Shown one piece after another: positions 1-32,000 of a stretch of 32,000 nucleotides of DNA. How positions within the stretch are numbered: the stretch's first letter is position 1; the number at the start of each line of letters is the position of its first letter. The stretch is from Flavobacteriaceae bacterium (GTDB taxonomy: Bacteria; Bacteroidota; Bacteroidia; Flavobacteriales; Flavobacteriaceae). The translations under genes and the position numbers were made by a program. The notes beneath the pieces were generated by a model. It was not told the origin of the DNA, made no database searches, and worked only from the letters and a program-made list of their open reading frames with translations. The stretch lies in the NCBI GenBank assembly GCA_965224465.1, contig OZ245049.1, forward strand, positions 570,001 through 602,000, written 5' to 3'.

Positions 1-94
1 ACTGATGCTCCTTAAAAGGTTTCATCACTTCATTATCCTTCATTATATCTTTCTTTTTAGGAGCTGTATAGTCTCCAAATATTATATTTGTCAT
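1..94 (-). CDS. hypothetical protein, 5' end only (gene runs off the left edge); downstream of the vgrG module, candidate T6SS cargo or adaptor
   Basis: ATG at 94..92 on the minus strand reads MTNIIFGDYTAPKKKDIMKDNEVMKPFKEHQ and stays open to the window edge. It starts 5 nt after the stop of the 64-aa ORF. It is absent from the ORF track because it is truncated. Confidence 0.3.
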   Translation of the reverse strand, partial: MTNIIFGDYTAPKKKDIMKDNEVMKPFKEHQ

Positions 95-99
95 TATTG

Positions 100-294
100 C
101 TATTTATTACCTTCTACATTAATTTTTTTTCCGCAATTAAGCACTAAGTCTTCGTGTTGAGATTCTATATTTATCGAATTCGAAATTTTAATTATTTCAC
201 CTTTTACGATTAAAATATACTCTTTATCTACACTAATTTCTATATTTCTTGCTTGTTTTATAATTGCCATATTAAAAAAGATTTGTTTTGTCAC
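100..294 (-). CDS. small hypothetical protein overlapping the vgrG 3' end (alternative start at 267)
   Basis: 64-aa ORF overlapping the vgrG stop by 23 nt. It has an alternating hydrophobic/polar pattern (ARNIEISVDKEYILIVKGEIIKISNSINIE) reminiscent of the beta-helical repeats at the VgrG C-terminus. No recognisable family. Confidence 0.3.
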   Translation of the reverse strand: MTKQIFFNMAIIKQARNIEISVDKEYILIVKGEIIKISNSINIESQHEDLVLNCGKKINVEGNK

Positions 295-2086
295 TACTGT
301 TTAATTTTACACTTTTTCCACTTTGTAGCGTCATGTCTTCCTTTTTACTTACTATAGTTACTTTGGATGCTATTTCATTAGAACTGTCCGATTGTCTCTT
401 AAACTCAATATCAACAAGTTCTTTTCTTTTGTCACTCTTTTCTTTTATATCTCCACTCGCATTTTGTAAAATATCCTTCCCTGCTCTAGAAGATATATTC
501 CGTCCAGCCGTCTCATCAATATTCTCTCCCGCATTTACCACTATATTTTTACCTGCGCTGATATTTATATTTTCTCCCGCAGTAATATTAATATCCTTGA
601 GTGCATTGATACTAATTGTTTCATTTTTGGTATCTATAATTATATGATTGCCTTTTTTATCCGTAATCGTAATACTCTCTTCCCTCGGCGTATCATTAAA
701 CTCAATCATATGTCCACTTTTAGTAATAATGGATTTTATATTATTGTCTTGTTTTCCTCCTAGGCCATTTTCGCTGTGAAACATACTCCCCATCACAAAG
801 GGTCTGTTGGGATCGTTGTATTCAAAACCTACCATTACCTGGTCGTTTACTTCGGGGATAAAAACATGTCCTCTATTTTTTGCATGGTTTTTACTGCTTC
901 CAGCATCGGGTGTCATTACACGTATCCAAGAAGTTTTCATGGTGTGTATTTGCCAATTAAAACGTACTTGTACGCGTCCCATTTCTCTGGGGTCGGCATT
1001 AGACATAACCGTGGCTAGTTGGGTTGATGCCTTGGGCAAGGATACCTTGGGTTCTTCGAGTACTGCAATTCCAGACGGAATTGCCTCAAAGGTGTTGTAA
1101 TATTCCGAACGTTCGGTAGCATGGTGGCTTATATTGGTAATCATATACTCCCCATAATTTTTAATGTCAAAGCTAGTTTCCTCGTCTACCTTGGCTCTCA
1201 CCTTAATCACAGTTCCTACGGTTAAGCCCTGCTTGGTGCTTTTTCCTTTCATTACATGCAATCCTGCACTTAATGTGGCTTGTTTACGTGCGACTAAATC
1301 GTCTATTTGAGATTTCATTTCAGTCTCAATATTGGTAAAACCATTTTTTGGATTTTTGTAGGTTTCCAAAGAGGTATAAAAGGCATGTGAGCCCAGTTCG
1401 TTTAATCCTGCTACTTGATCCTTGGACGAAGTGCTTATTAATCTGTTATTGGTAGCGTTGTAAGAGAATTTTGTTTGTCCGTGATCCTTTATTTTTATTT
1501 CTAATTGTATTTCGGACAGGTCTCTTCCGTATTCGATTGCTACAGCTTCTTCTTGGGGTGGTTTCCCAAATATTAATTGTACGCCGTTATAATAAAACCA
1601 TTCGTTGTATTGTTTTGCCAATCGCTGCAAAAAATCGTAATTATTTTCGTTGTATTGTACTTGGTATTCTATGACTTCGTTAAATGTAGGTTTTATGAGT
1701 AACGGTACTCGTAAGTCTCCCATGGTTTGTCTTACAATACCTTCTAAGGTGTTTTGCCGCCAAGAACACAATTGTTTTCCTCCTTGTAAAAGTATGGTGG
1801 GCGAATATCCTTTTATGATTAAATTACCATTATGCCCATCCTTATTTTCAAGGTTTATAGAGCTTATATAACCTAAAAAATCGACGGTACCAAAAGTTAT
1901 AATTAATGATTTCCCTAGCCAATCCTTCGATTTATCTATCGTATGTCCTCCGGTTTCTTCTACCACATCATTGTCTAAAATAATTTCAAAAAAATGATGG
2001 TCATTTATTTTTTGAACTAAGTGTATTTTAGTAAAACTTGTAATGATTTTCCCGTCTATACTTAGGCTGGTTTTTGGTGCACTCAT
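272..2086 (-). CDS. tssI: T6SS spike protein VgrG (TssI)
   Basis: 604 aa. It has the gp27/gp5-like hallmark GRVQVRFNWQ...WIRVMTPDAGS...FIPEVNDQVMVGFEYNDPNRPFVMGSMFH (gp5 OB-fold). C-terminal beta-helix repeats read INITAGENINISAGKNIVVNAGENIDETAGRNISSRAGKDI. The size is typical of Bacteroidota VgrG. Confidence 0.9.
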   Translation of the reverse strand: MSAPKTSLSIDGKIITSFTKIHLVQKINDHHFFEIILDNDVVEETGGHTIDKSKDWLGKSLIITFGTVDFLGYISSINLENKDGHNGNLIIKGYSPTILLQGGKQLCSWRQNTLEGIVRQTMGDLRVPLLIKPTFNEVIEYQVQYNENNYDFLQRLAKQYNEWFYYNGVQLIFGKPPQEEAVAIEYGRDLSEIQLEIKIKDHGQTKFSYNATNNRLISTSSKDQVAGLNELGSHAFYTSLETYKNPKNGFTNIETEMKSQIDDLVARKQATLSAGLHVMKGKSTKQGLTVGTVIKVRAKVDEETSFDIKNYGEYMITNISHHATERSEYYNTFEAIPSGIAVLEEPKVSLPKASTQLATVMSNADPREMGRVQVRFNWQIHTMKTSWIRVMTPDAGSSKNHAKNRGHVFIPEVNDQVMVGFEYNDPNRPFVMGSMFHSENGLGGKQDNNIKSIITKSGHMIEFNDTPREESITITDKKGNHIIIDTKNETISINALKDINITAGENINISAGKNIVVNAGENIDETAGRNISSRAGKDILQNASGDIKEKSDKRKELVDIEFKRQSDSSNEIASKVTIVSKKEDMTLQSGKSVKLNSSDKTNLF

Positions 2087-2185
2087 ATCTCTTTTTTTTG
2101 CAATTATTTTTATTACTAAAGCTAGAAAAACTATGGGGATCCCTCTTGTATTTTGTTATTTAATACTGTGGAAAAGTGTGCGTTT

Positions 2186-2386
2186 TTATTCAAAAAGTAA
2201 ACAATTCCCAACACAAAAAAAGGAGTAAAGAAACTGCTCACTCCTTTTTTGACTGTTTTTTAGGGTACCGATTACATTGGAAGATACTTTTTCTTTTTTG
2301 TCTGTTGAACGACTGAATGTGTACTCTGAAAAAAGCACGTCAAATTTGGTACCACCTAATTCTAGGTGAGCTCTAAATGATCCCAT
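2186..2386 (-). pseudogene. tssD: truncated hcp/tssD: only about the N-terminal 40 codons are Hcp-like
   Basis: MGSFRAHLELGGTKFDVLFSEYTFSRSTDKKEKVSSNVIG resembles the N-terminus of Bacteroidota Hcp (FRA.L..GG.EFDVL...Y...R..D.K....SS...G). Similarity then ends, the frame runs through a terminator hairpin and stops at 66 aa, whereas full Hcp is about 130 aa. No coding potential remains in the 100 nt before vgrG. Confidence 0.6.
2214..2251 (-). terminator. bidirectional Rho-independent-type hairpin (A-run / AGGAGT..ACTCCT stem / T-run)
   Basis: aaaaaaaAGGAGTaaagaaactgctcACTCCTtttttt. It is a 6-bp GC-containing stem extendable by flanking A:T pairs, with T-runs on both strands. It lies inside the hcp remnant ORF. 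Confidence 0.45.
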
Positions 2387-2770
2387 TAATTTTTTATTTA
2401 AATTAGCAATTCTTTTTTAAAATCAATCCACCTTTTTACTCCTATAAAAGCATTTTGATTTTATATGATGCGTTTAGAACAAATTCTCGAACAAAAAAAC
2501 TGAAATTCTTAAAGCTTTCGTAAAGAAAATACGAAGCATAGATATTATATAACCGTTTATTTTGGAAAGAAGAATAAGATTCTAAATTGCCATATCTATC
2601 ACTAAATTAGTAGTTTAATTTGTTTTTACCAAATAAATTAATTAAAAAACACAGGGATAAAAAACAAAAAGAGCGCCAGCATGAGTATTTACTAGATTGT
2701 TGTAGTCATATTTTTTTTATAAAATACATCGCATCTTCTTAAATCAAGTATTAAGTTAATTTACAAACAC

Positions 2771-3568
2771 TTAGCTTTTAAAATATACGATACTAATAAG
2801 GATCAAAAAAAGCATATTGCAAATTATCAAACATTGAAATGTACTATTGGAATTTATTACCGTATTGTTTACGCTCTTTTGAAGATTTAAAATAAGTCGC
2901 CTATTATTTTGTTGTATACTATCGGTTATTCTAAATAAAGAGTTTATTTTTTTATCTAGTTTCTTATTATTGGCTACTTCTCTTACAAAGGAATGAGAGA
3001 CATCTTTAAATAACTCCTCATTGGATTCACTTTTTAAAGAGAGATACATGCTCCGTAACTTTATTTTGGGCACTTCAATACGCAACAATTCGTCATTCTT
3101 TTCGAGATAAACAATCTCTTGTTGTAATACCCAATAACTATATGACATCACTAATAATCCCAATACCCCTAAAAGGAACAGCACTTTAGATAATTTTATT
3201 CTTGGTGTTTTTTCAATTGTAGCCCTATTTAACCTAAAGGTTTCTTTTTTAGGTTTTTGAATCCGTTTTTTGGGTGTACTAGGCAGCGGTTTTATTTTTT
3301 TTCCTGTTTTATTTTCGCTTACTTTTTTTTCTTTTTGATTTAAGAACTCAAAGCGATCCATCGTATATTTACCAAAATGTTCATTTACTCTACGCTGTCT
3401 TACCAGCCAATCTAACACTTCCTTTATATCCCGCAGTGCAATTTCTGAATTATCTATTTTCCATAAAATATCTTCAGGAGCAAGCGGCACTGCTTTTTCC
3501 TGGTTTTCATTAAACATGATTTCTAAAACGACATCATGCAGGAGCGCATTCGTTTTTGTTGTTTTCAT
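2771..3568 (-). CDS. hypothetical bitopic membrane protein, last gene of the T6SS operon
   Basis: 265 aa. Its ATG lies 2 nt from the tssR stop, suggesting translational coupling. It has a soluble N-terminal about 80 aa, a Lys/Pro-rich linker, a TM segment (LFLLGVLGLLVMSYSYWVL), a predicted helical region and a C-terminal hydrophobic tail (CLIICNMLFLILISIVYF). No family recognised. Confidence 0.6.
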   Translation of the reverse strand: MKTTKTNALLHDVVLEIMFNENQEKAVPLAPEDILWKIDNSEIALRDIKEVLDWLVRQRRVNEHFGKYTMDRFEFLNQKEKKVSENKTGKKIKPLPSTPKKRIQKPKKETFRLNRATIEKTPRIKLSKVLFLLGVLGLLVMSYSYWVLQQEIVYLEKNDELLRIEVPKIKLRSMYLSLKSESNEELFKDVSHSFVREVANNKKLDKKINSLFRITDSIQQNNRRLILNLQKSVNNTVINSNSTFQCLIICNMLFLILISIVYFKS

Positions 3569-3570
3569 AC

Positions 3571-5919
3571 TTAAATAATTTTCTCAATTGGAATAAAATA
3601 ATAGCTGCCTTTTTCACCTTTTAATTCTATACCGTTACCTTGTTCTAATAGATTTTCTAATTCTTCCGTTTTACCTCTAACATAATTCATCACACTAAAA
3701 AACAATTTATTAGAAACCCTTCTTTTACTACGTAAATCAGACACTGAAATATCATTAAAACACTTAATTTGCACTGGAAAACCAGTTTTAAAAAAGAACA
3801 GCTCCGCCAAACTACTATTCAAACCTAACTCTTTGCGTAAAATCATAGTATTAATACCTTCTAAATTATCTTTATACAGTTTAAAAATAACATTCCTATC
3901 TTTTCTTGATAGAGCTTCTGTAATTTTAGGAGAGAGGGATCGGTATCCATCAATTAAAATTTCTAATTCACTTTCGCTCAACAAAAAACCTTGGACAAAA
4001 CCACTATTTTCAGAAAAATTAAAACTTCGATTTTCATAATAATTTGATTTTAAATCATATTTAGGAATTATTCTCTTATTAAAAAGGGTATCATTTTCAA
4101 TTATCTGATGTATTCTAAATCCTGATTTGGCACCTAAAAAACCAAGTTTTCCAGCATGATATTCCAAAGAATTAATAAATATTTTATTGAACTTGATTGT
4201 TTTTGAGAGCACAGCATCCAACGCTATATCAAAAGATGCCGGATCCAATTGCTGGTTTATTTTAGGAAAAACAAGTCCTCCTTGGTAGATACTATTTTCT
4301 GGAGAATCATATACATAAATATTGTCCTTAGAAGGAATATTAATAAATATATGGTTTTTTTTCACCAACTTATTTTCAACAGTATATGCCTTTAAAAAAG
4401 CAGCATATTTGCTTCCTACTAAACTTAATATCTGTTTGGCTTGCAACATATAATCTTGATATTCAGGAGTTGATTTGTTTTCTAACTGATAAAAAATTAA
4501 ACGGGATGAGCTGAGTGCAATTTTTTTTGTCAATTGTTCAAAATCATGGATGTTATTAAACTTTTTTTCTCCTACAATCATAATAATATTATTTGAAAAG
4601 CTAGGTGTTTTTATTGCCGCTAAGCTATACTCCAAACATTGGGCAATCCCCTTACCACCATCACTTGAAGTAATAGATGGATTATCAGCTATTGCTTTTC
4701 GAATATAATCAATCCATAATTGAAATGATTTTGACATCGGAAAATTATAAAACCTACTACAACCATAAGAACTTGCCGTAAAGTTAAATTCATAATCCTT
4801 ATACATTTCGTCTTCGGAAATTTGCATCCAAATTCGTTGTAAAGAACTTACTATTTTTTTTTGCTTAGGTCTTGTATTTAGGCTGCAATCAAATATATAA
4901 TGAAAGTTAATAATTTTATTATCATCTTTAATTTCTTTAATTTTTCGAATTAATATATCATTCCCTTCAACATTAATTAATTTACTATCGTAATTATCCC
5001 AAACATGTAGGGGCACAGAAACATTTAAAGAGTCATAATTATTAATAACACGCTGCCTATGTTTCTTATTTATGTATAAAAAATCCGAGGCTATTTCTCT
5101 TTTTTCAATACCTATCTTTTCTGTTTTATTAGTTCCCGTAAAAAACAAAGAGTCCATTTTATGTATATCTAACACTTGTTGTTGTCCTATATTTTTAAGC
5201 ATTGATGCGGGTATCCAACCCATAATTTGTTTTGTAGCAACGGTATCATACATGTTTTTAAGATTAGAAACCAATGCAGACGCTTTTGTATCACTATATT
5301 TATAAAGGTACACAAACTGCCCAAGTTTAAATTTTTTATCGATCTTGTTTTTAAGTTTTGGTGAGTCATAAACATGCACTAAGTCTTGTGCTACATGTTT
5401 TTTAATATTAAACAAGGCATCTAGCTTATTAATTCCTAACAAGTATCGCAATGGTCTAAAATTGTATTCACTAATTTTAGGATGTGAAAACAGCAATAAT
5501 TTATGCTTCTGAATCCAGCCAACATAGGAAACATTTTTTGCTTTTTTAAAAGTATATTTTCCGCTATAAACAGGGCTTAACAAGCCTTTAGGTTTCCCTA
5601 ATAAAGACGGATCAAGTTTTACAATTTCAAATAAATTATTTTTTTCATTAATCACATAATAAGGAGTCAAAAAATGTTGTTGTTTCCCTTTTTTTAAAGA
5701 GTATGGATCTAAATACACATTGTTTTTAGCTCTATCAGAATACACGATTTTAATATTTTTATCTTTGTCCAGCTTGTTTTTAGTTACAGGGCTATCTAAA
5801 AAATTATAGCCAGACTGTTCTATTTTTTTAAGGGATGTATATGTATGAACCTGTGCAAATAAGACACTATTAATCCCTATGCAAAAAAACAGTAAAGAAC
5901 ATCTAATTATATGTTTCAT
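3571..5919 (-). CDS. tssR: large secreted T6SS-iii protein, probable TssR
   Basis: 782 aa with an N-terminal signal peptide (MKHIIRCSLLFFCIGINSVLFA/QV). Its size and position at the end of the Bacteroidota-specific tssN/O/P block match TssR. Assigned by context and length, not by a diagnostic motif. Confidence 0.55.
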   Translation of the reverse strand: MKHIIRCSLLFFCIGINSVLFAQVHTYTSLKKIEQSGYNFLDSPVTKNKLDKDKNIKIVYSDRAKNNVYLDPYSLKKGKQQHFLTPYYVINEKNNLFEIVKLDPSLLGKPKGLLSPVYSGKYTFKKAKNVSYVGWIQKHKLLLFSHPKISEYNFRPLRYLLGINKLDALFNIKKHVAQDLVHVYDSPKLKNKIDKKFKLGQFVYLYKYSDTKASALVSNLKNMYDTVATKQIMGWIPASMLKNIGQQQVLDIHKMDSLFFTGTNKTEKIGIEKREIASDFLYINKKHRQRVINNYDSLNVSVPLHVWDNYDSKLINVEGNDILIRKIKEIKDDNKIINFHYIFDCSLNTRPKQKKIVSSLQRIWMQISEDEMYKDYEFNFTASSYGCSRFYNFPMSKSFQLWIDYIRKAIADNPSITSSDGGKGIAQCLEYSLAAIKTPSFSNNIIMIVGEKKFNNIHDFEQLTKKIALSSSRLIFYQLENKSTPEYQDYMLQAKQILSLVGSKYAAFLKAYTVENKLVKKNHIFINIPSKDNIYVYDSPENSIYQGGLVFPKINQQLDPASFDIALDAVLSKTIKFNKIFINSLEYHAGKLGFLGAKSGFRIHQIIENDTLFNKRIIPKYDLKSNYYENRSFNFSENSGFVQGFLLSESELEILIDGYRSLSPKITEALSRKDRNVIFKLYKDNLEGINTMILRKELGLNSSLAELFFFKTGFPVQIKCFNDISVSDLRSKRRVSNKLFFSVMNYVRGKTEELENLLEQGNGIELKGEKGSYYFIPIEKII

Positions 5920-5948
5920 AAAATGGTTTTTAAAGACGTTTTATTAAT

Positions 5949-6887
5949 TTATTTCTGTAGTGTACTCTGTATCACTTCTATTCTTTTTACACAATGTATA
6001 GTATCAATTTTTACTTGATCTATAGTTACAGTTTTTACACCTCTGCCTTCTAAAAAATGCAGTCCTTGGCAATAGCTATATAAATCATTATATTTTCCGT
6101 TAACGACTACGGTAACTTTCTCTCCATTATTACATGTATATTGGTTTTTTATATGATTAAAATTTTTATAATAGACTTTCTTATTTGAACTAGTTGCATT
6201 GGCTATGGCTTGAAATATTTCTTTTATATCCTCTTGAGCCATTCCCAACGAATCTATAGGTTTTTCTACAATTACATTAAATTGCGGAAAAATTTCTACT
6301 CTAAATTTTGCAGGATATTTATTCATGTTGGTTTTTAACTTTATGGTATATATCCCTGGGTTTTTATACACATAAATAGCCTGACTTTCCTCAGAGTCTA
6401 TCATCCCTGATTCTCCAAACTCCCATTTCCATTGTGTTACACCAGGCGAGAAAGAAGAAAAAACAAGTTCTTCGTTTACAAAACCTGTGTCTGAACCACC
6501 TATTTTTACAATGGAATCAAAAGCAACAAACGTAGAAAGCTTTAGAACTTCTATATCCTTAGAAATATTAAATTGATTATCAATAGATAATGTAATTTTA
6601 TACCTTCCGGGTTTCTTATACGTATATTTTACATTTTTAACATTCTCTATCATATCTCCATTTCCAAAATGCCATAAAATTTTCCTGTCAGCATAGCTAA
6701 CACTATCACTAATTATAAAATCCAAACGCTCCCCAGTTTCGAAATGATAATTATGATTTGCATCATAAATATTAAAGTCCAAATTGCTTAATTTAGTACG
6801 AAATGGCATCCAAACAGCAATAATTACTGCCACTATAATTGCAAGAACCAATACAATTAATCCTATAATTTTTTTGTTAGTTTTCAT
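5949..6887 (-). CDS. tssP: membrane-anchored protein with two PKD-like domains, probable TssP
   Basis: 312 aa with an N-terminal signal anchor (IIGLIVLVLAIIVAVIIAVWM). Two PKD-type signatures are present: WHFGNGD...YTYKKPGRYKITL and WKWEFGESG...YVYKNPGIYTIKL. It overlaps the upstream gene by 11 nt. Confidence 0.5.
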   Translation of the reverse strand: MKTNKKIIGLIVLVLAIIVAVIIAVWMPFRTKLSNLDFNIYDANHNYHFETGERLDFIISDSVSYADRKILWHFGNGDMIENVKNVKYTYKKPGRYKITLSIDNQFNISKDIEVLKLSTFVAFDSIVKIGGSDTGFVNEELVFSSFSPGVTQWKWEFGESGMIDSEESQAIYVYKNPGIYTIKLKTNMNKYPAKFRVEIFPQFNVIVEKPIDSLGMAQEDIKEIFQAIANATSSNKKVYYKNFNHIKNQYTCNNGEKVTVVVNGKYNDLYSYCQGLHFLEGRGVKTVTIDQVKIDTIHCVKRIEVIQSTLQK

Positions 6888-7344
6888 TTAAAATCCCTGC
6901 TTTACATTCGTTTAATTTTATTGCTAATCTTTTAATATTCTTTGCCAAGGAACTTTGCTCTTCCTTTGTTTCAAAATAAATTTGAAGAATATTGCTTGAT
7001 TGTTTCGCAAATAAATATTTTGAATTTCGATTATTCTTTAAATAAATATCATAGACCTCATTCATTTGTTTCCGCACTTCATCTTTGTATTGTACCATAT
7101 GAATATCAAATTCCATTTCGGTAATTTTCTGATGAATACCCTTCACTTTCTCCGTACATTTAAGTTGTGTTTCTAAGATACTTTCGTATTCATCAATATA
7201 GCCTAACAATTCTTTATTATTTGATTTTGGTACTTTAAAAATATATTTTGTTTGAATAATATACAAAATCAATAAGGACAAAATAAACAGTAGAATATAC
7301 TTTATTTTTAGCCAAAACACTTCACTTAAGTTTTCTAATTGCAT
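6877..7344 (-). CDS. single-pass membrane, helix-rich protein with TssO-like architecture
   Basis: 155 aa with an N-terminal TM (YILLFILSLLILYII) followed by a charged helical region. This is the same architecture and size as the adjacent 162-aa protein. The gap to the upstream gene is 4 nt. Confidence 0.5.
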   Translation of the reverse strand: MQLENLSEVFWLKIKYILLFILSLLILYIIQTKYIFKVPKSNNKELLGYIDEYESILETQLKCTEKVKGIHQKITEMEFDIHMVQYKDEVRKQMNEVYDIYLKNNRNSKYLFAKQSSNILQIYFETKEEQSSLAKNIKRLAIKLNECKAGILNEN

Positions 7345-7348
7345 GCGC

Positions 7349-7837
7349 TTATTTTTTATTATTTAAATCACTATACTTCTTGATACACCGCTCATACATT
7401 TCTTTATCTTGAAGGTATTCTTCTTCGGCAATTCCAAACTTATCAATCACAGATTGTATTGTTTTTATCTCAATTAAAAGCTCTTCGTACAAAGGAAATT
7501 CTCTGGGATTTAGAGCATCTTTTTTAATAATTTTTTCTATGTCGCTTCTTAGTTTTGAAATTAAAAGCTGGAATTGTTTATGTTCACTTAAGGTTCTTTT
7601 ACCTCCTTTTAATTGATGTAGTTTTTTTATAATCTCGTCAAGATCAAAAGTAATGGCTGCCTGATCTCCAAAAATCTTATTATAACCATCATATTTTTCC
7701 TCCAACACCGCCACTCCTTTGTAAGCCGTTATTATAGTAAAACTACTACTACTAAAAACAATAATTAATGTGATTAAGTACACAAGCACAAATCGTATTT
7801 TTTGCTTATTTAATTCTTTGTGATTTAATGGTTTCAT
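7349..7837 (-). CDS. tssO: single-pass membrane protein, probable TssO
   Basis: 162 aa with an N-terminal TM (FVLVYLITLIIVFSSSSFTIITA) and a helical C-terminal part. Its position between tssK and the PKD protein is as in T6SS-iii loci. Assigned by context. Confidence 0.45.
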   Translation of the reverse strand: MKPLNHKELNKQKIRFVLVYLITLIIVFSSSSFTIITAYKGVAVLEEKYDGYNKIFGDQAAITFDLDEIIKKLHQLKGGKRTLSEHKQFQLLISKLRSDIEKIIKKDALNPREFPLYEELLIEIKTIQSVIDKFGIAEEEYLQDKEMYERCIKKYSDLNNKK

Positions 7838-7848
7838 CCGTTTAAATT

Positions 7849-9000
7849 TTAATCAATTATAGACCAAGACCTATCTTGTGAATTGTCCCTTATTGTTTTT
7901 TTCTCCTCACTAATAACAATATTATCTTTACGCTGACCTATGTATTCTAACTCACTTAATTTCCTCCACAAAGTGTCTATTATAGCAATAAAGAAATCTG
8001 TTTTTTCTACCATATTATTTATCTCCAAATGGTCGTATTTCAAATCTATTACATTGCCTATCGCAGTTTCAAATACAGAAGGCTTGACATCTGTCCATTC
8101 GTAATAATATTGCAGTAGGTTTTCCCTTTCTTTATCTTCCATTATCGCTAATTCACTGGATAAATAATTGGCTAGAACTGCCATGGCATTTGCAATAAAA
8201 ATAGGTGCTTCTTCTTCCCCATACTGATTGAACTGAAATGCATACTGATTCACATAAGAGAGTACATTGTTACACAATAAAAAGGTATTACTTACCAATT
8301 TATTTGACTGTGCTTTTGATCTGTTTTTTTGATGAATAATAACAGAATGATTTCGCAATCGAATGATCACCTGAGAAATTTTATTATAAAAAGAAAACAA
8401 CTCCCTGTGATACCTGATTTTTGTGATAGGAGGCACATAGCCTTTATCATATATAAAAGAAGAATTTTTCCAATGTATTTTCCCTACCAACAAAAAAGAT
8501 TTCGTTAAAAAATTAGTATTAAACTGACTCTTTGGAATAATTATCAATTCGATTTTAGGTAACACATATGGATGATGCAACGGAATAATTTCAGGATCTG
8601 GTTCACCTACAGGAACTAAATCAAAAGGACTTACAGTGAGCACTAGATAAAACTCTAAATTACTAGTACCATCTATACTTTTGGATTCAATACTTGCAAT
8701 AGGAGCTTCACCTCCATACATCGCTGTTGAAAACTCAATTCTACATCCTTTGGAAGTGATTGCATTACACGAATGCAGTTTTAAGACCAGGCGTTCCTCC
8801 GTATGGGTTTGCACCGTTATATCTAATGAAGATAGCACATCCCCTTCAGGTTCTAACAATCCGTAATTGTACGATTTTATGTCTAAACTTGCATAATCGC
8901 GCATTGTTTCTGTGGAATGGTTGTAATTTTTAATAAAATGATCTTTATTTATCTTAACACCATCAACCCAATTAATTGCATAATATTTTTCCTTTTTCAT
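7849..9000 (-). CDS. tssK: T6SS baseplate protein, probable TssK
   Basis: 383 aa. The N-terminus YYAINWVDGVKINKDHF resembles the conserved TssK start (P..W..G..L...HFQ). It sits between tssN and tssO. Confidence 0.55.
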   Translation of the reverse strand: MKKEKYYAINWVDGVKINKDHFIKNYNHSTETMRDYASLDIKSYNYGLLEPEGDVLSSLDITVQTHTEERLVLKLHSCNAITSKGCRIEFSTAMYGGEAPIASIESKSIDGTSNLEFYLVLTVSPFDLVPVGEPDPEIIPLHHPYVLPKIELIIIPKSQFNTNFLTKSFLLVGKIHWKNSSFIYDKGYVPPITKIRYHRELFSFYNKISQVIIRLRNHSVIIHQKNRSKAQSNKLVSNTFLLCNNVLSYVNQYAFQFNQYGEEEAPIFIANAMAVLANYLSSELAIMEDKERENLLQYYYEWTDVKPSVFETAIGNVIDLKYDHLEINNMVEKTDFFIAIIDTLWRKLSELEYIGQRKDNIVISEEKKTIRDNSQDRSWSIID

Positions 9001-9037
9001 TTTCCTGAATTTTTAATTTGATAAAATAAACCTGTAT

Positions 9038-9955
9038 TTATTTTTTATGTTGGTCTAGGTTTTTGTCACTTTCTTTGTCTTGTTTTTCGTTGTTTTTAGA
9101 AACCCGTCGTACATACACCGTTGCTTTATTTTTAAGTGCATTCTTTTTTACATCTTCATCAAAATCAAGCATGCGCGTAAATAATGGAAATGGAAGCCAT
9201 TTATTGGTGTAAAAAATCCAACCAAACTCACCATTGCTACCATCAAACTCAATAATCTCATTTGGAAATCTAATATTTTGATCTTCCACAAACCTATTAA
9301 ACCATTGCCCTAGGGGTATTCCTTCTGGAAGTTTTACAGAAAAGGAAGAGTAGTGGTTTGAATCTTGTGATCTCTTAATTTTAACGGTTACTTGCATCAG
9401 TCTAAACGTGTCTACATTATTCCAATATTCATCATTATTTTCTTCCAAATCAATGGTCCATGATTCGTAAAATGGCGTTGGAATTTTGACGAAAATATTT
9501 TTAGAAAACACATAAAATATAGGTACAAAAAACCATAAAACATTTAACATTGCCCATATAGAATAATTTAGTTTACTCAGCCAAGAAAACACTAAAAAAT
9601 AAATCCAACTCGCTAAAACAACCACTAAAAATAGCGCTAAGATCATATGCCATTTATTATCCCCTAGTCCTATGTTCTTATAAACCTTGGATTGTGTAAA
9701 CCAATTGAACAGTCCTGCCAATACTAAATAGCATAATATGGTTAAGATAAGTCCTCCCCATATAAATTCGTAACGCAACATTCCAAAAAGACTTGGTAAT
9801 GCCAATATTAAAGAGCTGACTAAAATAAAAATAATTAAATTCTTCATTTTCAAAGCTCCTTTTACTTTCCCTAGTTTACTCATAATAAGGACTCCTATCA
9901 CTAGAATAACAGGGGCTAATAAATAACGGAGGAAGAATGCTAATAATGTATTCAT
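9038..9955 (-). CDS. tssN: polytopic inner-membrane protein, probable TssN
   Basis: 305 aa with about 5 N-terminal TM helices followed by a soluble C-terminal domain of about 140 aa. Bacteroidota T6SS-iii context. Confidence 0.55.
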   Translation of the reverse strand: MNTLLAFFLRYLLAPVILVIGVLIMSKLGKVKGALKMKNLIIFILVSSLILALPSLFGMLRYEFIWGGLILTILCYLVLAGLFNWFTQSKVYKNIGLGDNKWHMILALFLVVVLASWIYFLVFSWLSKLNYSIWAMLNVLWFFVPIFYVFSKNIFVKIPTPFYESWTIDLEENNDEYWNNVDTFRLMQVTVKIKRSQDSNHYSSFSVKLPEGIPLGQWFNRFVEDQNIRFPNEIIEFDGSNGEFGWIFYTNKWLPFPLFTRMLDFDEDVKKNALKNKATVYVRRVSKNNEKQDKESDKNLDQHKK

Positions 9956-9976
9956 TTTTTTTGTTTATTTTTTTAA

Positions 9977-10894
9977 TTAAGCGTTTGTTGGAATGGTATC
10001 ATAGCCCAAGTAATTTTCTCCTAACATAAACCCTGTAGTTTTGGTAAATTGATACTGTACGTTCACTTCTCTATTTGAGAAAATAAAAAAACTTAATATT
10101 TTCTGAATAATATGGGTGCTTTTTTTGAGTTCTTTATATGCTGGAATTTTATCCATTATTACAGTAGCAATTATATCGTCTTGCTCACTTACAACAGGTC
10201 CTTGCGTTCCAAAATCATATCCCAAAACACAGAACCCTAAGCATTCGAAAGGACTTTCTATTAATATTTTAGTTGTATATGTTAACCTTATTTTATGGAC
10301 TAAAATAGCATGTAATAACATTTCTAATTCAGGTAGATTTTCCTTAAATTTTTCTGAGTTACAAAGATTCAAAAACAGTTTATATAGCTGTTCTTTGGAC
10401 AATGGAATATCCATTCGAATAATTTTTTTTGCTAAAGAAAACAAATTACCTCTAGCATACTCATCTGTAAATATATTCAGATACCTATTACATAATTTTA
10501 ACTGTTCCTTAAAAATAGCCGTATCAAAAGGGATAAAAAAATTAATATTAGCCTCTTCTACCCTTCTATTTTCTTTAATAGCATCTACAACTTCCCGATT
10601 ACTCATTGTAGAATTACTTATGGATAAGGGGTGAAAAAATATTTCTGGTAATTGATGATAAATACTATTCCTACTCAAATGGATAAAAACAGCTTCTTTT
10701 AAGGTATCTTCAGAAACATCTATTTCAGACGAAATATCCAATACATCCTTAGAAAAAGAGCGGCTATTCATCCCATGATTTTTTATCCAAAATTCTTGTT
10801 CCGTCTTCCCTTTGACCATAGATCGAAACTCTTCGAAAAATATTTCCGCTTTGTAATTTGTTATTTCGCTTCTTTTTATATCTTCTATTTCCAT
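9977..10894 (-). CDS. tssG: T6SS baseplate protein, probable TssG
   Basis: 305 aa soluble protein in the baseplate gene block. Its size fits Bacteroidota TssG. It is unusual in being separated from tssF by clpV. No diagnostic motif recognised. Confidence 0.45.
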   Translation of the reverse strand: MEIEDIKRSEITNYKAEIFFEEFRSMVKGKTEQEFWIKNHGMNSRSFSKDVLDISSEIDVSEDTLKEAVFIHLSRNSIYHQLPEIFFHPLSISNSTMSNREVVDAIKENRRVEEANINFFIPFDTAIFKEQLKLCNRYLNIFTDEYARGNLFSLAKKIIRMDIPLSKEQLYKLFLNLCNSEKFKENLPELEMLLHAILVHKIRLTYTTKILIESPFECLGFCVLGYDFGTQGPVVSEQDDIIATVIMDKIPAYKELKKSTHIIQKILSFFIFSNREVNVQYQFTKTTGFMLGENYLGYDTIPTNA

Positions 10895-10904
10895 AGGTAC
10901 ACTA

Positions 10905-13343
10905 TTATAGTTTTTCCCAAATTAAATTTCCGTCCTTGTAATTTACAAGTACTTCATCTGCCGACACAATACTCTCAGAAACAATCATTCTTGAAATTGC
11001 TTTTTTTATATAAGTACGTATTACCCCCGCAATAGGGCGTGCTCCGTACTTTTTAGAATAGCCCTTTCCCGATAAAAACACCAATGCCTGCTCCGATAAT
11101 TTTAAACGTATATTTTTTTGCTCTAACAGCTGCTTTTGCAAACTATTAAATTGCAATTTGAAAATTAATTTCGCTACGTCTTCATGGATTGGTGAAAAAG
11201 GAACCACCTCTGTTAATCTCCCTAAAAATTCAGGTCTAAAATGCTCCGTCATTACCTCGATTAACTGATTAGAACTTGGGATTTTACCCGCATCTATCTG
11301 GTCAGAAATCCATTGGCTTCCAATATTAGAGGTAAATATGATAATTGCATTTGAAAAATCTCCTTCACGTCCTAATTTATCGTGTATTTTACCTTCGTCC
11401 ATAATTTGAAGAAATACATCATATACAGAACTATGTGCTTTTTCAATTTCATCAAAAAGCACCACTGAATACGGTTTTTCTCTAATTTTATTCACCAGCA
11501 TTCCTCCTTCTTCATAGCCCACATACCCCGGAGGTGCTCCGTATAATAAAGCCGCGGAATGCTCTTCCTTAAATTCCGACATATCAAAACGAATCATTGC
11601 GTTTTCATCATCAAATAATAATTCTGCCAATGATTTTGTCAGTTCTGTTTTCCCTGTTCCCGTAGGCCCAAGAAAGAAGAAAGAACCAATTGGCTGATTT
11701 GGATTACTCAAGCCACTTCGAGATTCTATAATGGCATCAGAAAGCGTAGTAATTGCATGATCCTGCCCTTTTACGCGTTCGTTTAATTTTTTTTCTATAT
11801 TTAAAAGACGGTCTTTTTCTTCTGCTTTAATTTTCCCGATAGGAATTCCTGTAATGCTTGCTACTAAGGCCGAAATTTCGTTCTCGGTCACCTCCTTTAT
11901 AGGCACTTTAGCAATAGCACTCGCTTCCTTTAAATATGCTATGATGGTATTTCGGAGTTCTTTTTCCTCATCAATGGATAAAATAGCGTACTTCGTGGAT
12001 ATTTTAGTTAAAATTACTGGGCTTAACCTGTCGGTAGCCAAACGAAATATCAATTTTAATTTTGATACGGCATCTTCATCCTCTGCTGCAACATTCTTTA
12101 ATTGATTCTCTATAATTGCAATCTCTTTTATAGAATTGGTATTACTCATATATACCGATGCCAAGGTTCTGTCTAAAATATCAATAGCTCCATAGGGTAA
12201 TTTGTTTTCTTTAAAATAACGTCTGGAATATTGGATCGCTTCTGAAATGGCCTCTTTATCTATTTTTAATTGATAGTGTGCTGTTAAATTATAACGGTGA
12301 TTGTCCAGACACTTTAACAACAACATGTCCTCCAACTCTTCTAATTTAATAATTTCTAGCTTTCTATTTATAGCGTGCTTTTCAAAGGTTTTCCTATAGG
12401 CATCCGTATTTATGGTTGCAATAAGATTTAATTTACCATCTGTAAGTTGTGAGGCAATTAAATTAGTAATACTCCCAGAAGCCCCCGCATTTTCTGTTAA
12501 CACATGTATATCATCAATCACTAAAAGACAGCTATCCAATTTAGCAACCTTATCAAAAATATTACTTAATTTTTTAGCTACTTCATTTGAATTCGCACAA
12601 TTCGCCAATAATTTAGAGGTCTTTAGACCCAATATCATTTTTTCAATCAATAGCGGATTTTCCGATTCTGCTAAGTATTTCACCAAGGCTTTTACAATCC
12701 CAGTTTTTCCTACACCAGAATCACCTACAATCAATACGCCTCTGTTTTCTTGTCGCTCTAAACTTTCTAAAATTCTACGTATTTCTTTATCCCTACCAAT
12801 AATTAAACTTCCTTGGTCTAGGTTTTTTTGTGTGACTAAATTTGTGCAATAAGGAATTGTTTCAATAAATTCTGAAGTCTCTTTTTCTGTTAAGCTCTTA
12901 GAGGAATAAATGGGAGAATCGTACAAGCTTAAAATATCTTCTTCTCTAATTGTAAGCGTTTCTAATTGCTTATTATCATACACAACTCCTTTTCTTATAA
13001 TGGCTATAAAAACACAAACAGCGTCTATATAATCTGTCCCTAATTTTATTTTAGAACGCTCAGATTCTTCAAATACACGCACTACTTCACTGTCTGGTTG
13101 TATTGCTTCTTCTTCCTTTTTTTCTTCAGAAACGTACATTTCCTGATGCATTTCGAACCAATCTTGTATATACGAAAGGTCTTTGCCTGTACTTGTCAAT
13201 ATTTCGGAAAGTCCCGTTGGCTCCATAAGTAGGGAAATTGCCAAATGTGCCACGCCGTAGGAGGGAAATCCGTCTTTAATTGCAACTGATTTTGCAAGTC
13301 TCACTGCGGAAACCAAACTTGGACTAAAATTATTTTCTATCAT
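10905..13343 (-). CDS. tssH: ClpV (TssH) AAA+ ATPase
   Basis: 812 aa with a Clp N-like domain. AAA-1 has Walker A GDSGVGKTG and Walker B LLVIDDIH. AAA-2 has Walker A GPTGTGKTE and Walker B VVLFDEIEKA, plus the sensor-2 region YGARPIAGVIR. Confidence 0.93.
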   Translation of the reverse strand: MIENNFSPSLVSAVRLAKSVAIKDGFPSYGVAHLAISLLMEPTGLSEILTSTGKDLSYIQDWFEMHQEMYVSEEKKEEEAIQPDSEVVRVFEESERSKIKLGTDYIDAVCVFIAIIRKGVVYDNKQLETLTIREEDILSLYDSPIYSSKSLTEKETSEFIETIPYCTNLVTQKNLDQGSLIIGRDKEIRRILESLERQENRGVLIVGDSGVGKTGIVKALVKYLAESENPLLIEKMILGLKTSKLLANCANSNEVAKKLSNIFDKVAKLDSCLLVIDDIHVLTENAGASGSITNLIASQLTDGKLNLIATINTDAYRKTFEKHAINRKLEIIKLEELEDMLLLKCLDNHRYNLTAHYQLKIDKEAISEAIQYSRRYFKENKLPYGAIDILDRTLASVYMSNTNSIKEIAIIENQLKNVAAEDEDAVSKLKLIFRLATDRLSPVILTKISTKYAILSIDEEKELRNTIIAYLKEASAIAKVPIKEVTENEISALVASITGIPIGKIKAEEKDRLLNIEKKLNERVKGQDHAITTLSDAIIESRSGLSNPNQPIGSFFFLGPTGTGKTELTKSLAELLFDDENAMIRFDMSEFKEEHSAALLYGAPPGYVGYEEGGMLVNKIREKPYSVVLFDEIEKAHSSVYDVFLQIMDEGKIHDKLGREGDFSNAIIIFTSNIGSQWISDQIDAGKIPSSNQLIEVMTEHFRPEFLGRLTEVVPFSPIHEDVAKLIFKLQFNSLQKQLLEQKNIRLKLSEQALVFLSGKGYSKKYGARPIAGVIRTYIKKAISRMIVSESIVSADEVLVNYKDGNLIWEKL

Positions 13344-13350
13344 GAATATA

Positions 13351-15126
13351 TTATAGAATGGTTACATTATAAGGAATGGTGTGCACTGATTTATTTTGCA
13401 ACATCATTTGTAAAAAATGACTCAACCTTTTTTTATTATCTTCATCTAACGTTCCTTCCGAACTAATTTTAATTGAAACTTCTACCGTCCGTACAAGTCC
13501 CTGTTTTCTGCTAGGCGAAAGTCCTACTCCTGGTTTTATAGAAACAGTTTCTATAATTCCCCCAACAGTCATCTTTACAAAAGCCTTTATATCCTCATTC
13601 GATACAATTCTATCTTTGGAAATTAAGCCATACCTTAAACTTCTGATTTTTTCCTTTTCACCTTTACGTATTACCCCTCCAACACTTTCTGTTTGTAGTA
13701 TTATAGAGTTCGCTAGCAAGCCTCCAGATTTGTATTCGTTTAGCAAGGTGCCTTTTTCTACTCCATTTAGCATATTAACATCTGAAACCCAATACTTACA
13801 TTCAAACACGTGGGAGGTTTTATAGGGTATCGCTAATAAATATACTTTTTCATCACCTCCATTCACTCCTTTATAACCATACTCTACTTTCAATTGCAGA
13901 TCGTCTAATTTTATATTTAAATCCTCTAAGAAAGCATTTAATAAATCATACCCTATGGCAGAAAAAGAGCTACCTTCCTCACGTACAGTTTGTATCATTT
14001 TCTCTAATACAGACTTTGCATTACGTTCGTCAAACTGTTCAACATCCCCGAAAAACAACGAATAAGAGCCTTCTAAATCATCAATATTACTTTTAAGTAC
14101 ACTTTGATATTCCTCTCCTTTATCATCTAACAAAGATTCTATATTTAAAAAACACTCTGAACTAAGTGGAGAAATAGAAACTATTTTCCCATTCTTTAAT
14201 ATAGCATGTTGCTTATCGGATAACCTCCTATTCACAACTGGAAACGTATTTAGTGAAATTGATAGCTTCCCCAATTCTTCTTTATTAAAAGCCACAGGAA
14301 ACGAAAGTTTTAGCCAAAATAGTTCTGTATCGTATTCTACTATTTTTTCGCTATTAAATGCATCTCCAACCTTGTTAATAAGTGATTTTTGTTTTTTAGA
14401 GCTATTAGAAAGGTCTATTTCGTAAAGATAATTTTTATAATAAGTATGTACAGAGTCAAAATAATGCTCGTCTTTTTCTGCTACATTTTCTCGTAGTAAT
14501 AAATCTAGTTTATTGCCATCTTCATCAAAAACCTCTACCAATTTTATATAAGAATCTAACAAGGAACCATTTAATAAAATACAGATAGGAAGCGTCTTAA
14601 TTTTTTTCAACAAAGAGGGCTTAATAGCTATACCAACCCAAACAACATAATCGTCCACTTTATAACCTTCCATTGATTCTCTAACCATTTTATCTTGACC
14701 ACACTCATCATTTAATCTTAATTTTTTATCAAAATAAGTACCATGTACATGTGCCTTAAAAATGCGCTGTTCGTTTAATGGTGTAAAGTAAATATCATAT
14801 AACCTTTTTGTCTTTACAGATTTCTGTAAGTAAAAGTGATTTGTTCTAGTAACAACGTCCATATTCTCTGTAGGCATCGCTTTTAAAAGAGCATGTGAAG
14901 GCAATGGCAAAGACCATTGTTCATTCACTAATATTTTTGAGATTCTTGACAAAAGCTTTCCGTCAGAAATTTTAACATCTTGGTACAATTTAGAGAATTC
15001 ATACGAAAACACATCTAACATTAAATCTATAAGTGGATCTAAGGCTCTCTCGTCACTAACCTCCCATAATTCCATAGAACGTTTTCGCATACGCTCTTTG
15101 ATTTTTCTGTAATTTTCATCTACCAT
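13351..15126 (-). CDS. tssF: T6SS baseplate protein TssF
   Basis: 591 aa, immediately downstream of the gp25-like tssE (12-nt gap). Size and position are typical of TssF. Confidence 0.7.
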   Translation of the reverse strand: MVDENYRKIKERMRKRSMELWEVSDERALDPLIDLMLDVFSYEFSKLYQDVKISDGKLLSRISKILVNEQWSLPLPSHALLKAMPTENMDVVTRTNHFYLQKSVKTKRLYDIYFTPLNEQRIFKAHVHGTYFDKKLRLNDECGQDKMVRESMEGYKVDDYVVWVGIAIKPSLLKKIKTLPICILLNGSLLDSYIKLVEVFDEDGNKLDLLLRENVAEKDEHYFDSVHTYYKNYLYEIDLSNSSKKQKSLINKVGDAFNSEKIVEYDTELFWLKLSFPVAFNKEELGKLSISLNTFPVVNRRLSDKQHAILKNGKIVSISPLSSECFLNIESLLDDKGEEYQSVLKSNIDDLEGSYSLFFGDVEQFDERNAKSVLEKMIQTVREEGSSFSAIGYDLLNAFLEDLNIKLDDLQLKVEYGYKGVNGGDEKVYLLAIPYKTSHVFECKYWVSDVNMLNGVEKGTLLNEYKSGGLLANSIILQTESVGGVIRKGEKEKIRSLRYGLISKDRIVSNEDIKAFVKMTVGGIIETVSIKPGVGLSPSRKQGLVRTVEVSIKISSEGTLDEDNKKRLSHFLQMMLQNKSVHTIPYNVTIL

Positions 15127-15138
15127 AATTTGCGGTTT

Positions 15139-15567
15139 TTATTGCGATAAAGGACTAACGTATACTGAAGTATTGAAATTAAAAACTTCTCCCGTTTGAA
15201 AAAGTCTCCCTGCAACTCTAATTACAGCTTTTCGTTTTATCTCTGAATATGTTTTTGAACTGGCATCCATCTCAACTTCACTCAAGACAACATTTACCTT
15301 TACATCGTACAATCTATTTTCATACTTATTAACGGTACGTATCAAAGATTTTCGCACAAGTTCTTCCCATTTGTGAAGTTTTACGAGCTGATTAAATTCT
15401 AATTCCCAAATATCGGAACCAAAATCTTCTCTTCCCGCAACCTCTCCATATCTACAAGTTATTTGCATCATTAAATGCTGAGCAACAGATTCTTCCAAGG
15501 AGCAACGCTCTATAGTGGCAATCTTTAGCATTTCCGAAAAGTCTAAAGGCAACTTAAGGTAATTCAT
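15139..15567 (-). CDS. tssE: T6SS baseplate protein TssE (gp25/GPW-like)
   Basis: 142 aa, gp25-like size. It is the first gene of the minus-strand operon and divergent from tssB. The segment SVAQHLMMQITCRYGEVAGREDFGSDIWELEF resembles the gp25 family core. Confidence 0.75.
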   Translation of the reverse strand: MNYLKLPLDFSEMLKIATIERCSLEESVAQHLMMQITCRYGEVAGREDFGSDIWELEFNQLVKLHKWEELVRKSLIRTVNKYENRLYDVKVNVVLSEVEMDASSKTYSEIKRKAVIRVAGRLFQTGEVFNFNTSVYVSPLSQ

Positions 15568-15664
15568 AGTAAAGTAATTTTTCTTTTTCGCAACAAAGAT
15601 TAATAAAAATAACGGTTATCGTAAAGAATATTCAAATTATTTTTTATTTTAGCACAAAAAAACT
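15568..15664. promoter_or_regulatory. divergent promoter region between tssE and tssB
   Basis: 97-bp AT-rich intergenic region between two divergent operons. TATTTTAG (15645-15652) is a 7/8 match to the Bacteroidota -7 box TAnnTTTG on the + strand. No experimental support. Confidence 0.3.
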
Positions 15665-16123
15665 ATGTCAATGTATAATTATGGAATTGGAGGAAACGAG
15701 GTCGAAGTAAATGCTAATGAAGCAATATCAGACATTCCCGCAAACAGAACACTATTAATTCAAAAACTTACCAATGAAAGCCCGGTAAACCCAGAAGCAG
15801 TTTACGGTTTACAAACGGTTGAAGATGTATTTGAAAAATTTTCACCAAAAATAGATATCGAATTTAAAGATAAAAATGGAGCGGATATTAAAGAAATGAT
15901 CGCGTTTAAAAATTTAGGAGACTTTAACCCAAAATCTATTAAAGAAAATAGTTCTTTTTTAAGCAGGTTAAATATTGAGCAAGAGCAAAATACGAAAACG
16001 GTAAGACAGCTTACGTCTAATAGAGCCCTTAAAAAAGCACTTGAAAACCCTGAGACAAGAGCCGCTATTCTTGAATTACTAGAAAACTCCTTAAAGGAAA
16101 TTGAAACCAAAAATTCTATCTAA
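15665..16123 (+). CDS. tssB: T6SS contractile sheath small subunit TssB
   Basis: 152 aa, immediately upstream of the 450-aa TssC-like gene. Size and acidic composition are typical of the Bacteroidota TssB family. Confidence 0.8.
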   Translation: MSMYNYGIGGNEVEVNANEAISDIPANRTLLIQKLTNESPVNPEAVYGLQTVEDVFEKFSPKIDIEFKDKNGADIKEMIAFKNLGDFNPKSIKENSSFLSRLNIEQEQNTKTVRQLTSNRALKKALENPETRAAILELLENSLKEIETKNSI

Positions 16124-16149
16124 ATCTAACGCTATTTAAAAGAAAATTT

Positions 16150-17502
16150 ATGTCAAATAAACCACAAAGTAAAGCAACTACACTTGTAAGACCAAGTAAA
16201 GTAACTAAAGGTACAAATGCCTTAGACGAATATGGTGGATTTTCATTTTTGGAAAACATTATTGATGGGTTTTCAAATTTAAATCCAAAAAGAAAAGCTA
16301 GAAGAAACATCTTTTTAACAGATCCCTTATGGGATACTGAACGTCAAAACCTAACCAACAGATTAAATGTTTGGATCGATTTATTAAAAAGCGGAAAAGA
16401 TGTGGAAGGCATGCGAGATGTCGCCAAAGAAAAGGCCGAAAATGCTGAATCTTTATTGCATGTTAATTTAAAAAACGCTTTAAAATCAACAGAAGAACTA
16501 GAACGCTCTTACAGATCTGTAGCACTCTTCTATAAAAATTCAGAATCGGATAAAGTTAAAAATATCACCATTTTAAATGCAGAAATGGATCAGTTAAGGG
16601 ATCTAGACAACCCAATTTTTATTGATTTTGTAGCGAATGAATTAAAACAAAATTTTGATCGCCTAGATTTAAGAACCAATTATGGAATCCTCACCATCCC
16701 AGGTTATTTAGGCTCCAATGCTATATTGGATAAGTGGTCTAAAGTAGCCTATGCTAATAAAACCATTTTGGTTACAGACTTCCAAGACTTAGAATCTCCC
16801 AATGATGTTGTGGATATTTTCTTTAATGCAGACCATACAGGAGGTGATGTATTTAAGTCTAATACTTTAATGACTTGTAACTGGTTATTAGGCAGAAAAA
16901 AAGATGATATTATTGGAGAAGAAGAAAATATTTACATACCACCCTCGACTGCTTTAGCAGGAAAAATATACAGCACCTTAATGTCTCAAGTAGTTGCAGG
17001 TAAAAAGTTTGGAGGTATTAACGAAGTAGAAAGTGTTCGCTTTGATCTAAAGAAAAGTGAAATTTCTGAATTGGAAAAGATAGGCTTGGTACCAATGGTT
17101 AATGAATATAGTAAAGTGATGGCTTTTTCTGCTAAAACTTTATTTAATGGCGATAACTTAGGATTGCAAACCTATTCCGTTGTTCGTGTTTTTGATCATA
17201 TTACAAAAGTTTTGTTTGACTTCTTAAACAGAAGGGCTTTTGAAAATTGGACCACTAGAACAGAGGCTGACTTAAGGAGTCAAATTGTTAAATTCTTAGA
17301 TAATATCCAAGGAGCTTCTAAATTAATAGAGAAATTTAAAGTTGTAAAAATAGAACAAGACCCTAACCAAAAAGACAGGGTGTTATTAGACATTCATATT
17401 ACGCCTTATTTTCCAGCCAAAAGTTTTGTAATTCAGTTAGATGGTCACAAAGGTGACGGACCTGAAAAAGCTGAATGGCACAGTGAATATAAACAAGTAT
17501 AA
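16150..17502 (+). CDS. tssC: T6SS contractile sheath large subunit TssC
   Basis: 450 aa, paired with tssB (26-nt gap) and followed by a strong terminator. The size fits Bacteroidota TssC. Confidence 0.85.
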   Translation: MSNKPQSKATTLVRPSKVTKGTNALDEYGGFSFLENIIDGFSNLNPKRKARRNIFLTDPLWDTERQNLTNRLNVWIDLLKSGKDVEGMRDVAKEKAENAESLLHVNLKNALKSTEELERSYRSVALFYKNSESDKVKNITILNAEMDQLRDLDNPIFIDFVANELKQNFDRLDLRTNYGILTIPGYLGSNAILDKWSKVAYANKTILVTDFQDLESPNDVVDIFFNADHTGGDVFKSNTLMTCNWLLGRKKDDIIGEEENIYIPPSTALAGKIYSTLMSQVVAGKKFGGINEVESVRFDLKKSEISELEKIGLVPMVNEYSKVMAFSAKTLFNGDNLGLQTYSVVRVFDHITKVLFDFLNRRAFENWTTRTEADLRSQIVKFLDNIQGASKLIEKFKVVKIEQDPNQKDRVLLDIHITPYFPAKSFVIQLDGHKGDGPEKAEWHSEYKQV

Positions 17503-17527
17503 ATAGTATCTATAAATGTATAAAAAA

Positions 17528-17558
17528 GGCTGTTTACAATTTAAACAGCCTTTTTTTT
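17528..17558 (+). terminator. Rho-independent terminator after tssC
   Basis: GGCTGTTTAcaattTAAACAGCC is a 9-bp perfect stem with a 5-nt loop, followed by T8. Confidence 0.8.
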
Positions 17559-17583
17559 GTTTAACTTCTACAATAAAAAAATA

Positions 17584-18222
17584 ATGAAAAAAATATTTAT
17601 TTTCTATTCTTTACTTCTTTTTGTATGTCATGATAATTATGCACAGGACAGTAATAACCTATGGATTATTGGATTAGGAACAAATGCGGTAGATTTCTAC
17701 CCAACAAATGAATCTGAAACTATTACAGGAAACCAAGCAGGTTTAGGAAGTCAACTTTTTAATGTAAACGATCACTGGAACAAATTTGGTCTTCCAAAAA
17801 TTAATATTACGCGATACCTTTCAAAACGTTTTTCTGCTGACATTTCTTTTGCTATGAATAAAATAAAAATAATTGGAGAACATAAAATTGATGAAATCTC
17901 GTACCAAACTATTGACGCAAGGCTGCAATACAGTTTTTTAAAAGACAACTATAAATTCTCTCCTAATATCTCTATTGGAATAGGGCGCACTTGGCTTGAC
18001 AATATAGGATCAGAAACCCTTAATGGAGGTTTAGGAATTACGTATTGGTTTACTGAACAGTTTGGTATAAACGGGATGGCAAGTTACAAATACACTCTCG
18101 GTAAACAGCCTAAGATATTACAGCATTTATGCTACTCCGCAAGTATTGTATTTAGATTTGGCAGTAAAAAAGAAGATATAAACTGCGAAGACTGCCTAAA
18201 AAAAGAAGAGCTCGAACAGTAA
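17584..18222 (+). CDS. small outer-membrane beta-barrel (porin/OmpW-like) protein
   Basis: Start taken at MKKIFIFYSLLLFVCHDNYA/QD (signal peptide); the ORF track begins 27 nt earlier. It has alternating amphipathic beta-strand patterns and aromatic-rich segments (GLGITYWFTEQFGINGMASYKY, YSASIVFRFG). Confidence 0.6.
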   Translation: MKKIFIFYSLLLFVCHDNYAQDSNNLWIIGLGTNAVDFYPTNESETITGNQAGLGSQLFNVNDHWNKFGLPKINITRYLSKRFSADISFAMNKIKIIGEHKIDEISYQTIDARLQYSFLKDNYKFSPNISIGIGRTWLDNIGSETLNGGLGITYWFTEQFGINGMASYKYTLGKQPKILQHLCYSASIVFRFGSKKEDINCEDCLKKEELEQ

Positions 18223-18249
18223 TACCAACTAATTTTCCAAGCGACGGTT

Positions 18250-18470
18250 TAAAAATGAAATTATAAATAGTATAAATCCAAGTTGTAATTACTGTTCAAT
18301 CCTATTAAAAAAGGAATACGAAAAAGCACCATACCCAGATTATAGTGTAGAAACATCTCTCTTAAAACAGCAGAAATCTACCCTAAAACCATAGAAATGA
18401 ACAATAAAAAATAGTTGGATCGCTTGAAAATTTAAAAAATTTGAATATTCTTAACAAAAACCAATACATA
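18250..18470 (+). pseudogene. decayed 3' end of a tyrosine recombinase gene (remnant copy A)
   Basis: Homologous at roughly 70% by eye to 30719-30915. It reads ...KTAEIYPKTIE...IVGSLENL with stops and frameshifts, corresponding to the ...TTEIYTH......SPLD.L C-terminus of Bacteroidota integrases. Confidence 0.45.
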
Positions 18471-18542
18471 CCCCGAAACTATTATAGACATAACGGAAAT
18501 AACGTCAAGTTTTGGAAGTTTATTGATGATATACGGGTGTTG
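18471..18542 (+). repeat. conserved 72-nt cassette leader, copy A
   Basis: CCCCGAAACTATTATAGACATAACGGAAATAACGTCAAGTTTTGGAAGTTTATTGATGATATACGGGTGTTG. It is 70/72 identical to 30916-30987, and similarity stops exactly after GGTGTTG in both copies. Confidence 0.85.
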
Positions 18543-19515
18543 TGTGCAAGTTAACAGCAGAACGTATAAATCAAATTCATCAAAAATCAATAATATGGGA
18601 AATCCAAGTATAAGATTTGGAAAATATACACCAACAGATAGAAAAGCAACTAAAGAATGTAAATATATACCACCTCCAATTCCACAAGGAACTTGTTCGT
18701 ATTATGAATCAAGATTTACTAATTTTATGAAAAGACATTCTGACTGCCAACACGAGCCCCCAGTTTACTATTATGGTCCATTATCAGAAATGGGAGAAAT
18801 CAGTGCAATGGAAAAACTTAAAATTAGACTTTCTACTTTACCTATTCATTTAGCTGTTATTGGACAAACTGATGGACAAAGAGCTGTAAAAGATGCAGAA
18901 GAAGAGAGAATGAAAAAGGACATGAATTCTCCTTATAAATACGAACGAAAAGAGAAAACACTTGTTCCTCGACCAGAAGAAAGCTATGGATATAAATATT
19001 GCGAATTATTTACTAATGAGCTAATGCCTAAGTTAACTATTGATGGCAAAAATTGGTTAAAACAAGTCAAATTGGATTTACAAAAACTAATGGAAAAAGG
19101 TGTTGTAAGTTTAAATTATGTATCTGAATTAAGTAAAGATTATAATATTATAAACGGATTTATTAAAAAAGGACAATCGGAATCAGAATCAGAAAAAATT
19201 ATTGAAAAATTCTACACTAATATTGAACTCAATAATACTCGCTTTCAAAGTTTTGCCTTTGCTACACATCCAGATGCTTATAATCCTAAAAAAATGAGTG
19301 AATTACCCGCACACGACCTTATACGAATTATGTTTACTCCTGATTTTAAAGAATTTAGTAAACCCGAAACATGGGATCAAATAAAAACTATGGTGAAAAA
19401 TATGGATTATGGAACAATTACAGAATCGACATGGGAAAAATTAAAAAAAGACACTAATGAAATAATAGAAAAAGGGGCTAAAGAATTAAAAAAATACTGG
19501 GATGAAATATTTTAG
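18526..19515 (+). CDS. hypothetical cytoplasmic-type protein (no signal peptide); start ambiguous (18526 inside the leader, or 18595 MGNPSIRF)
   Basis: Long ORF with no recognisable family. Cys/His-containing segments: CKYIPPPIPQGTCSYYESRF, HSDCQHEPP, YGYKYCELF, FATHPDAY. Its 3' end overlaps the next gene by 14 nt. Confidence 0.7.
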   Translation: MIYGCCVQVNSRTYKSNSSKINNMGNPSIRFGKYTPTDRKATKECKYIPPPIPQGTCSYYESRFTNFMKRHSDCQHEPPVYYYGPLSEMGEISAMEKLKIRLSTLPIHLAVIGQTDGQRAVKDAEEERMKKDMNSPYKYERKEKTLVPRPEESYGYKYCELFTNELMPKLTIDGKNWLKQVKLDLQKLMEKGVVSLNYVSELSKDYNIINGFIKKGQSESESEKIIEKFYTNIELNNTRFQSFAFATHPDAYNPKKMSELPAHDLIRIMFTPDFKEFSKPETWDQIKTMVKNMDYGTITESTWEKLKKDTNEIIEKGAKELKKYWDEIF

Positions 19516-20629
19516 AATAATAATAATAATAATAGCTGCCTTAATAATTATAAATACAGTATCCTGCCAAAACAAAACTAAAGAAAACATGAATTGGAAA
19601 ATAATAGATTTTAACAAAATATCTGGAGAAACTTTAATGGACGAATATTTTAATTCAATAAATAAATATAAGTTCAATCAAATCCTTACTCTTAATGAAA
19701 ACCATATTATTTTATTAGGTGATAACAGTGGAGATAGAAATGAAGAATACTTACCAAAAGAAAGCGAAGCAATTGTATTTGTTTCAATAGATGGAGGTGA
19801 AACTTTATTAAAACATAATTTAGGAAAAGGTTCTTTGACAAATGCTATTTCTGTTGATAATGATCTTTTTTTAGTAAATAATCTTTCAGTAGGTCGTGAA
19901 TTTTCTAGTCAACTAATCAAATCTGATCCTTTTTTAAAAGAATGGGAAGTAGTAAATGAATTTAAGACTGAAAAAATAATTGGTGTTCGCTTTTACTCTT
20001 CCAATATTGGAATAGCGAGTTTTTTTCATAGAAACCCCATTAATCAAGAATTAATAGACGAAGAAAAATACACCCTTGACGGTGGGAGGAATTGGTCAAA
20101 AATTATAAATAGCAATAACAAAGGATTTACATATTCTAGATTTATTTCTTCCGAAGAAATTGAATGCATAGAAAATAATAAACTTGTTAAATTTAATTTC
20201 ATCACAGGAGAGAAAGAAATTATAACAGAACAAATAGCTCCTAGAGGCTACAAATGCTTAGGGTATTATGAAGATACAAAAACTAAAGAATATTATACGT
20301 TCTTAGAAAACATAAATAATAAAACAGATTACTCAATAAAATATATTAACACACAAGAAATAATTAAATTGCCAAAAGGAACAGATGATATAGAAGTTTA
20401 TGGAAACTATCTCCACGCAATGGTTAAAGATGGAATATACTATAATTATGTTTGGAGTGATGACAAAGGTAAAACATGGAATACAGAAGAATTAAGAGAT
20501 TTCTTTGTAGACCATAGGCCTATTGAATACTATGGAGAAGGCTATGTTTATGCTTTTGTGACTTCTTTTAAAGGTAAAAAATCTGAAAAAGGAGGAAGGT
20601 TTGCAATAAGAAAACCTGCAAATAACTAA
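19502..20629 (+). CDS. lipoprotein with BNR/Asp-box repeats (beta-propeller-like)
   Basis: Lipoprotein signal MKYFRIIIIIIAALIIINTVSC/QNK. Three Asp-box-like motifs are present: SIDGGETL, TLDGGRNWS and SDDKGKTWN. Confidence 0.75.
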   Translation: MKYFRIIIIIIAALIIINTVSCQNKTKENMNWKIIDFNKISGETLMDEYFNSINKYKFNQILTLNENHIILLGDNSGDRNEEYLPKESEAIVFVSIDGGETLLKHNLGKGSLTNAISVDNDLFLVNNLSVGREFSSQLIKSDPFLKEWEVVNEFKTEKIIGVRFYSSNIGIASFFHRNPINQELIDEEKYTLDGGRNWSKIINSNNKGFTYSRFISSEEIECIENNKLVKFNFITGEKEIITEQIAPRGYKCLGYYEDTKTKEYYTFLENINNKTDYSIKYINTQEIIKLPKGTDDIEVYGNYLHAMVKDGIYYNYVWSDDKGKTWNTEELRDFFVDHRPIEYYGEGYVYAFVTSFKGKKSEKGGRFAIRKPANN

Positions 20630-20674
20630 GCATATGGCCTGCCGATAGTCCAAGGCTATATGCATTGTTGACTA
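20621..20674 (+). repeat. cassette 3' boundary motif copy 1 (AATAACTAAG - hairpin - TGTTGACTA)
   Basis: AATAAC contains the stop codon of the lipoprotein gene. An internal hairpin pairs GCATATGGCC (20630-39) with GGCTATATGC (20654-63), 9 Watson-Crick pairs plus 1 G:T. TGTTGACTA lies at 20666-74. Confidence 0.6.
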
Positions 20675-20871
20675 ATCCCATCCTACGATAAGGGGGGAAT
20701 TGCCGTTTTCTATTCTGTTTTTATTGTTTATTTAAGTGGAGTCCGCCTAATTTTATAGGTATATTATATAATTCCTTAAAAAAAATGCTCTTTATGAAGC
20801 TTTTTGACGCATTTTTCATAGAAATGTTGAATATAGGCATCAGTTATCTAAGCGAATTCTGTGTGAATTTG

Positions 20872-22020
20872 CTACTTAGTGTATTTCTGTATCTTACGCT
20901 TTGCAATCGCTTTAAAATTATCTGGTGGACCGCGATTATCAAAGCTTAATAGCGTAATTAATTTTCCTTTTTTACAGCTTGGACAAGTATTTAAAACCGT
21001 TTTTTCTACTTCAATAGTTGCTACTAGATAATCAAGTTCCTTATCCGATAATTGCTGTTGTAATTGACCTAATTTTTCCTTTTTCCAACTAGCACTTAAA
21101 TATCCATAATGCCTAATTCTGGTAAATCCTTTGGGCAAAACATGATTTTGAAATCGTTTTATAAATTCTCTAGTACTTAACGTTTGTATCTTTTTTTTGC
21201 CATTGTTTCTATAATCTTTTAAACTAAATGTTACTTTTTTATGTTCTCTATCAATGTTTAAGATACGGTGGTTACTTATCGCTATTTTATGCGTGTATCT
21301 CCCTAAATATTCAATCACATTTTCGGGCTTACCAAACGGCGCTTTGGTATAAACCACCCAGTTTTTCTTGAATAGTTTATCGTATATTTCTTGCCCAATC
21401 CCTGGTAATTTCTTTCTTAGTTTAGATACAAAAACCCCTCTAAACTTCGCGCTCATAGCTTCTACACTAAATAAAAAATCATCTTTACCACTTCCCTTTT
21501 TCCAATAACCAGCCTTGCTAACTCCTCCTTTTGGCACAATACAATGTAAATGAGGATGCAAACTTAAATTCTGACCCCAAGTATGTAATATTGCGATCAT
21601 TCCTAATTTTGCACCTAAGTGTTTTGGATTATTGCCAAAAGCAGATAGTGTCTCCCAAACACTATCAAACAATATTTTATAAAGCACTTTAGGCTGCGAT
21701 AAAGCGATAGGATTTAAATGATGTGGTATCGTAAAAACCACATGAAAATAGGGAACGGGTAAAAGCTCCTTGCTTCTGGCAGCAACCCACTCATGTTGTT
21801 TATGTCCTTGACAAGTTGGACAATGTCTATTCCTGCATGAATTAAATTGTAAATGCAATTTATTACAGTTCAAACACCAGTCTAAATGACCTCCCAATTC
21901 TTTAGTTCTACATTTCCTAAGTGCATGTAATGTCCTTGAATGCCAGGATGTATTTGACCATTTATCAATACTATCCTGCTCTATATTTAGAATATCTGCA
22001 ACAGTATGTTTTGCAAACAC
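20872..22020 (-). CDS. IS91-family (Y2 HUH, rolling-circle) transposase
   Basis: 382 aa with an N-terminal zinc-binding region (CLNCNK...CRNRHCPTCQGHKQHEW). HUH motif HPHLHCIV; two-tyrosine motif YLGRYTHKIAISNHRI. Confidence 0.9.
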   Translation of the reverse strand: MFAKHTVADILNIEQDSIDKWSNTSWHSRTLHALRKCRTKELGGHLDWCLNCNKLHLQFNSCRNRHCPTCQGHKQHEWVAARSKELLPVPYFHVVFTIPHHLNPIALSQPKVLYKILFDSVWETLSAFGNNPKHLGAKLGMIAILHTWGQNLSLHPHLHCIVPKGGVSKAGYWKKGSGKDDFLFSVEAMSAKFRGVFVSKLRKKLPGIGQEIYDKLFKKNWVVYTKAPFGKPENVIEYLGRYTHKIAISNHRILNIDREHKKVTFSLKDYRNNGKKKIQTLSTREFIKRFQNHVLPKGFTRIRHYGYLSASWKKEKLGQLQQQLSDKELDYLVATIEVEKTVLNTCPSCKKGKLITLLSFDNRGPPDNFKAIAKRKIQKYTK

Positions 22021-22862
22021 TATTTTTTGTATAGCGTATCTAAAGGACTAAATTTTATAGAACTACCAGTATTTGCAACGTGTAAATAAATCATTGTTGT
22101 TTCAATACGTGCATGTCCCAATAGTTCCTTTAAACTAATGATATTTAAACCGTCTTCTAATAAATGGGTGGCATAAGAATGGCGTAATGTATGTGCTGTA
22201 TACTTTTTTTTCGTTGCTACCTTTGAGCGAGATTCTTTTAGTATCCAATGAATTCCGTTTACCGTAAATGCACGCGATAAACCATCTTTTGTTACTTGAC
22301 TATTGAATAAATATTTAACGGGATTTTCTGTCTGTAAATACTGTTGTAATCCTCGCGCCAAATGATCGCTTAAAGGGACATAACGGTCTGTTCTTCCTTT
22401 TTGTTTTTTTACGAATACAGTTTTTCGTTCAAAATCAACATCTGATTGCAATAAATTACAAAGCTCATAACTTCGTAATCCACAACCGTACAACATGCCC
22501 ATAATTAACCGATGTTTCAGGTATTTGGGGCTAGACAATATTTGACGAACCTCTGACTTGTTTAACACAATTGGCAAGTCTTTTTGGCCTTTAATCTCTG
22601 GTAATTTAATTAGTTTTTGCTTCATTCCCAAAGCTTTGTAGGCAGCTCGAAGACCAAAAACAATGTGTTTGAAAAAACTATCCGATGGTGTTTTATGAAG
22701 GTTTTTACAGTGTAGTAAATAGTCATTAATAGCCTCCTCATCTAATAACTCTGGACTAATTTTATAATGAAGGCATAAATGAGATAAGCAACGTAAATAG
22801 TTCGTTAATGTACTTGTTGCTTTGCCATTTATAACAAAGCTCCTACTCAATTTTGAAACCAA
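22020..22862 (-). CDS. tyrosine recombinase/integrase co-transcribed with the IS91-family transposase; 5' end possibly frameshifted
   Basis: Catalytic region GLRSYEL...HTLRHSYATHLLEDG...LLGHARIETTMIYLHV...SPLDTL. Its stop overlaps the transposase start. The track start is a TTG; the same frame is open to 22928, and an ATG at 22927 is one base out of frame across an A8 run. Confidence 0.85.
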   Translation of the reverse strand: MVSKLSRSFVINGKATSTLTNYLRCLSHLCLHYKISPELLDEEAINDYLLHCKNLHKTPSDSFFKHIVFGLRAAYKALGMKQKLIKLPEIKGQKDLPIVLNKSEVRQILSSPKYLKHRLIMGMLYGCGLRSYELCNLLQSDVDFERKTVFVKKQKGRTDRYVPLSDHLARGLQQYLQTENPVKYLFNSQVTKDGLSRAFTVNGIHWILKESRSKVATKKKYTAHTLRHSYATHLLEDGLNIISLKELLGHARIETTMIYLHVANTGSSIKFSPLDTLYKK

Positions 22863-23058
22863 ATTACTGAATTCTGGTACAGATTCTAAAGCAGTTTCCT
22901 GAATTGTTTTACTTTTTTTTGAAACATATTATCTAATTTTATTATGAGTTTCAAATGTACTATATTTACATAAAGAGCATAAAAGCTTCCGAGGCACTAG
23001 GATTAGTTCAATCGAGTAGACGGGTGACAACTGAATAGTTGCCACTGCGCCTCTCACA

Positions 23059-23089
23059 CCACCGTACGTACGGGTCTCGTATACGGCGG
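23059..23089 (-). ncRNA. group II intron domain V (short, CGC triad)
   Basis: Minus strand CCGCCGUAU-ACG-AGACC-CGU-AC-GUACGGUGG. It is a 31-nt hairpin with the AC bulge, and CGC replaces AGC at the catalytic triad position, as in class C introns. Confidence 0.7.
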
Positions 23090-23090
23090 T

Positions 23091-23640
23091 TCAAAAAATT
23101 GAAGTCTGCGTATTATTAATGTAATCTATCAAAGGTTTATACCCTTTTCGTACAAGTCTAGATTTGGTAATGGTAGTCTTTAAAATTGGACTTTGGGCTA
23201 CTGCCCATCCTCCCATTCTGGTTCTACTCCAAGCGTATGCTTGTCCATTCTCTATTCCTAATCTGATTAGGTTTTTACGTTTTCGTTCGAGTTTTTTCCA
23301 ATCGTGCCAAATACAATATCGCAACCGATTTCTTATCCACTCATCTAGCTTTTTAACTTTTGCATAGATGTTGGTTAAACGGTAATTATTCATCCAGCCT
23401 CGGCAGACTTGATTAAGCCGTTCTAAACGTTCCGACAATGACATTGGTTTGGTTTTCTTGGTAATACTCTTTAGGTTACGCTTAAACTTTGCCCAACTTT
23501 TCTTTGCTACTACTAGTATATATTGTCCTTTTACTCCCTTTTTGTAGACTGGCACAAAGCCATGTCCTAGTAACTCAAAGTTTACGGGTCTACGAATGCC
23601 ACTTTTGGCTTTATTTATAGGTAGTTTTAATTTGTCCTTA
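23091..23640 (-). pseudogene. group II intron RT/maturase, C-terminal fragment (thumb/X domain)
   Basis: KLKLPINKAKSGIRRPVNFELLGHGF...RLNQVCRGWMNNYRL (maturase X-domain signature). There is no endonuclease domain. It is separated from the RT part by the IS30 element. Confidence 0.85.
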
Positions 23641-24757
23641 AATTCAACTAATAAACGCAACTTTTCGATTTGATTCTATGATGGTTATATTTTCAAAACA
23701 GAAAAGTAGGAAAACCTACCTTTCTTGTCTTGATGGATATGTATCTTACGGTCTCAAATCTCGAAAAAAGAAGTTGTATGAAACACATCACCCAAGCGCA
23801 AAGATACACAATTTGTTGCATGTTAAAACAAGGTTATAAACAGGTTGAGATAGCAGCTGCTATAGGAAAAGACAAGTCTGTTATTAGCAAAGAGATTAAG
23901 CGTAATTCAGACAAAAGAAATGGAGTTTACAAGCATGAATTAGCCCAAAAAAAGTATGCTAAACGTCATAAAGAAAAGCCTAAAAGAAAACGCTTTACAG
24001 AAGATATTCAACAAGCAATAGAGTTGTTATTGCGAGACGATTATAGTCCTGAGCAAGTAGTTGGTGTCCTAAAAAAACAAGGTAAAGAAACGGTGTCTAT
24101 TGAGCGTATATATCAGCATATTAGGGAAGACAAGAGGAATGATGGTGATTTACATACACACCTTCGCAGACAGGGAAGGAGATATAGAAAACGTGGCTCA
24201 TCAAAGGATTCTAGAGGGGTTATAAAGAATCGTATTAGTATAGAACAACGCCCTGAAGTTGTTGAACAAAGAAATCGATTTGGAGATTTAGAGGTCGATT
24301 TAATCATAGGTAAAAACCATAATCAAGCCATACTTACCGTAAATGATAGAGCTTCTGGAATGCTTAAAATGAAAAAAGTAAGCTCTAAAGAAGCAGTTGT
24401 TGTCACTAAAGCTATCAATGAAATATTAGAAGACTGGAAGCCTTATCTACATACTATAACAGCTGATAATGGAAAAGAATTTGCAGGCCATGAGCAGGTT
24501 GCAGAAAATTTATGTATTGATTACTTTTTTGCGCATCCATATCACTCTTGGGAAAGAGGATCTAACGAAAATTTAAATGGTTTGATTAGACAATATTTTG
24601 CCAAAGGAAGTGACTTTACAAACCTAACAGATCAAAGAATCAAAGAGGTAGAAACAAAATTAAATAACAGACCTAGGAAGAGACATAAATATCAAAACCC
24701 TATATTTGTAATGGAACAATTATTATTTAACTAAAAGTTGCGTTTGTGACTTGAATT
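23641..24757 (+). mobile_element. IS30-family insertion sequence (about 1.12 kb) inside the intron ORF
   Basis: Terminal inverted repeats are AATTCAACTAATAAACGCAACTTTT (23641-65) and AAAAGTTGCGTTTGTGACTTGAATT (24733-57). It interrupts the RT reading frame after ...FVFLKD. Exact ends are +/- a few bp and the target duplication is not resolved. Confidence 0.85.
23778..24734 (+). CDS. IS30-family DDE transposase
   Basis: N-terminal HTH ITQAQRYTICCMLKQGYKQVEIAAAIGKDKSVISKEIKRN. DDE region LEVDLIIG...TITADNGKEF...SWERGSNENLNGLIRQYF. Start taken at MKHITQ; the track ORF starts 48 nt earlier at a TTG. Confidence 0.9.
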   Translation: MKHITQAQRYTICCMLKQGYKQVEIAAAIGKDKSVISKEIKRNSDKRNGVYKHELAQKKYAKRHKEKPKRKRFTEDIQQAIELLLRDDYSPEQVVGVLKKQGKETVSIERIYQHIREDKRNDGDLHTHLRRQGRRYRKRGSSKDSRGVIKNRISIEQRPEVVEQRNRFGDLEVDLIIGKNHNQAILTVNDRASGMLKMKKVSSKEAVVVTKAINEILEDWKPYLHTITADNGKEFAGHEQVAENLCIDYFFAHPYHSWERGSNENLNGLIRQYFAKGSDFTNLTDQRIKEVETKLNNRPRKRHKYQNPIFVMEQLLFN

Positions 24758-24761
24758 CAGC

Positions 24762-25499
24762 ATCTTTTAAGAAGACAAACAACGTATTCCCTATTTGTTT
24801 CGCCTCACGTTTGGTCTTTGCGTAAATGCTAAAATCATCTGCGTAGCGGACGTACCGTAAACCCATTCTTTTCATTTCTTTATCCAAGACGTCTAACATT
24901 ATGTTAGATAGTAAGGGACTAATTGGGCTTCCTTGCGGGATTCCTTTTCTACGCTTTTGAAGTTTCCCATTTATTAAAATAGGAACTCTAAGCCATTTTC
25001 GGATTAAACGCATGGTTGTTGGACATTTTACCCTGTGGTAAATAAGTTGTAGTAGGATACAATGGTCCACTTCATCAAAGAACCCTTTAAGGTCAATATC
25101 TACAATATCTTGGTAACCATTATTGATATACTGTTGAGCTTGTAGTACTGCTTTTTGAATGTTCTTTTGTGGTCTAAACCCAAAACTAAGTGGCTCAAAA
25201 TCAAATTCGAACTGAACCATTAATTGTTGGCTTACCGCTTGCTGTAGCCATCTATCTACTACTGTTGGGATTCCTAAAAGTCTGGTTTTACCCTTGCCTT
25301 TTGGAATGCTTACTCCTAAGATTGAGTTTGGAACATAGCTATTCTTACGGATCGTTGTTAGTATGTCTGAACGGTTTTCAACTATATAAGTTGAAAGTTC
25401 CGTTACTTTCATACCATCAACTCCGCTAGCTCCTTTATTTCGCTTCACTTGACGTGCTGCTTTAAAAAGGTTGGTAGCTTCTAGTACTTTGTCAATCAT
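24762..25499 (-). pseudogene. group II intron RT/maturase, N-terminal fragment (RT domains 0-7)
   Basis: KNKGASGVDGM, RLLGIPTVVDRWLQQAV, DIDLKGFFDEVDH, GIPQGSPISPLLSNIML and VRYADDFSIY (YADD). The last 12 codons of the track ORF are read-through into the IS30 end. Confidence 0.85.
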
Positions 25500-26142
25500 A
25501 GGTTAAATAATTCGGGTACTCCTGTTGGTTTAAAACTAGGCTAGCTAGGCATCCTAATTGAATTTCAACGTAATTTAATGTTCTGTCCTTCCCTATTTGT
25601 GAGACCATCTGAGGTCTTTCCTCAACTCGTTTCCCATAGGTACTATGACGTCTGCTGACTTCTCCATAGAACCAACTCCTGGCTTTGGAGACCTCCCCAG
25701 GTAATGACATCTTCTTTCACTCAATCACTGCCGTATCTACATAACTACCCTTTTAGTATTCTTTTGGGCGTTGCAATGATGTGTTTACTTACCCAAGTAA
25801 TTATACCTCTGTATACGGTTTCTGTTCGTCAGTACCGAGCTTTGTAGTCTCGCTTCCTTCAGATAAAACCTCACGGTTTTCACCCTTGCGACTTACTAAT
25901 GTTTCAGAACGTTACTCCTGCACATAAGGGACTTGCACCCTCTAGATTAATTAACTACCTTTCCGTAGTTAAAAGATGCCCATGCTGGGCACACACACGG
26001 TATATAAAAAATAGCAGTTAAGTGCAAACTTCAAAGGTTTGTGCTTTTCTACTATTTTTGTTTAAAATTGAAAGTAATAGCATATTTATTCTGCTACTTT
26101 TCATATACCAACACGTTACCAGTAATTTAACAAAAAAAAACA

Positions 26143-26937
26143 ATGAAAATAAATACAACCATTTTATGTTTAATATTGACTCAATTTGTATTTGGTCAAA
26201 CAGAAATTTCGAAAGAAAAATATAAAATTAATTTAGATGCAAAAATAGGAGAAAGAATCTATGTGAAAGATTCTATAGGAAATATTTTAAAAAATGGTGA
26301 ATATCTATTCAAAATGCCCGATGGAAGAGTTAAATTATCTTTTTGGTTCTCTATTGAAGATTCTGGAGAAATTAATGGTGATGTGAAATTAAATATTGGA
26401 GATAAAATAGATAATCAACTATTAGAATTATACAAAGTAAAAAATGGTATCGTAAAAAAAATAGAACAATTTGACCAAAAAAGAAAGTTCCTAGAAACAG
26501 AAATTTTTATAAGTGGAGATACCGTAATAAAAAGGAATTATAAATTAAACAAGCTACTTTACTATGAAAAGAAAGAAATAAAAGGAAAAGAAATTTACAA
26601 ATACTCTTGTGATAACTATTATGAAGAAGACTACATTGATAAGTGTACTAAAACCGATTTTATAGAAGGAATAATAGAGGAAATTCTAAACGGGAATGTA
26701 TTAAGCAGAACTAAAACAAAAAATTTACCTTTTAACATAAAAAAAATAGTAGAAAATTTCAACCCTGAAGAAAGCGTCAAAAAAATAATAGTTCATACTG
26801 ATAAAGTAATAAAAACCATATATAAAAATGGTAGTTACAAAACAGAAAAACCTATAAAAGGTGGCGTATTCGAAAAAATTTACAATAAAAAGGGGATACT
26901 AATTGAATCCGGAGAAGTATATGATATCGGTTTTTAA
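26143..26937 (+). CDS. secreted hypothetical protein, weakly MORN-variant/YwqK-like repeats
   Basis: Signal peptide MKINTTILCLILTQFVFG/QT. Repeated G-x-aromatic/hydrophobic beta-hairpin-like segments are present (KNGEYLFKMPDGRVKL, KNGIVKKIEQFD, GGVFEKIYNKKGILIESGEVYD). The family call is tentative. Confidence 0.65.
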   Translation: MKINTTILCLILTQFVFGQTEISKEKYKINLDAKIGERIYVKDSIGNILKNGEYLFKMPDGRVKLSFWFSIEDSGEINGDVKLNIGDKIDNQLLELYKVKNGIVKKIEQFDQKRKFLETEIFISGDTVIKRNYKLNKLLYYEKKEIKGKEIYKYSCDNYYEEDYIDKCTKTDFIEGIIEEILNGNVLSRTKTKNLPFNIKKIVENFNPEESVKKIIVHTDKVIKTIYKNGSYKTEKPIKGGVFEKIYNKKGILIESGEVYDIGF

Positions 26938-26973
26938 CCAGATAAAATCATGAATAACAAAAAAACTACAGGT

Positions 26974-27015
26974 AATAACTAAGTGCTCGTGCGGTGCGTA
27001 GGGGACTGTTGGCTA
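26974..27015 (+). repeat. cassette 3' boundary motif copy 2 (AATAACTAAG ... TGTTGGCTA)
   Basis: AATAACTAAGTGCTCGTGCGGTGCGTAGG matches copies 3 and 4. It has a shorter spacer and no obvious hairpin. Confidence 0.55.
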
Positions 27016-27148
27016 TTATGGTCGGACCATGCCACTGATTATGGTCAAACAGTGCCACTCTAAAAGATATGCAATTATAAGAAAAATATTCTTATTCCCC
27101 GCTGCGCAAAGTCTCCCGACTTTGAGGGTTGTTTTTATGTGTTACTTT

Positions 27149-28563
27149 GGGACTGTAAACTCAACTCTGTCTGAATAAAAAAAAGTATTAACTTTATTCA
27201 AACAGAAAACATGACAAAAGACGAGTTAGCCAACATTGAAAAAAAGGCATTGGATCAATTATTATCAGGAAAAAGTTTATTCGGAAAAGAAGGTGCCTTT
27301 GCTCCTTTAATGAAACAATTTCTTGAGAAAGCATTGGAAGCAGAAATGGAATCACACCTTAGTGAAGAGGAACGTTCTAAAGGGAATAAACGTAACGGAA
27401 AGGGCAAAAAGACTGTTAAAACTAGTATTGGTAGTTTTGAAATAAGCACGCCAGCGGATAGAAATAGTAGTTTCGAGCCTGTTCTGATAAAAAAGCGTCA
27501 AACCATTTTAGCAGATAATTTATCAGATAAGATCATTGGATTATATGGACTAGGAATGAGCTTACGCGATATTTCTGGTCATATAAAAGAGATGTATGAT
27601 ACAGATATATCACACACTGTTTTAAGTCAAATTACAGATAAGATCATACCAGATATAAAACAATGGCAAAGTCGTCCAATAGAACAGATGTACTGCATTG
27701 TTTGGCTTGACGCTATGCATTACAAGGTAAAAGTAGACGGTAAAATACAACACAAAGCACTTTACAATGTTTTAGGAGTAAATAAAGAAGGGATCAAAGA
27801 GGTTTTAGGAATGTATATTTCAGAAAGTGAAGGTGCAAATTTTTGGCTTCAAGTATTGACAGACCTTAATAACAGAGGGCTTAAGGATATCCTAATTGCC
27901 TGTACAGACAACTTAAAAGGGTTTTCAGAAGCTATCTTGAGTGTCTTTCCTAAAACACAAATTCAAAAGTGTATTGTTCATCAAATTCGTAATTCTTTAA
28001 AGTATATAGCTTCCAAAGACCAAAAAGAATTTATTCGAGATTTAAAGCTTGTTTACAAGGCTGTTAATAAAGATATTGCTGAGTTGGAGTTATTGAAATT
28101 AGAAGAAAAATGGGGAGAAAAATACCCTGTAGTTTTAGAAAGTTGGAACCGTAATTGGGAAGAGTTATCTCAGTTTTTTCAGTATACAGAACCTATCAGA
28201 AAAATAATTTACACAACAAATGCAGTAGAAGGTTTTCATAGACAGGTAAGAAAAGTAACTAAAACAAAAGGGGCTTTTACCAGTGATATGGCACTATTGA
28301 AGCTTGTTTACTTAGCAACAAAAAATATCGAAAAAAAATGGACAAACCCTTTACATAATTGGTGCTTGACAATTCAACAATTATATATTAAATTTGAAGA
28401 TCGAATAACGTTGGATTTACATAAAAACGGAAGCAATTCGTGACGCTAGCCGCTAGGGCTCATTTTAAAATAGTTCGATTTTTAAAGCAGCCTTATGAAG
28501 AGAAAATCGAACTATTTTAAAACGTAGAAAAAAATAAGCAGACAGAGTTTAAATTACACAACC
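27149..28563 (+). mobile_element. IS256-family insertion sequence (1415 bp) with 8-bp target site duplication
   Basis: IRs are GGGACTGTAAACTCAACTCTGTCTG (27149-73) and CAGACAGAGTTTAAATTACACAACC (28539-63), 18/25 matching. It is flanked by GTTACTTT at 27141-48 and 28564-71. The uninterrupted paralogous site ...TATGTGTTACTTTTTCAATATTC is present at 28915-28937. Confidence 0.92.
27211..28443 (+). CDS. IS256-family (Mutator-like) DDE transposase
   Basis: 410 aa with IVWLDAMHYKV, ACTDNLKGF, CIVHQIRNSLKY and TTNAVEGFHRQVRK, which are typical IS256/Transposase_mut signatures. Confidence 0.93.
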   Translation: MTKDELANIEKKALDQLLSGKSLFGKEGAFAPLMKQFLEKALEAEMESHLSEEERSKGNKRNGKGKKTVKTSIGSFEISTPADRNSSFEPVLIKKRQTILADNLSDKIIGLYGLGMSLRDISGHIKEMYDTDISHTVLSQITDKIIPDIKQWQSRPIEQMYCIVWLDAMHYKVKVDGKIQHKALYNVLGVNKEGIKEVLGMYISESEGANFWLQVLTDLNNRGLKDILIACTDNLKGFSEAILSVFPKTQIQKCIVHQIRNSLKYIASKDQKEFIRDLKLVYKAVNKDIAELELLKLEEKWGEKYPVVLESWNRNWEELSQFFQYTEPIRKIIYTTNAVEGFHRQVRKVTKTKGAFTSDMALLKLVYLATKNIEKKWTNPLHNWCLTIQQLYIKFEDRITLDLHKNGSNS

Positions 28564-28705
28564 GTTACTTTTTCAATATTCATTTTTATTCTCGATTCAA
28601 TTTCTTAATCGTTGATTTTTTTAATACTTCAATTACTGGATTGTCCACAAGTATCACTGGAAGCAATCCTTCATTGTTTATATAATTTGTTGCACTTGAA
28701 TACGT

Positions 28706-28939
28706 TTAATGCTCCGATTTTTCCACTACATCTGCCTTTACAGAGTTCAAATGAATATCATCTAATTTTGACCACATAAACTTTACCGAATATATTTCTT
28801 CTGCATGATTGCCATATTGCCAGAATTGATGATTTTTATTATGGGTTTTAATAGCCATTTTAAAGTGTTCTAGCATCCAGCTGCGCAAAGTCTCCCGACT
28901 TTGAGGGTTGTTTTTATGTGTTACTTTTTCAATATTCAT
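28706..28939 (-). pseudogene. truncated Y1 (IS200/IS605- or RAYT-like) transposase fragment, tandem copy 1
   Basis: QSRETLRSWMLEHFK...FWQYGNHAEEIYS...DDIHLNSVKADVVEKSEH. This is the C-terminal half of the family only (..FWQ..yhD..I....l.YIH.NPVKAGLV..), with no HUH region. Its start codon is created by the duplication junction. Confidence 0.6.
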
Positions 28940-28941
28940 TT

Positions 28942-29277
28942 TTATTCTCGATTCAATTTCTTAATCGTTGATTTTTTTAATACTTCAATTACTGGATTGT
29001 CCACAAGTATCACTGGAAGCAATCCTTCATTGTTTATATAATTTATTGCACTTGAACACGTATAATGCTCAATTTTTTCCACTACACCTGCCTTTACAGG
29101 TTTCAAATGAATATCATCTAATTTTGACCACATAAACTTTACCGAATATATTTCTTCTGCATGATTGCCATATTGCCAGAATTGATGATTTTTATTATGG
29201 GTTTTAATAGCCATTTTAAAGTGTTCTAGCATCCAGCTGCGCAAAGTCTCCCGACTTTGAGCTGTATATGTAAACAT
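28942..29277 (-). pseudogene. truncated Y1 (IS200/IS605- or RAYT-like) transposase fragment, tandem copy 2
   Basis: 111 aa with FWQYGNHAEEIYSVKFMWSKLDDIHLKPVKAGVVEKIEHYTCSSAINY. The N-terminal HUH half is missing. Confidence 0.6.
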
Positions 29278-29342
29278 TCATGAGAGCTACGCAGTTATTC
29301 ACTCCCTTTTGTTTTTTTAGAGGTGTTCCTGAGAGCTACGCA

Positions 29343-29443
29343 GTTCAGAACGTAACTCCTGCGCATGAAGGATGGAGGACTTGCAGCCTCTAGATTAATT
29401 AACTACCTTTCCGTAGTTAAAAACGCGCATGCTGGGCACACAC
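29343..29443 (-). mobile_element. orphan 5' fragment (about 100 nt) of the same group II intron
   Basis: It aligns by eye with one indel to 25903-25996: TTCAGAACGT.ACTCCTGC.CAT.A.GGACTTGCA.CCTCTAGATTAATTAACTACCTTTCCGTAGTTAAAA..GC.CATGCTGGGCACACAC. It ends at the same GTGTGTGCCC 5' terminus. Confidence 0.8.
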
Positions 29444-29476
29444 AATAATTAGGACAAAACTCAAGAAAATATAATT

Positions 29477-30403
29477 ATGATAAGAATTCAATTGGTAATT
29501 GTATTAATTTTAATTTCAAATTTAATGTTGGCTCAAAATGAGAATGAAGTATTGCAATTTGACAAAATATTAAACCAATTTCACAATGTACGAGACTTTT
29601 GTATTTCAAGTAATGGGAATGAAGCATTTATTACTCTACAAAGCCCTAATGGAAAAATTTCTCAGTTAGCTACAATTAAAAAGAAAAAAAATGAATGGAC
29701 AGAACCGAAATTATTACCCTTCTGCGATTCTAATATGTATTTAGAGCCCTTCTTATCTTACACTGGGAATCGACTATTTTTTGTTTCTAATAGACCTTTA
29801 AGTGATTCAATTAGTCGTAAAAAGAACTTTGATATATGGTATGTTGACAGAAATAATAGTAATGAAAAATGGTCTGAACCTAAAAACATTGGAAATCCAA
29901 TTAATTCTGAATTAGATGAGTTTTACCCTTCAGTTAGCGAAAACAACAATCTATATTTTACAATGGACTCGCCAAATGGATTAGGAAAAGATGATATTTA
30001 TTTTTGTAAATGGGAAGTAAATAAATATTTAGCGCCTGTTCTTTTAAATGAAAATATTAATAGTAATGGGTATGAATTTAATGCTTTTATCTCTAAAAAA
30101 GAGGATTTCCTATTATTTACAAAATACAATAAAAAAGGAGGACAAGGAAGTGGCGATTTATACATTTCAAAAAAAAATATTGAGGGAAAATGGCAAAAAT
30201 CGATAAATTTAGACACACCCATTAATACAAAATATATGGAATATTGTCCTTTTTATGATGAGAAAAATGAAATCTTATATTTTACAAGTAAGAGACAAAA
30301 TAGTTCGCCTAAAAAATTTAAAGATATTTCTGATTTTAAAAAATATATTGAAGAGAGCGAAAACGGGTTGAGTAAAATTTATATGATTTCTATAAAATTA
30401 TAA
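29477..30403 (+). CDS. secreted TolB/PD40-like beta-propeller repeat protein
   Basis: Signal peptide MIRIQLVIVLILISNLMLA/QN. Repeated PD40-type segments are present: EPFLSYTGNRLFFVSNRP, EFYPSVSENNNLYFTMDSPNGLGKDDIYF, EFNAFISKKEDFLLFTKY and EYCPFYDEKNEILYFTSKR. Confidence 0.7.
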   Translation: MIRIQLVIVLILISNLMLAQNENEVLQFDKILNQFHNVRDFCISSNGNEAFITLQSPNGKISQLATIKKKKNEWTEPKLLPFCDSNMYLEPFLSYTGNRLFFVSNRPLSDSISRKKNFDIWYVDRNNSNEKWSEPKNIGNPINSELDEFYPSVSENNNLYFTMDSPNGLGKDDIYFCKWEVNKYLAPVLLNENINSNGYEFNAFISKKEDFLLFTKYNKKGGQGSGDLYISKKNIEGKWQKSINLDTPINTKYMEYCPFYDEKNEILYFTSKRQNSSPKKFKDISDFKKYIEESENGLSKIYMISIKL

Positions 30404-30413
30404 TAGAAACTAT

Positions 30414-30987
30414 AATAACAGGATGTTCGTGCGATGCATAGCGCCCATCATAAACATCCTGTTGACTATACCGGCTCAAAAGATGATGCTATAGGGATTG
30501 TGTGACTTAATTAAGAGGCTATCGACAAAAACCTAAATAGGTACCACCTGTTTTTAGATACGGATACGCATTGGTCAGTAGTGTTTTGGCTTGCGTTTCC
30601 CAGTACGTGGCTACGTTTGTTTATTTTCGGTTATTATTACATGCTTTTATTCGTTGTAACCAATAAGCAGCTGGGGCCTCTTCTGCTAAACAGATAGCCT
30701 GTTTTGAGTTTTCCTATCTTATAGTCGTTCTATTTTTCAACAACGCTAGAATGCAAAATAAACTATTTATATCAGTTATTTTGGATTGTAATTTTATTAG
30801 GTTATGGTTCTCCAAAAACCACAGAGATATACACCAAGACCATCGAAATAAAAAAATAGTTGGACCGCTTGAAAATTTAAAAAAATTGAATACTTTTATA
30901 AAAAAACAACAGACACCCCGGAACTATTATAGACATAACGGAAATAACGTCAAGTTTTGGAAGTTTATTGATGATATATGGGTGTTG
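30414..30987 (+). repeat. inter-cassette spacer, copy 1: boundary motif 3, 347-bp GC-richer segment, recombinase 3' remnant B (30719-30880) and 72-nt leader B (30916-30987)
   Basis: AATAAC lies at 30414, a hairpin pairs CAGGATGTT (30419-27) with AACATCCTG (30453-61), and TGTTGACTA lies at 30460-68. Segment 30434-30780 is 100% identical to 31654-32000. The remnant reads L*SFYFSTTLECKINYLYQLFWIVILLGYGSPKTTEIYT, then after a frameshift KIVGPLENL. Confidence 0.85.
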
Positions 30988-31009
30988 AGCTTAATAAAAA
31001 ACAAAAAAA

Positions 31010-31123
31010 ATGGAAGTAAAAACAGGGTTCATATTAGTTGCGATTTTTTCAATACTTGCAGGAAGTTATGCTATTTATGCGTCATATAAAAACTCACACA
31101 AAAACTATTCTCAAAAAAATTAA
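31010..31123 (+). CDS. small hydrophobic ORF, possibly the frameshifted 5' part of the LRR gene
   Basis: ATG 22 nt after the leader end gives MEVKTGFILVAIFSILAGSYAIYASYKNSHKNYSQKN (one TM helix). The next ORF's frame is open from 31090 but has no ATG. Confidence 0.3.
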   Translation: MEVKTGFILVAIFSILAGSYAIYASYKNSHKNYSQKN

Positions 31124-31170
31124 AACATAGATTAGTTCAAAACATACTTGGAATAAATGGAGCAAGAGTC

Positions 31171-31629
31171 TTGTATGGATTTTTAGGATTGGGATTAATT
31201 TTGTTCGGTACTTTTATATTGTTTCAATTTTTTGTAACCCCCAAATTAGGTAATGAATATAATAATAAAACGAATCAATTTATCATTTCATCAAGAACAA
31301 TTAATAAAGAAGGATATACTTTAAATTCAAATATTATAACAAATTTAAATCAATTAGAATCAAGAATAAAATTTGGAGGAGAAGAACAATTAAATCAATA
31401 TGTGAAGATTAGTTTTAAGAATAATTATCTCGAAGAAATACCTCAAATAGTTTGGAAAATGAAAAACCTGACAACTATAGATTTAACATATAACAAAATT
31501 GTAAATTTAAACATTGAACAAATTTCCAAAATGGATAGTTTAAAAATAATTGTGTTAAAAAACAACCCTATTACAAAGGAAAATATTAATAAATTAAGGA
31601 AGAAAACAAGTATTGAAATACGATACTAA
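31171..31629 (+). CDS. membrane-anchored leucine-rich-repeat protein (TTG start or frameshifted)
   Basis: TM helix GFLGLGLILFGTFILFQFFV. LRR units: NYLEEIPQIVWKMKNLTTIDLTYNKIVNLNIEQISKMDSLKIIVLKNNPI. Confidence 0.6.
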   Translation: MYGFLGLGLILFGTFILFQFFVTPKLGNEYNNKTNQFIISSRTINKEGYTLNSNIITNLNQLESRIKFGGEEQLNQYVKISFKNNYLEEIPQIVWKMKNLTTIDLTYNKIVNLNIEQISKMDSLKIIVLKNNPITKENINKLRKKTSIEIRY

Positions 31630-31633
31630 GCCT

Positions 31634-32000
31634 AATAACTAAGTGTTCGTGCGGTGCATAGCGCCCATCATAAACATCCTGTTGACTATACCGGCTCAAA
31701 AGATGATGCTATAGGGATTGTGTGACTTAATTAAGAGGCTATCGACAAAAACCTAAATAGGTACCACCTGTTTTTAGATACGGATACGCATTGGTCAGTA
31801 GTGTTTTGGCTTGCGTTTCCCAGTACGTGGCTACGTTTGTTTATTTTCGGTTATTATTACATGCTTTTATTCGTTGTAACCAATAAGCAGCTGGGGCCTC
31901 TTCTGCTAAACAGATAGCCTGTTTTGAGTTTTCCTATCTTATAGTCGTTCTATTTTTCAACAACGCTAGAATGCAAAATAAACTATTTATATCAGTTATT
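31634..32000 (+). repeat. inter-cassette spacer, copy 2 (boundary motif 4 plus the identical 347-bp segment), truncated by the window edge
   Basis: Offset of exactly 1220 bp from copy 1. It is identical from 31654 to the window end. Confidence 0.9.

Follow-up and report, generated by a model that had tools for sequence, protein, structure and literature searches.

Evidence for an accessory, integron-like gene-cassette array, probably frozen, next to a T6SS-iii block in a Flavobacteriaceae bacterium

In sedentary chromosomal integrons and in CALINs (clusters of attC sites without an integrase), co-oriented, mostly single-gene cassettes start at a G|TT boundary and each end in an imperfect palindrome framed ..AAC / GTT.., cassettes turn over between related strains, and junctions harbour antisense group II introns and IS elements. 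Classical integrons show no conservation past the crossover, nor is any module of spacer, recombinase remnant and leader reiterated between their cassettes. Within Bacteroidetes, IntegronFinder 2.0 found integrase-only elements alone, apart from a single complete integron, in Salinibacter (PMC9024848). In rAID-1 of gut Bacteroidales, a tyrosine recombinase lies upstream of co-oriented short genes, with repetitive intergenic motifs that have been called integron-like (10.1101/471110; PMC12247911). Group IIC-attC introns such as S.ma.I2 sit antisense in cassette arrays and carry outward promoters (PMC3001079).

The window analysed here, a stretch of 32,000 nucleotides, probably holds from 18.3 to 32.0 kb an accessory gene-cassette array of integron-like type, situated where a T6SS-iii block ends, with its final gene on one side and the adjoining housekeeping genes on the other. 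Because its co-oriented cassettes are joined by shared non-coding elements of recombination type, its architecture resembles that of both integrons and rAID, and because no intact array recombinase was seen we take it to be probably frozen and CALIN-like. It has all the features listed above for integrons and CALINs, and related arrays have 120-200-nt attC-like sites with covariation. It differs from them in its host class (Flavobacteriia), in its sites, a short, sequence-conserved family unrecognised by our model of the long attC-like sites, in a recombinase remnant that is co-oriented with the cassettes and, with a leader, reiterated between them, and in that no integron-type integrase was found here.

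Boundary sites, leader and recombinase remnant

A cassette would consist of one or two plus-strand genes and end in a site of ~50-65 nt with attC-like layout (element L, a short attC-like hairpin), and two cassettes would start at a leader, element R, with the crossover taken as its last bases, GGGTG|TTG. By analogy with integrons, cassettes would once have been moved in and out at the G|TT boxes by a tyrosine recombinase; we infer the chemistry of that recombination, which recombinase was involved, and that R served as attI. What is observed is the site family and its occurrence in other genomes, the coinciding cassette boundaries, the exchange of cassettes between related arrays and the lack of the array in relatives.

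17557-18222, plus: OMP-like gene, last of the T6SS-iii block; array inserted downstream
18346-18414, plus: decayed C-terminus of a tyrosine recombinase, copy 1 (translation ending SLKTAEIYPKTIEMNNKK, then stop)
18470-18542, plus: R copy 1 (core 18490-18542), taken as the 5' boundary of cassette 1
20618-20681, plus: short attC-like site a (E 1.8e-5, all modelled pairs standard)
26971-27022, plus: short attC-like site b, a shortened variant (E 3.3e-4)
30411-30475, plus: short attC-like site c, start of element L (E 4.2e-12)
30476-30914, plus: ORF-less spacer X together with recombinase remnant copy 2
30725-30859, plus: recombinase remnant copy 2 (translation ending LLGYGSPKTTEIYTKTIEIKK, then stop)
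30915-30987, plus: R copy 2, ending GGGTG|TTGAGC
31631-31695, plus: short attC-like site d (E 6.5e-16)
31696-32000, plus: second copy of spacer X, running off the window

Intergenic DNA after the OMP-like gene still resembles, by eye, that of a relative to ~18310. The motif AATAAC-N(25-55)-TGTTGRC occurs at 20621, 26974, 30414 and 31634 (chance expectation in the 32-kb window, 0.11), with every match on the plus strand and 0-37 nt past a plus-strand stop codon, and TGTTGRCTA gives five matches versus 0.48 expected. An overlapping alternative start of the longer motif lies at 26953.

Likeness to attC was judged by two covariance models built in this analysis, R1 for long and R2 for short sites. 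Model R2, trained solely on seven copies from other genomes and run over the entire window on both strands with filters off, returned exactly four significant matches (the E values listed above), one behind each plus-strand cassette, with the next-best match at E 0.37, and so confirmed the 3' boundary motif that the preliminary description had counted four times. In the seven training copies 90% of cells were paired, compared with 31-50% when partners were slid, and G-C to C-G swaps separated lineages. The sites are laid out as (A)ATAAC, unpaired TAAG, a short stem, a loop, the second half of the stem, unpaired TCCT and GTTGACTA. [quoted passage not shown] Site c forms a perfect 11-bp stem (fold z -2.5 on the plus and -2.9 on the minus strand). 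A generic AAC-stem-GTT scan performed no better than on shuffles. Conservation of L runs on ~90 nt beyond the presumed crossover.

As first described, the leader is far better conserved than the remnant adjoining it: the two R copies are identical at 71/73 positions, versus just 84% for the whole repeat (18358-18542 and 30809-30987). Copy 1, which ends GGGTG|TTG and holds two ATAAC direct repeats, is 92% identical over 63 nt to external contig L001, and copy 2 matches the same contig at 100% across a 52-nt core. R has no significant fold (z +0.3). Since it lies just 3' of the decayed end of a co-oriented tyrosine recombinase, it is read as attI-like or, alternatively, as the site of a pseudogene cassette; copy 1 would be an attI-like or short attC-like site marking the start of cassette 1.

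A remnant with tyrosine-recombinase box II precedes each R copy, copy 1 being homologous to 30809-30914. The box-II regular expression has one match in the window and 0 in 300 shuffles, and the evidence stays at motif level because Pfam misses the remnant. A third copy past the window edge is plausible, given that 31633-32000 repeats 30413-30780 at 98.6% identity and runs off the window. The remnant had been proposed to recur with every cassette; two copies are seen and a third is plausible, but just two junctions out of four have remnant and leader. A portion of X shares 76% identity with positions 2335-2476 of contig L007, and X, remnant and R together form the module reiterated between cassettes.

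Related arrays and array-less relatives

Outside the window, L and R occur around unrelated genes on three contigs (L001/L006, L002 and L007), and wherever they were found in other Flavobacteriaceae contigs they bracket variable genes; in the collections scanned, the R core occurs inside arrays only. Over junction, cassette and L, L006 and L007 are 95.6% identical, whereas their upstream cassettes differ, and the break falls exactly at the start of L. These arrays also hold long attC-like sites of 120-200 nt, in which 89% of cells in 16 pairs are paired, against 24-36% when slid, with compensatory changes in nine pairs; 0/500 shuffles were as good. Model R1 recovers a long site withheld from its training (E 8e-9) but does not fit the window sites, the best match, at site a, being on the wrong strand (13 bits, E 0.65). 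A cassette of 209 aa turns up both between R and L and, elsewhere, flanked by long attC-like sites, and its boundaries are identical in the two settings, its homology running from G|TTGTAGTGC to CACTACAA just past the stop codon.

Relatives L003 and L005 have the T6SS block, with OMP-like homologues at 68-77% identity, and lack the array: their OMP-like gene is directly followed by thioredoxin-like, PNP and LpxK genes on the minus strand. Recurrence around variable genes, turnover at the element boundary and array-less relatives therefore uphold an accessory array of co-oriented cassettes, as proposed at the outset, and argue against dispersed IS or MITE ends and against a conserved syntenic locus, the two outcomes named beforehand as contrary to it. 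At the start of the array, window and L001 alike have the R half alone. No intact recombinase was seen with any L/R array, and the arrays end beyond the DNA examined.

Cassette cargo and alternative origins

18595-19515, plus: cassette 1 gene 1, 306 aa, no signal peptide, polymorphic-toxin-type domain
19502-20629, plus: cassette 1 gene 2, BNR-repeat lipoprotein with lipoprotein-like N-terminus
26143-26937, plus: cassette 2, secreted 264-aa protein
29477-30403, plus: cassette 3, secreted PD40/TolB-like beta-propeller (PD40 4.4e-9)
31171-31629, plus: cassette 4, small membrane LRR protein (LRR_8 3.5e-7)

The first gene of cassette 1, previously noted simply as encoding a protein without signal peptide, is more specifically that of a polymorphic-toxin-domain protein, with 316 representative homologues, its domain being C-terminal in Rhs + Tox-PAAR-like, DUF6443, VgrG-PAAR, eCIS-core and DUF4280 proteins. 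It is probably a T6SS effector, and the lipoprotein (weak BNR match in Pfam), whose gene overlaps it by 14 nt, is its putative cognate immunity protein; because the domain is fused elsewhere to Rhs, VgrG and PAAR proteins, cassette 1 probably encodes an effector together with its immunity protein and not an orphan. The propeller (also with partial PorE and CHU_0125 matches) and the LRR protein are as first described, but a MORN/YwqK identity for cassette 2 was not borne out, since Pfam/NCBIfam searches returned nothing but noise at E<=1. The remaining cassettes encode repeat proteins that are secreted or membrane-bound.

The main alternative is an acquired interbacterial defence array like rAID-1, consisting mostly of orphan immunity genes directed against T6SS toxins, which a XerD-like recombinase would have gathered, and functionally coupled to the adjacent T6SS. 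The published rAID-1 layout (10.1101/471110; PMC12247911), from the same phylum, is indeed matched in a co-oriented upstream recombinase, short co-oriented genes and conserved, repetitive intergenic motifs, and the toxin-type domain of cassette 1, the secreted, lipoprotein or membrane repeat proteins, and the PoNi immunity and ankyrin genes of a related Maribacter array (L015) point the same way. Yet the likeness to the rAID recombinase is one of description, that of the window being present as repeated remnants only, and the host belongs to another order and habitat (marine Flavobacteriaceae). Moreover, searches detected no Pfam/NCBIfam immunity or MORN/YwqK family and no PDB relative for any window cassette, so that the orphan immunity genes initially envisaged, like a link to the T6SS, are largely unsupported; also at variance with rAID-1, one cassette has a toxin domain. 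The T6SS-related look appears confined to cassette 1. Sister arrays adjoin unrelated genes, away from any T6SS, so being fused to the T6SS is not supported as a trait of such arrays. Their genes are of mixed kinds (GmrSD-like, TPR, beta-lactamase fold, AraC, ParE), and relatives have the T6SS block without the array; both speak against the defence reading. We consider this alternative unlikely.

It is improbable that each L..R junction is instead a decayed mobile element (a small tyrosine-recombinase element or derived MITE) inserted repeatedly between ordinary neighbours, with no cassette system. Conserved L..R ends enclosing a variable middle, 440 to ~1080 nt long and with gene remnants, and one module reiterated across most junctions, would suit such an element, but the intervening genes are unrelated from array to array and missing from relatives, near-identical arrays break at the element edge, the 209-aa gene keeps its boundaries between long attC-like sites, the R core is confined to arrays, and L..R has, by reading, neither terminal inverted repeats nor target duplications.

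Mobile DNA in the junctions

In the integron-like reading, mobile DNA, transposase remnants included, would have piled up in the junctions later. The preliminary description had placed four kinds there, and IS91/integrase, IS256 and a group II intron that contains IS30 do all lie in junctions.

~20834-22862, minus: IS91-family element, Y2 transposase and Xer-like tyrosine recombinase
~23008-25997, minus: group II intron, antisense to the cassettes (RVT_1 and GIIM)
23641-24757, plus: IS30-family insertion within the intron (HTH_38 + rve transposase)
27149-28563, plus: IS256-family insertion (Transposase_mut 5.4e-98)
28564-29275, minus: RAYT C-terminal remnants, two tandem 356-nt units (97% tandem repeat)
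29344-29444, minus: group II intron 5'-end fragment, ~100 nt, 87% identical to 25903-25997

The Y2 transposase (20872-22020, minus; Y2_Tnp 3.9e-54, Zn_Tnp_IS91) and the intact 280-aa Xer-like recombinase (22020-22862, minus; Phage_integrase 1.3e-34) recur as a gene pair on Tenacibaculum finnmarkense plasmids at 75-78%. The latter, the sole intact recombinase in the window, is part of an element of IS91 type and does not bear the signature of integron integrases, scoring 145 bits, in two stretches, against a cut-off of 265 with model TIGR02249. IS256 has an 8-bp target duplication, GTTACTTT, and its target was the RAYT-remnant repeat, a partial unit of which lies at 27083-27148. This second, different remnant (NF047646, E 1.9e-7, model positions 92-144 of 146; REP-associated tyrosine, Y1/HUH, transposase) had been overlooked beside that of the recombinase. 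That the boundary motifs, short imperfect palindromes, are REP-type sequences mobilised by a RAYT with remnants at 28.6-29.3 kb is highly improbable, as they are single, on one strand and each right after a stop codon, neither form inverted pairs nor flank the RAYT remnant, and occur as the same family in arrays without any RAYT.

The intron (Rfam D1-D4 at 25614-25880, domain V/VI at 23011-23091) has its RT/maturase ORF split by IS30, whose 25-nt inverted repeats lie at 23641-23665 and 24733-24757. Its 5' end precedes the start codon of cassette 2 by 145 nt, and the antisense 5' fragment precedes cassette 3 by 32 nt. Both thus sit, as group IIC-attC introns do, antisense and immediately upstream of the next cassette gene, although the intron is typed to group II level only and neither insertion is flanked by a recognisable attC-like site. 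By analogy, the two 5' ends may supply outward promoters to cassettes 2 and 3.

The same sites are present in other marine Flavobacteriaceae, a group in which integrons are essentially undescribed.

Junction elements of the window array

Behind the T6SS-iii genes, a run of plus-strand genes forms four cassettes, the first consisting of two overlapping genes.

Features of the array and its 5′ flank
5′ of the array: tssB/tssC (TssC, 742 bits)
17557–18222: OMP-like gene, after tssB/tssC and followed by five plus-strand genes
18595–19515, plus strand: 306-aa protein without signal peptide (cassette 1)
19502–20629, plus strand: BNR lipoprotein, overlapping the gene of the 306-aa protein (cassette 1)
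20872–22862, minus strand: IS91-family Y2 transposase and 280-aa tyrosine recombinase
~23008–25997, minus strand: group II intron, interrupted by IS30
23641–24757: IS30, inside the group II intron
26143–26937, plus strand: secreted protein (cassette 2)
28564–29275 and 27083–27148, minus strand: a little over two tandem copies of a 356-nt unit that encodes the C-terminus of a RAYT (REP-associated tyrosine transposase)
27149–28563: IS256, with target duplication GTTACTTT
29344–29444: second intron 5′-end fragment, 100 nt
29477–30403, plus strand: PD40/TolB-like protein (cassette 3)
31171–31629, plus strand: membrane LRR protein (cassette 4)

The preliminary description had singled out three junction elements, all of which we recovered: a boundary motif, AATAAC..TGTTGRC, present four times in the window (chance expectation, 0.11); a near-identical leader beside a diverged remnant, the repeat 18358–18542/30809–30987 being 84% identical overall and 71/73 in its last 73 nt; and two C-terminal remnants of a tyrosine recombinase, at 30725–30859 (+), ending LLGYGSPKTTEIYTKTIEIKK-stop, and at 18346–18414 (+), ending KTAEIYPKTIEMNNKK-stop. 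The boundary motif is present at all four junctions; the remnant, said to be repeated per cassette, occurs together with the leader at only two of the four. Both remnant readings correspond to the box-II/tyrosine motif of tyrosine recombinases and lie just 5′ of the near-identical last 73 nt of the repeat, and a box-II regular expression matched once in the window and in none of 300 shuffles. Pfam gave no match on the remnant, nor on the longest external junction translated in six frames, and a homologue search with the 44-aa remnant found nothing. The segment 30413–30780 is moreover repeated at 31633–32000 (98.6%), the second copy continuing past the window edge. Two other identifications were ruled out: the RAYT remnant is on the opposite strand and of a different family from the recombinase remnant, and the intron 5′ end is a repeat (25903–25997/29344–29444) separate from the 72-nt leader.

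The boundary motif opens a short hairpin element, here termed L, found 3′ of cassettes. A covariance model (R2) trained only on L hairpins of other contigs (L001, L002, L007 and the Tenacibaculum contig L008) retrieved exactly four sites in the window, all on the plus strand (a, 20618–20681; b, 26971–27022; c, 30411–30475; d, 31631–31695), and nothing further at E<0.3. Their layout is AAC, four unpaired nt, a 5-bp stem, loop, stem, four unpaired nt and GTTGACTA, the stem being TGTTC/GAACA in most copies, TCTTC/GAAGA in Tenacibaculum and GCATATGGCC/GGCTATATGC in site a; pairing and some covariation are observed. All four show the attC box order (R″(..AAC), L″, L′, R′(GTT..)). A model of the long attC-like sites described below (R1) gave no significant match to them, a generic AAC-stem-GTTKRY scan did not discriminate (three observed versus 2.3 in shuffles), and Rfam held no family for L or R, its extra matches being only spurious miRNA hits to the IS256 terminal hairpin. 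In site c, AGGA (30414–30425, compared with 31634–31645 in site d) replaces the TAAG of other copies, and the stem is then fully complementary to the 3′ TCCT over 11 bp, a 4-nt replacement that seems to be compensatory or templated. Directly 3′ of site b, at 27016–27061, are two direct copies of a 23-nt repeat, ATTATGGTC..TGCCACT, the first of which includes the palindrome GGTCGGACC.

The leader, here termed R, lies 3′ of the recombinase remnant, carries two ATAAC repeats and ends GGGTG|TTG; its folding was not significant. Because R1 fails on the window sites and R lacks a significant fold, we call these sites attC-like, not attC. The order at a complete junction is the short site L, an ORF-less or pseudogene segment (remnant-bearing in the window lineage) and R with a second G|TT box; this L..R module repeats between cargo cassettes, and at the array start, in the window and in L001, the R half is present alone. 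R could be either attI-like, following a recombinase gene, or a site that belongs to a pseudogene cassette. That the whole junction forms one giant hairpin was ruled out, since where L starts and R ends the two are complementary only at AAC/GTT. On the minus strand, the R core of both window copies (18490–18520 and 30935–30965) reads TTGACG-N17-TATAAT, a perfect sigma-70-type promoter sequence directed back at the recombinase remnant, the −10 hexamer of which is not kept in L001. Where the window has its plus-strand remnant, L007 (~2784–3150) and also L001 read YSYSSNIQKTTEIAYILLE-stop on the minus strand, a second box-II-like motif in the opposite orientation that may have arisen by chance or be an inverted remnant. 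When the window integrase was compared with the junctions by tblastn, the only matches were weak and non-colinear, and we took them as noise.

Related arrays, long attC-like sites and cassette boundaries

In 185,579 species genomes, a 26-nt piece of R matched a single contig; a 22-nt piece matched one metagenome contig, and a third contig with L and R was reached through protein look-up. The question had been raised whether leader and boundary motif bracket variable genes elsewhere, and they do so in all three. R lies 5′ of genes unrelated to those of the window in each, its 52-nt core being 100% identical to window copy 2, and L, beginning at the boundary motif and 76–87% identical to the window copies, follows those genes in each, the middle of the L..R junction measuring from ~440 to 1080 nt. 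A scan of viral contigs and plasmids found no L and no R. At the array start of L001 (2600–2816), the interval that separates the flanking Metallophos gene from the first R contains a ~49-nt unit (GGCTCCGCTCAGTGACCTTTGATTT..) repeated in tandem about four times.

One L001 cassette encodes a 209-aa membrane protein with homologues 76–85% identical in several genera, among them Maribacter, Tenacibaculum, Aequorivita and Dokdonia. In the Maribacter contig L015 and in L009 and L011, its gene lies within runs of co-oriented small genes, with junctions that are 120–200-nt imperfect palindromes, bordered by ..ACAAC on one side and GTTGT.. on the other. These long attC-like sites also occur inside the L/R arrays L001, L002 and L007. 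Nine of them align over 16 pairs that are 89% paired, nine with compensatory change; none of 500 shuffles was as good, and slid partners gave 24–36%. A model from eight sites recovered the withheld L001 site at E 8e-9 and found new sites in L011.

Among copies of the 209-aa cassette, homology begins at G|TTGTAGTGC and stops at CACTACAA, 3′ of the stop codon, and these boundaries are identical whether the flanks are long attC-like sites or R and L. Likewise, L006 and L007 are 95.6% identical over junction, cassette and L and have different upstream cassettes, the break coinciding with the start of L. Cassettes as discrete exchangeable units bounded at G|TT were thus found in related arrays (the 209-aa cassette and L006/L007), not on the window's own cassettes. 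At L001 4108–4254, a long attC-like site has a 3′ end, GATATATGGGTGTTG, identical to that of R, a hybrid that a simple crossover at G|TT does not explain.

The accessory genes of contig L011 (1–20621) all share one orientation over more than 20 kb (DJ-1, cyclase, beta-lactamase fold, AraC, peptidase C1, DUF3885, TPM phosphatase, NmrA and ParE), and the contig has at least three families of repeated 115–165-nt junction elements, some with the end AACGTTGGCAAT; it is probably a large cassette array. Within one long attC-like junction of the Maribacter array, an IS110-family (DEDD) transposase gene lies antisense (L015 4166–5586), resembling IS1111-attC elements, which target attC sites.

Cargo, genomic setting and mobile DNA

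The 306-aa protein of cassette 1 belongs to a family of 316 representatives, its domain forming the C-terminus of Rhs and Tox-PAAR-like, DUF6443, VgrG-PAAR, eCIS-core and DUF4280 proteins. This architecture is a polymorphic T6SS toxin signature, making the protein a putative toxin; the lipoprotein gene that overlaps it is the obvious candidate for its immunity gene. Single-sequence AlphaFold prediction of the protein gave too low a confidence to be of use (pLDDT 36). The suggestion that the cassettes are orphan immunity genes found no support, Pfam and NCBIfam scans of the window cassettes returning no immunity family. Cargo of the related arrays is mixed (PoNi immunity, ankyrin, GmrSD-like, TPR, beta-lactamase fold, AraC and ParE), with PoNi found only in the Maribacter array. 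The first cassette of L007 (191–1213) has a weak GmrSD_N (DUF262) match (E 3.5e-5) and would, on that match, be cargo of the anti-phage-defence type.

The array is accessory: in two relatives with the T6SS block, whose OMP-like protein is 68% and 77% identical, thioredoxin-like, PNP and LpxK genes follow directly, with no array, no L and no R at the locus. Fusion to the T6SS, put forward as a feature of the system, did not hold up, since other arrays adjoin unrelated genes (e.g. Metallophos/MksE, sulfate transporter and sulfatase) and T6SS adjacency is therefore not a system property. The T6SS-iii block itself (272–18222; ClpV-like AAA protein, TssN-like, gp25-like, tssB, tssC and OMP-like) is gene-for-gene syntenic with the metagenomic relatives L003 and L005.

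Several mobile elements lie between the cassettes. The complete intron is antisense, with its end 145 nt 5′ of a cassette gene; the 5′ fragment is antisense too, its end 32 nt 5′ of one. Group IIC-attC introns target the bottom strand and bring outward promoters with them (PMC3001079); the window intron and fragment resemble them in antisense orientation and in position just 5′ of the next cassette, and R2 detected no attC-like site at either insertion point. The IS91-family transposase and tyrosine recombinase pair (20834–22826), an independent mobile element, recurs at 75–78% identity on two Tenacibaculum finnmarkense plasmids, which gives a hint of where the source belongs taxonomically. 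The tandem 356-nt units, 97% identical and interrupted by IS256, each code on the minus strand for the C-terminal third of a RAYT (NF047646, E 1.9e-7). In a REP/RAYT system an intact RAYT gene is flanked by REP palindromes, and REPs are dispersed, often as inverted pairs, whereas the window has C-terminal RAYT remnants only and its boundary motifs occur singly, all on the same strand and at gene 3′ ends.

Relation to integrons and rAID-1 arrays

In architecture, the window array matches both integrons/CALINs and the rAID-1 arrays of Bacteroidales. rAID-1 arrays are defined by a XerD-like recombinase at the 5′ end that shares at least 44% identity with BF9343_RS08045 (10.1101/471110), and the recombinase remnant of the window spans only ~45 aa. 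At least two co-directional short downstream genes and conserved intergenic motifs are present as in rAID-1, but homologues of immunity genes, against T6SS toxins or otherwise, do not dominate the cargo, nor is there a G+C skew, the array having 25–40% GC and the T6SS part 27–39% with no clear step.

An integron integrase is recognised as a tyrosine recombinase with the IntI-specific extra domain. None was found adjoining the array in the window, which holds only the decayed C-terminal remnants at 18346–18414 and 30725–30859 and ends before the far end of the array. The intact 280-aa recombinase (22020–22862), part of the IS91-type element, scored 145 bits against TIGR02249, in two stretches, versus a 265-bit cut-off. 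Complete integrons were reported by IntegronFinder 2.0 for no Bacteroidetes other than Salinibacter (PMC9024848). Among the full-text papers searched, none was on integron cassettes in Flavobacteriaceae.

The array is best filed as an integron-like variant, marked by its Flavobacteriaceae host, by a short conserved site family beside long attC-like sites, by a co-oriented recombinase remnant and R reiterated between cassettes, and by a putative T6SS toxin pair as cargo. A bolder proposal, which we hold tentatively and think rather unlikely, is that marine Flavobacteriaceae own an integron-like system in which recombinase and insertion site would together be a cassette-like, G|TT-bounded unit (L hairpin, recombinase, R) reiterated before cargo, a self-propagating ‘mini-integron’ able to sit beside classical long attC-like sites and capture T6SS effector–immunity pairs.

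Integrons are the textbook gene-capture system. To our knowledge they are known almost only from Proteobacteria, and in Bacteroidota we know of no comparable system described other than rAID-1 of gut Bacteroidales, whose recombination sites and mechanism are still open. For the integron-like variant, Flavobacteriaceae now offer concrete conserved sites (the short family L, the 52-nt invariant core of R and long attC-like sites with covariation), together with cassette boundaries that are now defined and a case of cassette exchange in nature, so that the acting recombinase, strand and base become directly testable. Moreover, a putative T6SS-type toxin and lipoprotein pair is packaged as a cassette beside a T6SS, which suggests a possible exchange route for effector repertoires.

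Follow-up and report, generated by a model that had tools for sequence, protein, structure and literature searches.

The 72-nt leader that occurs twice in the window, by which we mean the whole 32,000-nt stretch of Flavobacteriaceae DNA analyzed here, is probably the attI-type primary recombination site of an integron-like gene-cassette system in Flavobacteriaceae. From the sequence comparisons described below, we give this reading a probability of about 0.8. In an intact platform, for which locus L097 is the example, the gene for a 368-aa recombinase, which is co-oriented with the cassettes, is followed by a site of ~65–75 bp that would be double-stranded, and circular cassettes, each consisting of an ORF and a hairpin attC, would be inserted by strand exchange between G and TT at the 3' end of the leader. 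As a consequence of exchange at G|TT, the sequence up to the G would stay constant, and everything from TT onward would belong to the newest cassette. In the window, leader copy A heads the array beside a type VI secretion system (T6SS) cluster, and copies B and C are internal, within a repeated unit of 597 nt. This array, which is full of IS elements and carries a group II intron, would be active only if the cognate recombinase is encoded elsewhere in the genome.

The leader and its 3' end

The two leader copies, A at 18471-18542 and B at 30916-30987, differ at only 2 of 72 positions, namely at 18476 (A/G) and 18534 (C/T). In a comparison of the window with itself, the match reaches back to 18358 and 30809, respectively, with 84% identity overall and with indels upstream of the leaders. 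Differences were found in 27 of the 113 upstream columns (identity ~76%) as opposed to 2 of the 72 leader columns (Fisher p = 5e-5), and the homology between A and B ends exactly after GGGTGTTG, from where A continues with TGTGCAAG and B with AGCTTAAT. The earlier note on this DNA had described near-identical 72-nt copies with diverged upstream sequence and a sharp end, a description that these counts bear out. The leader core ACATAACGGAAATAACGTC occurs twice in the window, once in each leader, with 0.02 occurrences expected.

The nhmmer envelope, the conservation profile and the lack of a hairpin delimit leader A as a putative attI-like double-strand recombination site at 18465..18542 on the plus strand, with a conserved core at 18481-18542, ATAAC boxes at 18490-18494 and 18499-18503, and a predicted G|TT crossover between 18539 and 18540. 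Leader B, delimited likewise by nhmmer envelope and conservation profile, spans 30909..30987 on the plus strand, with ATAAC boxes at 30935-30939 and 30944-30948 and the predicted G|TT crossover between 30984 and 30985. It is the last part of unit B, which comprises 597 nt (30391-30987) and contains an attC-like site, a non-coding tail, a recombinase remnant and the leader. Unit C starts at 31611, is 96% identical to unit B over 390 nt and leaves the window at its end. Since this third copy of the unit runs off the window, a third leader probably lies just past base 32000.

Scans with exact 20-mers and 23-mers of the leader gave no matches in viral, genome and metagenome collections, because the relatives differ at 2-3 bases of that stretch. 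Two metagenome proteins were obtained with a conceptual peptide in which the recombinase remnant was joined to the next reading frame. The protein P0001 reads MLGHASPKTTEIYTKTIEINNKKIVGPLENLKNLNTFNKKNNK*, and therefore the true C-terminus of the recombinase runs through IVGPLENL, which is frameshifted in the window, and stops just before the leader. Both P0001 and P0077 stop before the leader, and the idea that the leader is a coding 3' extension of the recombinase was rejected. A multi-frame concatenated peptide query across the leader, meant for spurious ORFs, gave no matches.

At locus L081, the contig that encodes P0001, a recombinase stub adjoins cbiA, the leader ends with ...ATTGATGATATACGGGTGTTG, and seven genes follow on the same strand with classical attC anatomy between them. 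A metagenome scan with the 21-mer from this leader end identified 11 contigs and, together with the window, yielded 13 distinct leader copies, the metagenome copies coming from four related samples and possibly representing only a few genomes. Divergent versions of the leader were found in Flavivirga, Algibacter and NORP270, the closest relative of the window. Averaged over all pairs of the 13 copies, identity is 0.81-0.98 between positions -60 and -1, reaches 1.00 throughout the final 8 bases and drops to 0.41 at the base directly following GTTG. Toward the left, conservation fades gradually, the upstream contexts fall into at least four unrelated groups, and the start of the recombinase stub differs among the stub-bearing copies. 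Sharp loss on the right and a ragged left side together indicate a junction that is fixed at the right end but not at the left. The idea of a second constant crossover on the left side, at G|TTAGG within the remnant, was rejected, as the left ends differ among loci. In every copy of the alignment homology is kept up to GTT(G) and lost there; this is the opposite of a homology continuing past GTTG at variable positions, which the earlier note had named as the observation that would speak against its reading.

The same ~62 nt are conserved across unrelated contexts and genera with unrelated flanks. This bears on the possibility that the contrast in conservation merely reflects a recent duplication or gene conversion of a dead relic, for which the 96% identity of units B and C and the heavy disruption of the array could be cited; given conservation of that breadth, we regard this explanation as highly improbable. 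The alignment of the family across lineages retains an A.ATAAC box, a G.TATAC box, a 4-nt spacer and GTT. Of the two ATAAC repeats that the earlier note had pointed out, both are present in both window leaders, but the pair is lineage-specific and only the second box (A.ATAAC) is family-wide. Binding of the recombinase would occur at the ATAAC-type boxes and at the TATAC box that precedes GTT by 4 nt. On the other side of the junction, the 7th base after GTTG is an invariant A in 13/13 junctions (18549 and 30994 in the window), with semi-conserved neighbours (..TAAT), which suggests that a cassette-side R' box is recognised over ~11 bp.

The leader could instead be mainly an expression signal that travels with the cassettes, that is, a promoter, a 5' UTR or a short leader ORF, with its sharp end marking only the point at which a conserved regulatory module gives way to variable coding sequence. 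It always lies upstream of ORFs and in their orientation, and in the window subfamily an ATG is conserved and AAGTTTTG at -36 comes close to the Bacteroidota -7 box. The ATG at 18526 in leader A is in frame with a 330-aa ORF, and the one at 30971 in leader B gives MIYGC*, as the earlier note had stated; the next ATG, at 31010, lies 21 nt past that stop and not 22 nt as given there. However, both the -7-like box and the ATG are absent from the leaders of Flavivirga, Algibacter, L097 and L098, and no Bacteroidota -33/-7 promoter motif is conserved across the leader family, in which near-matches are confined to subfamilies. In addition, the leader is without an RNA structure signal and without an Rfam match, and an expression signal would leave unexplained the reverse complementarity between the bases that follow GTT and the start of the cassette's attC. 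The promoter or 5' UTR proposed in the earlier note thus found no support in a conserved motif of the Bacteroidota type, and a leader peptide is not a feature of the family because the ATG is missing from those four leaders. We therefore judge a primarily regulatory leader to be unlikely, although a secondary role in expression is possible by analogy with class 1 integrons, in which ORF-11 and Pc provide a precedent for expression. In integrons, Pc is a promoter that lies upstream of attI and from which the cassettes are expressed. Leader A also contains, on the minus strand and directed toward the recombinase stub, a near-consensus sigma-70-type match (18481-18508; TTGACG, 16 nt, TATAAT; 11/12), which is not conserved in the relatives and whose relevance in Bacteroidota is doubtful.

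Leaders also recur inside arrays, as in units B and C of the window, twice in L089 and six times in Flavivirga, and they are often preceded by ..AAC and end in GTT. This would fit a folded attC-type site of a pseudo-cassette without ORF rather than an attI. Folding of the leader was, however, no better than that of shuffled sequences on either strand, as RNA or as DNA (z = +0.1 to +0.8), its 5' part varies without compensating changes in the 3' part, and in L097 it directly follows an intact recombinase gene. An attC identity of the leader is accordingly very unlikely; the unfolded leader fits a double-stranded attI.

Cassette ends and attC-like sites

All cassettes of the window lie on the plus strand and are accompanied by repeated units. 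The cassette or cassettes docked at leader A extend over 18540..20666 (+) and contain ORFs at 18595-19515 and 19502-20629, the second with an Asp-box/BNR hint, while those docked at leader B extend over 30985..31688 (+) and encode a 37-aa membrane peptide (31010-31123) and a 152-aa LRR protein (31171-31629). BNR, PD40 and LRR hints were the only ones obtained for window ORFs, with no match to an immunity family, and Pfam searches with the raw translations of the units gave no match.

The 3' boundary motif TAATAAC...CTGTTGRCTA reported in the earlier note was recovered at 26973, 30413 and 31633, along with a fourth, more divergent copy at ~20617-20674. All four attC-like sites are on the plus strand and have in common an R'' box (A/T)AATAAC and an R' box GTTG(A/G)CTA. 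Site #1 (GCAAATAAC..GCATATGGCC..GGCTATATGC..GTTGACTA; ~20617..20674) follows ORF 19502-20629 and folds weakly (z = -0.4), and site #2 (TAATAAC..GTTGGCTA; 26973..27015), after ORF 26143-26937, is short and does not fold. Site #3 (30413..30468), which follows ORF 29477-30403, has a perfect 11-bp stem AACAGGATGTT/AACATCCTGTT and a DNA fold with z = -3.6. Site #4 (31633-31688) does not fold and is followed by the second tail start, which runs to 32000 within unit C. Integron attC sites are imperfect palindromes of ~55-140 nt that carry an R'' (..AAC) and an R' (GTT..) box and fold as single strands; sites of this kind were found in the related loci, whereas in the window only site #3 folds well.

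With an integron-type exchange at G|TT, the sequence following the G would be the R' box of the newly inserted cassette's attC and would have to complement the R'' box at the far end of that cassette. Of the 12 testable loci, which all have leaders of the window's type, 6 carry an exact reverse complement of their junction 9-mer (GTTGnnnnn) immediately behind the first downstream ORF or ORFs, compared with 0.12 expected. Exact junction complements were likewise present for 4/6 Flavivirga copies (9-10-mers) and in L097 and L098. The leader of L097 reads ..GCGATATAAC..GTAGTTATACGAGTGTTG; both leaders of this locus are identical up to GTTG and differ afterwards, and its first cassette ends with GCAAGACAAC, the complement of its own junction. 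Each complement 9-mer begins an imperfect palindrome, the well-delimited ones being 55-136 nt long with z = -2.7 to -5.6, and hairpin attC sites were found in L089, L090, L092, Flavivirga and L097. In the window itself, the start of cassette A (GTTGTGTGC) is complementary to the 3' R''-like GCAAATAAC at 7/9 positions, and the complementarity between the junction of cassette B and its R'' is poor.

The sequence following the G is the reverse complement of the attC start of the cassette inserted there and hence belongs to the incoming cassette, and from these junction sequences the crossover is best placed at G|TT. The loss of homology at the junction and the junction-attC complementarity support the earlier proposal of site-specific recombination between an attI-like leader and attC-like 3' sites. 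An attI is a site beside an integrase gene at which insertion occurs at G|TT; the adjacency seen in L097 and the junction complements at 6/12 loci correspond to this.

After site #3, a non-coding tail begins at the TT of GTTGACTATACC and extends over 30463..30796 (+). Its first ~110-230 nt are conserved in L088, L098 and L081, and conservation of the sequence following sites #3 and #4 (TTGACTATACC...) extends to L088 and L098 and in part to L081, where it lies at or near the ends of arrays. The conserved stretches are 30463-30690 and 31683-31910 in the window, 797-1047 in L088, 4466-4600 in L098 and 7861-7927 in L081. The tail directly follows one conserved attC type (..AAC TAAGTGYTCGTGCGRTGCRTAG..), an arrangement common to the window, two metagenome contigs and the array of the closest relative. 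The tail gave neither an RNA structure signal nor an Rfam match, and a small hydrophobic ORF within it was rejected because the indel lengths in the tail are not divisible by three. The tail may be what natively flanked the docking site on its right; units B and C would then represent either platforms in tandem or a pseudo-cassette that bears an attI.

The recombinase

Upstream of both window leaders lies the C-terminus of a tyrosine recombinase, SLKTAEIYPKTIEMNNKK* at A and ILLGYGSPKTTEIYTKTIEIKK* at B, the gene being reduced to its last 20-40 codons at both places. Remnant A (18358..18464, +) is a decayed, frameshifted version of the last ~35 codons, reading ..KTAEIYPKTIEMNNKK* and then IVGSLENLKNLN in the next frame; its intact counterpart reads ..IYTKTIEINNKKIVGPLENLKNLNTFNKK* in P0001 and P0077. 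Remnant B (30797..30908, +) covers the last ~37 codons, with ILLGYGSPKTTEIYTKTIEIKK*, a frameshift and then IVGPLENLKKLNTF... The motif of the catalytic tyrosine is part of both remnants (A, ..KTAEIYPKTIEMNNKK*; B, ..KTTEIYTKTIEIKK*). The 32,000-nt window does not encode an intact cognate recombinase.

A phmmer search with the 43-aa stub against 1.84 billion representative proteins returned short fragments only. A profile built from the stub matches retrieved 6846 proteins, the best 120 of which are all fragments of 45-240 aa, and many of these 120 are located on long contigs of Algibacter, Flavivirga, Algoriphagus and Psychroflexus. Thousands of C-terminal fragments of this recombinase family are annotated in Flavobacteriaceae and Cytophagia, often several per contig. 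The best family match of the window stub is to the last 31 positions of the integron-integrase model (E = 7e-4), and its tail aligns with VchIntIA to the end of that protein.

An intact gene was found in L097, where two convergent arrays are each headed by a recombinase gene (one intact and encoding 368 aa, the other frameshifted) with the leader directly after it. The recombinase has the same orientation as the cassettes, and its stop codon lies within ~10 bases of the leader. The 368-aa protein comprises SAM-like and catalytic domains, and its C-terminus, which the window remnant resembles, reads ..IYTKTIEINNKTITSPLDFLLNSPTLRT*. On the integron-integrase model TIGR02249 it scores 183 bits, the cut-off being 265, and its two matching stretches leave out model positions 182-238. 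A segment of 70 residues in VchIntIA (2a3v) corresponds to 27 residues in the L097 protein. Among solved structures, those of archaeal XerA-type proteins are the closest to this protein, which has an IntI-type C-terminal tail (..IYT..SPLD). By sequence, the array recombinase thus resembles both IntI and Xer and is without the IntI-specific insertion. The definition of integrons by Cury et al. 2016 (PMC4889954) includes an integrase criterion, and, as judged from their TIGR02249 scores and for L097 also from the VchIntIA alignment, both the L097 enzyme and the 280-aa integrase of the window described below fall outside it. Given its linkage to the leader, the array recombinase would be the enzyme that catalyses cassette insertion. 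In the intact gene (L097 10159-11265, minus strand), residues 1-90 form an N-terminal extension without a Pfam match (..KRIKIFVPY..FWHPHQKLWSV..), and in fragment P0011 this region of ~90 aa is joined to the C-terminal part. The extension may be an additional DNA-binding domain.

In Flavivirga jejuensis (L095/L096), a 475-nt module occurs six times within 15 kb, in copies that share 97-99% identity and have a sharp boundary on either side. It combines ~130 nt of non-coding DNA with the final ~95 recombinase codons and a leader ending with ..GTAGTTATACAATTGTT, and the recombinase fragments all start at the residue corresponding to 273 of the 368-aa protein. Each module precedes different cassettes, including colicin/pyocin-immunity, T6SS Tdi1, ParDE and thioredoxin-like genes; Colicin_Pyocin and T6SS_Tdi1_C are among the families of this array. 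In NORP270, contig L098, which is not the one with the T6SS locus, carries a longer recombinase pseudogene, followed by a leader and then by a cassette whose attC matches.

The island beside the T6SS cluster

Positions 1-17502 of the window hold a Bacteroidota-type T6SS cluster (TssB/TssC at 15665-17502), which is followed by an OmpA-like gene. A TssC scan of representative genomes assigns the organism to marine Flavobacteriaceae, with the MAG NORP270, whose TssC is 93% identical, as the closest relative. At its T6SS locus (L001), housekeeping genes follow the OmpA-like gene and there is no array, and therefore the window from ~18223 onward is a variable island. Relative to L001, the cassette island starts immediately 3' of the T6SS-iii structural cluster and the OmpA-like gene (window 1-18222). 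The leader was found in none of the 80 T6SS loci of relatives that were scanned. Repeats in the Tenacibaculum locus L005 proved to be coding repeats of polymorphic toxins and were set aside as another phenomenon.

The island contains several other mobile elements. On the minus strand, 20872-22862 encodes an IS91-family transposase (417 bits on NF033538) and, overlapping and upstream of it, a 280-aa Xer/IntI-like integrase. This integrase (22020-22862) is 30% identical to the array recombinase, shares its ..SPLD tail and scores below the integron-integrase cut-off. The earlier note had suggested it as a possible partner of the leader; its overlap with the IS91 transposase gene and the low identity make this unlikely. 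A group II intron lies at ~22990-25997 on the minus strand, antisense to the cassettes, with Rfam D1-D4 matches at 25614-25880. An IS30-like gene (23730-24734) interrupts this intron, whose first ~100 nt are present once more at 29344-29444. Each of the two intron 5' ends immediately precedes a cassette ORF (26143 and 29477), at a place where one would expect a leader or attC. A relation between the GTGCG... in the 3' motif and the 5' end of the group II intron was considered and found no support. At Rfam gathering and E-value thresholds, the group II intron was the only match in the window. An IS256-type transposase gene (27211-28443) lies among duplicated fragments of a REP-associated tyrosine transposase (RAYT) gene. 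Within 27083-29283, a 342-nt sequence is repeated in tandem with 97% identity (28564-28905 and 28920-29261), and its 5' part occurs a third time at 27083-27148.

With IS91, IS30, IS256 and RAYT fragments so abundant, a repeated sequence with one sharp end might itself be the end of an insertion sequence, a MITE or another transposable element. A matching inverted repeat, a target duplication and linkage to a transposase (0/11 metagenome loci) are nevertheless missing, the left boundary is ragged and differs among loci, searches of plasmid records were empty, and the junctions follow the logic of attI x attC recombination. The leader thus lacks the marks of an IS or MITE end, and its origin as the end of a transposable element, including the terminal part of a known IS that the earlier note had weighed against its proposal, is extremely improbable.

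Discussion

The site of class 1 integrons, attI1, is ~65 bp long and combines accessory integrase-binding repeats, DR1 and DR2, with a simple site ending in GTT. The leader resembles such classical attI sites in being an unstructured site of ~65-75 bp by an integrase gene, with short repeated boxes upstream and a G|TT crossover at which hairpin-attC cassettes would be inserted, and in that the bases after the G come from the R' box of the cassette attC. It differs from them in that its sequence is unrelated and its ..ATAAC boxes are in inverse-core orientation instead of being GTTA-type repeats. Moreover, the recombinase gene points toward the cassettes and stops ~10 nt short of the site, and copies of the leader occur inside arrays. 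Co-orientation of integrase and array is shared with some integrons, but those possess a bona fide IntI with the IntI-specific domain, while here the insertion is missing and an N-terminal region of ~90 aa is extra.

In the VchIntIA-attC structure, the IntI-specific domain contacts the flipped-out bases of folded attC sites. Integron integrases are reported to require the insertion for their activity (Messier & Roy 2001, as cited in PMC4889954), and recombinases without this domain near attC sites have been judged not to be integron integrases (PMC4889954). Complete integrons are reported to be almost absent from Bacteroidetes (PMC9024848), and IntegronFinder 2.0 recorded a single complete one in Bacteroidetes proper. 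Against this background, the leader arrays have a clear attI/attC anatomy and G|TT junctions, yet are headed by a recombinase without the domain thought to define IntI.

The nearest described system is rAID-1 of Bacteroidales (Ross et al., bioRxiv 10.1101/471110), with whose recombinase the present one is compared by description. In both, a XerD-like recombinase lies 5' of a co-directional array with repetitive, integron-reminiscent intergenic sequences. Two or more co-directional genes with repetitive intergenic sequences, as rAID-1 arrays are defined, are present in the window, L081, L095/L096 and L097. The rAID-1 definition further asks for a recombinase with at least 44% identity to BF9343_RS08045, and homologues with >50% identity have been reported only in Bacteroidales (10.1101/471110). 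Cassettes of rAID-1 code for immunity to interbacterial toxins. The Flavivirga array carries colicin/pyocin-immunity and T6SS Tdi1 families, the window array abuts a T6SS cluster, and the window ORFs match no immunity family. By contrast, the hosts here are Flavobacteriaceae, the attI/attC anatomy and the recombinase remnants are absent from the description of rAID-1 (10.1101/471110), and the cargo is broader than immunity genes, including sulfatase, acetyltransferase and beta-lactamase-fold proteins.

Copies of attI within cassette arrays have a counterpart in the delta-attI-type cassettes (Gonzales Machuca et al. 2026, PMC12901181), in which an attI, partly truncated, lies inside arrays, flanks cassettes and is reported to be recombination-proficient. 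Those occur in class 1/2 clinical integrons with IntI1, whereas here a recombinase stub is attached and the module is amplified, as with the six 475-nt modules of Flavivirga. The window also resembles a CALIN, a cluster of attC sites without integron integrase (PMC4889954, PMC9024848), in having attC-like sites and cassettes with no integron integrase nearby; unlike a CALIN, it keeps attI-like sites and integrase stubs, and the missing enzyme would fail the two-profile IntI rule in any case. What is new here is the combination, in an integron-like system, of a recombinase without the IntI-specific insertion and repeated modules of a recombinase stub plus attI.

A broader interpretation, which we put forward tentatively and at somewhat less than even odds, is that Flavobacteriaceae, and probably Bacteroidota more widely, harbour a separate integron lineage. 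It would be characterized by hairpin attC sites, a recombinase intermediate between Xer and IntI with an extra N-terminal domain in place of the IntI-specific one, and truncated recombinase-plus-attI modules that are copied through arrays as secondary platforms for docking or expression. If such a lineage exists, standard integron finders would miss the class or score its members as orphan attC clusters, and the window would be a platform of this kind attached to a type VI secretion locus.

In the window, the variable island beside the T6SS cluster would be accounted for by a cassette platform that has decayed. If the array recombinase, despite having no IntI-specific domain, catalyses cassette insertion, it would represent an evolutionary intermediate between Xer and IntI, its arrays would constitute a large overlooked reservoir of cassettes in marine Bacteroidota, and immunity arrays of the rAID type would gain a mechanistic footing.
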